A DNA stretch of 64,000 nt from a virus. Its lineage: Duplodnaviria; Heunggongvirae; Uroviricota; Caudoviricetes. The notes beneath the pieces are model-generated. The model was not told the DNA's origin and did no database searches. It was given only the letters and a program-made list of their open reading frames with translations. The stretch lies in the IMG/VR virus record IMGVR_UViG_3300033069_001366, positions 47,108-111,107 of that record; one strand, 5' to 3'. Shown here in pieces: positions 1 to 64,000 of the stretch (the stretch's first letter is position 1; each line of letters starts with the position of its first letter). A program made the position numbers and the translations under genes.

Positions 1-163
1 AGTCCATTAATGACCTTCTTTCACCTTCTTGATTAGTGAAAGAGAAATTATAATCTAATACAGGAAGACCTTCATTATCAAGTCTCCCGTTTCCAAACCA
101 ATCCTTAAAGTCCTGAGTATCAATAAGATTTGCAATGCGTTCTCTATTTTTAGAGAGAAACAT
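1..163 (-). CDS. Partial CDS, N-terminus only. Translation starts MFLSKNRERIANLIDTQDFKDW and the gene continues beyond the window start.
   Basis: The reverse complement of plus 161-163 is ATG, and an open frame runs from there to position 1, directly after the giant ORF and on the same strand. Confidence 0.35.
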   Translation of the reverse strand, partial: MFLSKNRERIANLIDTQDFKDWFGNGRLDNEGLPVLDYNFSFTNQEGERRSLMD

Positions 164-217
164 TGAATTTATTTTTTGCCCAAGAAAATTAGATTCTATA
201 TTACAATATGCCATTTT

Positions 218-3200
218 TTAACAAGGTATTTGTTGATCTGATATATCAAATCTAGATTTATTAAATTCAATTGAGTAGTTCTTTCCAGATGTAAAGTTAT
301 GAAAAAATTGAATATCTTTCTCTTTAGCCCTTCTTTTTTTAGAATCTTGTTCTGATTCAGGGTTAAATAGATCTTTTATACCATACATCATTTTATAAAC
401 ATTCCAATTATATCTTTTGTTATTCTCAATAAACATTAGAGCAAACATTTTCATTTCATTCCTCTTTTTCATTGCTTTAAGTAACTGGTCTTGTTCTGAT
501 AAAACTTGTCCAGGTAGCTCACCCATTTCCTCTTTATAGTTGTTTATTGCAGTATCTATGAAAAACATCCAGAAGTCTGTAGGTAATAAGTCAGAAAAAT
601 TATCACTTACATTACTTGCCCCACTCTGATAAAGTGATAAGTAGGCTAATTCTGTAAAGAATGTACTTATATTTATCCTATCTTCAGGTGAAAACTCTTC
701 AGGTAACAAGAAATGAACAGGATTAAAAGTCATAAGATTTTTAAATTCTTCTACTAAAGTATTTAGATTATTTACATCATTATCATCTCTCTCAAAGAAA
801 AGATTTGAAGCAACATAGTTATCTAAAGGATTTCTAGATGTCTCATTGTCAAAGTTAAACATAGGAGACTTATTCTCTTCTTTTAAACTTTTAACAAATT
901 GAATCTTCTCTAAAGATGGATATCTTTTAATTAATGCTTTTAACTTTTGTCCATAACTAACAAAATCTTCTTTTTTACTTATATTATAAATATTTTGAAT
1001 GAAATATTTAGAAAAATTATAAGACATTTTTCTTTCAGATAAAGTTTTTAGCTTATCTTCTGATTTATTTTTTAAATCAATAACTTTATTAGGGTCTTGG
1101 ACTAAATATTCAGAGATATGTTTTCTTGTATTTGATATAGGGTCATAAATCTCAATATCTAAGTTATAATAATTTTTATATATATATTCTAAGAAATCAT
1201 TTTCTATAACATCAATCATTTCAGTTTTTACAGTCTTTCTCTCAAAAGCTTTACTTAAGATATTTCTTATCATAGTCTGGTATCCTGCGCCAAATGATTT
1301 ATTATAGAAAATATCACTTAAAACCTTTATTGTTTTTGAAGGATTAAAGATTGAATAAATAGACCTTTGATTAGTAAGTTTCTCAATTCCTTCAATATTA
1401 AAAAATCCAGAATTTTTGATTTTATCTAAAGCAATCTCTTGATCTTCTATAGAATATATATTCACATCTTTGATCCTGTCTGCAGACAGGTTGTACAAGA
1501 GACCACTAAACATTGCTGCTTCTGTATCAGCTATAGCAAAATATTTTAAAATATCTGCTTGTAATTCTTTATTTGGTTTAGTAAAGGATTCCTCCATCTC
1601 TTCTTTACTAAATTTAGTAGCTTGGTCAAACTGAGAAGATAATACTGCACCTGGTCTTCTTACTGATGGATTTAATTCAACTAATATTCTACCATCTTCC
1701 AGTGTAGCATATGTAGTTGTTGTAGTATCATTCATATTTTTACCTTCAAACATAATAGGTATATTATTTGAATTTGCTGTAAAATAAATAGCATGAGATA
1801 ACTTGTAAACTGACCCATAAAATGCTCTACCTTTACGGAAAGTTTCGTATAACTCAATTAAGATTGGTTGATTCAAGAAAAGTAAAACATTTTCTACAGA
1901 AACTCCTTTAGAAACAAGATATATAAATATTTTCTTATTTATATCATTGATACCAGCAATACTATATATAGGGTCAGCCTGTAAGTCAATAGTTAATGAC
2001 ATAAATTCATCCCATATATTAGCAATAAACATTAAATCTTCAGAATACGCACCAAAACTATTATCATTATCCTGTTTTAAAGGATTAGATATTTTCATGG
2101 TATAATCTTTAGTCATACCTGCGTATTTCCATGTATCATTTGCTTTAAGTCCAGCAAAATTTAACATAGAAAAACTCCTTCTCATAATTGCATAAAGTCC
2201 TAAAGAACCTTGATGTACATTATAATCTCTATGAATCTTTTGTTCAATTAAGTAAGAAATCTTTTGAGAGCCAGTTAATGCATTAGGTTCAATAATTTCC
2301 CTTTTTGTTAACTTTTGAATTTTTTCAATAACAGCCCTCATATTTTTTGTAGAGGATGGGTTAACTAACAAAGGATAGTAATGCTTATTTAAGACAGTAT
2401 CTATGCTACTTTTTAGTACGTCATTACTATTTGATTTATAATATACACTTAATTCCTCTAAAAGACCTTCAAATCTTTTATCTACATTCTTCCTAGGTTT
2501 TTGAGAATATTCTGAAATTTTTTCTTGAAGGGTTTTTAAAGTTCTCATATAAGAACTTAAAGTATCATCTAATTCAATTTCTTCTTTATAATTATTAACA
2601 ATCTCGTTAAATATACCATTTGATCTATTATATACCCTATCAAAATTATCTTTATCAATTTGAGATAAATCAAAAAGAATAACCTGCATTAAAGTTTCTT
2701 CAAACTTATCTAACTGTTTTAAGTCTTTAGTAAATTGTCTATTGAAGTTAGCAATTTCACTTTGCATTCTACTATATTCAGATATATCACTAGTGATAGC
2801 ATTTATATCTGCGAATATTTGATTGATATTTCTTGCCTTTGTTTTACTATCATACAAACTACCATCCTTTCTAATAGAAGGGAATATCAAGTTTGATTTA
2901 TCAATATCAAAGTCAGAACCTGTTTTAACAATATATTCAGGAGGAGTAATAATTATATTACCTGCGGATTCTGGTAAAAATTCCATAATCTCACCAACAT
3001 CTATAAAGTTGTTATTATTTGTTGGAATTCTATATGCATAAACCATAAGTTTATCCATATGTTTTGCCTTCCACTCTTTATTTTTTATAGCTTTATTTAG
3101 ATTATCTAAGGTTTTAATTTTTTTACCATTATACTCTAAGTTTAAAAGGTTTTTAAAATCACCCTGTAGAGTTATTTTAATCCCCATTGGACTAGTACTG

Positions 3201-6200
3201 ACTATATTACCCTCTTTGTCATAAACAAAATCATAATATTGCAGCCTTTCTCCTGTTTCTCTATATTGTTGTAATTCCTCAACACTAGCATTTCTAAATA
3301 AAGACTTACCTGCTGCAGTTACTTGGATAGCTGCAGTTCCTGGAAGTCTTAGAATCCTAGTTTCTTCATCAATAATACCACCAATTGATTTCATTAATCT
3401 AGCTCTTGAGAAGAGCTTTGAGAAGTCAAGATTGTATTCTCCTGTTTGTTCATTAAGGTCAAGTGCATCCAGAACATTATTTGGAAGCTTACCTTGTTTT
3501 GCCATCTTCTTAAGGAAGGAACTAAATCTTTCCTCTGAGATAAGTGTAGCTTTACCATTTTTTATTCTTACTCCTATTTGATTATATAATACCTGAGATT
3601 TGTAGTACATCAGGTTTTCAAAAGCCTGATGATAATTTTCTTCATTCTTCAGAATTTTAGCATATTCTACAGGATCTGATAGTAGCTCTTTTGTGTATTT
3701 TACATCAAACAATGAGTTCTTTTGTTGAATACCAACAATATTAGTTTTCTTAAATTGATCAGTAGATAACTGAGTCTTAAAATTACTTCTAAGGAAAACA
3801 GATGCATTTCCAGAATGTAATATTCCATTTTTCTTATCGTGAGTACCATCTTCTTTAAAGAAATTGATAACCTCACCTTTTACACCTTTTTCTACAGTTT
3901 GAAATTTAACATAGTCACCATTATTTTCAATTAATTGTTCCATTACAGCCTCATCACCATAACCTGTACCTAATAAAAATTCAGGAATAAGAACTTCCAG
4001 TGACATTTTATCAAATGAAGTTTCAAGTGGATGAGATTCATCTGTAAAAATATATGGTCCTGTATGAGACATTTTTAAAGGGTTAAATCCTTTAAATGGA
4101 GTTTTAATTAATTCCTCATCTTGCTTTCTCAATAAATCACCACTTTCACCTTCTTCATAGAGTCCATGATGTTTTCTATATATTGCAACTTGTCTATTGT
4201 ACTCATTTTCATCAGATGGTGACCATGCATTATGTAATGTTTTCATGATTCTATAAGAATCAAGACTCATCTTAGCCTGACCATTACCTACTTTAATATC
4301 GTTATATTGTTCTGTCTCTATCTTAATATCTGAACCTGTTTGCTTTCTATAGTTCTCCATATTTCTATCAATACTAGCAATATAAGGAGAGTTTAATTTC
4401 ATTTCTTTAATAGTCCATGAAGTTAACTTTCTGAAATCTTTTTGTTTAAATCCTTTTAATGCACCAAGAGATTTTTCTGACAATTTATTTAACTCTTTAT
4501 TAATACTAGGAGTTATAATAATTTGTGTACCTGTATTTGTTGAAGCTTTACCTCTTTTGAATACGTTATCAAAACTACCAGCATCACCTAATACCCATGA
4601 GTAGTACTCCACCCTATTAATAAAGTGGTTTAATACGTAAAGTTTAGCTATAGAAGGAAGAGCTGTATTTACATCAGAACCTACAGTAGCAGTTTGTTTT
4701 TTAGTTTCCTCTATCTCCTGTTCACTCATTTTTTTAGAAGTATCATCATTAGTGACAGTTTCAACATTAGCACCTCTAACATGTACATTTTTTAAGATAC
4801 TTATCTGTCTTGAAGAAAGATTTTTTAAATTAACACCATCATTACCTTTTTCTAATTCATTTATTATATTTGTAAAGTATTCAGCTAAGTTTTTAAATAC
4901 TCCTTCTTTATGTTCAGTAAAGATATCATCTATACTTTTCTTACCTATTTTATCTAGTATCTCTCCAGGATTTTCTATAATACCATCAAATATATTAAAT
5001 TTAATTTTATCTTTATATTTGGATTCATTTTTCTTATAATACTGAATTTTTTCAAGTTCCATTAAAAAGTAGTCACCAAAAATTTGCTGTAACTTTTTTC
5101 CAGTAATCTCATCTTTAGTCATAGAAGCTTCTGCTGGAGTTATAGCCATATAAACTTCTTTCTGACCTATACCATGTTGTCTAGAACCATAGTTATTTAG
5201 ACCAAAAGCAAATGCAGTAGAAGAGTCCGCAGCTCTTGGAATCTCGAATTTTCCACTTTCAAGAAACATTAAAATGTCAAAAAATACTCTATCATGCTCA
5301 TTCAAATCATTAGGATGAACTGTCTGATAAAGCCCACTCTGTTTAAATCTAAATGAAGATAAGTCAGATAATTCTATTTTTACTTTTTGGAAAGTCTCTT
5401 TTTTTCCAAACCAATAATTATTCCTATTACCATCTTTATCAAACATTAACTTATAAAATAATGTTCTTTGAAGATACGTTTTCTTATTTGGGTTTATAGG
5501 ACTTAATTCTTCTTGGAAGTCAAAATCTTTGACATTTCTTACAGAGTTTAAGAAATGAGTTCTCTCTGTAATTAGAGATTTTTCATAAGCTGGATATTTA
5601 GTTTTACCATCTCCAGATACATATGAACTATTTAGATTTTCTATAGCAAATCTTGAATCTATCTTTATTAGATCTGAAAAATTTTTCATTAAAGAATATA
5701 TCTCATAAACTGAACCTTTAAAGTCTATGTATTTTCTATCTTTGAAAAATCCAATAGGATTGTCAATTTTTGTTATGTATACAGGATTAACTTCTTTATT
5801 ATTGATTTTATCAAAAGTATGTCCCATAAGGAAACTTCTTATTGCTTTCTTTCTAGAATAAGCTGCTTCCTTATCTTCATTACTAGCAATTTTTTGAAAA
5901 TCAACAAGGTCTGAAACATTAGCCATTACAGTATCAAGATATGATCTATAAATTTGGAAGTTTTTAATCATGAAATTAAAAAGCTCTCTTGCTGTAGAAG
6001 ACAATTCACTATCCCAAAATTCTTCAGATAATTCAATACCTATATATCTAAAGAATTCCTTTTCATCTGCAACTTCACTAAATGGAAAGAAAGGATTAAG
6101 TCTTAAGATACCATCTATATTATATACAAGATTTTTTAAACTTGTATCTGTTTTAAGTTTATTTAATGTTAACTCATCATTAATAGTTCCTGTTTCTTTA

Positions 6201-9200
6201 TCTAATTTTACAGCATTGAAATTACTTCTCCATTTTGCTAATTTTTTATTAATACCTCTTCTATTCAGTTCACCTACAGAAGCTACTAATTTATGTTTAT
6301 CAGGATTACGATCATAGTCTACAAATAATTCATAGTTAGTAATATGAGGTAAACTCATAATATTTGTAAATGAATTAATAAATGCAAAGTTTTCAGCATT
6401 ATCAATTTTAGATGATAATGTTTCTAAATCATTAGCAATGAATCTTGCCTGAGGGAATTTTTTAACAAATGCCTCTGATTTAAGTACAAGAATCATATCT
6501 TCAATTGTCCTAGTGTTCTTTAACATTTCTTTTACGTTATTGAACATTGTTTTGGAGTCAACTAATTCTTTAAGTCCTAATTCATTATATTTAAATACAA
6601 AATTTCCATTACTATCAATAGAATCAACTTGAGGTAAAGAAAGAAAATAATCTTTTATTTGCTTGGATGCTTTATCAAAAGCATCCTCATCATTAGCCCC
6701 TTTATTATATGTTGAAGTTTTTTTACTTTCAGTTTCTGAACCTATTTCGTCCATATCTCCATCAATCACTTCTATAAATGTATCATCGAGTTCATTAACT
6801 TCCTTTTCAATATCTTGAATAGTTTTATCTTCTAAAGGAGTAGGATTATTTACAATAATATCACGAAGAGCCTGTATAGAAGACCTTGATAAGTATGCAT
6901 CATAGAATATATTAAAGTTGTTTTCCTCTAAGAGATTATCCATCTCTTTAGCAGTATTTATTCTTTGTCTAACATAATCTATGTTTAAACCATTAATTTT
7001 AGCTGTTCTATTGACTATACTTTCTTCATCATTATTAATAGCATCCATATAGTAAGTATACTTACTTTCAGGATAACTAAATTCTTTTAGTATTTTTTCG
7101 TGAGCATCTTGTAAAGCTCTTCTTACATTACTTTTTAAAGTTTCAGGTCTTTTAAGAACTCTTAAGAAATTAGGAGCTAATCCCATTTTCCTAAGTAGAT
7201 CCGAAACAATACCATCTACAGATTTTATATATAAAGGTATTCTAGAAGGAAGAATAATGTTGTTACCATCCCTATCATAAATCCCTGCATTTAACCCACT
7301 AAACATTACATTAGATACAGACCTAGTATATTTTTCAATAGAGCCATTATAAAGATCATTAAAATATCTTTCTGCTAATGGTCTATAATTAAAAATAAAT
7401 TTAATAAAATCCCAAAGTCTTTGGAAAATACCTTTTATACCTTTATATTTTTCAGGATTTTTAGGGAAACTATATGAAGCAGGATCTTTAGCAAATCTCA
7501 TAAACTCATATGCTAAAAATTCTTCTATTTCCATAAAGGTAGAATCCTTTGTATTTCTTGCATTACCTTTTTCATCAATATAAGGAATAGCTTCTTTTTG
7601 AATAGATGTATATAAAATATTCTTCTGTTCTCTAGTTAAGTATAACTGAGAAAATTCATGCCATCCTTCATGATAAGCCACACCATCTAGGAATCTTTTA
7701 TAGAAAGTTGTACCTTGAGTAGTCCAATAAGCAGCAGTTTTATCATGAACCATTGCAGACAATCTGTACTTAAACTTACCTTTAAACATTCTCTGAACAT
7801 GTTCTAATTGAGGTTTCATTTTCCCCCAATCAATCTCCTCATATCGGTTATTGAAAACCATTTCTAAAGGTTCAACCTCATCTTTATTTCCAAATGTTGG
7901 TTGTTCAGGAATACCAGTATTATTTTCGTCAATCTTAATAGTAGCCTCACGTATACTTTCATATGAAGAAGCTATATTTAGCTGACTTATAGTAAAATCA
8001 TAAGCATAAGTTATTCCTAATACAGTTTTACCTCTGTATATATCTGGTAGATCAGATTCTTTTAAATCTATATAATCTACATTTAAATTACTTGGTGCAA
8101 CAGGTAGTAAATTATTATCATTTTGTGCTTTTAATACAGTAGTATATGTAAAATTAATAAGAGTTGAAATAGGGTCTACACTGAACCCTGCTTTCTTTAA
8201 AGACTCTCTATAAATATGAAGCTGAGTAGCGTAATTCTCAAGTTTTGTTATATTACCATATTTTCCAGGTTTTGTAAGTTTATCTGAAGTTACCTTTACA
8301 TCAAATACTTTTACATTTCCATTTTTATCAATACCTATAACATCCACCTCACCATGCGTAAATCTTTCTGTATTAAATTCCATAAATGTTTTTACTGCAG
8401 GGATAAGGTAATACTCGTCAGATAACTGGTCTATTATATTTTGAAAGTTTTTAATATACCTAGTCAAAGTATCTGCAGTCATTATAGAGCTAAGTTTAAC
8501 TTTAGAGTTACCTACTATAAACTGGGTATCTAAATTTGGAATTTCTCCATTAGTTACCATCTTAAATATTTCATCTACTGCAGTACCTAAATTTATATAA
8601 ATATTAGGATCAAGTGATTTTATTTCTTCAAAAGGTCTAACTATATTACTAGCACGGAATCTTGCCTTACCAGCTTTATTTGCAAAAGTTTGAGCTTGTT
8701 TATGATAAGTTTTAATTTTGTTAGCAACCTCAGTTTGTATAGTAGTTCTGATTATTTCTTTCTTCTCTTCTACTTTTACATAGTTTTCCATTAAAACCTT
8801 CTTAGGCATTTGCTGTCCATCTTCAAGCTCAATAGTATTACCTTTAATAGAAGATACTCTTATTTTTATACTTGGATCTTTTTTAAGTTGATATAGACCT
8901 ACTTCTAGGTTATCTTCATTTACTCCTGAGGTAGGCTCTTTTACATTCTGTACAGATATTAAACCATCTTCATTTAAATCAAGCTTAAAAAGAAGTCTTT
9001 TATTGATTTTAACAAATCTAGTATCACTAGGTCCCACTTTTGCTTTTATAGCTCCTGACCTAAAGTTATTATATAAGAAATTTTGTGCTGAGATTGTTGC
9101 ATTATTACTTAAAGGAATCTTAAGTTCAAATGTATCAAAAAGTCCTCTTGAGTAGTTTATTTCCATATCCCATAAACCACCCCTTCCAGGAACTGATGTA

Positions 9201-12200
9201 TTAAATTTTATTTCAATATTTCCATCACTATTAAAGTGTATATTGGCATATTTTGAATAAGCAAATGTTCTAAGAAAACTAAAGAATTCAAGATATTCAT
9301 CAGAGTTTTCAAATAGTTTATTTCCTTTATATTCATCTTCTAAACGGAGAACTCCTTTATCACTTAAAACTTGAATTGCTCCATATAATCTAGTATCGCT
9401 AGTAATTTTTTCACCATTATCAAATACCATCTCTCTTAGAGATGTTCCTTGAAGTGGGATGTATAATTTAGAAGGTATATCATATATATAAGGTCTACCA
9501 ATCTTAATTCTTTGTGTTAAAGAACCATCATTATTTGGACCCGAATCCCATGAACCTCTTACATAATCTACAGTATATCCATCTATTTTTACATCAAAGT
9601 CCTGTTCTGTAATATCATTATCATCAACCATTTGTTGAACAGTTCTCATGTTCTCCCACTTAGCTCCACCAGAGGCAAAGCTATTATCTTCTAGATTTGA
9701 TGTAAGAAGTCTTCCTGCAAGTATATACCCAACTGTTCCTAAAATAGGAACTTTATTATGTAAGGCTTCATAAAGAAGTGTCTGAGGATCTTTATCAGAT
9801 TTAAATCCTGATTTAATAGAACCTGGCTTTTTTGTAATTTTACTACTTCTAGATATGTTTAAATTAGCTTTTGTAAATAATTCAAACTCAAATCTAAAAC
9901 CATGTATCGTACCCTCTTCTTTTTCTACAATATCACCTTTATCATTAAAATAAAGATAATTACCTTGTTCATCAGCAAGAAAAGCAACTATTTCAGGGAT
10001 AGTAGTAAACTTAGTTTCCAGACTAAATTTCTTATTTTCATCTGTAAGAAGTTCGAATTTAAGTTTTATAGGTTGTGGATTTTCAGCTATTTTTTCTAAA
10101 ATATAATGCTGTTTTCTTGCTAGTTTATCAGATTCAGTAGTAAGACCACCACCTTCTGCTAACTCTTGAGGGTTTACAGTAACAGTTGCTATTTCCCCTT
10201 GCTGTCTTGATAAATCAACAAAGTGACTGATTATATTTTCTTCGCTATCTTTTTGAGGGAACTCAAAGAAATCCTTATCTCCATCAGAAGGAGGTATATT
10301 TATTGAGTCATTATCTCCTACTTCAGGAGTATCCTCTAAAGGTTCTGCTTTTTTAAATTCTTCAATTTTACCATCTTTTGCAATATCCTCTGGAGATTTT
10401 CCTGCAGGAGGGATATTATTTATAAACCTTTGGAACTCGTCCTTTACTATTTTAGGGACATCTTCGTTTTTAATTGGATTTATTTGCTCATTTTCATCTT
10501 CAATCCAGAAAAGGTCTGGTTCATCCTTAAAGACTGCATATGTTTGATTGTTATACTTTATATCATAACTATCTCCTACGTCTTCAATTTTTACTTCTGG
10601 TTTAGATTCAGGAGCTTTTTCTTTAGTTCCATAAATATCTTTATAAGCCTGACTATTCTTTTCTCCCTCAGAAGGTTCAGGTAATAAATCTTCATTAAAT
10701 ATAGTAGAAATAGCCTTTCTTACAACTGCAGGGTTGGCAAGTTTTGGATATTCTTTTTGTAGATACCCTCTTACAAATCCTTTATCCATATTTCCTACAG
10801 CTTGTTCTAATTGGTCAGCAGTATCTTTATCATTTGAATCTAAAGCATTAATAAATGTCTTTAATGTATTTTCATCAGGGTTTATCTCAGGGGTTTCTTC
10901 TTTAGTAGGTTCTTCTTGAGTCTGAGGTTGTTCTTCAGCAGTTTGTAATTTCTCTTCTGCTTTTTTTAAATCTTCTTCAGCTTGTTCTTCTTTCTCTTTA
11001 CTTTTAGCAAATTCTTTTGCAAGAGGAACTAAGAAGTTTGCAATTTGATCATTAAATCTAATGTATTTAGTATTACCTGTAGCTAAAAAATTATTCAGAT
11101 CTAAATTATCCTGATAATTCTTTTGATATTTTAGATAATCAATTAAATCATCTCTTTTAGACCTATTAAAATCTTCAACTCTCCTTGATAAAGGAGCTGT
11201 ATTTTCCCAAGAACCTTGGGTTTTTATAGAAGCTTCTACATAACCTTGAATTTCATCTGCAAGTTCTTCAATAGGATATTGCTTTTTTTCAACTAGTGTT
11301 TTTATATTATCTAATCTACTAAGTGCCTCTTCAATATAATTTTTTCTATCTTCATTAGTTTCTATTTGTAATCTCTTAGTTAAATTATCTATTAAAGGTT
11401 TAGTGTTACCTAAAAAGAAAATATCCTCTAAGAATGAATAATCTGCCTTAGAGTTTAAGTCATAAGGATCAGATGATAAAGATTTATCATTTAATTTAGA
11501 TAAAATCTTCTTAGCTTCTTTAGCTGCATTTAACATGTTTGCTTGAGAAAAAACAGAAGCTTTATGCATTTCTGTTAATCCAATCATAGCTATCTGATGA
11601 AGATTAAATTCTCCATATATTTCCTGTAGCTCATTAAATATAGCAGGATCTAAATTATCTACATCTACCTCACCTTTATCATTTTTAGGAAGAGTTAGAA
11701 GAAAACTATCATACTTATCTTTTGCGTTACTATATGCAGTAGCTGCTACTTCAAAGTCAGATTGAATAAGCTTCTTTTGATTCTCGAATATTTTCTCGAA
11801 TTCTTTGCTGTTTTCTTGTAAATTTGAAGAAAAGTTCTTAATAGAAGACATTAATTGTTCCTGAGACTCAGGAGTTAAATATTCCTCTTTATCAATTTGC
11901 AGGGTATTAGCAAGTGTTTCAAAATCCATACTTGCTAAATTTTTCATCTTCTCAATCTGTAAATCTATTTTACCTGTTTGTAATCCATTATATAGGAATC
12001 TTAAAAGTTGAATATTTTGAGCATTTTTTAAATTAAAAATGTCATTTTTATCAATAAATTTACCAGCAACATATTGAGTTCTTCTATCTTTTATAAAATC
12101 TAAAAACCCATCTGTTTTAAATATATCTGCTATACCTTGAGCATTTAGAAATGCTGCAGTTTTCTTAAGATTTGCTATGTATCTTTCCTTTTGGATTTTA

Positions 12201-13804
12201 TCCATTCCAAGACCAAAAGCCTTGTTAAGAAAGTTTTCTTTATATTGAGGAACACCATCTATTTCAACTTTATTACCTTGTTCATCAACAGCTTGTTTTG
12301 GTCTTGCTAAAATATCAAAAGGTTTTCTGATATGTTGAAAAATAGCACCTGTAGCTAAACCTGCAGTAAATTCTTTAAGACCTTCGTTACTCAGTACATA
12401 ATCAAATCCTGCACCTAAAGATCCTAATAAATCGCTATCTTTACCTTGATAAATATCTTTATAATAATCAGTTACAGATTTAGTAACTAATGCCTGATAA
12501 GATTCTTCTACACCTTCCCATGAGGTATTTTTTAAACCAGAACCAACTGCCATTAAAGCCCCTTTTATTCCTTGCCTCTTTACAGGCTCTTCTACTGCTG
12601 CTTCTAAACCTTTAACAACAAGTTTAGCCTCATTCTTGCTTATTCCTAGAATTCTACCAAGACTTGTAGCAGCAAGTTTTTCAAATGATTTAGGAGCAAC
12701 CATATTACCAAACTGTACAAAGTTACTTGCCATTAAAAATGGTGTCTCAAATTGAATAGTCCTTCTAGCAATATTATCACCAGCAGCATTAATTCTTTTT
12801 AATTCTTCTGAATTAGGGAGCCTTCCATTCTTTCTAAAAAAGTCTTGTGTCTGGGATTCTACAAAATCATTTTTTGCCATTGCTCCTTCAAGAGTTGACT
12901 CAGATAAAGCACCATTCATTATTCTATATCCCTGACCTATTCCTTGTAGTGTTTTTCCTATATTTTTAGCAGCTATACCACCTTTTATAGTATTATAAAT
13001 TTTCTTAATATTATAATAATCTGATATTGCCTTATATGCAGTTCTCGCATTTTTGAATAAAGCTGGAACTGCACCAATTCCCTCTGTTGCAGCAGATATT
13101 GCTGCAGTTTCAGTAAGTGCTGCTCCAATAGTACCTAATGTAAAACCAATAGATTGTCCTGCTTCTTCCCAATAGTCACCTCTATATAATTCATACCATT
13201 TAGTAGGTTTATCTGTTTTATAATCAGGATACAAATCTTCTAGTGCTTCCATTCCTTTTACATACTCTTGGAATCTAGGTTGGTTTGCTAAAACAGCTAA
13301 ATCAAGTTTATGTACGTTAGATAAAACATCTGCATATTCCATGAAATAATTTCCATATTGAAACTTAGTAGTATTCCACATTTTTGCGAATACACTTTGT
13401 AAAGATTCAAATGAAGATTCATGAAAATCATATTGAGCATCCATTATATCATTTGGTAGCTCTGGATTAAACCCTACTTTTGCATAAAGCTCTGGGTCTC
13501 TCTCATATCTTGAGCTTTGTTTAGCACTATAACCTCTAAACATTAGAGGTTTGGAAGGTGATGGTTTGAACGTAGGATTAGACATTACATCTGATAATAT
13601 CTTCAATGTATCAGGATTAGTCTTATCAAGAGATAGACTTACTGCATCTTTTACATTAGATGGAGTAATTTCCTCACCTGATAATCTACCTAAAATATTA
13701 TTATACTCCTCTAAACCTGGAGGTATAGGAAGCTTTGATGGTAAATCTTCTGGCATCACAACATTAAGAGGTGAGCCTACTGAACTATCAATTGGATTTG
13801 GCAT
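218..13804 (-). CDS. Giant multidomain virion protein (4528 aa), candidate crAss-like virion-packaged RNA polymerase with a beta-prime-like DPBB domain.
   Basis: The ORF is 13.6 kb and uninterrupted. The motif GSDFDIDK lies at about residue 3630 (plus about 2898-2920) and resembles the NADFDGD-type catalytic Asp triad of two-barrel RNAPs. It sits at the end of a block of large virion proteins. Confidence 0.6.
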   Translation of the reverse strand: MPNPIDSSVGSPLNVVMPEDLPSKLPIPPGLEEYNNILGRLSGEEITPSNVKDAVSLSLDKTNPDTLKILSDVMSNPTFKPSPSKPLMFRGYSAKQSSRYERDPELYAKVGFNPELPNDIMDAQYDFHESSFESLQSVFAKMWNTTKFQYGNYFMEYADVLSNVHKLDLAVLANQPRFQEYVKGMEALEDLYPDYKTDKPTKWYELYRGDYWEEAGQSIGFTLGTIGAALTETAAISAATEGIGAVPALFKNARTAYKAISDYYNIKKIYNTIKGGIAAKNIGKTLQGIGQGYRIMNGALSESTLEGAMAKNDFVESQTQDFFRKNGRLPNSEELKRINAAGDNIARRTIQFETPFLMASNFVQFGNMVAPKSFEKLAATSLGRILGISKNEAKLVVKGLEAAVEEPVKRQGIKGALMAVGSGLKNTSWEGVEESYQALVTKSVTDYYKDIYQGKDSDLLGSLGAGFDYVLSNEGLKEFTAGLATGAIFQHIRKPFDILARPKQAVDEQGNKVEIDGVPQYKENFLNKAFGLGMDKIQKERYIANLKKTAAFLNAQGIADIFKTDGFLDFIKDRRTQYVAGKFIDKNDIFNLKNAQNIQLLRFLYNGLQTGKIDLQIEKMKNLASMDFETLANTLQIDKEEYLTPESQEQLMSSIKNFSSNLQENSKEFEKIFENQKKLIQSDFEVAATAYSNAKDKYDSFLLTLPKNDKGEVDVDNLDPAIFNELQEIYGEFNLHQIAMIGLTEMHKASVFSQANMLNAAKEAKKILSKLNDKSLSSDPYDLNSKADYSFLEDIFFLGNTKPLIDNLTKRLQIETNEDRKNYIEEALSRLDNIKTLVEKKQYPIEELADEIQGYVEASIKTQGSWENTAPLSRRVEDFNRSKRDDLIDYLKYQKNYQDNLDLNNFLATGNTKYIRFNDQIANFLVPLAKEFAKSKEKEEQAEEDLKKAEEKLQTAEEQPQTQEEPTKEETPEINPDENTLKTFINALDSNDKDTADQLEQAVGNMDKGFVRGYLQKEYPKLANPAVVRKAISTIFNEDLLPEPSEGEKNSQAYKDIYGTKEKAPESKPEVKIEDVGDSYDIKYNNQTYAVFKDEPDLFWIEDENEQINPIKNEDVPKIVKDEFQRFINNIPPAGKSPEDIAKDGKIEEFKKAEPLEDTPEVGDNDSINIPPSDGDKDFFEFPQKDSEENIISHFVDLSRQQGEIATVTVNPQELAEGGGLTTESDKLARKQHYILEKIAENPQPIKLKFELLTDENKKFSLETKFTTIPEIVAFLADEQGNYLYFNDKGDIVEKEEGTIHGFRFEFELFTKANLNISRSSKITKKPGSIKSGFKSDKDPQTLLYEALHNKVPILGTVGYILAGRLLTSNLEDNSFASGGAKWENMRTVQQMVDDNDITEQDFDVKIDGYTVDYVRGSWDSGPNNDGSLTQRIKIGRPYIYDIPSKLYIPLQGTSLREMVFDNGEKITSDTRLYGAIQVLSDKGVLRLEDEYKGNKLFENSDEYLEFFSFLRTFAYSKYANIHFNSDGNIEIKFNTSVPGRGGLWDMEINYSRGLFDTFELKIPLSNNATISAQNFLYNNFRSGAIKAKVGPSDTRFVKINKRLLFKLDLNEDGLISVQNVKEPTSGVNEDNLEVGLYQLKKDPSIKIRVSSIKGNTIELEDGQQMPKKVLMENYVKVEEKKEIIRTTIQTEVANKIKTYHKQAQTFANKAGKARFRASNIVRPFEEIKSLDPNIYINLGTAVDEIFKMVTNGEIPNLDTQFIVGNSKVKLSSIMTADTLTRYIKNFQNIIDQLSDEYYLIPAVKTFMEFNTERFTHGEVDVIGIDKNGNVKVFDVKVTSDKLTKPGKYGNITKLENYATQLHIYRESLKKAGFSVDPISTLINFTYTTVLKAQNDNNLLPVAPSNLNVDYIDLKESDLPDIYRGKTVLGITYAYDFTISQLNIASSYESIREATIKIDENNTGIPEQPTFGNKDEVEPLEMVFNNRYEEIDWGKMKPQLEHVQRMFKGKFKYRLSAMVHDKTAAYWTTQGTTFYKRFLDGVAYHEGWHEFSQLYLTREQKNILYTSIQKEAIPYIDEKGNARNTKDSTFMEIEEFLAYEFMRFAKDPASYSFPKNPEKYKGIKGIFQRLWDFIKFIFNYRPLAERYFNDLYNGSIEKYTRSVSNVMFSGLNAGIYDRDGNNIILPSRIPLYIKSVDGIVSDLLRKMGLAPNFLRVLKRPETLKSNVRRALQDAHEKILKEFSYPESKYTYYMDAINNDEESIVNRTAKINGLNIDYVRQRINTAKEMDNLLEENNFNIFYDAYLSRSSIQALRDIIVNNPTPLEDKTIQDIEKEVNELDDTFIEVIDGDMDEIGSETESKKTSTYNKGANDEDAFDKASKQIKDYFLSLPQVDSIDSNGNFVFKYNELGLKELVDSKTMFNNVKEMLKNTRTIEDMILVLKSEAFVKKFPQARFIANDLETLSSKIDNAENFAFINSFTNIMSLPHITNYELFVDYDRNPDKHKLVASVGELNRRGINKKLAKWRSNFNAVKLDKETGTINDELTLNKLKTDTSLKNLVYNIDGILRLNPFFPFSEVADEKEFFRYIGIELSEEFWDSELSSTARELFNFMIKNFQIYRSYLDTVMANVSDLVDFQKIASNEDKEAAYSRKKAIRSFLMGHTFDKINNKEVNPVYITKIDNPIGFFKDRKYIDFKGSVYEIYSLMKNFSDLIKIDSRFAIENLNSSYVSGDGKTKYPAYEKSLITERTHFLNSVRNVKDFDFQEELSPINPNKKTYLQRTLFYKLMFDKDGNRNNYWFGKKETFQKVKIELSDLSSFRFKQSGLYQTVHPNDLNEHDRVFFDILMFLESGKFEIPRAADSSTAFAFGLNNYGSRQHGIGQKEVYMAITPAEASMTKDEITGKKLQQIFGDYFLMELEKIQYYKKNESKYKDKIKFNIFDGIIENPGEILDKIGKKSIDDIFTEHKEGVFKNLAEYFTNIINELEKGNDGVNLKNLSSRQISILKNVHVRGANVETVTNDDTSKKMSEQEIEETKKQTATVGSDVNTALPSIAKLYVLNHFINRVEYYSWVLGDAGSFDNVFKRGKASTNTGTQIIITPSINKELNKLSEKSLGALKGFKQKDFRKLTSWTIKEMKLNSPYIASIDRNMENYRKQTGSDIKIETEQYNDIKVGNGQAKMSLDSYRIMKTLHNAWSPSDENEYNRQVAIYRKHHGLYEEGESGDLLRKQDEELIKTPFKGFNPLKMSHTGPYIFTDESHPLETSFDKMSLEVLIPEFLLGTGYGDEAVMEQLIENNGDYVKFQTVEKGVKGEVINFFKEDGTHDKKNGILHSGNASVFLRSNFKTQLSTDQFKKTNIVGIQQKNSLFDVKYTKELLSDPVEYAKILKNEENYHQAFENLMYYKSQVLYNQIGVRIKNGKATLISEERFSSFLKKMAKQGKLPNNVLDALDLNEQTGEYNLDFSKLFSRARLMKSIGGIIDEETRILRLPGTAAIQVTAAGKSLFRNASVEELQQYRETGERLQYYDFVYDKEGNIVSTSPMGIKITLQGDFKNLLNLEYNGKKIKTLDNLNKAIKNKEWKAKHMDKLMVYAYRIPTNNNNFIDVGEIMEFLPESAGNIIITPPEYIVKTGSDFDIDKSNLIFPSIRKDGSLYDSKTKARNINQIFADINAITSDISEYSRMQSEIANFNRQFTKDLKQLDKFEETLMQVILFDLSQIDKDNFDRVYNRSNGIFNEIVNNYKEEIELDDTLSSYMRTLKTLQEKISEYSQKPRKNVDKRFEGLLEELSVYYKSNSNDVLKSSIDTVLNKHYYPLLVNPSSTKNMRAVIEKIQKLTKREIIEPNALTGSQKISYLIEQKIHRDYNVHQGSLGLYAIMRRSFSMLNFAGLKANDTWKYAGMTKDYTMKISNPLKQDNDNSFGAYSEDLMFIANIWDEFMSLTIDLQADPIYSIAGINDINKKIFIYLVSKGVSVENVLLFLNQPILIELYETFRKGRAFYGSVYKLSHAIYFTANSNNIPIMFEGKNMNDTTTTTYATLEDGRILVELNPSVRRPGAVLSSQFDQATKFSKEEMEESFTKPNKELQADILKYFAIADTEAAMFSGLLYNLSADRIKDVNIYSIEDQEIALDKIKNSGFFNIEGIEKLTNQRSIYSIFNPSKTIKVLSDIFYNKSFGAGYQTMIRNILSKAFERKTVKTEMIDVIENDFLEYIYKNYYNLDIEIYDPISNTRKHISEYLVQDPNKVIDLKNKSEDKLKTLSERKMSYNFSKYFIQNIYNISKKEDFVSYGQKLKALIKRYPSLEKIQFVKSLKEENKSPMFNFDNETSRNPLDNYVASNLFFERDDNDVNNLNTLVEEFKNLMTFNPVHFLLPEEFSPEDRINISTFFTELAYLSLYQSGASNVSDNFSDLLPTDFWMFFIDTAINNYKEEMGELPGQVLSEQDQLLKAMKKRNEMKMFALMFIENNKRYNWNVYKMMYGIKDLFNPESEQDSKKRRAKEKDIQFFHNFTSGKNYSIEFNKSRFDISDQQIPC

Positions 13805-16484
13805 TTTTCTTTTTTATATATTCTGTAATTGAATTTTGTAATTTTAACATCTTATCTGCAAAGACACTATTAAAATTCGCAATATTATCATCATAGTATC
13901 TTTCTACCACCTCTTTTAAAGATGAAGTTCCTGGATAATTTGATATAATCATTGCTTCTATCTGAGCCTCTGTAAAATATGGATCTTCTTTATCCTTGGC
14001 AGCAGGATTAATTATCTTATTTGATAAGAAAATCTTTGGCATTATATTATTTTCTGAACCCATATTTACAACCTTTACTTGAGTTCCTAACTTTGGTAAG
14101 TCTTGTATTGCAATGACAGCACCTGGAAAAGCCACATGTTTTAAATTTCCTTGTTTTGACATCCATTTTGTATCTATAAATTTTCCATCAGGTTGAACAT
14201 ATAACTTAAAGTTTTTATATTCATTTACAGCATTTTTATTATCTTTAGTTTCATTTATTGCAAATGTAAGATAAGGATAAGTTTCATCAATTCCTGGAGA
14301 ATGTATTGTATATGATACGACATCTTTTTGATTACTTTTTAAGAAATCTACAAAATCTTCAGAACCTTTATATTTACCTTCTGTTTCTCTTATATAATTT
14401 GCATCAATGGTAGCCATTTGTAAAATACGATTACTTTGAGCATCATCTCCTTTGCCTGGACCAAATTGGAAAGTTTCCATTGCGGTATTAGCTCTTCTTG
14501 CACCTATTGAGAGATATAAACCTCTCATTTTATTATCTACTACTTCTTTGAAAGATTCAAATGAGGGAATTATAAAATTTGAGTAAATTATATCTGATTC
14601 TCCTCTTACTGTTTTTGCAGATTTTTCTCTTCTTACTGTTTTTACATATGTTGGATTGTTTTGGTATTTTTCCCAAGCTTTTTTAATTTCATCATCACTA
14701 ATAAGAGTTTTGCCACCATCTGTAAAGTATCTAGATAACTCTCCTAAATATGTAGGAGTATCTCTTAAAACCTGAGTATGTATATTTAATCTATGTTTTT
14801 GTGCGTCATTTATATGTCTTTGTAAGACTGCTGCTGTTTCCTGACCTTTTGGTTTACCATAAATATCTGTTACTACATCTGACGTAAAGTCAGGATTTGC
14901 TAACATCATTCTTGATAAATCTGAATATAGTTGAGGAACTGTTTTCTTTTTAAATGCATTTTTATAATCTTCTACTGTAAGGTTTATAGAAGATGGTTGC
15001 ATTTTTCCATCAGCGACCATTTTATTTGTAAAATTAAATGCAAATTTTGCAAGCTCATCTACTTCCTCATCAATAAGAGCATGATTATCTCCGATAGTTC
15101 TTGTGTCCATTTCTTTCTCAGAAAGTCTATCAAGTGCTGCAGGACTCAGTAATGTTGATATAGTTGCTTTTTTAAGTTCTATATCATTGTTATTAAGAAG
15201 ATAATCTTTTGCAGCCTTTACTTTTTGATCATTTGATTCTAATGCTGCATCTTGAGGTCTAGCTTCTGGAACTACACCAGTTCCTTGGAAAGGATTTTCT
15301 AGTTGTTTTTTTTCTCTTTCGTTTTTTTCTCTTGCTATTTTAAGATTTTCTAAAGCAATCTCATAGTTTTGTTGTGCTATAAGGGCTTTATTTTCTTCAT
15401 AATCAATATCAATATCTTCATACGCAAGATTATCAGATATTTTTTGTATACCTGTTGCTAATCCTAACTTTTCTACAAGTTCTCTATTCTTAGCTAGATT
15501 ATTAACATCAGAAAGACCACTCAGTGTTTGAATATATTGAGCTTTATCAGTATTTGCTTTTGTTATTTTACCAGTTAGATTCTTCAGTGATTCCTCATAA
15601 GTTGATATTTCACTAGGATCAGTAGCCCTGCTTTTTGCGTAAGATAGTTTTGCTTCTGCTATTTTTAAATCATTAATATGAGTATCATAGAAATTACTAG
15701 CAAGTCCTTGATAATAATTATCAATATTCTCAGGATTTGCAGTAAGCTGGCTATAATAGTTATTTCTAGCCTCAACTCTAAGTTGTTCTTTAAGTTGTGG
15801 GGAACCCATTTCATCAAGCAAAGCCTGAAGTCTTATTTTATCTACTCCTGATTTAGTTGTTTTAATAAGAGTATATGGATTACCTGATTCTGACCAATCT
15901 ACAATACCTCTTTCTTTTGCAATACTCATTATATTTTTCAACTCACCACTTATATCTACATAAGGTGTATATCTTGATACTTGTCCAAGTTTTTGCCAAC
16001 CATCTGCTCTATTTAATGCAGATGTAAGTAAACTTTTTTCAAAGAGAATATTCTGCATAGAAGCAGGATTGTAATTTTTACCACCTTTTTCATCTCTTGA
16101 CCTTAAAGCTTTAGAATACTCAGTGTCAAGAGTCTTAACAGTCATATCTTCTCCTGCAATATTATTATCATCAAATAAGGGTTTAAGTAGATTCAAACCT
16201 TGTCTTTGTACAGAAGGATCACCTAAGTTCATTGAATTTAGCTTAACTAGTTGACTTTCAGCATTTTTCATGAAGTCATCTCTTCTTTTTTTATTATCGT
16301 CTGTAACAAGATTTAAATCACGAGCATCTTGATACCTATTTTTTACTTTCAAAGCACCTTGGTCCCAATATTGGTTTTGAGCTACAAGGGATTTAAAAAT
16401 ATCATTTACAGGCAACTGGTAAGGGCGAAATGTATTCGCACTTTGATAGTCATTCTGTACATATGGGGATGTTGAAACTGCCAT
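13788..16484 (-). CDS. Large virion-associated protein (898 aa), function unknown.
   Basis: Long ORF whose stop overlaps the start of the giant ORF by 17 nt, suggesting coupling. It has coiled-coil-rich segments. Confidence 0.55.
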   Translation of the reverse strand: MAVSTSPYVQNDYQSANTFRPYQLPVNDIFKSLVAQNQYWDQGALKVKNRYQDARDLNLVTDDNKKRRDDFMKNAESQLVKLNSMNLGDPSVQRQGLNLLKPLFDDNNIAGEDMTVKTLDTEYSKALRSRDEKGGKNYNPASMQNILFEKSLLTSALNRADGWQKLGQVSRYTPYVDISGELKNIMSIAKERGIVDWSESGNPYTLIKTTKSGVDKIRLQALLDEMGSPQLKEQLRVEARNNYYSQLTANPENIDNYYQGLASNFYDTHINDLKIAEAKLSYAKSRATDPSEISTYEESLKNLTGKITKANTDKAQYIQTLSGLSDVNNLAKNRELVEKLGLATGIQKISDNLAYEDIDIDYEENKALIAQQNYEIALENLKIAREKNEREKKQLENPFQGTGVVPEARPQDAALESNDQKVKAAKDYLLNNNDIELKKATISTLLSPAALDRLSEKEMDTRTIGDNHALIDEEVDELAKFAFNFTNKMVADGKMQPSSINLTVEDYKNAFKKKTVPQLYSDLSRMMLANPDFTSDVVTDIYGKPKGQETAAVLQRHINDAQKHRLNIHTQVLRDTPTYLGELSRYFTDGGKTLISDDEIKKAWEKYQNNPTYVKTVRREKSAKTVRGESDIIYSNFIIPSFESFKEVVDNKMRGLYLSIGARRANTAMETFQFGPGKGDDAQSNRILQMATIDANYIRETEGKYKGSEDFVDFLKSNQKDVVSYTIHSPGIDETYPYLTFAINETKDNKNAVNEYKNFKLYVQPDGKFIDTKWMSKQGNLKHVAFPGAVIAIQDLPKLGTQVKVVNMGSENNIMPKIFLSNKIINPAAKDKEDPYFTEAQIEAMIISNYPGTSSLKEVVERYYDDNIANFNSVFADKMLKLQNSITEYIKKKNAKSN

Positions 16485-16496
16485 AATTTTGCAAAT

Positions 16497-16925
16497 TTAT
16501 TTATGTGATATTAGATAATACAATGCGTTTTCTATATTTGATTGATTATCTTTAAATGAACCTAAACCTTTATTACACAAAGAACAGAGTAAGCCTCGTA
16601 CTTTTCCTGTTTTATGATCATGATCTACACATAAACTCTTATTTAGTTCTGATTCTGGAGTACCACAAATAGCACATTTTCCTACTTGTTCAAAGTATAT
16701 TTTGTCATATTCTTTCTTTGTAAGATTATACTTACTTATGACAAATTTTTCTCTATAGTACTCTTTAGGATAAATTTTCCTACTTTTAGGGTAGGACTTT
16801 TGCTTTTGACATAAACATTCTTTACAGGAACCTGTAAAATATCCATCTGATTTAGGATAAAATTCAGATATTGTTTTCTGAATTTTACATATTTTACAAA
16901 CTTTTTCCTTTATATTATGTTTCAT
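16497..16925 (-). CDS. HNH, endonuclease-VII type homing endonuclease (142 aa).
   Basis: Motif CAICG...LCVDHDHKTGKVRGLLCSLCNKGLG, which is the canonical DHDH-TG-RGLLC-CN-LG endo VII/HNH_3 signature. An N-terminal Cys pair suggests a zinc finger. Confidence 0.75.
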   Translation of the reverse strand: MKHNIKEKVCKICKIQKTISEFYPKSDGYFTGSCKECLCQKQKSYPKSRKIYPKEYYREKFVISKYNLTKKEYDKIYFEQVGKCAICGTPESELNKSLCVDHDHKTGKVRGLLCSLCNKGLGSFKDNQSNIENALYYLISHK

Positions 16926-16970
16926 AAACTACAAAGATATTGATTAATTGTATGATTTCCAATTAATCTT

Positions 16971-18641
16971 TTATGTTAATTTAGATTTTAAAAGTGACAG
17001 AATTGCAACTTGTACCTTTGGATCATATGATTTATAATTTCCAATCATCTCATTTAAAAGCTTTGAGAATTGATCATCATCAACATCTCTAAAATCTTTC
17101 TTATTTCTTAAGAATTGACCTGTTTTATAATCAAATCTCCAAGCTGGATTCTTTTGAGTAGCCATCATATATGCTAAAGATTGATTAGTCTCTACATCTC
17201 TCATTCTATTATTCATAAACTGATCCCACATGTAGTTCTTCATGTTATCATAGTTCTGTTGACCAGTTATAGACTCTCTATAGTAATTCTGATCATTCTG
17301 CATATCTGTAAGGGTTTTCTGAGTTTTTAATTGAGTATTAAATTGTCTAGAACTATTTATAATCTGTGAGTTTTGATTATCATATTGGTTTCTTATAGTT
17401 GGAGCTTTATCCAGTAAAGATGCCCATATATCATTTGCCTGTGCATTACCAAGTATAGGATTTAATGCAGATGTAGCTCCAACTTGTTGATTAGCAAGAC
17501 CTTTCATGTCTGCTATAGTTTGCTCTGGATTAAGTAAAGAAGGGTCCATGTAAGTAGTATTAAATCTACTTCTCATAGGCATATACCTTTTTACAGAGGC
17601 TGCTTTTAGTGCATTATAAGCTTGACTTTCCTTTTGATAAGGAGTAAACTCCCACGGAATTTTCATAAATGAATCTGGTTTTTCATCTATTTTACCAACT
17701 CCTATATCTGGAGTAGCATATCCAATTTCCCCAGGAGTTATTTTTATTTCTAACTGTTTATTATATGGATTACCTGAAGTTTTTTCAGGAACACCAGAAA
17801 CTTTTGTATTAGTACTAGTTTGTGGAGGAGTAGTTGCTACGGGAGGAGTTGTTGTCTGTGTAGTTACTGACTGAGTACCTGTAGGAATATATCTTGGCAT
17901 ACCTCTAAATCCAGCTAATGGATTTAATCTATATCCTTCTGGGATCACTTCTTTCTTTTGGTCAAAAAATGTAGATAATCTTCCCCAACCACCTGCCACT
18001 TGAAACTTAGGAAGAATTCTTCCACCGTACTTCATATATTGTTTACTTTCCATAATATCTTCTTTTATATCTTTGTCAAATACAGGTGCAGTATTTGTAG
18101 AAAATGCAGGAGTACCATCTGGAAATCCTTTTTTGGATTCTTGTATGTATCCTATTTGTCCTAGTTTTTCAACATACTTTTCTAACATCATAGATGAACT
18201 TCTTTTAGCTAAATCATCCTTTTTAGGATCTAAAAGGTTCTGAACCAATGCATTATAATGCTTAGTATCAATATTTCTTTTAAGTACCTCTGCAGGAGTA
18301 TTCTTTTTGCCTGTTTTTAGTTCAAACATTTCTTGTTCATCATTAGATATATTCATTGACTTATGATCAGAAAATACAAAAGATCCTCCTTTAAGGTATA
18401 CATCTGTACCACCTTGAGAGTGCTTTTTACCCTTTGCTTTGAATAATGCAGATAAATCAGGATTGAGTATTATCTCTCCTTCCTCTACTTCTACATTAGC
18501 TGCATAAGGATTCTCATCAATAGAATCATTGATTTTTGGATTATCATTATGTAATGATGGTAATTTACTAGGATCGTTCTGATAGTACTTTCCTGTAAAA
18601 TGGTACATATTTTTGTACGATTTGTTATCTCCTACTCCCAT
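16971..18641 (-). CDS. Virion-associated protein (556 aa) with a Thr/Pro-rich linker.
   Basis: ORF containing a TQSVTTQTTTPPVATTPPQTSTNT low-complexity linker. It overlaps the next gene by 10 nt. Confidence 0.55.
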   Translation of the reverse strand: MGVGDNKSYKNMYHFTGKYYQNDPSKLPSLHNDNPKINDSIDENPYAANVEVEEGEIILNPDLSALFKAKGKKHSQGGTDVYLKGGSFVFSDHKSMNISNDEQEMFELKTGKKNTPAEVLKRNIDTKHYNALVQNLLDPKKDDLAKRSSSMMLEKYVEKLGQIGYIQESKKGFPDGTPAFSTNTAPVFDKDIKEDIMESKQYMKYGGRILPKFQVAGGWGRLSTFFDQKKEVIPEGYRLNPLAGFRGMPRYIPTGTQSVTTQTTTPPVATTPPQTSTNTKVSGVPEKTSGNPYNKQLEIKITPGEIGYATPDIGVGKIDEKPDSFMKIPWEFTPYQKESQAYNALKAASVKRYMPMRSRFNTTYMDPSLLNPEQTIADMKGLANQQVGATSALNPILGNAQANDIWASLLDKAPTIRNQYDNQNSQIINSSRQFNTQLKTQKTLTDMQNDQNYYRESITGQQNYDNMKNYMWDQFMNNRMRDVETNQSLAYMMATQKNPAWRFDYKTGQFLRNKKDFRDVDDDQFSKLLNEMIGNYKSYDPKVQVAILSLLKSKLT

Positions 18642-21600
18642 ATATTATATTTGTTAGTGTGTTTTAATCTTAAGTATCTTGTAGCTGGATTTCTTGAATC
18701 TGCCGAAACTTCATAATTATAGTTAAATACATGTGTTGCTTCAGGTATATCTTTAGTATTTAATAACTTATCCCAGTCACCTCTTTGTTTTGCCTCTATT
18801 TCAACAAACATCAATTGAGTGTCTAAACTATAAGGATTTAAACCATTTGAGGATGCAAATTTTAAAAAGTTATTTTTTCTTTCGCCTTTCCATTGAGCAA
18901 CTCCATAAGCCTTATCTTTTAAGTTATTGTCTCCAGTTGTTTCAAAAGATATAACATCATCTCTAAAATTTCCAGATTCTTGTATTAAATTATTAACAAC
19001 TCCTGCAGCCTGATGAGATGCTAATCCTCTAGATTTAAAAAAGTTATAAGCATATTGTGCTTTATTTTCCCCACCTCCAAATTGAGAAGCATTATAACTT
19101 TGAATATAATACTCTCTTTGTCTTTTTGCATCAGTTTTTTCATCTCTACTTTGAGCAACTGTATCTACCTGATTCCAAATAGAACCTACCTGCATATCGT
19201 CTTCTTGTTCTTGTTCTACCTCTTCATCACTAAATAAGAAGTTAAAGAATTCATCATTGTCATCTATTTGTCCACCATCTTGTAATTTTGTATATTGTGT
19301 TATACTTCCACGATAAGGAGCAACAGAATTTAAATTACGCTGATTAAGTATCTTTATGAAATCATCTGCTGCTTCTTTAGTTGGAAACCCTCTATCCACT
19401 CCTTGATTACTTTCATCAAAGTATCCCACCATATAATTCCCTTGAGGAACTGGTGGAAGTTTTTGAGTTCCAACACCTTGTAATCTATCAGGAAATCCAT
19501 ACATATTGTCTGGAGTAGTTATAGGATTTACTTTACCTACTCTTTTTTGTAATCCAGGTTGTTCTTGAAAAATATATGGTTGTACTGGTTTTTTATATAG
19601 TGTTACAAGTCCACTATTCCAATTATCTTTATCAGACATATCACCATATCCTGAACCTATTGGTGCTATTTTTGTGTTTCTTAAAGCAACTCCTTTATCA
19701 TCAGTAATCATATTACCTCTATTATGGGTAAAAGGTGTAATAGCAACTTTATTACGGTATTGTTCTGCTTTATTTGATTCTAAATTTAATTCTTTTTGAG
19801 AATAATTCTTTCCTACAACAAAATTAGTTTTACGACCATATTCCTCAAAAGTACTTTTAGTGTATGGGTCTAACTTAATATTTTCTACTGTAGTTACTTT
19901 GTTATTTGGGTATAGTAATTTAAGATAATTAGCATCATCTTGAGAATATGCCGTGATAGGTTTTTTAGTATCTAAACTATATTTTTTAATACTATTATAC
20001 AAAGCTAAACTATCATTATAAGCTCTAAGTCTTGGGTCGTTTTTATCTGTTACCGTAATAGGTGCTCTACCACCTTGTTGAGCTATTGGATATTCTGTCA
20101 CCTTCTTACCCTTAAATTTATAATCTTTTCCCGGTTCCATGTATTGAATATCTCCTTCATCTGAGATTCCTAAGAGAGGTTGATTTACTCCCTGCATTGT
20201 TATATCTGGAGAATTTATTTCCACCACCTTTCCCCAATTCTCTGGATTCCAATATCCCATATTATCTTTTACTACACCACCTTGTTTTTGTTTAGTAACT
20301 TTTTTAAATGTTTCTAACCAATTTTGAATAACTTCAGGATTAGTTCTAATACGACTTCTTACCAATGGATCGTATATACCTCTTTCCATTGATTTTGTAA
20401 TAGGATTATATGTAAATGACTTTAACCCTTCTATATCTTCTAAAGATTTTTCAACATTAGGTGTTATTGTAATACCCTCTCTTGGTACATTTCCTTTATT
20501 AATTACATCTCCTATCAACTCTCTGTGTTGGTCAAGCGGTTTTTTTAAAAAAGACTCCAAAGATGATTGTTTTGTAAATAAATGTCTACCAACAGGTTTA
20601 TCAAATAAAGTCCTTGCAGTAGTTCCTTTATATGGACTACTTTTTTTCCACCATGTTTTATCTCCTTTTATTTGTCCAAAATCATTATGAATAATCCAAT
20701 CATCTACAGGAGTGACAGTTTGATCAAAAGGATAATAGTTATCATATGGTGTGGATATGCTATTAAATTCAGATTCAGCAGCATCCGAAACATTATATTT
20801 TTTTTGTAAGTTTTTTATATGTTTAGAGGGATATTTATAATCTGGTCTTGGCATAAAATCATATGTAGCATCGTTAAGTCCAAAACCATTTTCAAATTCT
20901 GCCATATAGTACATTCTACCATCTTTCTGTAGAAAAGGAGCACCATAGTGGTTTATTATTTTACCTTCTGGAAAATTAGGTGTCCCTCTATATGATATAT
21001 TAGGAGCTATTAATTCTTCCTCAAGAATACGATTGGCATAAAGATTATCAGCTAATGTTTTATTCAGTTTACTATTATTCAACATTTTAGATAGAGTAAT
21101 AGTTTTGGGACCAGGTATATTAGAAAGAAGTCCTGATTCCATAGACTGAGCTATCTTACCAGGAACTTTAGAAATACCACCAATCATTCCAACAGGACCA
21201 AATCCTAAATTAGAAATAAACTCACGATTGGAAACCTCATTAGTCCAAAACTTTTTACTAAGGGGGTTAATCTTTCCAGAACCTGCCATTCTTCCCATAA
21301 GTAGTGGACTTGCTACAGCTCCAATGTAAGGAAGATTGGAATCAGATTGTTTAGCCTCATAAGGAGCTGTTCCTAATGCTCCACTCATATTACCTATTAT
21401 ACCAAAAGGATTTAACCAATCATCATACCAGGCTTCATCATTTTCATTAAATCTACCTTTACCTTCAACAGATTTACCAGAAACATAAGCTTTCTCTCTC
21501 CAGTCCATTTGGTCTAGAGATTTAGTTTCTCCTGTAGGGAATGTGAAGGTTTTAGATTTGCCCTCATTAAAAGCTTTAGCAGCTTTTCTCTCAGCTATTC

Positions 21601-24496
21601 TTTGTTTTTTCTCTTGTTCTTCTCTTCTTTTAGCTTTCCCCATAGCTTCTGTAGAAGCTTTTACATCTTCTTTCTTTTGTCCTGTAGTGGCTGTACTAAC
21701 CATTCTTTTTGTTACAGGATCAAAGAACATTATAGCAGTGCTTTCAGAAGCTGCTCTAGGCATTACATACTTAATGCCCACTTGAGCTTTTGGAACTTTA
21801 GATCCTTTTTTACTAATACTCTTTGGTTTCCAGTCTAGTCCATGTTGGTAGTAGGACATACCACCATTTTCTTGTTTTGGAAAAATAGATTTACCACCAC
21901 TATTAATATAATCTTCATATAGTCTAGCCTCTCCTTCAAGAGTAGAAGGATTTTCATATATGAGATCTTCAGCACCTACAAAAGACTTTTGACCTTTCTC
22001 ATTAGGTTTTGATCCACTTATTAATTTACTTTTTGGAATAAACTGCAATCCTGGATTAGACTTAATCATTTCATTCACTTGATTATCTACCTCTTGCTGT
22101 CTTCTTTCTTTTGGATTCCTTCCAGATAATGTTTGGAAATGATGATATTTCTCATGCTCAACCCACCAAGGATTATTTATGTTTTCTATCTGACTATTTG
22201 GATCATAATTAATTGTGCCTTTGCCATCATATCCATAGTGTCCTTCAGAATTTAATCCTGCGACATATTTAGGTTCTTGCCAATTTTCAACTTTTTCAGG
22301 TAAATATTTTTTATGAACTTTTCCATTCTGTGCACTAGGCATAGTCTTCTTAGCATAAGGTCCTTCAGAAGGAATACCTTGTGTACGTGCGTATGTAAAT
22401 CCTACAGAACCAGGAAGAGAACCACCCATTTGAAACTGTCCACCCCAAGCACTATTGTATTTAAAAGGAATGTCTGTATATCCTCCCATAGTTCCTTCTA
22501 TTCCATTTTGGGCTTTTATTACACCACCTTTCTTATGTTGCTTCACTCCATAATGAGGAAGTATAACATATTCTCCTTTTACAAAAGGTCTTTGTATATT
22601 TTTTGGAAGTATGCCTCTTTTAATTTGTTCATCTATTTCACTATTTAAATATTTAGCAATATCTTTTCCTTCATACCCATACCCTGATAGAAAACCAAGT
22701 GTATTCATAGGTCTATATCCAAGGAACTGAGGATCTCCTTTAGTGTATTTAAATACTTGTTTTAACTGAGGAAGATATGAACTGTGTGATGTATTTGTAC
22801 TTCCTGTAAATACATCTCCTGATTTAATACCTTCTGGTGCAAAACTAACTTTTTTAGAAACTTCTTTTTGCATCCTGTGCAAACGATGGTAATTTGTGGC
22901 AAATAAATTTCCTGAACCAGATAGGGAAAGAGAAGGAACTTTTTCAAGAACCTCTCCACTGTAGAATGGATAGTTTTGTGCTACATTACCTACAAAGTCT
23001 TCTAATTTATTACTAAGTTTATTTACTCCAAGATTAATATCTTGTTTTAATTGCATGGATAGAGGTATTCTAGAACTCTCTTGTCCTGGAATAATTGTTC
23101 TACTTACTCTTCCTGAACTAATTAAATCATTATAAGCTCTTTGAAATCTTTCATCTGTAATACCTGTTACATCAATATCTAAATCTCTTCCTCTAGATGG
23201 TCTTTGTAAATTTATTCTACCTCTTATATCAGCAAATCTAGCAGCTTTCTGTTGACCAAATCCTTCATTTAATAAATCTTGAGCTTCTTGTCTAGATTTT
23301 CTAAATACTTGTTGGAAGTGTTCTTCTGGAAGATTACTCTCCAAACCATATTTCATTTGTTCAGCCATTGAAACATTTGTTGCCCTAAGTCTTCCTATTT
23401 CCTGAACTTGCCTAAGAGCTTTAACATCCTCAGCAGCCATTCTTGGAAGATCCTTCTTTAGAGGAATACCAGCAACTCTTCCCATCGCTTCTTTTAAACT
23501 TTCAGCTCTTGGAATATCTATAAGTGTTTTTGTTATATTTTTTAATTGTGGACGAAATTCTGCAGCAAATGGTAATATACTAGCTGTATTTAATCCAGCT
23601 TGAAGATATTCTCCTCTTCTGATATTTCCTGGAATAGAAGCAGCAATATCTCCATATGCAAAAGGATTAACTATATTGACAGCATGTTCTAAAGGGTTAA
23701 CTTCCCCTCTTTCAAAGTTTTCTGGAATATCTTGTCCATGCAGTTTATATTTAAGAGCTGTCATGGGATGTGTAGCAATAGCCCATGCTTTAGATTTAGC
23801 AGATCTTTTTGGCTCAGCTTGTTTAATTTGTCCTTGTTTTTCAAGACTTTCCTGAATAGCTCTTTGATTAGCAACTTTACGTTCAAGTTCGGGATTTCTT
23901 CTTAGAACATCTACTCCCATACTTGTACTTTCAGATGAAGGTCTTGGAATTGGTTGCATCCAAGAAAACCCTCCTTTTCCTCCACTTTGCATTTTTGGAA
24001 CATATTTCCAAAACAGTCCTGTAGAATCTATGTCATACTTACTTTTAAAACCCTGTGCTTCAGGACTATTATACCATTCTAATTCTGACTTAATACTAGG
24101 ATGATTCGGAGCTTTTAAAAATTCTAAAGTTTGATTATCTACACTTGGTAAATGACCTTGATTATCAGGAACATAACCCAATTCCCAAGCTCTTTGTAAT
24201 CTATAGTCATTACTTTCTTTCAGGTTATATTTTTTCTTCCAATCTTCATAACTAATACCCCCTTTTTGCATTAAAGGAATTTCCATTACAGAATCTGCAG
24301 AAGGGAACAAGTATGGATTTTTATCAAATGGTATTCCCATTTTTGGTTTTCCAAACTTTTTACCTTTCTTCATTGGTTGCAAAAGTAAAGGAATATCAGT
24401 ATTTTGCATAGTGATATTATTACCCTGTATATTTAAATAAGGGTTATTTGCAAATGGTGAACCTTGACTATATCCAAGTATTGATTTTAAATCCAT
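18632..24496 (-). CDS. Very large virion or ejection protein (1954 aa) with a C-terminal lysozyme-like (lytic transglycosylase-like) domain.
   Basis: The C-terminal about 170 aa contain LIQESGNF...AYGVAQW, with a catalytic Glu-Ser followed by a GxxQW motif. The protein also contains the repeated peptide PIAQQGGRAPITVTDKNDPRLRAYNDSLALYN. Confidence 0.6.
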   Translation of the reverse strand: MDLKSILGYSQGSPFANNPYLNIQGNNITMQNTDIPLLLQPMKKGKKFGKPKMGIPFDKNPYLFPSADSVMEIPLMQKGGISYEDWKKKYNLKESNDYRLQRAWELGYVPDNQGHLPSVDNQTLEFLKAPNHPSIKSELEWYNSPEAQGFKSKYDIDSTGLFWKYVPKMQSGGKGGFSWMQPIPRPSSESTSMGVDVLRRNPELERKVANQRAIQESLEKQGQIKQAEPKRSAKSKAWAIATHPMTALKYKLHGQDIPENFERGEVNPLEHAVNIVNPFAYGDIAASIPGNIRRGEYLQAGLNTASILPFAAEFRPQLKNITKTLIDIPRAESLKEAMGRVAGIPLKKDLPRMAAEDVKALRQVQEIGRLRATNVSMAEQMKYGLESNLPEEHFQQVFRKSRQEAQDLLNEGFGQQKAARFADIRGRINLQRPSRGRDLDIDVTGITDERFQRAYNDLISSGRVSRTIIPGQESSRIPLSMQLKQDINLGVNKLSNKLEDFVGNVAQNYPFYSGEVLEKVPSLSLSGSGNLFATNYHRLHRMQKEVSKKVSFAPEGIKSGDVFTGSTNTSHSSYLPQLKQVFKYTKGDPQFLGYRPMNTLGFLSGYGYEGKDIAKYLNSEIDEQIKRGILPKNIQRPFVKGEYVILPHYGVKQHKKGGVIKAQNGIEGTMGGYTDIPFKYNSAWGGQFQMGGSLPGSVGFTYARTQGIPSEGPYAKKTMPSAQNGKVHKKYLPEKVENWQEPKYVAGLNSEGHYGYDGKGTINYDPNSQIENINNPWWVEHEKYHHFQTLSGRNPKERRQQEVDNQVNEMIKSNPGLQFIPKSKLISGSKPNEKGQKSFVGAEDLIYENPSTLEGEARLYEDYINSGGKSIFPKQENGGMSYYQHGLDWKPKSISKKGSKVPKAQVGIKYVMPRAASESTAIMFFDPVTKRMVSTATTGQKKEDVKASTEAMGKAKRREEQEKKQRIAERKAAKAFNEGKSKTFTFPTGETKSLDQMDWREKAYVSGKSVEGKGRFNENDEAWYDDWLNPFGIIGNMSGALGTAPYEAKQSDSNLPYIGAVASPLLMGRMAGSGKINPLSKKFWTNEVSNREFISNLGFGPVGMIGGISKVPGKIAQSMESGLLSNIPGPKTITLSKMLNNSKLNKTLADNLYANRILEEELIAPNISYRGTPNFPEGKIINHYGAPFLQKDGRMYYMAEFENGFGLNDATYDFMPRPDYKYPSKHIKNLQKKYNVSDAAESEFNSISTPYDNYYPFDQTVTPVDDWIIHNDFGQIKGDKTWWKKSSPYKGTTARTLFDKPVGRHLFTKQSSLESFLKKPLDQHRELIGDVINKGNVPREGITITPNVEKSLEDIEGLKSFTYNPITKSMERGIYDPLVRSRIRTNPEVIQNWLETFKKVTKQKQGGVVKDNMGYWNPENWGKVVEINSPDITMQGVNQPLLGISDEGDIQYMEPGKDYKFKGKKVTEYPIAQQGGRAPITVTDKNDPRLRAYNDSLALYNSIKKYSLDTKKPITAYSQDDANYLKLLYPNNKVTTVENIKLDPYTKSTFEEYGRKTNFVVGKNYSQKELNLESNKAEQYRNKVAITPFTHNRGNMITDDKGVALRNTKIAPIGSGYGDMSDKDNWNSGLVTLYKKPVQPYIFQEQPGLQKRVGKVNPITTPDNMYGFPDRLQGVGTQKLPPVPQGNYMVGYFDESNQGVDRGFPTKEAADDFIKILNQRNLNSVAPYRGSITQYTKLQDGGQIDDNDEFFNFLFSDEEVEQEQEDDMQVGSIWNQVDTVAQSRDEKTDAKRQREYYIQSYNASQFGGGENKAQYAYNFFKSRGLASHQAAGVVNNLIQESGNFRDDVISFETTGDNNLKDKAYGVAQWKGERKNNFLKFASSNGLNPYSLDTQLMFVEIEAKQRGDWDKLLNTKDIPEATHVFNYNYEVSADSRNPATRYLRLKHTNKYNIWE
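20007..20090 (-). repeat. Copy 1 of a roughly 85-bp near-identical direct repeat, inside the 1954-aa gene.
   Basis: aaactatcattataagctctaagtcttgggtcgtttttatctgttaccgtaataggtgctctaccacc is identical to 25702-25770. It encodes GGRAPITVTDKNDPRLRAYNDSL. Confidence 0.8.
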
Positions 24497-24497
24497 A

Positions 24498-27134
24498 TTA
24501 TTTTTTTTTATGAAATCCGTGATATTTTTTTAAAGTCTTAGCAAGTGCTTTTCTATGTGGTGTACAAGTTGATTTTGTCATTGGCGTACAATATCCTTTA
24601 TGTTCTGGATTAATTCCCATAAATCCACCCTTTTTCATTTGTAAACCTTTACCTCTTAGAAATTTAGAAAGTTCTTCTGGATTATTCTTTAAATCTAAAT
24701 CAGCTTGATTTACTTTTCCAGCAGCACCATCAGTTGGCCAAAATTGACCATCTTTCCAATAACCAATTAAACTATTAGCAGGGCCAAAAACTGAAGCACC
24801 ACTTTTTGTTGTATCTGGACTCATTTCTCCACCACTTATAGTACCTCTTACTTGTCCTTTAGGTCTGGTTACTATTGGATAATCTTTTGGTTCTTCTTTA
24901 TATACTACTGGTTGTACTGGTTTTTTATAAAAATCTTTTTGATATAAAGGTCCAGCTTTTGAAACACTTAATTGTTTATCTACAGGTTTTATTTTTTTAT
25001 TTGTATTATTAGGATTTTGTATTATTCTCTCTTGATTTTTAAAATATTCTTTATTTAAATCTTCTTCTTTTAAAATCCAATCGCTATATGCTGAAGAATT
25101 AGTTATTTTAGGTTTATAAAAGCTATTATATAAACTCAAACTATCATTATAAGCTTTTAAACGAGGGTCATTAGGATTGGTAACAACAATAGGGACTCTC
25201 TCTTGAGTTTTAGGTTGTGGTTTCTGATATACTACTGGTTGTACTGGTTTTATCAAATCTCTATCATATATAGGAACATCAGTAATATCAATTTTTCTGG
25301 TTTTATCTTTATTATTAGAAGCTATATATGATTCCCATTTTTGAGGTAGTATATTGTCACTGAATAGAGAAACTGGGGCTTTAGGGTCAAAATAGTAATC
25401 AATAGCTCCATCTAATATATCTCCCGATGAATAAATATTATTATTAACTTTTCTATATCTATTATTAAAATTCTTTTCTTGTTTTGGAGAGAACACTATA
25501 TCTGAACCAAAATTTGCATCAATAGATAATTTTTCCAATAAGTATTCATATTGTTTTGTAGAAAGGTTTTTTTTAAATTTCTCTATTCCTTGTATTAAAT
25601 TTGGAATATTGTCATTAGAAGTGCCACTTTTCTCTCTCTTTATATAGTTTGGATTATTTTTATAAAAATTATCTTTTAAAATCTGATTCTTGTACAAAAT
25701 CAAACTATCATTATAAGCTCTAAGTCTTGGGTCGTTTTTATCTGTTACCGTAATAGGTGCTCTACCACCTTTTTGAGCAATTGGAATATTAGATTGCTCA
25801 CCACCCATTTGTTTACTTACTTTACCACCAAATCTTGCATATAAGGAGTAATAATTCGGTTGAAAATCTTCAATGTTTGCTGGTTCCATTTGCCCAAGAG
25901 TACTATATTGATTATACATATATTGATTCTGCCTATTCATTTCTTTATTATTTGCCAACCATGAAAGTCCAGTTGTAGCTCCTCTTAACATAAAGTAAGG
26001 ATTAAAAGGTTCTTTCTTTTGAGTTTGAGGACTTCTTGTTATAGGTTGACCAACTGCAGTTCTTCCTTTCTGAATAGGATTTGCAGGATTCATTCTTTCA
26101 GAAAATTGGTCAAATCCTGGAATCATACTCCACCTATCTTCTGCAATTAAATCATTTTGTATTTCTTCTGGTATTTGTACTCCTGTATCAGAAAATTTTA
26201 CTTGAGGATAAGGTTGATTTATTTCAATAGGATTATCCCATAAGTAATTACCTTGTCTTCTAACTCCTTGTAAAGGTGTTCCATTTAATCCAATTTGAGC
26301 TTTTATTAGTCCTCCTTTCTTTTGATAAGAAGGTGATGAAAAATACTTTCCTAGTATTTTACCAATAGTTTCACTATTCTCAGCCTCTGCAACCTTCATT
26401 GCTCTAGATGGAATCCATGAATTAGGAATTGGAACTTGCATATTATCAATAAGTTGATTAACATGGTAGTCTTCATTATATAGTACTCTTCTAGCATCTC
26501 TAGATAAAGGAGTATCTTCTTCTAAAAATTTTTTATATTGTTCACTGGAAAAATGAGGTTCATAGTCAGGTGTAAACATTTCTTCATCTGTAAGTTCATA
26601 CACTTGTTTACCTGTTTTTGAATCAAGACTATGATAACCTAAATCATCAACAGCAGTTGAGAATCTAGGTCTAAACATTTTAGTAGTAAGTTTATCTAAT
26701 GCTTTAGTTCCTAAATTTGATAGTTTTGAATAAACTTTTTCTATAGGTCTAAAAACTACATTAGGTGTAATACCTGCATTAAACATATCAACTGCACTAC
26801 TACCCATTGATTCCAGCATACTTTGTCCTTTATAGGCTTCTTCTGGATTTAATAGATTTGCTACAGATGCACCTGGACCTAACATTATATCACGAAGAAT
26901 ACCTAATCCTTTTGGCATTTCAGCATTCATTGCTAGTTTACTACCATCATAAATCCTCTTTCTTATAGATTTAGTCTCTGGTTCTTTAACTTTTTTAGCA
27001 TTATTTAACACAGTGCTAACTGGTGTTTTATAACCAGTTGGATTTGTTAAAACATGATATGGCATCTCTTCCTGAGATAATGGAGGTACTTTATTTTTAC
27101 CTAATTGATATTTAGGTCTATATTTATTTTTCAT
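24498..27134 (-). CDS. Large virion protein (878 aa) sharing a repeated peptide module with the 1954-aa neighbour.
   Basis: Contains PIAQKGGRAPITVTDKNDPRLRAYNDSLILY and a diverged second copy VPIVVTNPNDPRLKAYNDSLSLYN. The C-terminus is Cys/His/Lys-rich. Confidence 0.55.
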   Translation of the reverse strand: MKNKYRPKYQLGKNKVPPLSQEEMPYHVLTNPTGYKTPVSTVLNNAKKVKEPETKSIRKRIYDGSKLAMNAEMPKGLGILRDIMLGPGASVANLLNPEEAYKGQSMLESMGSSAVDMFNAGITPNVVFRPIEKVYSKLSNLGTKALDKLTTKMFRPRFSTAVDDLGYHSLDSKTGKQVYELTDEEMFTPDYEPHFSSEQYKKFLEEDTPLSRDARRVLYNEDYHVNQLIDNMQVPIPNSWIPSRAMKVAEAENSETIGKILGKYFSSPSYQKKGGLIKAQIGLNGTPLQGVRRQGNYLWDNPIEINQPYPQVKFSDTGVQIPEEIQNDLIAEDRWSMIPGFDQFSERMNPANPIQKGRTAVGQPITRSPQTQKKEPFNPYFMLRGATTGLSWLANNKEMNRQNQYMYNQYSTLGQMEPANIEDFQPNYYSLYARFGGKVSKQMGGEQSNIPIAQKGGRAPITVTDKNDPRLRAYNDSLILYKNQILKDNFYKNNPNYIKREKSGTSNDNIPNLIQGIEKFKKNLSTKQYEYLLEKLSIDANFGSDIVFSPKQEKNFNNRYRKVNNNIYSSGDILDGAIDYYFDPKAPVSLFSDNILPQKWESYIASNNKDKTRKIDITDVPIYDRDLIKPVQPVVYQKPQPKTQERVPIVVTNPNDPRLKAYNDSLSLYNSFYKPKITNSSAYSDWILKEEDLNKEYFKNQERIIQNPNNTNKKIKPVDKQLSVSKAGPLYQKDFYKKPVQPVVYKEEPKDYPIVTRPKGQVRGTISGGEMSPDTTKSGASVFGPANSLIGYWKDGQFWPTDGAAGKVNQADLDLKNNPEELSKFLRGKGLQMKKGGFMGINPEHKGYCTPMTKSTCTPHRKALAKTLKKYHGFHKKK
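25702..25785 (-). repeat. Copy 2 of the same repeat, inside the 878-aa gene.
   Basis: About 69 nt identical to copy 1, then 2 mismatches over the next 15 nt. A diverged third copy lies at 25138-25200, with the first 18 nt identical. Confidence 0.8.
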
Positions 27135-30100
27135 CGTAAGCTTATTAACTTCTTGATATTTATTATTTTAAATATAAATTTATGTGAACCAGATATAGAT
27201 TTTATCAATCTGAATTTTGTAAAGTAATGTCTAAATTTCTTTCTTTGTTCTTCTGGTTTATCTATATTTATAGCTACTGGATTGATTACATTCTTATAAC
27301 CAGATTCATCTGTAGGGAATAAATGATACTCATTATTTGTAAATTCACCTCTATCTTTTGTTATATCCCAGAACTGATTTACTCTATATTTATTCTCTTC
27401 TTTAAAAAATACAATATCATATGATAAATTTGTACTCTTCTTAGGGTATTTTAGATTCTGTTCTGGATCAGGATTACCATATGAGAGATTTAATAATGGT
27501 GATATTTGTTCTGAATTATGAACAATTAAATTACTAAAGTTCTCATGATGAACATGAAATCTATCTCTTCCAAAGTTCTTATATTTGTATACTTCTAATA
27601 TGTACTCAAGACTTCTTATTATCTCTACATTTTGACCTGTAGCCGAAATAGGTTCAATCTCAAAAGGATATTCTACATCATAGAAATTACAAAAAGATTC
27701 ATATGATTCATTATGTTTCCATAAAGTTTTATCTTTTACAGAATAAAAGTGATTTTCCCCTTGAACAACTAAGTCTGGATGCCAGTCATGCCATGAAACA
27801 AATGCTTTATCCATTGGTGAATAAGAGAGTGTCCATGATACATCTTTAAAATATTTACTATCTCTTAAAGAGACTTTTACACCTCTAAAGAAAAATTCAT
27901 TGTTTTCACAAATAATTTCATTTGATACTGGTACAAAATCTCTTTTTGAGATATACAATGTTTCATAAAAGTTATCAAAAACTATTTGGTAACCAACTCC
28001 TGATATTGTATTTTCATCTTTAGTATAAGATGGAAAGTATTTATATAAGAATATTGGCATATAATTTTTGCACCAAAAAGATATTCCTTTCATTGAAATA
28101 TCATCAAGATTTTCTCCAAAAGAAAGTATTTTTCCTTGCTTTTCAGAGATATAAAATCTTCCAAACTGATTTGATGCAAAAGCTAGTCTACTAGATGATG
28201 CACCAAAATTGTTTGTCGTTGGCATTATTTCTCTTGGATCTTGAGCAAATAAACCACCATCCCCTATAGTTACAGTTTGTCCTGATAATTCTAATAAACT
28301 TCTACCCATTGATACAAATGGAGAAGCTTTTGTAAACAAAAACATTAATCTATCCTGATCTATAGGATGAATACCTGTTAATTTTCCAAAATCAGTTTCA
28401 CTGAAGTTAAAAAAGTTCAGAGGTAAAAAGTACTGCCAGTTGTCAATCTTCTGTAAATTGTATGCAGGAAGACTGTATATGACAGAATTTGGTTCATTTA
28501 CTGGTATAGGGTTTTTTGGATCAAAGTCTGACCTTTGTTGAGGTGCAAATATTTCGGTTGTATATAAATCAGAGTATACTCTATTTATTTTGAACTCCTC
28601 ATCAAAGTCAAGTTTATCTGATGCAAATATTTTTGATAATGTTTTGTTCTTTTGATAATAAAAAGGATGCTCACTTTCTTCTCTAAATGAAATATTGTAG
28701 TCAGCTTCACATATAAAATCAATAGCACAATTATTTGACAAATACATATAAGCATCATCTATTCTAGATAATGTTTTTCCATCCTTAGATTTTTTACAAT
28801 CAAGATTATGTTTATTTGCAGTTGTTCTATTAAAAGTAGAAAAGTTTACAGTTTTTAATGTAAATATTTCTGAAAAATCATATTTTGTGCTATCTAACCA
28901 ATATCTGGGATATCCTATATTTCTATAAAGTCTGTAATCATATTCTATTCCATCAGGGAAATTTGCGTTTGCAAGATTCTGATTAAAGAATTGCATCTTT
29001 TTTAAAAAATACATTCTTGCAATAATACAATCTCCTCCATATAATACTGGACTTTCTTTAAAATCATTTAATACACAAGAGTGCATAGATACAGGTGAAC
29101 TTGAACCAAGTCTACCATATTGATTTCTATTATTTACTTTGTTAGTAACATAGTATGCAGAACCTTGTGATTTTACTTTCTGATTAATATCATTACATAT
29201 TCCAAATCCAGATATTGTATTCCTTGAATTATCTTTAGTACTTGGGTCTATAATCTCTTTATTTAATTTTAAATATACCCCTTTTTCTCTTTTAAAGTTA
29301 TTAATTGTTTCATTATCAATACTTACAACTTGTGAGGGTAAATATTTCGATTGAATAATAGCCCTCCTTTTGTTTCCTGTTTTAGCAGCAGTAGATTTTC
29401 TAAATTCTGCTGATGCATTATATTGGAGTACATAGTCAGTATTTGCTGTAAAACCATTAATTATATCTAGAACCTCGTTAGCATATTTTATTGCAGTTAG
29501 TGCTAGTAAAGTAACAGAAATTCCTACGCTTCCAATAAGCTGTAATACTAATTTTATTTGTTTTAATAATCTTCCTTTTTTAGGAAGGTCTTTTACTTTA
29601 CTTAGTTCTTGAATTATATCTGCAATACCTTTAAAAGATAATGAAAGTAAAGTATATTGGTTTGATATGTTTGTACCTTGAGTTTTTAAATTAGATGTTT
29701 GAAAATTAAATCCAAAATTTATATCACCAACTGTTCCTGTTGTAGGAACATTCCCAAAACTAGCTTGATCAACAGATTCTGTAACTTGTTTATCTAAACC
29801 TTTTGCTTGATAAAAAGCTTCTAATGAACCAATAGCAAGAGCAGCCCAAAATGAAAACTGATTTAAAAGTTTTAATTTAGGATGATTTTTTACAATCTCA
29901 AACTGTCCAGTTATCTCTGCAACTTCTTCACATTCAACTTTTAGTTCATTCCCGATTGAGTATCTAGGTTCGAATAAAGTATGTGGTGAATAGAATGTAA
30001 AGGTATCTTTTTTATATTCAGAAAGAGGAACAAAATTAGTTTCTCGTCCACTTTTGTACACTGTCTGTTTTGCAGATATGTATACATCTGGTGATAAGTC

Positions 30101-31735
30101 GTTGACTGTATAGTTTGAGTAGAGTATTTCTTCATTGGTTTGTTTGTCAACATAAGCTCTCATGTTTGTTATAAGTCCTCTAGATACAACTGTTCCATTT
30201 CCTCCTTTTCTATCAGACCTTGTGATTTTGTAACCTATTATATCAGGGTCACTAAATTTTGGTATATTTTTAAACCTTACACCTAGAATATTAATATAAG
30301 TTTTTCCATCAACTATAGAATATCTAGGAACTTTCTCCTCATCTGGAAATTTGTGGTATCTAATTGGTTTATTAGCATTTTCTCCATAAACTTCCTCATT
30401 ATCAGGATAGAGGTCAGTACTCTCAAAATACCCCATCTCTCCTCTACCTATAACTCTAATACCACAAGAAAATTCATTATTTTCAGACCTCATTTTTCCA
30501 GCAGTATTTTCTATCATCCATCTTTGGATTTTCTCTGGAATATCACAATCTTTTACGTTTTTATCTAATTCATAAACATCTGCAGAGGAGACAGCGTCTC
30601 TATCTTTTGCATTTGCTTTTCTTCCTGCTATGTGATATTTATCTGTTAACTCACCTGTTTTATAAACACCTTGTATATAAAAGTCGTAGTTCTCATCTCT
30701 ATAGTATCCAATATTATCACCATCATTTTCATAATAATCAATAGGTGCTTGAGTAACTACATATTCTGCTTCTATTTCAAAAGCCTTAAGTTGATAATTT
30801 TCTTCATCCCTTCTTACCAAGTCTCCTAATATAAGAGTATTGGAGTTAGAAGAAATAATACCCCCTTTAACCCATGTATTTTTCTTAATAACAAGATCTG
30901 ATAAATTAATTGTCTCAAATGTTGTATTATTTATATCTGTTACTGTTATAGATTTTACTTTTGTAGAATAGTATCCTACTATCTTTGCTACTTTTGTAGC
31001 TCCTTTAGTAACTGGGTCAATATAGTTCGCTACTATACATAATGCAAATTCATCAAATTCTGTATCAATATCTGATATAGATACATCTAATGAACATGTA
31101 TTATTGTCAGAATAAAGAAGTTTTCTATTAGAAATAGAATACCAATCAGAATATATTTTTCCATCAATTGTATATGCTATAGCAGCGGAATATGCGCCAT
31201 TTGGTAAATTTCCAATAAAACCTTGTTTGGTTGATATACAAGGATGTTGTATATTCTTAAAAAGAAGAATTTCATCGCAATCTTTGATTTTTGGTAATGT
31301 TAATAAATCTATTCTTCTAAAAGGATTATATTTATCAGTAAAATATACAATAGTACTTTTATTAAAATCCTTTCTAGCTTTACCTGTAATTTGGTAATCG
31401 GTATTAAAATTTAAACAACTTTTATTAAGAAGTTTTGTATATGTATCTGTAGAAGGATCTCCTATTCCTATTTCTGAATTAATGTTATCTGTAGAAAATA
31501 CAAGATGTTTACCATCTGGTAAATCTATTATTCCTATTATTTTGTAAGGTGCTGAATATGATTTTATAGTAGATGGTTCGTTACCAAGTGTTCCAAGACT
31601 ACCTTCTTTACTGGCTCTTATAATATTCCTTGCATGTGAATAAGATTCACCATTTACATAAGAAGAATCCAGGTCTGTAACTAGACCTGGTTTATTTAAT
31701 GCATTAGTATCTACTTTATTTAAATTATTATCCAT
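27131..31735 (-). CDS. Large virion structural protein (1534 aa), function unknown; possibly a tail, stopper or ejection component.
   Basis: Long uninterrupted ORF in the same block as the neighbouring large proteins. It overlaps the downstream gene start by 4 nt. Confidence 0.55.
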   Translation of the reverse strand: MDNNLNKVDTNALNKPGLVTDLDSSYVNGESYSHARNIIRASKEGSLGTLGNEPSTIKSYSAPYKIIGIIDLPDGKHLVFSTDNINSEIGIGDPSTDTYTKLLNKSCLNFNTDYQITGKARKDFNKSTIVYFTDKYNPFRRIDLLTLPKIKDCDEILLFKNIQHPCISTKQGFIGNLPNGAYSAAIAYTIDGKIYSDWYSISNRKLLYSDNNTCSLDVSISDIDTEFDEFALCIVANYIDPVTKGATKVAKIVGYYSTKVKSITVTDINNTTFETINLSDLVIKKNTWVKGGIISSNSNTLILGDLVRRDEENYQLKAFEIEAEYVVTQAPIDYYENDGDNIGYYRDENYDFYIQGVYKTGELTDKYHIAGRKANAKDRDAVSSADVYELDKNVKDCDIPEKIQRWMIENTAGKMRSENNEFSCGIRVIGRGEMGYFESTDLYPDNEEVYGENANKPIRYHKFPDEEKVPRYSIVDGKTYINILGVRFKNIPKFSDPDIIGYKITRSDRKGGNGTVVSRGLITNMRAYVDKQTNEEILYSNYTVNDLSPDVYISAKQTVYKSGRETNFVPLSEYKKDTFTFYSPHTLFEPRYSIGNELKVECEEVAEITGQFEIVKNHPKLKLLNQFSFWAALAIGSLEAFYQAKGLDKQVTESVDQASFGNVPTTGTVGDINFGFNFQTSNLKTQGTNISNQYTLLSLSFKGIADIIQELSKVKDLPKKGRLLKQIKLVLQLIGSVGISVTLLALTAIKYANEVLDIINGFTANTDYVLQYNASAEFRKSTAAKTGNKRRAIIQSKYLPSQVVSIDNETINNFKREKGVYLKLNKEIIDPSTKDNSRNTISGFGICNDINQKVKSQGSAYYVTNKVNNRNQYGRLGSSSPVSMHSCVLNDFKESPVLYGGDCIIARMYFLKKMQFFNQNLANANFPDGIEYDYRLYRNIGYPRYWLDSTKYDFSEIFTLKTVNFSTFNRTTANKHNLDCKKSKDGKTLSRIDDAYMYLSNNCAIDFICEADYNISFREESEHPFYYQKNKTLSKIFASDKLDFDEEFKINRVYSDLYTTEIFAPQQRSDFDPKNPIPVNEPNSVIYSLPAYNLQKIDNWQYFLPLNFFNFSETDFGKLTGIHPIDQDRLMFLFTKASPFVSMGRSLLELSGQTVTIGDGGLFAQDPREIMPTTNNFGASSSRLAFASNQFGRFYISEKQGKILSFGENLDDISMKGISFWCKNYMPIFLYKYFPSYTKDENTISGVGYQIVFDNFYETLYISKRDFVPVSNEIICENNEFFFRGVKVSLRDSKYFKDVSWTLSYSPMDKAFVSWHDWHPDLVVQGENHFYSVKDKTLWKHNESYESFCNFYDVEYPFEIEPISATGQNVEIIRSLEYILEVYKYKNFGRDRFHVHHENFSNLIVHNSEQISPLLNLSYGNPDPEQNLKYPKKSTNLSYDIVFFKEENKYRVNQFWDITKDRGEFTNNEYHLFPTDESGYKNVINPVAINIDKPEEQRKKFRHYFTKFRLIKSISGSHKFIFKIINIKKLISLR

Positions 31736-32258
31736 TTACAATATTTGACATCTCATTAAATAATCTTAATGATTTTATTATACCTATATCTGTAAGTGTT
31801 ACTTTCTCAACATTTATTCCCCATTTCTTTACTTCAACTCTTACTTTTTTTGTAATAGTGTTATCTGTTTCATTGTCTGTAACATCTTCCCATGCTCTTG
31901 ATGTAACCTGTTCTTTTATTATTGCTTGGGTAGTATCCGATATTGCGTCAACAGGGTCATATACTTCCAATATAACATCTTTTATAGAAGAGATATTATA
32001 TTTTACAACTGCCTTTGCAACTATTTGTTTACCATCTTTTGTTGTTAAAGATTGTGTAGGGATACTTAATGTTGTAGTAACAACAGTTCTCGTTTCTACT
32101 TTATCTAAAAATGGAATCTTCCAACAAATTCCTGGCTCAACAATCTTTAAAAACTTTCCACCTCTAAAATGTACACCTCTATCGTATTCTTTCACAATAA
32201 CAAGTGGAAGAACATCTTCTATAAAATTTAGTAAAAAGTCTACAAGTTTATCAAACAT
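31728..32258 (-). CDS. Hypothetical protein (176 aa).
   Basis: ORF tightly packed with its neighbours, overlapping by 8 nt. Confidence 0.45.
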   Translation of the reverse strand: MFDKLVDFLLNFIEDVLPLVIVKEYDRGVHFRGGKFLKIVEPGICWKIPFLDKVETRTVVTTTLSIPTQSLTTKDGKQIVAKAVVKYNISSIKDVILEVYDPVDAISDTTQAIIKEQVTSRAWEDVTDNETDNTITKKVRVEVKKWGINVEKVTLTDIGIIKSLRLFNEMSNIVNG

Positions 32259-33100
32259 TATTGAAAATATCTAAACCATTGATGATACCAACCTAATTGT
32301 TTTTTCTTTTCTCTTTGGAGTGTTTCATTATAAGACTTTTCAGTCGTAAAATTATATGCATCCAACCAAGCAAGTTGTCTTTGTCTATTTGCTAATTTCC
32401 ATAACTCACCAAGATTAGGAGAGTCACTATTAAATAAAGCAGTACTAACTATACTTTCTTTCAAAGTCCATTCGTAATATGGTGTAATTAATGGATGAAA
32501 AGGAAATGTAATATTACCATTCTCATCCTTCATCATACCTATATATACAAGATATAAAGTACCAGACCTAAAAGGAGTATGTATATATTCACCATCAATC
32601 TCTACTTTATACCTACCTTTCTTTGTTTTATTTGGACAGTCTATATGACAGTAACTAGTACTTGGATCAACCTCAAGTTGAACCCAATTACCATATTGAT
32701 ATACAACATGTTTAGATTCTCTTTTAATTTGGACCCTATAGTTATCTACACATCCAAGAGATTCTCTATCTAAAGATGCTTCATATATAATATCTTGGTC
32801 TACATTATTATCAAAAGGATTTGTAAGTGTTACATTTTGTGTATTTGTAGCTTCTAACGCACATACATAAAACATCTTCTCAAAATCAAGAGGTAATTTA
32901 GCTTTATACTCATTTACAGGAATTGCTATTTCTCTTATCTCTCTAATATTTAAACCAAGTTTATCATTACAATACATTACTGATTTGATGAGGTTTCCAT
33001 CATCAATTAATCCTTCAAGATCAAATTTCTTAAAGTCATTTTTAACAATGGCTATAAGCTCCTGAATAGGTTTATGATCTATTGTTTTATTATTTACCAT
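32258..33100 (-). CDS. Hypothetical protein (280 aa).
   Basis: ORF with start/stop overlap with its neighbours. Confidence 0.5.
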   Translation of the reverse strand: MVNNKTIDHKPIQELIAIVKNDFKKFDLEGLIDDGNLIKSVMYCNDKLGLNIREIREIAIPVNEYKAKLPLDFEKMFYVCALEATNTQNVTLTNPFDNNVDQDIIYEASLDRESLGCVDNYRVQIKRESKHVVYQYGNWVQLEVDPSTSYCHIDCPNKTKKGRYKVEIDGEYIHTPFRSGTLYLVYIGMMKDENGNITFPFHPLITPYYEWTLKESIVSTALFNSDSPNLGELWKLANRQRQLAWLDAYNFTTEKSYNETLQREKKKQLGWYHQWFRYFQ

Positions 33101-33789
33101 TATAGCTTACGGTTTGCATTTTTATCAATTTGTTGGTCTTCAGGTATCTGTTTTAATGGAACAAGTAACTGAAGTGCTTTTGCATACATTTCTGCTTCAA
33201 CCCAATCTGGTATTAAAAACTCAGTTTCAAGAAATTGTATACACTCATTCTCATTAGTATCACAATCCTCACATTTAATATCCATTAATCTAACGTCATC
33301 TACTGCAAATACTCTTATATTTACCTTGTGAGGATTAAATTCTGGAAACCATAAATAACCATTTTCATAAAAAACATACTTTGTAGGTTGTAATTTATGA
33401 TAAGGATCTTGTCTTTTGGACTGCCATGTTCTATAGTTTGTTATAAAAAAGTTTGTTGTGTTGTCTACAGAGGTAACTGAGAATATTGCTGGACCATTTG
33501 CAGTTTGCCACATTTCAGGCAATTGATGCTTAGTCCTATATATTTTACAATTAACTGTTACTGGACAACACTCTTCAATAGTTGAAGATGGAACTATATC
33601 CCAACAAGATAAAGTTTGTAAAAACTTTGGATTTTTATGAACATTTCCATTATTTATTTCTCTTTTTATCAACCATTTTGCTTGGTCGAAAAGTACATTA
33701 TATAAATACTGATTGGTGTAATTAGTATCTATATTTCGTTCCTTTAACATTTGTCTAAAGGTATCAATATGTTTTCTTTTTGTACTCAT
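33100..33789 (-). CDS. Hypothetical protein (229 aa), Cys-rich.
   Basis: ORF with several Cys pairs (CCPVTVNC, CEDCDTNENEC). Confidence 0.5.
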   Translation of the reverse strand: MSTKRKHIDTFRQMLKERNIDTNYTNQYLYNVLFDQAKWLIKREINNGNVHKNPKFLQTLSCWDIVPSSTIEECCPVTVNCKIYRTKHQLPEMWQTANGPAIFSVTSVDNTTNFFITNYRTWQSKRQDPYHKLQPTKYVFYENGYLWFPEFNPHKVNIRVFAVDDVRLMDIKCEDCDTNENECIQFLETEFLIPDWVEAEMYAKALQLLVPLKQIPEDQQIDKNANRKL

Positions 33790-33791
33790 TT

Positions 33792-34283
33792 TTATATTTT
33801 TTGTCTCCAGACACTTTTTCCACCAGTTGTAATTCTTGACATTCTTATCATATGAGGGTTTTCATCAGTATGAGCTTTTGCCATAGTATTCATTTTTCTG
33901 AATGGGTCAAAAGCATAAAACTGTAAAATCTTATTAAACTTTACAGCCCACCTTCTTTCCCATTTAATAACCCCAATTTTTCCTTTTGTATTCAGGTTTA
34001 CAAAATTATTTTCTTCACCTGTTTCAGAGAATGTATTATGTCCAGTTGCCTTAAATTTATAAGGTAAATATTGGTATTTTAACTCCCCTAAATAAGAACC
34101 AAGTTTTACTCCAAGTGGGTTTGTAATAACCTCACTATGAAGGGTTTCTGTTAACTCTTTCCATCTCTGTAAGAAATCTGAATAATTCAGATCTTTATGT
34201 TCTGGATATTCTTTTATAAATTCTTCAAAATTCTCCTTACATACTATGTTTATAGAGAATTCTTTTTTTCCTGTTCTTTTCAT
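33792..34283 (-). CDS. Hypothetical protein (163 aa).
   Basis: ORF. Confidence 0.45.
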   Translation of the reverse strand: MKRTGKKEFSINIVCKENFEEFIKEYPEHKDLNYSDFLQRWKELTETLHSEVITNPLGVKLGSYLGELKYQYLPYKFKATGHNTFSETGEENNFVNLNTKGKIGVIKWERRWAVKFNKILQFYAFDPFRKMNTMAKAHTDENPHMIRMSRITTGGKSVWRQKI

Positions 34284-34349
34284 CCTAAATATTAAAATTT
34301 CCTAGTATAATATAGTGATTTTTAGTGTATAATCAAAATTAATTTGATA

Positions 34350-34378
34350 TATTAAAAATCCCTCACTTCAGAGGGATC
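34350..34378 (-). terminator. Rho-independent terminator-like hairpin after the exonuclease gene.
   Basis: atccctc-acttca-gagggat hairpin. On the minus strand it is followed by TTTTTAAT. Confidence 0.45.
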
Positions 34379-35208
34379 TTATATTTAAACTTTTTAATAG
34401 GTGAGTAACTTTGTAATTCATTATAAACTAGTTCTAAAAGATTTACATCCTGTTTACAATAATCTATCATTTTTTTCATAGATACTTTACAATTCTTTAG
34501 TACAATATTTTTCCATAAATCTGGTTCAGTTTTAATTTTTTCACCAAGACCTAGGAATTGTCCCATATAATCAAGTTTATTTGAATTAAATTTAAAACCT
34601 GCTCTTGCCATTTTTAAAGTATCTATAGAGTTAAACTTTGGAGAGAGTTCAATTCTATGATATAAACATCTAGTTCTCAACCATTTAATATCAAAAGAAT
34701 CTCCATTTTGAGTAACTGTTTCATCTGCAGAATCTATGATTTTAGCAAATTTTACTAACATTTCATAATCATCTCCATCTTTCCATTGTAAAGATTCTAC
34801 TTTATCAGAATCTGACCATTTCCAACAAATACATATGACCGCCCTTTCTTGTATAATATTTTCATGTGAAAGTTTTATATCTGAACCAATTCTCCAAGAA
34901 GTTACAATATTTGGACTAACCTCTATGTCAAAGAATAGTTTTCTTTTAGGTCTTTCTCTTTCTTTATGTATTAAATTGTAGGTTTCTAATAAGGCAAGAT
35001 CTGATGTAGAATGAATAATTTTATCAGCTTCTCTAAGCTCAGATTGAACACTTTTTACAAGTTCTAGTTCTTTTTGTGCTTCTTTTATAGTTTTAGCAGT
35101 AGTTTTTGGAAGACTTTTCCAAATTGCCTCTAATGTAACATGTGGAGATTTTTTAAGATACCCCTTACGAACCAAAATAAATTTTTCTATTTCCTTTTTA
35201 CTTATCAT
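34363..35208 (-). CDS. DEDDy-type 3'-5' exonuclease (DnaQ/RNase D-like).
   Basis: Exo I LFFDIEVS, Exo II TQNGDSFDIKWL and Exo III YCKQDVNLL motifs are present in the canonical order. Confidence 0.65.
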   Translation of the reverse strand: MISKKEIEKFILVRKGYLKKSPHVTLEAIWKSLPKTTAKTIKEAQKELELVKSVQSELREADKIIHSTSDLALLETYNLIHKERERPKRKLFFDIEVSPNIVTSWRIGSDIKLSHENIIQERAVICICWKWSDSDKVESLQWKDGDDYEMLVKFAKIIDSADETVTQNGDSFDIKWLRTRCLYHRIELSPKFNSIDTLKMARAGFKFNSNKLDYMGQFLGLGEKIKTEPDLWKNIVLKNCKVSMKKMIDYCKQDVNLLELVYNELQSYSPIKKFKYKIPLK

Positions 35209-35830
35209 ATAATTTTTTTATTATTTTCCAATCAAATCCTTTATAAGACTTTCTCTTGCCCTGTATATAATTTCTAGCAGCAGAAGGATAATAACCATTC
35301 TTCTTGGCTTCTTCAAAACTCCAGGTATTTAAAATTTTACCAGTACTTTTACATATTTGTTGAATAAGTTTTTTATTTTTTTCAGATCTTTTAGAGATCA
35401 TAGATTGAGGCTGTTTTTTATTTTTCCAATAGCAATTTCTTTTTAATGAATATGATATTTTCTCTTTATGATCTTCAGAAAATTTTTTACCTTTATTTGA
35501 AATATTTGGAACTGGTAATTCTAATGGAATAGCCATATTATAACCTTTATCTTTTAAATGCGAAGAGTATAATTTAATAAAGAAATTTTCTAATATTACT
35601 GTATGTTCTTCTTTACATATTGCCAATATTTCAAATGTAAAGAAATTCTCGCCATATTTATTAAATGACAACTGAAGATGTGTATTGAAATGAATATTAT
35701 TTTTTAATTTTAAAAAATGGGACCTTTTTCTACTATATAATGTTTTTGTAGTACTACCGATATATACCTTATTATTTTTTAAGTTTGTAATTTTATAAAC
35801 TCCACATCTTTTTAAATCTGAATCTATCAT
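35198..35830 (-). CDS. GIY-YIG homing endonuclease (210 aa).
   Basis: N-terminal GVYKITNLKNNKVYIGSTTKTLYSRKRSHF is the GIY-(10-11)-YIG...R...H signature. The C-terminus is basic, as expected for a DNA-binding region. Confidence 0.7.
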   Translation of the reverse strand: MIDSDLKRCGVYKITNLKNNKVYIGSTTKTLYSRKRSHFLKLKNNIHFNTHLQLSFNKYGENFFTFEILAICKEEHTVILENFFIKLYSSHLKDKGYNMAIPLELPVPNISNKGKKFSEDHKEKISYSLKRNCYWKNKKQPQSMISKRSEKNKKLIQQICKSTGKILNTWSFEEAKKNGYYPSAARNYIQGKRKSYKGFDWKIIKKLYDK

Positions 35831-35929
35831 AATACAAAATTATGAAAAAGTATTCATATAAAAAAATAATTTTTTACATTAATTATTGAAGTAAACAATA
35901 TTTAATCATTAGATGATAAAAAGAAAAAG

Positions 35930-36002
35930 TGGGATAGGGAGTACTCGAAACTCACGAGCCTACGTTTTACAGACGTTGCTAAGTGCCCTGCTTTCTATCC
36001 CA
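35930..36002 (-). tRNA. tRNA, probable Tyr(GUA), class-I-like with imperfect stems.
   Basis: Acceptor GGGATAG/CTATCCC. Anticodon arm ACGT-CTGTAAA-ACGT. T-loop TTCGAGT. Confidence 0.45.
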
Positions 36003-36011
36003 TTGATTATG

Positions 36012-36096
36012 AGGAGAGTACAAGATTCGAACTCTTGCGACTTTTACATCTTCTGTTTAGCAAACAGAACAGTTTACCAATTCCTGCAACTCTCCA
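36012..36096 (-). tRNA. tRNA-Ser(GCU), class II.
   Basis: Acceptor GGAGAGT/ACTCTCC. Anticodon arm TCTGT-TTGCTAA-ACAGA. Long variable arm. T-loop GTTCGAA. Confidence 0.65.
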
Positions 36097-36100
36097 TTTG

Positions 36101-36187
36101 AGGCAAGGGTGGGATTCGAACCCACGGGACTTTTACATCACACAGGCTTTCAAAGCGAGGCTCTTATGACCACTTGAGCACCTTACC
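36101..36187 (-). tRNA. Class-II tRNA, probably Ser(UGA).
   Basis: Acceptor GGTAAGG/CCTTGCC. T-arm GTGGG-TTCGAAT-CCCAC. Anticodon loop TTTGAAA, but the anticodon stem has two mismatches. Confidence 0.5.
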
Positions 36188-36191
36188 ATTG

Positions 36192-36265
36192 TAGTCTAGG
36201 TGAGATTCGAACTCACAAACATAAAATTTTAAGTTTTATAGCTTTCCCAGTTAGCTTACTAGACC
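36192..36265 (-). tRNA. tRNA with anticodon UAA (Leu-type) but class-I architecture.
   Basis: Acceptor GGTCTAG/CTAGACT with discriminator A. D-arm AGCT-AACTGGGAA-AGCT. Anticodon arm TAAAA-CTTAAAA-TTTTA. Variable loop of 5 nt. T-arm GTGAG-TTCGAAT-CTCAC. Confidence 0.6.
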
Positions 36266-36270
36266 ATTTG

Positions 36271-36356
36271 TAGGGATGGAGAGATTCAAACTCTCACGCC
36301 AGTTTATTAACACTAGATCCTAAGTCTAGGGTGTCTATCAATTCCACCACATCCCC
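36271..36356 (-). tRNA. tRNA-Leu(UAG), class II.
   Basis: Acceptor GGGGATG/CATCCCT. Anticodon arm CTAGA-CTTAGGA-TCTAG. Long variable arm. T-loop TTTGAAT. Confidence 0.65.
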
Positions 36357-36361
36357 AAAAA

Positions 36362-36390
36362 GAAAAACCCCACCAAAATTGGCAGGGTTT
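36362..36390 (-). terminator. Terminator-like hairpin with a U-tract on the minus strand.
   Basis: In minus sense: CCCTGCC-AATTTTGG-TGGGG followed by TTTTTCT. Confidence 0.35.
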
Positions 36391-36489
36391 TATTGTAAAC
36401 AATATAATTATTTTTAAACAATATAATCCCTGCTCTTACTTTGTAAGAGATACGATAAGGAACTATATAGTTTGTTATTTTTCATGATG

Positions 36490-36521
36490 CAAATATAGTA
36501 TAATAATTTACAAAAACCAAA
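36490..36521 (-). promoter_or_regulatory. Candidate Bacteroidetes-type promoter upstream of tRNA cluster 1 (-33 TTTG and -7 TAnnTTTG).
   Basis: Minus sense reads TTTG, then 20 nt, then TATATTTG, directly downstream of the tailspike stop codon. Confidence 0.25.
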
Positions 36522-36527
36522 TTTATT

Positions 36528-38327
36528 TTAAACATCTATTAAAAATCCCTGATTATTATAACTTATAGTCTGAGAGTATTTTATATTTCCATAACTATCT
36601 ACTACTTTAATTCTAAAAGTATTAATGGTTAAACTTAATTTGATATCCCTACAGTTAGATGCTGTAGTACTATAACCACCAGGAATAGTGTAAATAGTTG
36701 TAAATACATTATTTGTCATTCTTTCAATATATTTTACTACAGGTACATTTGTATTTATATTCCAACAAATATTTGAAACTCTTCTTCTTGGTAATGTTCC
36801 TGATAAAGAAATAGTTCCTTGAATAGGTTCATTTATAGTTGTAGTCGTAGTTGTACTAGAACTTGTAGTTGTAGTTGTTGAACTAGTGGTAGTTGTACTA
36901 CTTGTTGATGTTGTTGATGTACTTGAAGTAGTAGTTGTTGTAGTAGGAACTAAAGTTGTAGTTGTAGTTGTACTTGTACTTGAAGTAGAAGTTGTACTTG
37001 TACTACTTGTACTTGAAGTAGAACTTGTAGTAGTTGTTGTACCAGCAACATATTCTAAAATACCTATTTCAGGAGGATTACTAACAGCAACACCTGCAAA
37101 ATCTACAGAGTACCCCACATTTGTTCCTGCATTTATTAATACACTGCCAACTAAAGGAGAGAAGTTCCAATCTTTTGCATTTCCTGAAGTTGAGGTCCAA
37201 AAGTTAGCACTTGTTACAATCTCACTAGGGTTTGCTGTAATATTTAATAATGAACCTGTTCCTGATGTATTTAATTTGTATACATTATTTTCATGAATAA
37301 GAGTAGTATTATTCCACTGTGCTCTATAGACATCTACAGTACCATATAATTGAAATATATTATTCTTTACAGTTAAAGTAGCTGCTGTAGTAGGAGTGCT
37401 CTTATATCCTATCATTGCATTACTTGATACTCTAAATGGTTGAGTTTCGACAATAACATTATTAAGTATACTTGTATTAATTACATTTGTAGCAAAAGTG
37501 CCTGAATTACTCACATACATAAAAGACCCATTATTTGTACATTTATTGTATGCTAATACAGTTCCGGTTACAGTACGTCCACCTGAACCACCAATTTCAA
37601 TAACACCATTGCAATCATTAAAACTATTGTATGCTATAAGGTTATTACTACAATCTACATCAGCGTAAATATCTACTGCTCCACCATCATATTCATAATC
37701 ATATGAATCTGCCCAACACCCTTCAAATATATTATTTGTAATAATATTATTAGAAGAAGATATAATTACACCATTAGCACCATAGTCATCATCATTTCCG
37801 GGAGGCGGACCATCTTTGGTGTTTTTAATCATCCTCATATTCTGTACTGTAGAATATGTAAAAGTTGTATTATCACCAGTAGTATACAACGCACAACCAG
37901 TTCTATCAAAATTACATCTTGTAATAGTAATATTAGTAGATGAATCTGGAACAATAGCTCTTTGAATTTTTGCCTGTATTGTTCTATCTACTGCAGATAT
38001 AGACTCATCTACTATAGTCCAGTCTTGCAGTGTAATATATGATCTATTATACATAGATATAAGAACATTAATAGATGCACCTGTACCTAATAATTTAGGT
38101 TGTGCCCCTGTTCCATATGCACCAAAAATAATTCTTGCTGATGAATTACCAGATCTTGTTATATTTAGAGTTCCTGAATAACTCTGTCCTCTTTTTAATA
38201 AGACTTGGTCTCCAGGTTGAAGTAAACTCATATTTGAATTTACATTTGATAGAGACTTCCAAGGTGTATTTATACCACCATTAGATGTTGAACCAGTGTA
38301 ACTGGAATCTACGTAATATATTGCCAT
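36528..38327 (-). CDS. Tailspike or receptor-binding protein (599 aa) with a right-handed beta-helix (pectate-lyase-like), a Ser/Thr linker and a C-terminal domain.
   Basis: Repeated NNxIxNN and CxNNG turns (NNIITNNIFEGC, SNNLIAYNSFNDCNG, YNKCTNNGSF). A 70-aa S/T-only linker is followed by a roughly 100-aa C-terminal domain. Confidence 0.65.
   Translation of the reverse strand: MAIYYVDSSYTGSTSNGGINTPWKSLSNVNSNMSLLQPGDQVLLKRGQSYSGTLNITRSGNSSARIIFGAYGTGAQPKLLGTGASINVLISMYNRSYITLQDWTIVDESISAVDRTIQAKIQRAIVPDSSTNITITRCNFDRTGCALYTTGDNTTFTYSTVQNMRMIKNTKDGPPPGNDDDYGANGVIISSSNNIITNNIFEGCWADSYDYEYDGGAVDIYADVDCSNNLIAYNSFNDCNGVIEIGGSGGRTVTGTVLAYNKCTNNGSFMYVSNSGTFATNVINTSILNNVIVETQPFRVSSNAMIGYKSTPTTAATLTVKNNIFQLYGTVDVYRAQWNNTTLIHENNVYKLNTSGTGSLLNITANPSEIVTSANFWTSTSGNAKDWNFSPLVGSVLINAGTNVGYSVDFAGVAVSNPPEIGILEYVAGTTTTTSSTSSTSSTSTTSTSSTSTTTTTTLVPTTTTTTSSTSTTSTSSTTTTSSTTTTTSSSTTTTTTINEPIQGTISLSGTLPRRRVSNICWNINTNVPVVKYIERMTNNVFTTIYTIPGGYSTTASNCRDIKLSLTINTFRIKVVDSYGNIKYSQTISYNNQGFLIDV
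36838..37040 (-). repeat. Low-complexity tandem codon repeats encoding the Ser/Thr linker of the tailspike.
   Basis: Plus-strand gtagttgta/acttgtagt-type units are repeated many times. Confidence 0.7.
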
Positions 38328-38892
38328 TTTTATACTTTTATTATAATATACTAAATATTTCTGATATTACCAAACACACCTCCGTTTATCCCTGCAAGTA
38401 GGGTTTCTATCTTCAAGCATTTAGATAGACTCATCTAACCTAAAACTCCCGTGTCCCTGTGCCTCATCTTTTCACCATGTAGGCTGTTGATTATGAGGAC
38501 TTTATATTTTCACGGAGGAATGTATTTTAGCCTACTTGGTTTTTTCTTGCAGGTACAAGTTGTCACGGATAGACATTGCTTGATATTTATACATCCTATC
38601 GTATGAATTAGTTACTTTCATACTAGTTTTAATAGATAACTTTTATTGTGCTAAAGGATAAAAGTTGGAAAAAACCTTTTGGCAAAAATAAGGGATATTA
38701 GTCAAAATAAAAAATCCTTCTATTTCTAGAAGGACTTTCTATTCCGTGACAATGATGCCTATAAAAACCAAGGCAAAAATACAACTTTTCTTTTTTCTTC
38801 CAAAATTTATTTTGTGGAGATGAAGATAATCGAAATCTTCTCAAATAGTTTGCAAAACTACTTCGCCAGCCTTGGAACATGCACCCCCTTAG

Positions 38893-38965
38893 TTGACTTG
38901 GTGAGTAACGATCTCACTACCTTTACATTATCAGTGTAACGCTCTACCATTTGAGCTACAAGTCA
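38893..38965 (-). tRNA. tRNA-Ile(GAU).
   Basis: Acceptor TGACTTG/CAAGTCA. D-arm GCTC-AAATGGTA-GAGC. Anticodon arm TTACA-CTGATAA-TGTAA. T-arm GTGAG-ATCGTTA-CTCAC. Confidence 0.65.
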
Positions 38966-39501
38966 TTATTAATTATTTGAAAATGTATCTCTGCATGACA
39001 ATTTTTACACACTAAAATACATTTATCTAATTCAGACTTTAAGTTTTGAAAACTTTTAGTTCCACCACTTATAGTATAATCTTTTTTATTAGGATCAATA
39101 TGATGAAATTCTAAAGCAGCAAGACATTTATTATATCCACATTTACAACATTTCCCTCCTTTATATTCTACACATTGTTCTTTTACTTTTAACCTATAGC
39201 CTTTTTTTCTTTTGTCAGCTTTTTGTTTAATTTGAAGTTTTGTAAGTTTTCTTGCTTTTAATTTTTTACCTAATAATTGTCTTGATACTTTAAATTTATC
39301 AGCAACACCTTTAAAAGATAATCCTTGATCATAAGCATCCTGATATATTTTTAATAATTCAGGTGTATATTTATCAACTTTGTTAATAAATTTTGAACAA
39401 TGATAACTTACTGTTGATTTAGAGCATCTTAACTGTTTAGATATTTCAGCAGAACTAAATCCTTTATGAAAAAGTTCCAAAATTTTTGTCTTTTTAACCA
39501 T
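38956..39501 (-). CDS. HTH-HNH homing endonuclease (181 aa).
   Basis: N-terminal HTH-like segment (SSAEISKQLRCSKSTVSYH). C-terminal EFHHIDPNKKD...LVCKNCHAEIH HNH motif with Cys pairs. Confidence 0.65.
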   Translation of the reverse strand: MVKKTKILELFHKGFSSAEISKQLRCSKSTVSYHCSKFINKVDKYTPELLKIYQDAYDQGLSFKGVADKFKVSRQLLGKKLKARKLTKLQIKQKADKRKKGYRLKVKEQCVEYKGGKCCKCGYNKCLAALEFHHIDPNKKDYTISGGTKSFQNLKSELDKCILVCKNCHAEIHFQIINNDL

Positions 39502-39561
39502 TATTGTATACTTTATATATACAATATAAGATAAAAGTTCGAATTTATCAAATTTATTTTG

Positions 39562-39638
39562 TACTGATGATTAGATTCGAACTAATGTGTAACCAACTAC
39601 CTTTTCAACTGGATATAAGCCAGAGAGGATACATCAGC
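39562..39638 (-). tRNA. tRNA-like element, non-canonical and a possible pseudo-tRNA; identity unresolved.
   Basis: Acceptor GCTGATG/CATCAGT and a good T-arm ATTAG-TTCGAAT-CTAAT. The body has only one clean stem-loop (CTGG-CTTATAT-CCAG) and no standard D-arm. Confidence 0.3.
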
Positions 39639-39641
39639 ATG

Positions 39642-39716
39642 TCGCCTATCACGGATTCGAACCGAGGATCTTTCCTTAGACAGAGGAACAGGGACGACCA
39701 ACTCCCCTAATAGGCG
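39642..39716 (-). tRNA. tRNA-Asp(GUC).
   Basis: Anticodon arm TTCCT-CTGTCTA-AGGAA. D-arm GGGG/CCCT. T-loop TTCGAAT with one U-U pair in the T-stem. Confidence 0.6.
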
Positions 39717-39720
39717 TTAG

Positions 39721-39794
39721 TACCATGTATGGGATTCGAACCCATGAATAACACCGTGAAAGAGTGTTGACCTAGACCGCTAGTCAAACATGGC
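39721..39794 (-). tRNA. tRNA-Glu(UUC).
   Basis: Acceptor GCCATGT/ACATGGT. Anticodon arm ACACT-CTTTCAC-GGTGT. T-arm ATGGG-TTCGAAT-CCCAT. Confidence 0.65.
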
Positions 39795-39797
39795 ATG

Positions 39798-39871
39798 TGC
39801 AGTAGACAAGACTCGAACTTGCAAACCTCCGACTTGGAAGGACGGCATTCTACCAATTGAACTACTACTGC
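39798..39871 (-). tRNA. tRNA-Gly(UCC).
   Basis: Acceptor GCAGTAG/CTACTGC. Anticodon loop CTTCCAA, with one U-U in the stem. T-arm GCAAG-TTCGAGT-CTTGT. Confidence 0.55.
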
Positions 39872-39994
39872 AGGTTTAGGTTTTTGTACGCCCGATAGAA
39901 CCTATTAACTATGTGTACTTTACGATTACACTCTTCATTTGAGCTTGAATCAGAGGCTTAAGAGGGACTACGACACTGTGTACATCAGTAACAC

Positions 39995-40459
39995 TTATTT
40001 ATATACAGAAGGGTGTCTTATGACGTGATCTGCAGCCTTACATGCTATCATTTCTCCAGTTTTAAAAGTTGAGTTTGCATAACCTTTAAACGCAGAAACT
40101 AATTTAGAACTTATAGTTTTCTTTGCATCTGCAAAATCAAATTCCAAAGCTTTAACAGCAATAGGGATATCTTGAGTCAAAGTATCATGTATTTCAAGAG
40201 TTCTTAATCCTTCTCCATATAATCTTGTAAATTGACTAAAATCTTTTATTCTTGATACAACTTCTTTTAAGTAAATAAAATGAGCACCTCTTCTTCCATA
40301 TCTATAAGCTATACAAGTTACATAAACGGTATCTTGTCCCCAGTCTTGACTATCTGTTCCGATAGATATTTCTAGATGATTGAATTTTTCAATCTGATCT
40401 AGCGTATGTTCGATGATATTTACTATTTTACCATCTTGTGTCCGAAAATATTTTTCCAT
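39995..40459 (-). CDS. Hypothetical protein (154 aa) embedded in the tRNA array.
   Basis: ORF with no motif I can assign; a segment LEISIGTDSQDWG is noted. Confidence 0.45.
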   Translation of the reverse strand: MEKYFRTQDGKIVNIIEHTLDQIEKFNHLEISIGTDSQDWGQDTVYVTCIAYRYGRRGAHFIYLKEVVSRIKDFSQFTRLYGEGLRTLEIHDTLTQDIPIAVKALEFDFADAKKTISSKLVSAFKGYANSTFKTGEMIACKAADHVIRHPSVYK

Positions 40460-40483
40460 ATTGCAAAGATAGTAATTTTTCTG

Positions 40484-40555
40484 TTGCGAGGGGGAGATTC
40501 GAACTCCCGACTAAAAGGGTATGAGCCTTTTCTGCTACCGCTGCATTACCTCACA
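40484..40555 (-). tRNA. tRNA with CAU anticodon (Met or Ile2).
   Basis: Anticodon arm AAAGG-CTCATAC-CCTTT. T-arm GGGAG-TTCGAAT-CTCCC. Acceptor TGTGAGG/CCTCGCA. Confidence 0.6.
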
Positions 40556-40560
40556 TTATG

Positions 40561-40634
40561 AGGGAAGTAAGGGTGACGATCCCTTCACCTAATGATTAAC
40601 AGTCATTTGCTCTACCAACATGAGCTAACTTCCC
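40561..40634 (-). tRNA. tRNA-Asn(GUU).
   Basis: Acceptor GGGAAGT/ACTTCCC. Anticodon arm AATGA-CTGTTAA-TCATT. Atypical T-loop ATCGTCA. Confidence 0.6.
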
Positions 40635-40676
40635 ACATCTCCTTTTTTAACTCCACGGGGAAAGGTAACCCACCTG

Positions 40677-40750
40677 TATCCTTGGTAAGAATCGAACTTA
40701 CAACTTTTTGCTTAGAAGGCAAATACTCTATCCGTTGAGTTACAAGGACT
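40677..40750 (-). tRNA. tRNA-Arg(UCU).
   Basis: Anticodon arm TTTGC-CTTCTAA-GCAAA. D-arm ACTC/GAGT. T-arm GTAAG-TTCGATT-CTTAC. Confidence 0.65.
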
Positions 40751-40754
40751 TGTG

Positions 40755-40828
40755 TAGAGGATAGGAATTCCGAGATCCTGACTTCTTGTTTGTAATACAA
40801 GCACTCTGCCAACTGAGTTAATCCTCTA
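40755..40828 (-). tRNA. tRNA-Val(UAC).
   Basis: Acceptor AGAGGAT/ATCCTCT. Anticodon arm CTTGT-ATTACAA-ACAAG. T-arm imperfect. Confidence 0.55.
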
Positions 40829-40832
40829 TATG

Positions 40833-40906
40833 TCTCCCCTGAGGGACTCGAACCCACGACTCGTAAATTAAAAGTTTACTACTCTAGCCAACTGAGTTAA
40901 GAGGAG
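40833..40906 (-). tRNA. tRNA-Lys(UUU).
   Basis: Anticodon arm GTAAA-CTTTTAA-TTTAC. D-arm ACTC-AGTTGGCTA-GAGT. T-arm GTGGG-TTCGAGT-CCCTC with one U-U. Confidence 0.65.
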
Positions 40907-40938
40907 AAATAAAAAAGCCCTTCTTTTTGGGAAGGGCT
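40907..40938 (-). terminator. Hairpin with a U-tract (on the minus strand) abutting the 5' end of tRNA-Lys; a terminator or processing signal.
   Basis: agcccttc-tttttgg-gaagggct. On the minus strand it is followed by TTTTTTATTT. Confidence 0.4.
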
Positions 40939-41110
40939 TGTGTATTTTATTTTCTTAACTCTCACTTACAGAAAGACAACACAAACCCTATTGAGTTTCT
41001 ATCCTCAATATTACCTTTCACCATCGCTATGATATTTAAAGATTGCATTTGTGAATGTCTATAACTTTTAATTAGTGCAAATATACAATGTATTTTTTAA
41101 AAATCCAAAT

Positions 41111-41323
41111 TTATTTTTTTGTTCTAAAAAAATATTTTCCGTTTTCTGCTTTTTCTATTTTCTTATGAACTTTTCTTAGTATTCTAGGGACCTTTTTGCC
41201 TATATATACTCTTCTAGTCCCAAGAGTTATTTGTTCTAATGACTCTTGAAACATTATATAACCACCAACTCCAGTATAAAGTGTGATATTTCTCATACTA
41301 CAAAGATATATATTTTTGACCAC
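41111..41323 (-). CDS. Small hypothetical protein (70 aa) with a Lys-rich C-terminus.
   Basis: ORF between tRNA clusters; weak support. Confidence 0.3.
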   Translation of the reverse strand: MVKNIYLCSMRNITLYTGVGGYIMFQESLEQITLGTRRVYIGKKVPRILRKVHKKIEKAENGKYFFRTKK

Positions 41324-41389
41324 TTTATCTGATTCGAACAGATAATTTTTGATCCGTAGTCAAAGGTTATTTCCAGTTTAACTAAAAGT
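41317..41389 (-). tRNA. tRNA-Arg(ACG).
   Basis: Acceptor CCACTTT/AAAGTGG. Anticodon arm TTTGA-CTACGGA-TCAAA. T-arm ATCTG-TTCGAAT-CAGAT. Confidence 0.65.
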
Positions 41390-41396
41390 GGTTTAC

Positions 41397-41469
41397 AGGG
41401 TGATTAAAGGGACTCGAACCCTCACATAATACAGCCACAATGTACCGCTCTACCATTAAGCTATAACCA
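41397..41469 (-). tRNA. tRNA-His(GUG) with an encoded G-1 and C73.
   Basis: Anticodon arm GTACA-TTGTGGC-TGTAT. Extra 5' G pairs with discriminator C. D-arm GCTT-AATGGTA-GAGC. Confidence 0.7.
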
Positions 41470-41471
41470 CC

Positions 41472-41544
41472 AGATCCAATACTAGGGTTCGAACCTAGAA
41501 TCTACTGAATCAAAGTCAGTCGGGTTACCAATTACCCCATATTG
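41472..41544 (-). tRNA. tRNA-Gln(UUG).
   Basis: U1-A72 acceptor pair TCCAATA/TATTGGA. Anticodon arm ACTGA-CTTTGAT-TCAGT. T-arm CTAGG-TTCGAAC-CCTAG. Confidence 0.65.
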
Positions 41545-41567
41545 GAATTTTTCTTCATCCAGTATCC

Positions 41568-41638
41568 TGCACCTCGTACCCTAATCGAAAAGGTTCCAAG
41601 AGGTTTGGAAGCTCTTGTGCTACCATTACACCAACGAG
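41568..41638 (-). tRNA. tRNA-Trp(CCA).
   Basis: Acceptor ACCTCGT/ACGAGGT. Anticodon loop TTCCAAA, with a C-C at the 31-39 pair. T-arm ACCTT-TTCGATT-AGGGT. Confidence 0.55.
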
Positions 41639-41643
41639 GTATC

Positions 41644-41717
41644 TGTGGTAACTCTCAGGTTCGAACTGAGTTAGTCTGTTCTTCAAACAGATGCATTGAC
41701 CAACAATTGCTTAGTTA
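41644..41717 (-). tRNA. tRNA-Phe(GAA).
   Basis: Acceptor GGTAACT/AGTTACC with A73. Anticodon arm TCTGT-TTGAAGA-ACAGA. T-arm CTCAG-TTCGAAC-CTGAG. Confidence 0.7.
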
Positions 41718-41723
41718 CCTTTT

Positions 41724-41797
41724 AGATCCTCCTGAGTTACTCGAAAACTCTCTATTTCTGCTTACAAGGCAGACGCAGCACCATATCTGCATAGGAG
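41724..41797 (-). tRNA. tRNA-Thr(UGU).
   Basis: D-arm GCAG-ATATGGTG-CTGC. Anticodon arm TCTGC-CTTGTAA-GCAGA. T-arm GAGTT-TTCGAGT-AACTC. G1-A72 mismatch. Confidence 0.6.
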
Positions 41798-41803
41798 GCA
41801 TTT

Positions 41804-41879
41804 AGAGTCCATAGTTGGATTTGAACCAACGGTTTTACAATTTTGCAGATTGTTGCTTTTGACCTCTCAGCCATATGGA
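41804..41879 (-). tRNA. tRNA-Cys(GCA).
   Basis: Acceptor GTCCATA/TATGGAC with U73. Anticodon arm ACAAT-CTGCAAA-ATTGT. T-arm GTTGG-TTCAAAT-CCAAC. Confidence 0.65.
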
Positions 41880-41883
41880 CCTA

Positions 41884-42022
41884 TGTGGCAATGAATGGAT
41901 TCGAACCATCTATTTTATAACTTAGTCGCTTAAATTATTCAATCTTTTGTGTCAGGTAGACAGAGGACGATTCTGCATGATGTCCACATCCCAAATGTGG
42001 CGGCTTACCAATTAGCCCACTA
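41884..42022 (-). tRNA. Interrupted tRNA-Pro(UGG)-like gene. The 5' half (acceptor, D-arm, anticodon arm) and the 3' half (T-arm, acceptor) are separated by an insertion of about 70 nt; it may be a pseudogene or an intron-containing tRNA.
   Basis: 3' half: GATGG-TTCGAAT-CCATT plus CATTGCC. 5' half: GGTAGTG (which pairs with CATTGCC through two G-U wobbles), D-arm GGCT-AATTGGTA-AGCC, and a perfect anticodon arm CCACA-TTTGGGA-TGTGG. Confidence 0.3.
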
Positions 42023-42498
42023 CCTGTTTTATGCTTTATTGTATGACAATTACAACAAAGTAGTTGTAAGTTATCAAGATTATTATTTTTTCTATTTCTA
42101 TCTTTATGATGAACTTCTAAAGCTAAAGGGTTATCAAAATTACATTCCTCACATTTTAATTCCTTCATTGATTTTATCTTTATCCATCTATAACTACCTA
42201 TACCAGTTTTATATTGAGGATGATTTTCCCATTTTTTAAAAAGAGTATTGTTTTTTATAGTCGAACACTTTTTACTACAATATAAATTTCCTGTTTTAGA
42301 CCTTTTAATTCTACTAGGAGTAACTATCAAATCTTTACCACAATTTGCACATTTATAATTATATTCTTTTGCTTTTCCTATATGCTTACATTCATTTGAA
42401 CAATAAATTTTCCAATCTTTTTTGATACTAAAATTTATATATTTCTCTTCCTTTTCAAATTTAGATTTACAAACAGGACATATTAAACTTACTTTCAT
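41935..42498 (-). CDS. Zn-finger HNH homing endonuclease (187 aa) whose 3' end overlaps the 5' half of the interrupted tRNA-Pro-like gene.
   Basis: Motif EVHHKDRNRKNNNLDNLQLLCCNCH, which is the HNH signature. Multiple CxxC pairs. Confidence 0.65.
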   Translation of the reverse strand: MKVSLICPVCKSKFEKEEKYINFSIKKDWKIYCSNECKHIGKAKEYNYKCANCGKDLIVTPSRIKRSKTGNLYCSKKCSTIKNNTLFKKWENHPQYKTGIGSYRWIKIKSMKELKCEECNFDNPLALEVHHKDRNRKNNNLDNLQLLCCNCHTIKHKTGSGLIGKPPHLGCGHHAESSSVYLTQKIE

Positions 42499-42587
42499 AC
42501 TACTAATATAGTAAAAAGTTTTCGAACTTCCAAATTTATTTTTATCCCAAAGCTAGTGGGAAAAACCTGACTTCCCTACATCGCCAT

Positions 42588-42616
42588 AAAATAAAAAACC
42601 CTCATGTTATTGAGGG
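42588..42616 (-). terminator. Bidirectional rho-independent terminator-like hairpin.
   Basis: ccctca-tgttat-tgaggg, flanked by an A-run on plus (a T-run on minus) and TTTGTGTAT. Confidence 0.45.
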
Positions 42617-42731
42617 TTTGTGTATGAATCGGAAAAAATAAAAGCTTACTTTTTAATACATATACATAGACCCTCGCAGATGCCAAATGGACACTGGGTT
42701 GTGGGTTGCCATGTATGTGTAAAGTTATTTT

Positions 42732-42965
42732 TCATAAAATTAAGTCTTTGATCTTATCAAAATTTTTACCTATAAAAAATCCTAAAAGGATTCCAAATAT
42801 AAACCACATATTTTTATTTTTTAGGTTTGGGTTTAGGTTTTCCACAGCCACAAGCCATAGTAATCTGTTTTGGAATACAAATATACGAAATGTTTTTATA
42901 TTTTCCAAATTTATTTTAAAAAAAGACCCTTGAGAACAAGGGTCAAAACTTTTTACAGAAACCAA
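42732..42965 (-). CDS. Possible small membrane protein; probably only the C-terminal transmembrane peptide MWFIFGILLGFFIGKNFDKIKDLIL is real.
   Basis: ORF with a hydrophobic C-terminal helix; weak support. Confidence 0.25.
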   Translation of the reverse strand: MVSVKSFDPCSQGSFFKINLENIKTFRIFVFQNRLLWLVAVENLNPNLKNKNMWFIFGILLGFFIGKNFDKIKDLIL

Positions 42966-42981
42966 GAAAACTGCAAGTTTA

Positions 42982-43971
42982 TTATATGTTAGGATGAATT
43001 ATTACTCCTTCAAAATTTACTACAATTTGTTTTGATGTAGCATTTATAAAAGCTGATTGGAATTCTAAGATAAGATTTGTTCCATTCTTTCTTACAATAT
43101 AACCATATTGTTGAGTTATTTGATCTCCAGTTCCAGGTTGGTCTATATAGTTAATAGATTTTAGGTCTGCTGTACCAAGAAGTTCCGCTGCAGAAACACC
43201 ACATCCAGTTGCTAAAGCAGTTATTGTAGAAATATTTCCTACAGTAACAGTTCTTTTTCTAGTTCCAGCAAGATCACTATATGCTCCAAAATTTACAGTA
43301 TATGTTGCAGAACCTTTAAATTCTATAGTTCCATCAAATCTTACTCTATATTTAGGAGTACCAGATACATAAACTACATTTGCATTTCCTGTAGCTGTTA
43401 ATGTAACATCTCTCCAAACTCCATCAAAGCACTTTCTTGTTGCTGTAATAGAAGGATTAATTGATACTATAAATGGATCTGTTGCAGGACCTGTACCTGT
43501 TACAGTGACTCCTGTACCACCTTGTACATACATATTTATAGTAGGGGTTGGAGGAATTGCTCTTAATTTTCCATCTGTACCTATTTCAAGATAGTTTCCA
43601 CTATCGGCTGAAATAAGTGAAGCTGGAGCTACATTAAATCTTATTTTTTCATTTAATCCAGGATTCAAGACTGTTTTAGTCATGAAGTTTCCTACTAATA
43701 ATTTGTTATTTAGATAATCTGCAGTATCATCTGATGATGAAACTTTTGCATATATATCTGAACCACTTGGTGGAGTAGGAATATCAAGATTTGCAATAAG
43801 AGTATCAAGAGCTTCTAAAACTTGAAGCCCATTCATATCATTTGTAATACCAAGAGCTGAATGAACACCAGGAAGTGTTATGCACTCAAAAGTAGTTGGG
43901 TTTAAACAACCACAATTATCATAGCTATTTTCAGAACAAGGATTACAAGGTGTATTTTCTAAACAAGACAT
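42982..43971 (-). CDS. Tail-fibre-like protein (329 aa) with a Cys-rich N-terminal module.
   Basis: N-terminus CLENTPCNPCSENSYDNCGCLNPTTFEC. Gly/Thr-rich beta-rich body (VQGGTGVTVTGTGPATDP). Confidence 0.5.
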   Translation of the reverse strand: MSCLENTPCNPCSENSYDNCGCLNPTTFECITLPGVHSALGITNDMNGLQVLEALDTLIANLDIPTPPSGSDIYAKVSSSDDTADYLNNKLLVGNFMTKTVLNPGLNEKIRFNVAPASLISADSGNYLEIGTDGKLRAIPPTPTINMYVQGGTGVTVTGTGPATDPFIVSINPSITATRKCFDGVWRDVTLTATGNANVVYVSGTPKYRVRFDGTIEFKGSATYTVNFGAYSDLAGTRKRTVTVGNISTITALATGCGVSAAELLGTADLKSINYIDQPGTGDQITQQYGYIVRKNGTNLILEFQSAFINATSKQIVVNFEGVIIHPNI

Positions 43972-43994
43972 ATTTAAAATATTTTAAAAAGTTA

Positions 43995-44426
43995 TTAAGG
44001 TGCTACAGTAGTAGTCGTTGTTGTACTAGTTGTAGTAGTCGTTGTTGTTATTATTGGTGAACATGTACTAAATATAGTATGATTTATAGGAGGATATGAA
44101 ATAAGTTCTCCAACTATATATAAATTCGAATCATCTACAATATCACTATAACCTAACTTTAGCATTGTAGTTGTAACTAAAGGTACTATATCAACAACAA
44201 GTTCATGTATTACTTTATTAGAATCCGATACAGTTCTATATGTAACAGCACTTATATCTGAATCATTTAGATCATTAATAGCATTACCTATTTTTTTTGA
44301 ACTATCGAAAGGAAAATATTTGTCAACAAAATTTTTCTCAGTAGAATCTAATAATACTGATTTTATTTTTATTATAGGGTAACTAGTATTTTCTAGTTTT
44401 TCCCACGTATATTTATAGTATGCCAT
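43995..44426 (-). CDS. Small structural protein (143 aa) with a poly-Thr C-terminus.
   Basis: The ORF ends in TTTTTTSTTTTTTVAP. Confidence 0.45.
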   Translation of the reverse strand: MAYYKYTWEKLENTSYPIIKIKSVLLDSTEKNFVDKYFPFDSSKKIGNAINDLNDSDISAVTYRTVSDSNKVIHELVVDIVPLVTTTMLKLGYSDIVDDSNLYIVGELISYPPINHTIFSTCSPIITTTTTTTSTTTTTTVAP

Positions 44427-44438
44427 TTTTTTAATTTA

Positions 44439-45071
44439 TTATTGATCATAACAAGAGCAAGCATTTACAAAATTGGTATATCCTCCTCCTCCTAAATACT
44501 GAGTTAACATTTGATCTGCTGTTAATATTGGAATAATAATTGGTACATTAGGAGCACTTCCGTCTTGATCACCATAAGCTTTAAAAATTAAATTTTGTGC
44601 AATAGAAGGAAAAGTTTTAAAACATATCATTATAACCATTGCAGCATCTCCTGAATTTGGAATTTCATCCGCATAACCTGACCAATCACTAAATGCTCCT
44701 AGTATTCCCATTTCATTTAATGCATTTTGTAGTTGAGTAATAGATGAAGTAGGAATACAACCTGAACAATTATAAAAACTAATAGGAGTACTAAATATAA
44801 TAGTATTTCCATTTAAAGTTGCCTCAGTTATATAAACATCATTATATGCAGCATCTCCACCATCAGATATAGACTCTTGTATTTGTATAGAGTAACATTG
44901 AATCTCTTCAAGATTAAACTCTTCATCACAAGAAGAAACAATTGCTGTTTCATTAGTTGATCCAATAAGCTCAGCTCCAGGAGGTAAAACAAAAGTTTCT
45001 CCTTGTTGTAAAGTAACTGATTTATATATACATTTTGTTCCTGTTGCCATAATTATACGTTTGAAATACAA
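44439..45071 (-). CDS. Hypothetical tail-associated protein (210 aa).
   Basis: ORF within the fibre module. Confidence 0.45.
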   Translation of the reverse strand: MYFKRIIMATGTKCIYKSVTLQQGETFVLPPGAELIGSTNETAIVSSCDEEFNLEEIQCYSIQIQESISDGGDAAYNDVYITEATLNGNTIIFSTPISFYNCSGCIPTSSITQLQNALNEMGILGAFSDWSGYADEIPNSGDAAMVIMICFKTFPSIAQNLIFKAYGDQDGSAPNVPIIIPILTADQMLTQYLGGGGYTNFVNACSCYDQ

Positions 45072-46276
45072 GTTTTATAAATAATAGTAACATCTTCAGT
45101 AGCAGTAATAGTACAATAAGCACAACCTGGTCTCTTAACTGTTTGTGAAAGACATTTATCACAAGTAATAGAACCATTCGTAATCTTAGCATCTATAGAT
45201 ATTACTAAGTCATCCAGATTTGATAAAGTAAGAATAGGTATCTCTACTTCAGTTCCGTTATAGAACATATCTGGAATATCTAGATTATAAGTAATTTGAC
45301 CATTTTGAGCATCAGATATAGTAACCATTGATCCAGCATCTGTAAACCCAAGAGGTATATAAGTTCCTGAACCTGAGGTAAATGTGATAATAATACCATC
45401 TCTATCCTCATTGTATCTTGTTGAGAAACCAAGCTCAATATCTTTACATGATACCTGACAACAAGTTTCTTCAATAGATTTGACTCTTGCTGTTAAGTTA
45501 CCAAATGCAATAAGCAAGTTATTCATTACATCTGCAAAAGAATTCCTTACATTTGCAGGAATCCATGCACCAGGATTTACAGCAGAATAGTCAGTGTCAA
45601 AGTCTGTTGGAACTTGTCCAAGAGCTGTTTGCATTTCTGCAACTGAACCATAAAGATCTCTAAAATCACAAAAAGCATCAGCAATATTCTTTACTTGAGT
45701 TGAGGTAGGTTTTACACCTGCATCTACACAAGTTGCAAAAGAAAGTTCTTCAACTTGACTTGTGTTATTAAGAGTATCAATTTGTGACTGTAAATCTATA
45801 ACTTTACCTTCTAAAGTTTCTATTCTTGTTTTGTGCTCACATACAATATTAATAAGTAATTGATCAAATTGATCTCTATTTAACTGTAGAGAGTTTCCAA
45901 GATTGTCAAAATCAGCATAACATTTTAAGTTTGCTGATACTACTCCAGACCTATTTATTTCGTTAATTCTTTCTTCAAGAATCTTTATAAAATCAAATAA
46001 ACATATTTGATTCTGTTTTATTATATTTAGTACTGATATTAGAGTTACTTGAGTAGGTGCTTTTTGATTGCATATATCTAACAGAGAGTCTATATCAAAT
46101 GATGATAAGTCATCACCTGCAATATCCTCTAGTTTAGTTACTATTTCCCAAATAACATTATTAATGGACTGACCATTACATATTCCAAGATAATCAATAT
46201 CTCCACCATTCCATATAGTACAAGAAGATTGTGTTTCTATACAATTATCTGTATTACAATTATTTACTTTCTTCAT
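45053..46276 (-). CDS. Tail-fibre-like protein (407 aa) with a Cys-rich N-terminus and a coiled coil.
   Basis: N-terminus CNTDNCIETQSSCTIWNGGDIDYLGIC. Heptad-like LEGKVIDLQSQIDTLNN. Cys-rich C-terminus. Confidence 0.5.
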   Translation of the reverse strand: MKKVNNCNTDNCIETQSSCTIWNGGDIDYLGICNGQSINNVIWEIVTKLEDIAGDDLSSFDIDSLLDICNQKAPTQVTLISVLNIIKQNQICLFDFIKILEERINEINRSGVVSANLKCYADFDNLGNSLQLNRDQFDQLLINIVCEHKTRIETLEGKVIDLQSQIDTLNNTSQVEELSFATCVDAGVKPTSTQVKNIADAFCDFRDLYGSVAEMQTALGQVPTDFDTDYSAVNPGAWIPANVRNSFADVMNNLLIAFGNLTARVKSIEETCCQVSCKDIELGFSTRYNEDRDGIIITFTSGSGTYIPLGFTDAGSMVTISDAQNGQITYNLDIPDMFYNGTEVEIPILTLSNLDDLVISIDAKITNGSITCDKCLSQTVKRPGCAYCTITATEDVTIIYKTCISNV

Positions 46277-46278
46277 TT

Positions 46279-46761
46279 TTAATTATTTGAGGGACAATCA
46301 TCTACAATTGAACATGGATAAATTCCACCTAATACTTGTGCCTGATTTGCTGGTGTCAGACAATATGGACTTACAGAACCTTCTTGAGCACACATTGTTA
46401 TAACTGAAGGGTTAGCTTTTCCTCCTCCTATTGGAGATGTCTGAGGTGTTCCATCACAATCAATCCAATCCACATTACATTCACCTTCTAATATTTCAAC
46501 TTGATAACAATAACAGGTTGCTTGGATAGGAGCTTCTGTTGATGTAGTTGTAGGGAAAACTATATCATCATAACATTCAATTGGTTCTGAAAAAGTTACA
46601 CATTTATCAGACTCTCTAATAGAAAACAATATATCAATAAGCTTTTGTTTAGAAGAGTATGATTCAAATTTCTTTGAAAAACATGTTTCGACAAAATACT
46701 TATCATTTAATAATTGCTCAAATTTTAGTTTAGCAAAAGATGCTTTAGCATTTACACTCAT
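46279..46761 (-). CDS. Cys-rich small structural protein (160 aa).
   Basis: ORF with many Cys residues (CYCYQVEILEGECNVDWIDCDG). Confidence 0.45.
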   Translation of the reverse strand: MSVNAKASFAKLKFEQLLNDKYFVETCFSKKFESYSSKQKLIDILFSIRESDKCVTFSEPIECYDDIVFPTTTSTEAPIQATCYCYQVEILEGECNVDWIDCDGTPQTSPIGGGKANPSVITMCAQEGSVSPYCLTPANQAQVLGGIYPCSIVDDCPSNN

Positions 46762-47293
46762 TTGAATATTGTTCTAATAAAGATTTTGCAAAATCATACA
46801 ACTCTTTACCTTTTACTTTATCTAAAGATTCTTCAACTTTCCACTTTGCAGCAAGAGCAAACTCCTCAATATCTCTGAGTTTATCTCTATTAGCAATATA
46901 TTCCTTTTGGGAAAGTTTGCAAGTATTATCTATAAGTTTATCTTTTTCGGTATTAATTTTATTAATTAATTCAACAATTCTAAAATGATAGTAGTGTTGA
47001 ACACTATAAATATTTGGTTTTATAGATTGTTTTATTTCATAAATACCATCTGGTAAGTCCATTAGGTCTTCAGCTTTATTTACCTTTTTATACTGTAAAT
47101 TAGATGCATTTAAGACTAATGAGAAATTCTTACTTACATGAAAAGTATACCAGTTTGTTTTATTTACTGGTAGAACCTCAATTAAGTAATTTTCTACTGT
47201 TTGATTATTATAATAAAAAGAGGTATCAAATAACCTCATAACCTTTGGATTATTACTATTTGAAACCTCTAAAGATAATTCTGTTGTAATCAC
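46745..47293 (-). CDS. Hypothetical protein (182 aa), possibly a fibre-assembly or chaperone protein.
   Basis: ORF immediately downstream of the terminator and upstream of the fibre genes. Confidence 0.4.
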   Translation of the reverse strand: MITTELSLEVSNSNNPKVMRLFDTSFYYNNQTVENYLIEVLPVNKTNWYTFHVSKNFSLVLNASNLQYKKVNKAEDLMDLPDGIYEIKQSIKPNIYSVQHYYHFRIVELINKINTEKDKLIDNTCKLSQKEYIANRDKLRDIEEFALAAKWKVEESLDKVKGKELYDFAKSLLEQYSNECKC

Positions 47294-47342
47294 ACTATAA
47301 GATAATGAAAATTTTCTAAAAATTAAAATAATTCTGGATGTT

Positions 47343-47382
47343 AAAAAGAAAAAGGCGGCAGACTTTTAACTGCCTACCGCCT
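47343..47382 (-). terminator. Strong rho-independent terminator after the 737-aa structural gene.
   Basis: Minus sense reads GGCGGTAGGCAG-TTAAAAGT-CTGCCGCC followed by TTTTTCTTTTT. Confidence 0.6.
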
Positions 47383-47403
47383 TTATATTAGTTCTTCTTA
47401 AGT

Positions 47404-49617
47404 TTAGGAATTAATGTGCATTTTAACACCAGATTTTGCAGTAAGAGTATCAATTACTTGAGCCTCAAACTTCTGAGCTGCAGGGTCACCTTCTTTGAAA
47501 GCAAATACTGCTGTAAATTTCTCTTGTTCGCCTTTTCTAAAGCTAGCTCCATAAGAGGCTTTGAAAGTTACATAGTAAAGATTATAGAAAGCTTTTCTGT
47601 CAACCATAGAAAGAAGATTTTGGTCAAATGCTTCTCTCATTCTGGTATCTACTGAGAACTGTTGCATATGCTTAAGATAAGCGTCAGTTTTCATAATTAC
47701 TTCCCTTACAACATACTCACCTGACTGTCTAGCAATTTGCCCAACTTTAGCCTGATGAACTGTAGGTAATGTTGCGTAATCGCAAGCACTTCCACTTTCA
47801 GTAAGTAAAGAAAGTTCCATTTTAACTGGCATTGTCTCATAGTAATCCTGAGGAGTAAAGCTAGCATCACCAAACTTAGGATCAACATATCCTGCAGTTA
47901 TTCTGATACCAGTTTTTCTTGAAGCATTTTCAACAATTGTCTCAGGAACTACAACCCATGACCTTCCTTCAAAAGCAGGAAGAGTATCATAAGTAAAGCT
48001 TACATTATTAGTAAGACAATCTTCATCAAGACAATCTTCTGAATCTTGTTGAACAGTGTAATCATCTACACAACCAACACCTGCAATCTTAGTTAATGTA
48101 CCAATTTGAATTCCTTGAACATCTGCTAAAATAGATGTAAGATCATCAATTCTATCTCCATCTGCATCACAGTCTGGTCTATTTAGAGCATTAATTCTAA
48201 GTGTTCTTTGTGAACTAATACCAGTACCTGATAATTCCCAAGCTATTGGTGTTGGTGCAGCAAAACTACACTCAGCACCTACACTATGTGAGAAATCTAC
48301 ACTATCAGCAAGTAATGTTGTAACTACTGCATCAGTTGGAACTGAAAGCTTTACTAAAGCTGTTGCTCCATTTTGACTTATAAATGTAGAACTGATAACT
48401 GGAGTTAAGGTATGAGCTGCTCCAACACCATCTGCAATAGCAATTGCAGTACCTGCAAGAGCATTAGCTGCTGTAGTAGCTAGCTTAATTGTATTTGCAG
48501 AAGCATTGATAACGTAGTAATCAGTAGCTGTAGTTAAACCTACAACACTTGTACCTCCACCATTTGCATAAGTTACTCTTTCACCTGTAACAAATTTATG
48601 AGCTGTTACTGTGATTGCATCACTTGCTGCTACAACTTCCACATCAGTTGCACCATTAAAGGTAACTGCAGGGAAGTAAGCTGTAGCAATACTTGCTGCA
48701 TATGTAGCTTTAGCATTATCAGTACTTAAGTCTGTTGAAGGTGTAATAGCACGACTCACATAGTAGATATCTTTACCAACTGATAAAGTAGATCCTGCTG
48801 GACACTCACCACAAACTGCTAATGAAACAGAACCAGATTGTGCAAAATCAGCAGGAGCACTCAATGAGTCTTTTTGACAGAATTCATAGCAAGATGTAGA
48901 ACCACTTCTGCTAATTCTTTTAATGTCTTTTCCTGGGAATTGAGCTTTAACAGCATTAAGAGCTACAGAATCTCCATTGTCACAAACACAAAGTTTGTAT
49001 TTTTCCATATTAGGAGTAGCTGCAGTATATGGATCTACTACTAATTTAGCTCTTACACCAAATTTTCTAAGTTCAGTATGATTGTTGATTAGATCAATTA
49101 CCTTTTGAGTATGCTCTAATGAATCAACAATTGGGTCTGGACAATCACCTTCTGCACAAGGAGCTACGCAACTTGGGTCAGGAGTATAAGAAACTACATA
49201 GGTCTTTGGACCAGCGTAGTATCTATAAGTAGGTTGTCCATGAAAATAGAACTGCATTTTGAAAGCCTTACCTTCTTCGAATTTAAGACCTACAGAAGAA
49301 GCAGCACCATTGTAACCAATTACCCACTCTTCATTTTGGATTTTATGAGGGAGTGATAAATACATGTTCTCCACGTCTTTCCCTCTAAAGAAAGGAGATT
49401 TGTGTGTTTCAGAAACAGCTCCACCAAACCAGTCTTTACCACCAATATTACCTTGGGCAAAGAAGAATTCTGTACCATTTCCTACACCTGTAGCAACATT
49501 AAAGTTAGCTCTATCAAAAAGACCAACTTGTCCTGCTGGAAGATCTGATGAGTGACCTGAAGTGGCAACCCCACCATTTACCACGTAAAACGGTACGTGA
49601 TAGCTAAAATTTTCCAT
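47404..49617 (-). CDS. Major virion structural protein (737 aa), beta-rich and Ala/Thr/Val/Gly-rich; a candidate head decoration, auxiliary capsid or major tail protein, and an alternative MCP candidate.
   Basis: Long ORF followed by the strongest terminator in the window, which suggests high expression. Low-complexity beta-strand-like segment (TVTAHKFVTGERVTYANGGGTSVVGLTTATDYYV). Confidence 0.55.
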   Translation of the reverse strand: MENFSYHVPFYVVNGGVATSGHSSDLPAGQVGLFDRANFNVATGVGNGTEFFFAQGNIGGKDWFGGAVSETHKSPFFRGKDVENMYLSLPHKIQNEEWVIGYNGAASSVGLKFEEGKAFKMQFYFHGQPTYRYYAGPKTYVVSYTPDPSCVAPCAEGDCPDPIVDSLEHTQKVIDLINNHTELRKFGVRAKLVVDPYTAATPNMEKYKLCVCDNGDSVALNAVKAQFPGKDIKRISRSGSTSCYEFCQKDSLSAPADFAQSGSVSLAVCGECPAGSTLSVGKDIYYVSRAITPSTDLSTDNAKATYAASIATAYFPAVTFNGATDVEVVAASDAITVTAHKFVTGERVTYANGGGTSVVGLTTATDYYVINASANTIKLATTAANALAGTAIAIADGVGAAHTLTPVISSTFISQNGATALVKLSVPTDAVVTTLLADSVDFSHSVGAECSFAAPTPIAWELSGTGISSQRTLRINALNRPDCDADGDRIDDLTSILADVQGIQIGTLTKIAGVGCVDDYTVQQDSEDCLDEDCLTNNVSFTYDTLPAFEGRSWVVVPETIVENASRKTGIRITAGYVDPKFGDASFTPQDYYETMPVKMELSLLTESGSACDYATLPTVHQAKVGQIARQSGEYVVREVIMKTDAYLKHMQQFSVDTRMREAFDQNLLSMVDRKAFYNLYYVTFKASYGASFRKGEQEKFTAVFAFKEGDPAAQKFEAQVIDTLTAKSGVKMHINS

Positions 49618-49645
49618 AAAAATTTTTGTTTAGTTTATTAAAAAA

Positions 49646-50317
49646 TTAATTGTTTACTTCTATTCTTTCTTGACTAAGAGTTTTTTGATTTGCACTTTCT
49701 ATATCAGAAGCTATTATTTTAACTGCTTCATCTACAAGAATTTCACATACATCATCTTTAAACTCAACTACTTCATCAAGATTTTTAAAACTGTAAGTTT
49801 TTGGTTTTCTATAATACGTCAAACTTACTTTATCTATATTAAAATCATTGTTATGATAAACTCTGATTTTATTACCTATTAATGTGTGGAAAGTCTCTTC
49901 AAAATTAAAAGAAGGCATTGTAATCCAAACATCAACATTTGCTTCTTCTTTTAGGTATGATAAGATATTTCTACCTTTTGGACATCTACTTGTTGAAACT
50001 AATGGACTAAGTCTTTTAAAATATAAATAGTCTGCTGGTAACTTCTCAGTTTCTACATATAAACCTTTATTCCTAAAGGATAAATTTTCTGACTTTAAAA
50101 GAACTTGTAAGTCATCAACTCTCATGGCAGTTTCTTCATCGCCTTCTTGAGTTTGATTCTTACCGTGAATTTGTCTACGAACCCATTCGCTTATTGCTTT
50201 TGAAAAAGCTTCTTTCTTGTGATAATTCCAAATGTTATCGTAGTCACCACTTGCAGCCTTATTTAGTCTCGAATCTATTTTTGCAGACACCTGTGATATT
50301 GTCATTATTCTTTCCAT
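49646..50317 (-). CDS. Hypothetical head-module protein (223 aa).
   Basis: ORF. Confidence 0.45.
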   Translation of the reverse strand: MERIMTISQVSAKIDSRLNKAASGDYDNIWNYHKKEAFSKAISEWVRRQIHGKNQTQEGDEETAMRVDDLQVLLKSENLSFRNKGLYVETEKLPADYLYFKRLSPLVSTSRCPKGRNILSYLKEEANVDVWITMPSFNFEETFHTLIGNKIRVYHNNDFNIDKVSLTYYRKPKTYSFKNLDEVVEFKDDVCEILVDEAVKIIASDIESANQKTLSQERIEVNN

Positions 50318-51297
50318 TTAGCTTCTACAAGATCTCTCAACGCTTCAAGATCCTGAGAATTTTTAGTTTTAACTATTTCCTGAATTGCCTCATCAATAGT
50401 ATTTCCTAAAACTGTACCAGCATGGGTAACATACTTTTTCTCTTTTTGCTTAATGAATCCAAAGTATTCACCTGCTTTAATATAAGCCTCTGCATAAAGA
50501 AGAGGTCTTGTTTGTTTACCTTTCCACTTTTCTGCATATTCAAGAAAAGTTTTTGGCATATTTCTTTTTTTCTTAGTAACTAGTTTTCCATCAATATAGT
50601 TAATATGATATTTAACCAGTTCTTTATAAGATGTAGATCTTAAATGAGCACCATAAGCACTAGTGTCATATTGTAAACACCAAGCTAAAATGAATAATGC
50701 TTCTGGATCTGAATTCTTTCTAAGTTCAGTAAGAGCTGCGTGAGCCTCACTTTTAGTTACATCTGTATCAACTTCTTCATCGAACTTATCTGTCTCAAGT
50801 GCAATATAATGCGGTATCTGATGTTGTTCAGCCCATTCTTTTGTAGGAGCAATAAGTTCCCCAAAAGCACCACTTATAAAACTTAAGTAGGCAAGTGCAT
50901 GAATAGGATCTTTTGTATCTAAAAAGATGTCCATGTCATGATTTGTCAAAGAAACTCTACTAACGTCCCTTCTTTGTCCCCAAAAGTATTTATTACTTGG
51001 ATCTAATGTTTCAGAACCTCCGTAATAATCTTCAATGGTAGGTTTTAATTCCTTTAGCTGTTTCAAGATTTCTTCTTTCTCAGCTTCTGTAAACCATTTG
51101 TAGTAAGGAACTTTTGTTTCATCCAAACCTGTTACAAATCTTAAAATTGGATTCCTTTCTTTGTCTTCTCCAACTTTTGTTGCAGTTCTCTCTGAAACTC
51201 TATAAAAAGGTTCAGATGTTCCTGAGAATCTAACAATGTCATTTCCCTCTTTTGAGGCAGGTGCTTCTGTGCACCTAATTGCAAATCTTATACTCAT
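50305..51297 (-). CDS. Hypothetical head-module protein (330 aa).
   Basis: ORF overlapping the upstream gene by 13 nt. Confidence 0.5.
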   Translation of the reverse strand: MSIRFAIRCTEAPASKEGNDIVRFSGTSEPFYRVSERTATKVGEDKERNPILRFVTGLDETKVPYYKWFTEAEKEEILKQLKELKPTIEDYYGGSETLDPSNKYFWGQRRDVSRVSLTNHDMDIFLDTKDPIHALAYLSFISGAFGELIAPTKEWAEQHQIPHYIALETDKFDEEVDTDVTKSEAHAALTELRKNSDPEALFILAWCLQYDTSAYGAHLRSTSYKELVKYHINYIDGKLVTKKKRNMPKTFLEYAEKWKGKQTRPLLYAEAYIKAGEYFGFIKQKEKKYVTHAGTVLGNTIDEAIQEIVKTKNSQDLEALRDLVEAKWKE

Positions 51298-51397
51298 TTT
51301 TTCTTGGTTTTTATTGTAAATTTGGTTGATTATCTAGTACCGCCACGTAGAGGCATTTACTTGGTACCAAGGAGTCTTTCGACTCCCGAAAAAATAT

Positions 51398-53092
51398 TTA
51401 AAGAGCTGCAATACCAGTTCTAGGGTTCTTAGGTACAAGCTTTAACAATCTTGTAGGGTCTTTTACAATTGCTGTATCTGCTCTACTAGAGAATTTAACT
51501 TGGTAACCTGTAAGCTCATCAGAACCATTAACAACTGTCACATTATTACCTGCAACATTTGTAGTTTGTCTTAACAGAGGATGTGTTTCATCACCTGATT
51601 CAACGTGCATTTTGATTCTGTTAGCTGCTTGCTTTCTAACAATAAGGATGTTTTCTCTTGAAGTATTGTAATCTTCAATTAACATTGTATAAGAAGAAAG
51701 TCTATAACCAGTTGGTAATACTGGGTTTACAAATTCGTCAGCTTTTACTGGATCAAATCCTGGTTCCCATTCTACTTTAATGTAACCAATATTAGGAATT
51801 TGATACATTACAAATCTTGGAGCATTGTAAGTTAAGTTATTAGCTTGACCAGTAATAAATCCATGATCTGCATTTTGAACTTGTGCAGGAATTTGGAATC
51901 CTGATTTTAAGAACGCTTGATAAATAAGTTCAGAACCACCTCTACCTGTTTTAACAACATAGACATTCTGAGAAATTGATTCTCTTAATGGAACTTTACC
52001 ATATTCAAAGTCCTTAATTGCATTGGTGATAGTATCAAGTGTAAATGTGTCAATTGAGTAGCTATGCTTGTAACCTGCAAGGTCTAATTGGAACCATACA
52101 CCAGGAACAAGTCTTGTACTATCATAACCATCTCTTAAGATATTGATAAAATCAGACCAAATAAGAAGGTTATTATTTTGTTGCATCATCAGATTGATGG
52201 CAATATTGTCAAGAAGGTTTACAAAAGCCATGTGTCCAACACCTTTCTTTTTAGCTTCTTGTACTCTTTCCCAATACATCTTATAGCTTTCGCCATCTTT
52301 AAGGTCAATTACTTTATTATCAGCAATACCTTTTACTTGATAGAATTGGATAACTGCTTGTTCCATCATCTTAGCTTTCTGAGCATCAAACCTTGTATTC
52401 ATATCAAGGTATTCAACACCACCAGAAGTCATTCTATATGATTGTTGCAGTCTAGCATTTGAAAGATAGTTCTTGTATTTAGCAAGTCCCATTGATTCTA
52501 CTGACCAAGTTGATTTATAACTTGAGAAGTCGAGACCTCTAATGTCAGCCATTTTAAGGATTTGTCTTTGAGGTTGGAATTCAGCTTTAGTAATATACTT
52601 AACTCTTGAGTTAGTATTAAGAACTGCCCATACCTTAAAGTGTTCACCAACTTGCTCAATTGGTCTGTCAACAACTGTGAAAGAGATTGGAGAAGTCAAG
52701 TCAAATTTGAAGATAGAACCTCCTGAAAGATCTCTTTTTGAGACAACAAAAGGAATTTCTTCACCGTCCATACCAAACTTGTCTTTGTCAAGACCACCAC
52801 TGATTAACCTTGTAGTAGCATCAGTTGCTGAAGGTAATTCAAAAGTATAGTACTCTGCGTCAGTGTAAATCACTTGAGCATTTTCTATAGCCATTGTTAA
52901 AAGTGGTGATTCTGTTCTTTGTTTAAGTGCCCAAAGATCAAGTACACCAAGGTCCAAGCTAGAAGCTGGAGCCATAGAGGTCACATAAGGAATATCAATA
53001 TGGTTTCTAATACCAAAATCTTTTCCCTGACCCATGAAAATACCAGGTAAACCAAGTTTTCCTGCCATTTGATCAGATGCAAAATTATTCAT
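51398..53092 (-). CDS. Candidate major capsid protein (564 aa).
   Basis: It sits in the canonical portal-scaffold-MCP order immediately after an acidic scaffold-like gene, and its size is consistent with a crAss-like HK97-fold MCP. There is no direct motif evidence. Confidence 0.4.
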   Translation of the reverse strand: MNNFASDQMAGKLGLPGIFMGQGKDFGIRNHIDIPYVTSMAPASSLDLGVLDLWALKQRTESPLLTMAIENAQVIYTDAEYYTFELPSATDATTRLISGGLDKDKFGMDGEEIPFVVSKRDLSGGSIFKFDLTSPISFTVVDRPIEQVGEHFKVWAVLNTNSRVKYITKAEFQPQRQILKMADIRGLDFSSYKSTWSVESMGLAKYKNYLSNARLQQSYRMTSGGVEYLDMNTRFDAQKAKMMEQAVIQFYQVKGIADNKVIDLKDGESYKMYWERVQEAKKKGVGHMAFVNLLDNIAINLMMQQNNNLLIWSDFINILRDGYDSTRLVPGVWFQLDLAGYKHSYSIDTFTLDTITNAIKDFEYGKVPLRESISQNVYVVKTGRGGSELIYQAFLKSGFQIPAQVQNADHGFITGQANNLTYNAPRFVMYQIPNIGYIKVEWEPGFDPVKADEFVNPVLPTGYRLSSYTMLIEDYNTSRENILIVRKQAANRIKMHVESGDETHPLLRQTTNVAGNNVTVVNGSDELTGYQVKFSSRADTAIVKDPTRLLKLVPKNPRTGIAAL

Positions 53093-53112
53093 AATTATTT
53101 TAATTTTAAAAT

Positions 53113-54282
53113 TTATTTAGTCTTAAAACCAGAGTCAAATCTTCTTCTTTGTACTACTGGTTGTTGGTCATTTATCTCTTCTTCTGCACCAGAGCCTTGC
53201 ATTTGACCACTTACTCTGAGTTTTCTTTCTAACTGTTGTGCATTTTTATTTACTGCATCAAGAGATAAATAATTTGTCAGTGCTTCTTCTTTTGCAATTA
53301 AGAGAGCTACTTTTGCTAGCAATTTGAAATCACCTTTTTCAAATAAGTTATCAATTGCATTGTAGATCTTATAACCACCTGTTTCTACAGAAGGAGCAGC
53401 GATTAAATCATAAACTACTGCCTTTTCTTCATTCTTCAGTTTTTGCTTTCCAAGGAAAGGAGATTCAATTGTTTCAATTGCTTTTTCCCTTATAGAAGAT
53501 ACCATTTGAATATAGTTATCTTGCTGGATTTTAGCTTCTTGCATTCTTTCCTGAAGATAAGCTGCTTCATCCTGAAGAATCATAGGTTTAAACTTTGTAG
53601 CAGTAGCTATAAGTTTATCTGTTGTTTTCAATGAGTCAATCTGATCTTCAATAATATCATCAGGTTCTCCTCTTTGTTGAAGTCTGATTCTTATTATTTT
53701 TTCAGCACCTTCGATATCTTTTTCGTCAATATCTTTTACTGAATTTATAGTTTTAACACCTTGAATAAAAGGTAAAACCTCTGAAGGATCATCAACCATC
53801 TCTGCATACTTAGCAACTGCTTGCCATGCTGGAGATTTAGATTGATACCATTGTTGCTCAGTTTCCTTATACTTTTGTTCCAGTTTAGTGTTTATCTGAA
53901 TTTCAAAGAATTCATCCATTTCTTCTGGTGTCTTAGGAATAAAGAGTTTCTTCTCACCTTCAATTTCTTCCTCTATTTTTAAGAACTTACCTGTTTTTAC
54001 CCTATCTTCAAAATAACCGACAGTATCTGTAAAGTTATATTTAGGTTTTCTTCCAGGTTTATTATCTGGCTCATCTGTTAAATCAGGAGCTACAGTTGTT
54101 GTTTCAGTCGTACTAGCTGTTGTTGTTTCAGTTGTACTTGCTTGTGTTATTTCTTCAGTTATTGAAGATGTCAAATCAGTATTTGGTTCATCCGTCCCTC
54201 TACCAAAACTTTTTTGTGATGAAGTTGCTAAATCGTTAAAAATGTCGGCAACTTGCTCATTTGTTAAATCTGTGACTTCCAT
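53113..54282 (-). CDS. Acidic scaffold-like protein (389 aa) with a Thr/Glu-rich N-terminus.
   Basis: Strongly acidic and helical-looking, with a low-complexity TTETTTASTTETTTVAPD segment. It lies between the portal and MCP candidates. Confidence 0.45.
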   Translation of the reverse strand: MEVTDLTNEQVADIFNDLATSSQKSFGRGTDEPNTDLTSSITEEITQASTTETTTASTTETTTVAPDLTDEPDNKPGRKPKYNFTDTVGYFEDRVKTGKFLKIEEEIEGEKKLFIPKTPEEMDEFFEIQINTKLEQKYKETEQQWYQSKSPAWQAVAKYAEMVDDPSEVLPFIQGVKTINSVKDIDEKDIEGAEKIIRIRLQQRGEPDDIIEDQIDSLKTTDKLIATATKFKPMILQDEAAYLQERMQEAKIQQDNYIQMVSSIREKAIETIESPFLGKQKLKNEEKAVVYDLIAAPSVETGGYKIYNAIDNLFEKGDFKLLAKVALLIAKEEALTNYLSLDAVNKNAQQLERKLRVSGQMQGSGAEEEINDQQPVVQRRRFDSGFKTK

Positions 54283-54376
54283 AATCTTTCTTGGTTTTAT
54301 AAATTGATAATAAACATTTTAAATTAATTTACCAAATATTTTTAGCTGTATTTCCGATTATAGTATAATATAGCTA

Positions 54377-57136
54377 TTATCCTTTTTTCCTTGTGTTCTC
54401 TTTTGCTATTTTCAATTGAGTATCAGCAACATACTTCTTAGCTTCAGCATCAGCAAGAGCCTTTTCTCTCTGTGCAATAAGTTTTTCTCTTTCAATTTGA
54501 CTCTTTTGAGAAAGCTCATCTTTCTTCATTTGTGCAGAAGTTTGTATGTCTTTTTCTTGTAAAGCTAGTTTTGCCATATTCTCCTGAGAATCAATCATTC
54601 CATTAGCATTGATGTCACTCTGTAAACCACCTGAAGCTCTTATTTGAGCAATCTCAATTTCTTTTTGACGATCAAGTTCTTTTTGTTGATTTTCATTTTG
54701 AATCTTTGCAAGTTCAAGTTCTTGAGCTTGTTGGAATTGCTGCTGTTGTTGTTGCATTTCTGCCTCTTGTTGTTCTCTTTGAATCTTAACTTGCTCAAGT
54801 TCACTTGTCTTAATAAGGTTAAGAATCGTAGGAACAGAATAACTTACAAGTGCTTCAAGTTTTGCTGAAGGAGCTATAGGTAATGTATTTTCTTGAATTA
54901 AGAAATCTGCCATTGTTTTTAATGCAGCCTTTACATTTGCCCTTGATTGTAAATGAATATTGTAATGAGGTAATAAGTTATCCATACCTTCAATTTCAAG
55001 CATGATTGTCTCATCCATATTGTTCATGTACACCTGCCTAGATGACTCTGTAAAGGTTGTATAGTATTGAGCAGCATCAAGCATTCTTTGTCTAACTCTT
55101 TCCATTACATTAGCATGTTGTTCAAAGTATTTCTCTGTTTGTATTTCAGAGTAGTTAATACCTTGATTTACAGAGTATGCTGTCTCTGAAGCCATTGATT
55201 TTCCTTGTCTTTGTCTTGTAATACCAACAATTTCTCCAGCTTCCATTTTAATCTCTTGAGCTAATCTAAAGTATAACTGAGCATCGGATACTGTAGAAAG
55301 TTGAAGTACTTGAGGTATAGCTGGTTGACCCATACCTTCAGCAGTTTCTCTGGATATCGTATAATCAAGAATTAAGGATTGTTCTAACTTATTTTCATAA
55401 GCTTCTATTGGGTCCATTCCATCATTTGAATCCATATTTGTTTGAGACATTCCTCTTCTATCAATAGCTACTTTTAATCCCTTGTCATCTAAAATCTTCT
55501 TAGGGACTTTATTCATAGCAATATTATAAAGTATTTGGAATGGTCTAACTCTATCAATAAGAGAATGAGACACTGCATTTTTCCAGTTAAATACACATCC
55601 TTCTATAGGAGGTAAACTATCAAAAGGATTATCTTTTCCTTTAAATTGGAACTTAACAGGTCCACCATCTATGTATACAGATTTAAAGCTATTTGTAGAG
55701 TGTAGCCAGAATGTATGTTTCATATTTGGAGAGATCTTTATAAGATGTCTCCATTCTGTAGTCCATGTCCAATCTACGTGCTCACCATATATAAGATTAT
55801 CTTTTGTTTCTTTTTTAATAACTGATTTGTCATACTTTGGTTCTACAGTAACTCTATAGTTTTCATCAATCCATTCAGGAGGATGAACTGTACCATCTCT
55901 ATCAATCTTTGTTAACCAACCTATTCTTTTTAATGATCTCCAGTATAACCTCATTACTCTAAACATCTGAGGATAACCTGTTGCAAATCTTCCAAACATT
56001 GGATTTAATATATCCACATCCATATTATGGTCAAAGTTTGGACTTCTCATAAATGAGTAAACCAATTCTTTACCTAATAAAGCATCATTCATTTTAGGAT
56101 CTAAATCTGTTGCTTGTGCCCAATTTTTAGAAGTATCATAGTATGAACCCTGAAATGCTTTTTGTGAATCAGGTACAATTATATTTGCTGTTTTTACATA
56201 TATATCTTTAAGTTTAATCAAGTCTTCTTCATCCATTCTTCTACCAAACTTATTTACAATATCACCAACAGACATAAAATCAAACCATAAAAAGTAGTCT
56301 CCTTCAGATACATACTTTACGTTTGGACCTTTATGATAATCACACCACTTTGGATTAAGTAACTCTAGTTTAAAATCATCATCTAATAAATCAAGATGCC
56401 AAAACTCAGAATCTGATATAAGTCCAGTTTCAAAAGCATCTGGTTCAAGCTCATGAAGTTTGTATCTTTTCTCTTGTACTTTTATTACTTTCTCTGCCCA
56501 TTTAACACCTGTTGTTCTAAATGTTTTAGATTTAAGTTCAATCTCTTGTAAGTTTTGATAGAACTTCTGAATCTCCATTTCATATTGTTGAGGATCAACT
56601 TCTGGAGATAATCCCATCTCAGCAAGAGTTTGCTGCTTCTGAAGCAAAGCTATTTGAGTGATAGCCTGTGAAAATTCTTCTTGTTTATTATTAAATACTT
56701 CATCAACAGATAATTGATCTATAGCTTCTACAGTAAAAGTATTATCTCTTTTTATAAATTCACCACGAAGGATATCTATAAGATTTGGAGCAATAGGATA
56801 AAATTGTTGAAGAGGAGATTCCCTTTCAGGTTCAGGTAAAACCATACCCACAACTTGGTGATATGGATTTACATTAGGGTCTATAATATAATCAGTGGGA
56901 GTTATTTTCCCAGTTCTCATATCAAAATTTCTTTGTATTTTAGCGGCTTTTTTCTCTACATTTCTCCATCCCACAACTTCGTAAAAGTCACCAACAGCTT
57001 TAATCCAATCAATTGTCTTTTCTTCCATTGTTAACATTTGGAAGGGTAGTATATCATGAATTGCTGTTCCGAGTAATTTATTTGGTTCAAGCTTAAATCC
57101 TTTGTAAAGGTCAGCTCCCCATATTAACTTTGCCAT
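54377..57136 (-). CDS. Portal protein candidate (919 aa).
   Basis: Immediately downstream of the large terminase. Portal-like size, with a Gln-rich coiled-coil C-terminus (QQEAEMQQQQQQFQQAQELE). Confidence 0.55.
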   Translation of the reverse strand: MAKLIWGADLYKGFKLEPNKLLGTAIHDILPFQMLTMEEKTIDWIKAVGDFYEVVGWRNVEKKAAKIQRNFDMRTGKITPTDYIIDPNVNPYHQVVGMVLPEPERESPLQQFYPIAPNLIDILRGEFIKRDNTFTVEAIDQLSVDEVFNNKQEEFSQAITQIALLQKQQTLAEMGLSPEVDPQQYEMEIQKFYQNLQEIELKSKTFRTTGVKWAEKVIKVQEKRYKLHELEPDAFETGLISDSEFWHLDLLDDDFKLELLNPKWCDYHKGPNVKYVSEGDYFLWFDFMSVGDIVNKFGRRMDEEDLIKLKDIYVKTANIIVPDSQKAFQGSYYDTSKNWAQATDLDPKMNDALLGKELVYSFMRSPNFDHNMDVDILNPMFGRFATGYPQMFRVMRLYWRSLKRIGWLTKIDRDGTVHPPEWIDENYRVTVEPKYDKSVIKKETKDNLIYGEHVDWTWTTEWRHLIKISPNMKHTFWLHSTNSFKSVYIDGGPVKFQFKGKDNPFDSLPPIEGCVFNWKNAVSHSLIDRVRPFQILYNIAMNKVPKKILDDKGLKVAIDRRGMSQTNMDSNDGMDPIEAYENKLEQSLILDYTISRETAEGMGQPAIPQVLQLSTVSDAQLYFRLAQEIKMEAGEIVGITRQRQGKSMASETAYSVNQGINYSEIQTEKYFEQHANVMERVRQRMLDAAQYYTTFTESSRQVYMNNMDETIMLEIEGMDNLLPHYNIHLQSRANVKAALKTMADFLIQENTLPIAPSAKLEALVSYSVPTILNLIKTSELEQVKIQREQQEAEMQQQQQQFQQAQELELAKIQNENQQKELDRQKEIEIAQIRASGGLQSDINANGMIDSQENMAKLALQEKDIQTSAQMKKDELSQKSQIEREKLIAQREKALADAEAKKYVADTQLKIAKENTRKKG

Positions 57137-57139
57137 ATT

Positions 57140-59356
57140 TTATAGTAATGATTTATATCCTCTGTTATTTCCTCCTAACATATTAATAACAGGTTTCTTT
57201 TGAATCCCTTGTTTCTTTTCTGGTTTCTTAGTCTCATCTCTTCTTTTTACAAATCTATTTTGTTGATATGTTTTACAGATAAAGAGTGCTCCCATAAATG
57301 ATACAAGTCGGTCATAGTTACCCTTTCCTTCTACAAAAAGACAGAACTCCTCAAGTAACCAGTAGTCATCTATACGGTCTATTCCTGTAAATAATTTCAG
57401 AGTTTCTTCAAGTCCATCTTTTTCAAAAGTTTGTCTTCCGTACTCTGTAGCAAAATACTCTTTTGCTGTACTCTTAAAATACTTCCAAATTTCCGTATTA
57501 TCACCTTTATGAAAACCAAATTTTGAATTATTAGCTATATTGCCATTTTTTATATTCATGTCCTTAAATAAAGGTACATCTGATTCTTTTGCAAGGTAAC
57601 TTTCAGCTCTACCCATCTTTCTCATGTAGTTAATAAAGTTTGGTTTATTACGTTCTGCATATGTCCATGCATTGAAAACTTTAATACCATACCACATTTG
57701 TTCATTTGTTTGCTCCGCTGTTTTAAATCTACCTCTATATGTAGCGACAAGTTTGTCACCTTCTATTCTTTGCCTTTTTACTCCTTTTTCATCTGTATAG
57801 TCTACAAAAATAGGAGCCATATAAATATCTATAGAGGCTACAGATTCTGAAGTTTCTGTTTCATCTACTTCTACTGAGTCCACACAAGCAAAGAATAAAT
57901 ACTTCTCTGGTATAGTCTCAGGAATAGGCATATATAATGTCCAACAACCTCTTTTATCTTCCCAATCTGGTTTAATAGGATATGCATGTTCTGGACCATG
58001 ATTTTTATCAAGTACTATTCTACCTGTACTGTCTTCTTTAAATAATCCTTTTAATGGTTTAAATTCCCATAAATTATTCTTTTCCTTATGTAAGATAATC
58101 TCCTGTTGTCTTCTTAACTTATCAATAGGGAACTCAGAATGACTTCTTTCTGCAAAAGCTTGTTTTGGAGATAAAGGTTTTTGAGATACATCAAGTTGAG
58201 CTAAGTCCTTTCTTTTATTTTTCTTATTCTTTTCATTATGTTCTATGATAAAAGCTGTAGCACTTTCAACATCAGAATTACCATCTTTATCCATGAAACC
58301 TTCTGCGTTATATGCTTCAGATACAAATAGCCCACATTGTTGTCCTTTATTCTCATCTTCATCCCAGACATTCTCTACTGATAGAAAGTTATGTTTGTCT
58401 GGATTATAGAATATTTCCTTTAAATCTTGAGCATCATCAAGCTCACCTACTGCACCTGATACAATAATTAAACCAGTTATAGTATTACCTCTTTCAAGAG
58501 CTGGTCTTACATAACCAACTGTTTTTAATAGTGTTGGAGCAATACCTGCTTCCTCATAGAAGAATATAGTTTGAGAACCACCAACCCCATTTTCTGGAGA
58601 TACTTTAAATGTTGTTCCTGATAACTTACTATCTAATCCATATGGTTTTCCTTCATCTGTCATTGTAGATTCTTCCCAATGTAAAGATTTAGGAATAACA
58701 GGACCCCTTATCCATCTTGTATAACTGTTGATATGCTTTCTATAGAAGTCAAGGAATCTCCATGATTTTGTTACATATTCTTCTTTGTAAGCACCTACTG
58801 TATTTACACTGATTTCAAACCAACAATAGCTCCAGTATAATAGAGCCATTATTTTAAGAGAGTAACCTCTTTGTCTTGCTTTTACAACAACTGCATGTTT
58901 ACCAAGAAGCATGCATAACATGATATATTGGAAAAACCAAAAGTCACTATCCCATACGTCTCCAAATTTCTTTTTCTTCTTAACAGCATCTACAATAGGA
59001 CAAAAGTTAAGATACCAAGAATAGAATCCAGGAATATACCAACCATCTACTATATAACCATTAAGAACTTTTTGTTTTTCTTGCTGGAAGAATATTTTTT
59101 CCTTATATGAATCTTTTGGATATTCGACATATCTACCTCCTTCAAAATTAGGTCTTCCTGTTTTTGATTGAGATTTGGCATATGCATTTCCTGCATCTTG
59201 CCATCGTTCTGTATTTTTTAAATTGTATTGTCCAGGTCTTTTAAATTGAGCTTTTATATAGTCAATATGTTCCTGTTTTGTTTCAAATACCTTTTCATAT
59301 TCGGCATTTGTAGTTGTATCAATACATTTTACAATTAAAGGATAATCCCATAGCAT
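57140..59356 (-). CDS. terL: Terminase large subunit (738 aa).
   Basis: N-terminal ATPase with a deviant Walker A (VVVKARQRGYS) and Walker B (TIFFYEEAG). C-terminal RNase-H-like nuclease segment FFACVDSVEVDETE...IDIY. It is adjacent to the portal-sized gene. Confidence 0.65.
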   Translation of the reverse strand: MLWDYPLIVKCIDTTTNAEYEKVFETKQEHIDYIKAQFKRPGQYNLKNTERWQDAGNAYAKSQSKTGRPNFEGGRYVEYPKDSYKEKIFFQQEKQKVLNGYIVDGWYIPGFYSWYLNFCPIVDAVKKKKKFGDVWDSDFWFFQYIMLCMLLGKHAVVVKARQRGYSLKIMALLYWSYCWFEISVNTVGAYKEEYVTKSWRFLDFYRKHINSYTRWIRGPVIPKSLHWEESTMTDEGKPYGLDSKLSGTTFKVSPENGVGGSQTIFFYEEAGIAPTLLKTVGYVRPALERGNTITGLIIVSGAVGELDDAQDLKEIFYNPDKHNFLSVENVWDEDENKGQQCGLFVSEAYNAEGFMDKDGNSDVESATAFIIEHNEKNKKNKRKDLAQLDVSQKPLSPKQAFAERSHSEFPIDKLRRQQEIILHKEKNNLWEFKPLKGLFKEDSTGRIVLDKNHGPEHAYPIKPDWEDKRGCWTLYMPIPETIPEKYLFFACVDSVEVDETETSESVASIDIYMAPIFVDYTDEKGVKRQRIEGDKLVATYRGRFKTAEQTNEQMWYGIKVFNAWTYAERNKPNFINYMRKMGRAESYLAKESDVPLFKDMNIKNGNIANNSKFGFHKGDNTEIWKYFKSTAKEYFATEYGRQTFEKDGLEETLKLFTGIDRIDDYWLLEEFCLFVEGKGNYDRLVSFMGALFICKTYQQNRFVKRRDETKKPEKKQGIQKKPVINMLGGNNRGYKSLL

Positions 59357-59358
59357 AA

Positions 59359-59889
59359 TTAATAATCTCCAATTTCAGCCTTACCTCTACCTTTTACTCT
59401 AAGTTCTTCTTCGGCTGCTAACTTTGTTTTATTGTAGGAGTTTGTTAGAGCACCTGCCTCTTTAAGAATTCTAAACCTCTCTGTTAAATCACCGTCTTTA
59501 CCTGCAGAAATAGCATTATCTTTTAAATAATTCCTTAATCTATGAAGTTCCTGTTCAATCTCTAAAAAGAACAAAGTTAGAGCTGAACTATTCATTTGCT
59601 CTAACTTATTTAATGCAGGTTCTAAAAGAGGTTCATCAATATCAAAATCACCCATTGTGGTAATTACATCAAAAATCACAAGTTCTTTCTTCTCGGAGTC
59701 TTGATAGTTTCTATAAGGTGATGAGATTGATTTCATCAAATGTACATATCCTATATAAGGAATAGCACCTGATTCACCATATTTATCTACTATAGCCTTT
59801 ATTTCAGGAATAAACATTGATTCAGGAGTAAGGAAAACTCTTCCTTCCTCATAAATAAATATTTTAGGTGTAATAGATACGTCACTCAT
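59359..59889 (-). CDS. Possible terminase small subunit (176 aa).
   Basis: Called by position only: it is immediately upstream of terL and overlaps by 1 codon. Confidence 0.3.
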   Translation of the reverse strand: MSDVSITPKIFIYEEGRVFLTPESMFIPEIKAIVDKYGESGAIPYIGYVHLMKSISSPYRNYQDSEKKELVIFDVITTMGDFDIDEPLLEPALNKLEQMNSSALTLFFLEIEQELHRLRNYLKDNAISAGKDGDLTERFRILKEAGALTNSYNKTKLAAEEELRVKGRGKAEIGDY

Positions 59890-60668
59890 TTTAATGTTTT
59901 TAGTATTGCTTCAACTTCCTTTTTTAAGTAAGGTAGCTTTATTTTTTGTTCGGATACAACAATTGGTTTCCCATTTTTTAAAACAGGTCTATCATCCTCA
60001 TCTCTAAGTAAAGACTTATGTTCTATAATAAGGTCTCCTGTCATAAACCTTCCTCTGTTTGCTTTCCAGAGCATGTACATATACATGCTCATTTTTATAG
60101 CATATTGATTTCCATTACAGTCATCGAGATGAGATAATGGAGGTTCAAGCTTTCTAGGTTTTACCCAATCATTTGAAAAAGCTTTAAATTTTATTTCTTT
60201 ATCTGTTTTATAATCCCAGATATGTATTCTATTATTAGTTACAATGACCTTATCACTTTGTCCACATACCATGTGTTCAGTATCATAGATCATGAGTTCT
60301 GGATATATTGTATTATTTTCCAGATTGTTTATAGGGATAGACCATTTTGCACCGTCTCTAAAATCACATGTCTTTCTTTTACAAGAGACATTGTAGAATT
60401 TTTCATCTGAGTTAATAACCTTCTCTTCCTCTATAAAGTGAAGGATCTTACCAACATGTGTTGACCAATCTCCTTTTTCTTTCCACATAGCTTGAACTTG
60501 AGCACCTGTCATTGGAGTACCTGCCTTTGTCATCTTTTTTGCATACTTATTTGCAATCTCTTTCCAATCAACAAATGGTTCAAATTTCTTGTATAGCTTT
60601 GATACGGATATTAGCTCTCTATCGTCTTCTGTAAAATACCTATGGCTATCTTCTATAAATTTAATCAT
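59886..60668 (-). CDS. PD-(D/E)XK family nuclease (RecB/lambda-exonuclease-like) (260 aa).
   Basis: GQSD, followed by IHIWDYK ((D/E)xK) and NQYAIKMSMY (QxxxY-like), in the canonical order. Confidence 0.45.
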   Translation of the reverse strand: MIKFIEDSHRYFTEDDRELISVSKLYKKFEPFVDWKEIANKYAKKMTKAGTPMTGAQVQAMWKEKGDWSTHVGKILHFIEEEKVINSDEKFYNVSCKRKTCDFRDGAKWSIPINNLENNTIYPELMIYDTEHMVCGQSDKVIVTNNRIHIWDYKTDKEIKFKAFSNDWVKPRKLEPPLSHLDDCNGNQYAIKMSMYMYMLWKANRGRFMTGDLIIEHKSLLRDEDDRPVLKNGKPIVVSEQKIKLPYLKKEVEAILKTLK

Positions 60669-60967
60669 TTCTGTACGAATGCTTTAAATGACAGAGTCAG
60701 GTTTTCTTTATCATCATACAATACCTGTATTGTCTTTTTGTTTATACCTGTAGAACCAGGTGTAAATTCTACACTTATTAGGGCTGATTCATTAGGTGCA
60801 ATATCAGTTTTATTAATAGATGCTTTTGTACAAGAACCACACCCTTTAATAAGTTTTGTAACTTTAATATTCTGATCTGAATTGTTTTTAACCTTATATT
60901 GGAAATTGTGAGGTTTTCCAAAAGAAAGGTTACCTAAATCTATATCTGCTTCATTAACCACTAACAT
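60665..60967 (-). CDS. DUF1573-like beta-sandwich protein (100 aa).
   Basis: GxxSFG...F.F.N.....I.V....CGSCT pattern resembling DUF1573 proteins of Bacteroidetes. Confidence 0.35.
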   Translation of the reverse strand: MLVVNEADIDLGNLSFGKPHNFQYKVKNNSDQNIKVTKLIKGCGSCTKASINKTDIAPNESALISVEFTPGSTGINKKTIQVLYDDKENLTLSFKAFVQK

Positions 60968-61325
60968 CTGTAAATAATTTTATTTGGTTATCTAATTTAA
61001 ATTTCTCCCAAGTTTCTTGATCCATCATAGGTAAATAGCAAGGAAAATCCCCAACATCTTCTGCAGAACACCCTCTATCTTCCATAGTCTTACCAAGTAT
61101 ATCACAGCCACAAACAATACAATAACCTGATTCCCAACATCTTGGCTCAAGATCCATAACTTTTAGTCTTCGCCATATAATCTGTTCTCTTATATGATAA
61201 GGTATATTGGTCTTCGATCTTTTAAAAGCTTGAAAAACAGCTTTTAGGTTAGCGAAACTTAGTTTAGCTTTCTTCTTTACTTTTATCTTCCCTGTTAGAA
61301 GATTGTATATTTGCTTTATACTCAT
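60954..61325 (-). CDS. Hypothetical protein (123 aa) with a Cys cluster.
   Basis: ORF; CIVCGCD motif. Confidence 0.4.
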   Translation of the reverse strand: MSIKQIYNLLTGKIKVKKKAKLSFANLKAVFQAFKRSKTNIPYHIREQIIWRRLKVMDLEPRCWESGYCIVCGCDILGKTMEDRGCSAEDVGDFPCYLPMMDQETWEKFKLDNQIKLFTDVSG

Positions 61326-61680
61326 TTCTTAAACCTTTGATTAATTTCCTTTTCTCTACGTATTTTTCGTAGTCTTTTAATCTATCTCTAAATATTTTCA
61401 TTATCTCTGGGATTTCTTCTCCATCCACACCAATAGATTGTCCCCAATCAGGACTATGAAACTCCTCGTATAGTGCAATTTTTATTTTCAGTCTTTTCAT
61501 TCTTAAGAACCAAGAACCTACACCTCGAAGCCTAATAATCAGATTCTTAGGTTTTTTCATTTCCTCTGCAGTTTTTGCAAATAAGAAATTACATAAGTCC
61601 TTGTATATCTGCTCATTAACTCCTGTTCTCCAAGATGTAAGTTTTACCAATTCTTTATAATCACTCTGCATGACTAACAA
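61264..61680 (-). CDS. Hypothetical protein (138 aa).
   Basis: ORF. It overlaps its neighbour by 62 nt, so the true start may be internal. Confidence 0.4.
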   Translation of the reverse strand: MLVMQSDYKELVKLTSWRTGVNEQIYKDLCNFLFAKTAEEMKKPKNLIIRLRGVGSWFLRMKRLKIKIALYEEFHSPDWGQSIGVDGEEIPEIMKIFRDRLKDYEKYVEKRKLIKGLRNEYKANIQSSNREDKSKEES

Positions 61681-62029
61681 TATAATTTACAACAAGTCTA
61701 TCACATTCAAGTTTTGGGATAAAATCTTCCCTTAAAAAGAGAGTACAATTCTTAGGTTTTTGAAGGACTCCTTTTGTAACATATTTGGAAATAGTATTCC
61801 TTAGAGACTGATCACTTTTTCTCAATCTCTTTGAAATACAGTTCTTAATGAATTCAGCTTGTTCATCAGCATTTTTATAACCTCCTGATTTATAGACTTC
61901 TAAGATTATATCTATATCACTTTCAATTGGTTTTATATTGTTCTGAAGTAACTTTAAATAAAGCTGAAGTCTAAGAACATCATCCATATTCCCCAACAAG
62001 ACTTTATCTTGCAAACTTTTAACTCTCAT
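61661..62029 (-). CDS. Hypothetical protein (122 aa).
   Basis: ORF. Confidence 0.4.
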   Translation of the reverse strand: MRVKSLQDKVLLGNMDDVLRLQLYLKLLQNNIKPIESDIDIILEVYKSGGYKNADEQAEFIKNCISKRLRKSDQSLRNTISKYVTKGVLQKPKNCTLFLREDFIPKLECDRLVVNYIVSHAE

Positions 62030-62073
62030 TGTTATAATATAATGAAAAAAAATAACTTAACAAAATAAATTTA

Positions 62074-62430
62074 TTAAGTTATTCTTTTACTGTTCTCAAC
62101 TCTATTTTCTAAAACTACACAAATATCCCTTAGTGTCATGAGAGGAGTGCCCTGATCACTAATAGCTTTTTCATCCCATCTAATACCTTCTTGTCCTCTT
62201 AGGACAAATTCTTGATGCCACTCATGAGCATAAACAGCAGAGATAGAGAGGATTCTTGAAATCAAATCCTCTCTATATTTACTTTGCCAATCTTTGTCAT
62301 AGTCGCTTTCTAAGAATATTTTAACTTTAGGGTCATGGTCAACATATGTAAACTGCCTGGATTGCCCATCTACATCTGTATATGCACCACCATGATTTCC
62401 TACATAATCACTTTTCTTATCTACAGCCAT
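62074..62430 (-). CDS. Hypothetical protein (118 aa).
   Basis: ORF. Confidence 0.4.
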   Translation of the reverse strand: MAVDKKSDYVGNHGGAYTDVDGQSRQFTYVDHDPKVKIFLESDYDKDWQSKYREDLISRILSISAVYAHEWHQEFVLRGQEGIRWDEKAISDQGTPLMTLRDICVVLENRVENSKRIT

Positions 62431-62436
62431 AACTTA

Positions 62437-62712
62437 TTAATTTATAGTTTCTTGAAGTTCTTTTTCTTTTTCAGCTAATTCTTCCTGAAGCTTTTTCATT
62501 TGTTCAATTTCAGCTTCTCTTTTAATTCTCATTCTTTCTTGCAGTTCTTTATAGGGAGCCTCAAGCTTTTCTGCTTCTAAAGAATAATACATTTTTTCAT
62601 AATATGCTTTCCAGCTTCTTGCTGAAAGTTCTTGCTCAATAACTTGAGCTTTCATCATTTCTCTGCTATCATCTAGCATTTTTTTAACATTCTTTTGCAT
62701 TAGTAGTTCCAA
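62437..62712 (-). CDS. Small coiled-coil protein (91 aa).
   Basis: ORF, highly charged and helical. Confidence 0.4.
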   Translation of the reverse strand: MELLMQKNVKKMLDDSREMMKAQVIEQELSARSWKAYYEKMYYSLEAEKLEAPYKELQERMRIKREAEIEQMKKLQEELAEKEKELQETIN

Positions 62713-63212
62713 TTTTTGTTTTTAGGATTCTCCCATTCAAAAATGAGTCCTCCTTGGTTTATAAAATTAAATTTCTCAACGTAGTAATCAGGTATAAAAA
62801 TAGAGTCATCCTGCACATATAACGAGGCAAATCTACAGTCAGCTTTATACTTAATGAGATTTTTAACCCTTGTAAAGTTTTTACCTCTTAATGTACCTGA
62901 GTCTATAAAAAGGTATTTATATTCAGGGTCTATGTATTTAGTTACCCATTCTGACAAATACCTATCAAAGTCTTTATACTCTAAGTTATACCTATCAAAT
63001 ATCTGGTTTGATACTGGATATGGCATCTCAAGAAGGATTTCTTCAAATAAGTCTGCAGAAGATAATGAGTGATTCAAAATCTGGCAAACTATAGATGAAT
63101 AATCAGGTGAACAATTGACAAATATTGTCTTGTTATCTACCCAATTATCAAGCTCTATCTTTTCCTTCAGGATCAGTATGTCCTGTATCTCCTTCTTGAA
63201 CTTTACTAGCAT
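62700..63212 (-). CDS. Hypothetical protein (170 aa).
   Basis: ORF with a YLFIDSGTLRGKN segment of unknown significance. Confidence 0.4.
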   Translation of the reverse strand: MLVKFKKEIQDILILKEKIELDNWVDNKTIFVNCSPDYSSIVCQILNHSLSSADLFEEILLEMPYPVSNQIFDRYNLEYKDFDRYLSEWVTKYIDPEYKYLFIDSGTLRGKNFTRVKNLIKYKADCRFASLYVQDDSIFIPDYYVEKFNFINQGGLIFEWENPKNKNWNY

Positions 63213-63597
63213 CCATTACAGGTTTTGTTAGATCAATCATAAATAACTGAGGTCTTTCTGGTTTTGGTAACCTCTCTCTAAATTCATCTAATTTCTTTAA
63301 AAATTTTTCTTTTGATAAAGGTGATATAAATGTACCACATTGATCAAAAACAACTAAACAACATTCAAACTTTCCAAGCAGAGCTTTTTTATAAGATTCC
63401 TCTGTTAGATTCCATCTATCTCTTATAAAGAGAAAATCCCAATGAGGAACCATTGCTTCTCCAATAAGAATCTCAGGGTCTTCCTCTTGTACCTTGATAC
63501 CAAGACTTTGAGTAAGCTCATCCCTTTCATCCTCTTTATCAGGATCAATCATTATTACTGGAAATGTAAATAGTTCCTCTGTTTTAACAATATTCAT
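63148..63597 (-). CDS. Hypothetical acidic protein (149 aa).
   Basis: ORF. It overlaps the downstream gene by 65 nt, so the start is uncertain. Confidence 0.4.
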   Translation of the reverse strand: MNIVKTEELFTFPVIMIDPDKEDERDELTQSLGIKVQEEDPEILIGEAMVPHWDFLFIRDRWNLTEESYKKALLGKFECCLVVFDQCGTFISPLSKEKFLKKLDEFRERLPKPERPQLFMIDLTKPVMDASKVQEGDTGHTDPEGKDRA

Positions 63598-64000
63598 ATT
63601 CTAAGGTTTAATAATTTTTCCCGATTTTCATCAAAATAAGACCAATCATCTATAGCTCTCTGATAATCAAGTTTATGCAAAGTTACAATAGGATTTTCAT
63701 TTTTCCTAATAATTCCTACTCCCCAATCTGTATTATGAGTAAAATAAGAATATGAACCATCCTGATATTCCATTTGAAACTTCAAAACTGCTTTATAAGT
63801 ATCTCCTGTCCAGCAACCATCTATACCTGTAGTAGTATGTTCATATAAAGGAGGGTTACAGTCATGGAGTACTATAGTACCACCTTTATTAAGTACAGTA
63901 ATAGAGTTCTGGATATCTCTGTATACTTGTTCAGCAGTATGAAGACCATCTATAAAAACTATATCAAAAGTCTTCTTATTCTTACTAAAGAACTCATCAG
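63594..64000 (-). CDS. Class I SAM-dependent methyltransferase (O-methyltransferase family-3 or CmcI-like), partial; the N-terminus is beyond the window end.
   Basis: The listed 63-aa ORF extends upstream in frame to the window edge. Translation: ...KKTFDIVFIDGLHTAEQVYRDIQNSITVLNKGGTIVLHDCNPP..., matching the FD(F/I)VF(I/V)DG-H...L..GG.I..HD core of this MTase family. Confidence 0.5.
   Translation of the reverse strand, partial: DEFFSKNKKTFDIVFIDGLHTAEQVYRDIQNSITVLNKGGTIVLHDCNPPLYEHTTTGIDGCWTGDTYKAVLKFQMEYQDGSYSYFTHNTDWGVGIIRKNENPIVTLHKLDYQRAIDDWSYFDENREKLLNLRI

Follow-up and report, generated by a model that had tools for sequence, protein, structure and literature searches.

A phage tRNA-Pro gene probably cut in two by an HNH endonuclease insertion that carries an intact replacement tRNA-Pro

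Two halves of one resident tRNA-Pro(UGG) gene lie apart on the minus strand of the window, a term used here for the whole 64,000-nucleotide stretch of Caudoviricetes DNA that was analysed. Between them stands an insertion of about 623-634 bp (~0.63 kb) that holds, in order, a putative Bacteroidota-type promoter, an HNH endonuclease gene, a replacement tRNA-Pro and a spacer (Table 1). We consider it probable that the resident phage gene was cut in two by this HNH-bearing insertion with its intact replacement tRNA-Pro, and with equal assurance we take the insertion to be a free-standing HNH homing cassette that entered between positions 38 and 39, since the resident gene is split after position 38 of the anticodon loop (38|39). 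The left end of the cassette, on the promoter side, is at about 42544.

Table 1. Features of the tRNA-Pro/HNH locus in the order in which they are read on the minus strand.
Feature	Coordinates	Strand	Remarks
Intrinsic terminator hairpin	42596..42619	(-)	AAACCCTCA-ATAACA-TGAGGGTTT followed by a T-rich tail
Resident tRNA-Pro(TGG) 5' half, type D	42545..42585	(-)	Ends at position 38
Promoter-like element, Bacteroidota type	42503..42534	(-)	Directly upstream of the HNH ATG
HNH endonuclease ORF, 187 aa	41935..42498	(-)	
Intact tRNA-Pro(UGG), type C or Pro_d	41952..42026	(-)	Cassette-borne
Spacer between intact tRNA-Pro and orphan half, right end of cassette	41911..41951	(-)	
Orphan 3' half of resident tRNA-Pro	41886..41910	(-)	

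The first-pass annotation had described a different split gene, in which the sequence at about 41966-42022 was the 5' half, the orphan at 41884-41912 was the 3' half, and some 70 nt inserted in the variable loop lay between them, as a pseudogene or an intron-bearing tRNA. The D-arm (GGCT-AATTGGTA-AGCC) and anticodon arm (CCACA-TTTGGGA-TGTGG) that it reported for a tRNA-Pro(TGG) are present, and they belong to a contiguous 75-nt cloverleaf, a single uninterrupted gene. This gene matched the Rfam tRNA model (RF00005) over positions 1-71 of 71 with 45.5 bits (gathering score, 29), and has an acceptor paired 7/7 by Watson-Crick pairs (CAGGTAG/CTACCTG), U8, a 5-bp T-stem (T-arm GCAGA-ATCGTCC-TCTGT) and discriminator A. 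ARAGORN called tRNA-Pro(tgg) at the same coordinates under default settings and with intron detection alike, and the intron search, a check that the annotation had itself named, gave no alternative split-gene call at the locus; a contiguous tRNA was the very outcome that the annotation had set against its own proposal. A 48-nt core of the gene is identical to a tRNA-Pro in IMG/VR contig L001, and in comparison with contigs L001-L003 the pairs 2:71 and 53:61 have changed in a compensatory way, so that the acceptor and T-stem stay paired, which argues that the 3' part of the cassette tRNA-Pro is structurally selected and is not an insertion. The pairing of GGTAGTG with CATTGCC (five Watson-Crick and two G-U pairs) that the earlier proposal used requires an acceptor register that omits nucleotides 8-9 and shortens the D-stem to 3 bp; although an artificial join of its two pieces is also called tRNA-Pro by ARAGORN, the orphan has a better partner at 42585.

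One remaining point in favour of that proposal is the T-loop of the contiguous gene (ATCGTCC). A canonical T-loop has T54, psi55, C56, R57 and A58 with a G53-C61 closing pair; the cassette tRNA-Pro has A53-U61, A54 and U58, and retains U55, C56 and G57. Because the tRNA-Ile and tRNA-Asn of the same phage share the ATCGTNN loop, it seems to be a variant of the lineage and not a sign of decay. From its structure, the cassette copy is predicted to be the working tRNA-Pro of the phage, with the reservation that the non-canonical T-loop (A54, U58, A53-U61) makes its function less than certain. A gene broken at 41966-42022, whether pseudogene or intron-bearing, is thus scarcely credible. The broader idea of a tRNA disrupted by a homing-endonuclease-associated insertion survives in spirit; what was broken is another tRNA-Pro, the resident one, and the insertion is the much longer one described above, which includes the HNH gene and the intact tRNA-Pro.

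The orphan consists of a T-arm (GATGG-TTCGAAT-CCATT, 41910-41894), an acceptor strand (CATTGCC, 41893-41887) and discriminator A (41886). A search with this half alone matched the Rfam tRNA model, truncated on the 5' side, with 17.3 bits (E = 0.072), and over the span of a normal tRNA no 5' part was found near it, as the first-pass annotation had correctly observed. Its partner lies on the far side of the HNH gene. The 5' half comprises an acceptor strand (GGCGATG, 42585-42579), U8-A9, a D-arm (GGGA-AGTCAGGTTTT-TCCC), A26, the 5' strand of the anticodon stem (CTAGC) and the anticodon loop (TTTGGGA). This half alone had no tRNA match in Rfam, so its identity as a tRNA rests on a homologue and on join tests. 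The homologue is an uninterrupted tRNA-Pro at 1486-1561 of metagenome contig L028, to which positions 8-38 of the 5' half are identical at 30 of 31 nucleotides; the 3' halves of the two genes show loose similarity only.

That the two relics are parts of one gene follows from how they fit. The acceptor strands GGCGATG and CATTGCC pair 7/7 (six Watson-Crick pairs and one G-U), and 7-mers that pair equally well occur at 15 of 127,986 positions in the window (frequency, 1.2e-4). Compared with the L028 gene, the acceptor is changed at five positions on both strands, each stem remaining paired 7/7, and cross-combined strands of the two genes form merely 2-3 of the seven pairs. When the 5' half and the orphan were joined in silico, ARAGORN drew a canonical tRNA-Pro(tgg) cloverleaf. 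ARAGORN is permissive on artificial joins, accepting that of the first-pass annotation too, and for this reason a sliding control, in which 4-6 non-tRNA loci in ~128,000 positions also succeeded, and the covariation argument were added. The relics carry zero substitutions in 66 nt, but this count covers three haplotypes only, at ~1% divergence, which is too little for purifying selection to be read from it. Exact-pattern searches found neither relic half in IMG/VR and no 3' half in GTDB genomes.

The locus is bounded and subdivided by predicted transcription signals. The terminator hairpin, one found against 0.6 expected, lies 10 nt before the 5' relic and is predicted to close the transcription unit of small ORFs upstream. 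An equivalent hairpin stands ahead of the HNH slot in five related contigs (L016, L018, L019, L020 and L023) and also precedes the intact type-D tRNA-Pro of L028. The element on the other side of the 5' relic has a -33 TTTG (42534-42531), a 20-nt spacer and a -7 TATATTAG (42510-42503), and by the published Bacteroidetes consensus we take it to be a Bacteroidota-type promoter. Its motif occurs 10 times in the window against 2.1 expected, a number reached in 0 of 100 shuffles, and all HNH homologues have the arrangement TTTGGAAGTTCGA...TAnnTTTG upstream, the TAnnTTTG being perfect in L018, L019 and L020. The phages that carry the cassette probably infect Bacteroidota. Lying between the terminator and the cassette promoter, the 5' relic is probably not expressed. 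A low-threshold ARAGORN call of tRNA-Ala(agc) at 42506-42588 was rejected as spurious, its T-arm being a hairpin of the promoter region (AAGTT-CGAA-AACTT).

The right junction is less sharp. Neither the variable loop nor the 3' strand of the anticodon stem can be cleanly made out for the resident tRNA, which means that no clean cut-and-paste event took place. In the spacer, which has two substitutions in the L026/L027 haplotype, GTTAT (41921-41917) forms 4/5 pairs with the resident anticodon-stem strand CTAGC and could be its decayed partner; on this account the right junction is placed somewhere in 41911-41922.

These junctions bear on whether the halves might instead be exons of a functional tRNA-Pro, from which an anticodon-arm intron of ~630 nt with the HNH gene and a nested tRNA is spliced out. 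The halves do fit as one tRNA, and the unit that includes both is conserved and moves as a block ending at the tRNA ends. Phage group I introns often harbour HNH genes, and the anticodon loops of bacterial tRNAs are well-known sites of group I insertion. A search for the group I and group II introns of Rfam at E <= 10 over 35500-43000, 41870-42060 and 41870-42610 nonetheless gave no match, and the non-coding part of the insertion is only ~160 nt, of which 75 nt are the nested tRNA. Transcription is also at odds with splicing, since the terminator lies just upstream of the 5' half and the sole recognisable promoter is inside the supposed intron. Splicing would further require an anticodon-stem 3' strand that is missing or degenerate, with at best the 4/5 pairs of GTTAT, and in a related genome (L008) the 5' half has changed from CTAGC to CTACA, an uncompensated dinucleotide change that would leave 2/5 pairs. 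Finally, a second broken gene, in L016, has no 3' exon at all. A spliced tRNA of this kind is therefore very unlikely, and the non-canonical intervening sequence offered in the first-pass annotation as an alternative to a pseudogene is likewise not supported, no intron family being detected and the 3' strand of the anticodon stem not being recognisably retained.

The relatives of the locus support insertion and recent movement of the cassette and at the same time supply the case for an older HNH gene. HNH homologues with 45-77% identity always have the terminator on one side and, on the other, an overlapping tRNA-Pro that heads the tRNA array; every retrieved phage of the family carries a homologue in this slot. 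Between the window and L008 there are 0 differences in 659 bp over promoter, HNH gene, tRNA-Pro, spacer and orphan, in contrast to 47 differences in 175 bp (27% divergence) in the upstream flank and non-homologous sequence downstream. Homology among the window, L008 and L026 stops within 5 nt (<=5 nt) of the 3' end of the orphan, and L026/L027 are mosaic around the block. As judged from these identities, the comparison shows that the HNH block was exchanged recently between genomes. An identical block centred on an endonuclease gene is a signature of endonuclease-driven exchange (PMC10448857, PMC2330249). A second case was found in L016, where the 5' half of a type-B tRNA-Pro, resembling the intact gene of L019, ends right after the anticodon loop; the same promoter comes next, then an HNH homologue with 51% identity and an intact tRNA-Pro, and a 3' half of the broken tRNA is absent. 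The two independent relic breakpoints, in type D here and in type B in L016, are thus both at 38|39.

The presence of HNH in the slot of all relatives, three lineages without a relic among them (L018, L019 and L023), means that the gene may be an old, vertically inherited resident; the relics would then be scars left when heterologous tRNA arrays recombined in the ordinary way, illegitimately or through short homology, and one tRNA-Pro module took the place of another. The tRNA order, Cys-Thr in some relatives and Thr-Cys in others, indicates that modules are shuffled, and in L029 a type-D 5' relic abuts another tRNA-Pro with no HNH gene between. (A 265-aa ORF beside that relic is not claimed as a nuclease, its similarity to the HNH protein of the window, HNH-1, having E = 0.13 and no Pfam family being matched.) Microhomology is on offer as well, for the promoter (TTTGGAAG) repeats the TTTGG found in the anticodon loop. 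The junctions do not use it, because AAATAAA between the two copies is retained, and recombination of this kind has to account for two independent relics that break at the same tRNA position, abutting the HNH promoter, and for a 100% identical block, centred on the HNH gene, between 27%-diverged backgrounds. We regard it as rather doubtful, and insertion of the cassette into the resident gene remains our preferred reading. The layout expected of an empty site, consisting of the terminator hairpin, ~12 nt and an intact type-D tRNA-Pro, is seen in L028, which is the sole analogue and is a different phage; a search for a sibling genome of the same phage with an uninterrupted type-D tRNA-Pro found none. 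The IMG/VR phage L004, in which a neighbouring 329-aa protein is 59% identical, was rejected as an empty site for want of a tRNA cluster.

The HNH ORF was identified by Pfam HNH (PF01844; E = 9.9e-6, 26 bits against a cut-off of 21.4), which matches residues 116-157 over profile positions 1-46 of 47, and by PHROG HNH endonuclease families, down to E = 7e-15. It holds two CxxC...CSxxC zinc-finger modules, and across 15 homologues H130, H131, N143, H152 and H156 do not vary, the catalytic H/N/H columns of the beta-beta-alpha-metal motif being among the invariant ones. Solved structures include none that is related to it by sequence. In a blastn comparison of 41300-43000 with GenBank phages, 45 nt of the ORF (42066-42110) were 89% identical to HNH homing endonuclease genes of T5-like phages, the other matches being generic tRNA matches only.

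The first-pass annotation was right that the HNH gene reads through a tRNA, and the overlap extends over the whole tRNA rather than its 5' half. Codon 158 begins one base ahead of the 5' end of the tRNA-Pro, and codons 158-187, the 30 extra codons, are the entire tRNA-Pro gene plus 14 nt of spacer read as protein. The homologues in related phages have 160-164 aa, end 6-9 residues past the last HNH histidine and terminate, in every family member, within the overlapping tRNA-Pro; in the window the tRNA-Pro has no in-frame stop, and the ORF therefore reads through it to a stop beyond. With the end of the endonuclease ORF inside the downstream tRNA, processing of the tRNA and translation of the endonuclease would compete for the same transcript.

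The proposed course of events is as follows. The HNH enzyme would cut the tRNA-Pro genes of co-infecting phages that lack the HNH gene, in or near the anticodon arm, a target that we infer solely from the relic breakpoints. Repair templated by the HNH-bearing genome would then copy the cassette in, and the two halves of the resident gene would stay as relics on either side. As the cassette supplies a replacement tRNA-Pro, invasion might be free of cost to the phage. The cassette promoter probably drives the HNH gene and the tRNA array as one transcript, and RNase P cleavage at the 5' end of the tRNA would leave an HNH message without a stop codon, so that endonuclease expression would be low. 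In its fullest form, this would make the HNH family a tRNA-Pro-specific 'break-and-replace' homing system, with a replacement tRNA that resists cleavage and with RNase P processing as a brake on expression; we put this forward tentatively, as a possibility on the unlikely side. If true, it would be the first homing endonuclease to carry a spare copy of the RNA gene that the enzyme destroys and the first case in which the maturation of a tRNA exerts direct control over a selfish gene, and recurrent ATCGTNN T-loops might add immunity against endonucleases that target tRNA genes. If the target were confirmed, the enzyme would be a new sequence-specific nuclease against a tRNA gene and a possible tool.

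Some consequences concern annotation and genome evolution more generally. There is a trap for annotation here, in that the scar of a larger insertion, an orphan half next to an intact tRNA, can be mistaken for a split or intron-bearing tRNA. The locus indicates that single genes within phage tRNA arrays are remodelled by endonuclease genes: the resident tRNA-Pro was destroyed and at the same time replaced by that of the cassette, and the unit is exchanged between diverged phages.

The nearest known system is SegB, a free-standing GIY-YIG homing endonuclease in the tRNA gene cluster of phage T4 (PMC2330249; review PMC2988022), which cuts tRNA genes and drives the inheritance of itself and of neighbouring tRNA genes (PMC2330249). 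Its target lies inside the tRNA genes of SegB-less phages, and the tRNA markers of the recipient are displaced (PMC2330249; review PMC2988022). SegB and the cassette described here share a free-standing endonuclease with its own promoter inside a phage tRNA array, and homing of the SegB type would leave a footprint like the identical block across diverged backgrounds. The enzymes differ, SegB belonging to the GIY-YIG family and the present one being a zinc-finger HNH protein. SegB is located between tRNA genes, and what it recognises is the T-psi-C stem-loop at their 3' end, whereas the relic here breaks after the anticodon loop. Also unlike SegB, the ORF overlaps the downstream tRNA, the resident tRNA is split with both halves kept, and the phage is known only from metagenomes, in samples such as SRR32380203 and ERZ27248707. 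Endonucleases that split phage genes include mobE in nrdA of Aeh1, mobA in gene 39/60 of T4 and seg43(25) in gene 43 (PMC2988022). In these, as in the HNH cassette, a free-standing endonuclease sits inside a gene whose pieces flank the ORF; they split protein genes, the pieces of which reassemble into a working enzyme, whereas here an RNA gene is split, there is no sign of rejoining, and a complete replacement copy is carried.

Comparison with T5-like phages, through the one 45-nt match, shows a likeness in that HNH-family genes are interspersed among tRNA genes. The HNH enzymes of T5 are described as nicking endonucleases, and we know of no split tRNA or ORF/tRNA overlap in T5. Group I introns with HNH ORFs or in tRNA anticodon loops resemble the cassette in their insertion in the anticodon arm, the endonuclease ORF and the flanking halves that move with it; they differ from it in that the cassette has no detectable intron RNA core, an internal promoter, a terminator upstream of the 5' half, no retained anticodon-stem 3' strand and a complete second tRNA inside the insertion. 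In integrative elements that target tRNA genes, mobile DNA likewise goes into a tRNA gene, and tRNA sequence that arrives with it keeps the gene at the site functional. Such elements have an integrase, carry only the 3' part of the target tRNA (duplicated in attP) and do not leave a broken gene behind; the cassette has no integrase, the tRNA brought in is complete and of a different type, and the resident is left as two halves. The HNH cassette is, on these comparisons, a new variant of the free-standing endonucleases of phage tRNA clusters exemplified by T4 SegB, and with the cleavage specificity proposed for it, it would extend to the HNH family the SegB paradigm of tRNA-targeting homing endonucleases that drag tRNA genes along with them.

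The flagged features all belong to a phage tRNA array and are encoded on the minus strand; in this array ARAGORN called 20 tRNAs between 36011 and 42026. The tRNA-Pro that the first-pass annotation had described as split by an insertion of about 70 nt was recovered as one contiguous gene by both ARAGORN and the Rfam tRNA covariance model. A contiguous call was what that annotation had itself named as evidence against its proposal, which accordingly falls for this gene. ARAGORN runs with intron detection (-i and -i0,200) returned the same contiguous call and no split gene, and the acceptor register GGTAGTG proposed earlier leaves no room for nucleotides 8-9 and forces the D-stem to 3 bp. In this gene all seven acceptor pairs are Watson-Crick, U8 is present, and the D-, anticodon and T-stems measure 4, 5 and 5 bp. 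Its T-loop is unusual, with A53-U61 as closing pair. The 48-nt core is identical in the tRNA-Pro of L001, an unrelated IMG/VR contig, and alignment with contigs L001-L003 showed that acceptor 2:71 and T-stem 53:61 (G-C to A-T) were altered on both strands with pairing kept and that positions 54 and 58 were swapped together. The identical core, the paired stem changes and the ATCGTNN loop shared with this phage's tRNA-Ile and tRNA-Asn favor a working gene, which is structurally selected and probably functional, with a lineage-specific T-loop, and no pseudogene.

Features of the tRNA array and the adjoining region (window coordinates)
Feature	Position	Strand	Details
Small Cys-rich ORF	~42650-42733	(-)	MKNNFTHTWQPTTQCPFGICEGLCICI-like
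tRNA 5' half	42585-42545	(-)	GGCGATG-TA-GGGA-AGTCAGGTTTT-TCCC-A-CTAGC-TTTGGGA
Promoter-like element (in cassette)	42534-42503	(-)	TTTG-N20-TATATTAG
HNH ORF (in cassette)	42498-41935	(-)	
Intact tRNA-Pro (in cassette)	42026-41952	(-)	CAGGTAG-TG-GGCT-AATTGGTA-AGCC-G-CCACA-TTTGGGA-TGTGG-ACATCAT-GCAGA-ATCGTCC-TCTGT-CTACCTG-A
tRNA-Pro(tgg), contiguous	41951-42026	(-)	ARAGORN call
tRNA-Pro	41952-42026	(-)	Rfam tRNA covariance model, full length (model 1-71), 45.5 bits against gathering score 29; T-loop ATCGTCC
Spacer (in cassette)	after intact tRNA-Pro	(-)	30-41 nt
Orphan 3' half	41910-41886	(-)	GATGG-TTCGAAT-CCATT-CATTGCC-A
tRNA-Thr	41725-41799		called by ARAGORN, absent from Rfam listing
tRNA-Val(TAC)	40755-40827	(-)	Rfam 46 bits, T-loop CTCGGAA
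tRNA-Asn	40560-40634	(-)	T-loop ATCGTCA
tRNA-like element	39562-39638	(-)	77 nt, Rfam 30.6 bits
Second HNH ORF	38956-39501	(-)	181 aa, N-terminal HTH, C-terminal HNH
tRNA-Ile(GAT)	38892-38965	(-)	T-loop ATCGTTA
tRNA-Ala(TGC)	38814-38884	(-)	G3:U70 pair, weak D-arm; ARAGORN ps85 only, no Rfam match
599-aa ORF	36528-38327	(-)	pectate-lyase or beta-helix-like N-terminal region
tRNA-Tyr(GTA)	35931-36005	(-)	ARAGORN ps85 only
GIY-YIG endonuclease ORF	35198-35830	(-)	210 aa, Pfam GIY-YIG E = 3e-10, weak SegE-like match

The orphan tRNA 3' half reported in the first-pass annotation is present, and when searched alone it matched the Rfam tRNA model with 5' truncation, at 17.3 bits (E = 0.072). A 41-nt AT-rich spacer separates it from the intact tRNA-Pro, and no sequence completing its cloverleaf was found upstream within a normal tRNA length. 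A candidate partner was first flagged at 42506-42588 by a relaxed ARAGORN run. This 5' half carries the anticodon loop of a Pro (TGG) tRNA and extends precisely to position 38; searched alone against Rfam, it gave no match. Its acceptor strand pairs with CATTGCC of the orphan at 7/7 positions (6 Watson-Crick, 1 G-U), which was equaled by 15 of the 127,986 7-mers of the whole window. Joined in silico, the halves were called by ARAGORN as a canonical tRNA-Pro(tgg), and 318 of 567 junction variants were called as tRNA. Because ARAGORN is permissive, a sliding control was run in which every 41-mer from either strand of the window was set before the orphan; real tRNA 5' halves aside, only 4-6 loci were called among about 128,000 positions, including 42585, which was in register with a Pro anticodon.

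A search of metagenome contigs with the D-arm sequence of the window 5' half turned up an uninterrupted homologue on L028, which comes from a different phage. Its intact tRNA-Pro(TGG) (ACAGTAG-TA-GGGA-AGTCAGGTTTT-TCCC-A-CTTGC-TTTGGGA-GCAAG-AGAGC-ATAGG-TTCAAAT-CCTGT-CTACTGT-A) is identical to the window 5' half at 30 of 31 positions between 8 and 38. Counted by hand, acceptor pairing was 7/7 within L028 and 7/7 between window relic and orphan, against 2-3/7 in the cross-combinations, with five positions changed on both strands. This covariation shows that the two window fragments evolved as a single acceptor stem. In L028 a terminator hairpin is followed after about 12 nt by the intact tRNA-Pro, the layout that would be expected of an uninvaded site; in the window an intrinsic terminator (42619-42596) is followed after 10 nt by the 5' half and directly thereafter by the HNH promoter region.

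With high confidence as to structure, the object is interpreted from sequence as a resident tRNA-Pro gene into which an HNH cassette with a replacement tRNA-Pro has been inserted, leaving it in two halves. The interval between the resident halves is about 623-634 bp (42544 to 41911-41922), and its right junction was placed to within about 11 nt; the anticodon stem of the resident gene may have left its 3' strand, in decayed form, as GTTAT (41921-41917; 4/5 positions pairing). The putative promoter is assigned by the Bacteroidetes consensus (-33 TTTG / -7 TAnnTTTG). The exact motif occurs upstream of the HNH homologues in loci L018, L019 and L020, and it is enriched in the window (10 matches, 2.1 expected; 10 reached in 0/100 shuffles). 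We infer that the cassette moves by homing and that its HNH expression would be held down by RNase P processing.

All relatives share one gene order: small Cys-rich ORF, terminator, optional relic, promoter, HNH, tRNA-Pro, and Thr/Cys/Phe/Trp/Gln/His. Locus L016 has a 5' relic of a different type (CTAGGTG-TA-GCTC-AGATTAGGTA-GAGC-G-CGGCA-TTTGGAA), similar to the tRNA-Pro that is intact in L019 and L023; this relic too stops directly after the anticodon loop, and no 3' partner was found for it. Relics were absent from L018, L019 and L023, and L020 has a 16-nt stub. The window and L016 relics are independent, and their shared tRNA breakpoint next to the HNH promoter is the main, indirect evidence pointing to a break in the anticodon arm. 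Ordinary recombination of tRNA arrays, with HNH playing no part, is less likely but a real rival; it would fit the synteny of HNH in all relatives and also locus L029, where a 5' relic of the window's resident type is cut within the anticodon stem. After this relic come, with no HNH in between, a second tRNA-Pro, which is intact, and a zinc-finger ORF of 265 aa to which no family was assigned. The small Cys-rich ORF, just upstream of the terminator, keeps its position in L008, L016, L018, L019, L020 and L023 and is a 37-aa annotated gene in some loci.

The exact 187-aa HNH protein was found on 12 contigs from several samples. Compared with locus L008, the window differs at 47 of 175 bp in the upstream flank, at 2 of 41 in the 5' relic (uncompensated, CTAGC to CTACA), and at 0 of 659 bp from there through the orphan end; past the orphan there is no homology, the next tRNA being Cys in the window but Thr in L008. 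Loci L026 and L027 are like the window in their upstream flank, like L008 in their downstream flank, and diverge by about 1% within the block. These alignments show that the block is being transferred between backgrounds. The exchange boundary is at most 5 nt from where the broken tRNA ends on its 3' side, in agreement with a wider observation on phages, in which the limits of genetic exchange are marked by nuclease genes (PMC10448857). That the cassette is instead a giant intron, spliced out of the resident tRNA-Pro, is unlikely: no intron family was detected with Rfam, the terminator lies upstream of the 5' half and the promoter within the insertion, the 3' strand of the anticodon stem is degenerate, the L008 change is uncompensated, and L016 is without a 3' exon.

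The HNH domain occupies residues 116-157 (Pfam, with PHROGs concurring). Codon 158 starts one base ahead of the tRNA, so the final 30 codons translate the tRNA together with 14 nt of spacer. The read-through noted earlier is thus real, and it covers the whole tRNA rather than a 5' half; overall, the earlier observation was partly confirmed and its interpretation partly supported. The 35 homologue matches (45-98% identity) are mostly 160-164 aa long and end 6-9 residues past the last HNH histidine. In every homologue locus examined (L016, L018, L019, L020-22, L023) the ORF runs into the 5' end of a tRNA-Pro(TGG), where a TAA or TAG of the D-loop terminates it; the window's tRNA type has these triplets in another frame, and the ORF therefore continues to 41935. 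The read-through is thus a family-wide overlap that happens to run longer in the window copy. The second, unrelated HNH ORF likewise terminates inside a tRNA, with its TAG stop in the 5' end of tRNA-Ile, and has a similar upstream motif. Directly upstream of it is an odd tRNA-like element whose acceptor stem and T-arm are good and whose anticodon hairpin resembles that of Ile(TAT), but whose internal arms are in scrambled order.

Several further observations were made on tRNA arrays. Default ARAGORN missed three likely tRNAs (Val, Ala, Tyr), and all 20 amino acids are covered if these are counted. Non-canonical T-loops with an A54 start and U58 occur in tRNA-Ile, tRNA-Asn and tRNA-Pro; as the T-psi-C motif conserved among tRNA genes is what T4 SegB recognizes (PMC2330249), such loops might, speculatively, protect against endonucleases of this kind. 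The GIY-YIG ORF, at the opposite end of the array and adjoining a DNA polymerase exonuclease-like gene, brings the window to at least three putative homing endonuclease genes. The 599-aa ORF has a long Ser/Thr-rich low-complexity linker (TTTTSSTSSTSS...) and probably encodes a tail fibre or depolymerase, which is not a usual kind of gene to lie amid clustered tRNAs. Endonuclease content varies widely among the arrays of close relatives: L005 has an HNH_2 gene (8008-8559) between tRNA-Asn and tRNA-Met, its end overlapping the latter (8550-8637), and L020 has NUMOD4/HNH_3 and a further HNH elsewhere in the array (2193-2633 and 3668-4027). L001 contains tRNA-like stretches uncalled by ARAGORN (4158-4277, 4310-4375, 4570-4648), including one that looks like a tRNA interrupted internally by a long insertion (GTGGATG...GTTCGAATCGAGCTCCACCCAC), and a tRNA-Asp-like gene just ahead of a zinc-finger ORF with the same TTCGAAC-type upstream motif.

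The closest characterized system is T4 SegB, a free-standing endonuclease in a phage tRNA cluster, where such genes are seldom seen; it recognizes a tRNA-gene motif, cuts the tRNA genes of phages without SegB, and is co-inherited with neighboring tRNA genes (PMC2330249). Gene-splitting endonuclease insertions are known in protein genes whose pieces reassemble, namely Aeh1 nrdA/mobE, T4 39/60 mobA, and gene 43 (PMC2988022). Full-text literature searching turned up no account of a tRNA gene interrupted in such a manner, which lends weak support to novelty. The cassette differs from SegB in its HNH enzyme, and from the gene-splitting insertions in that a tRNA is split and the halves appear dead. 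Unlike known systems, it brings a complete replacement tRNA with the same anticodon, and the ORF of its HNH family always terminates inside the cassette tRNA; it is a new variant among the free-standing homing endonucleases of phage tRNA clusters.
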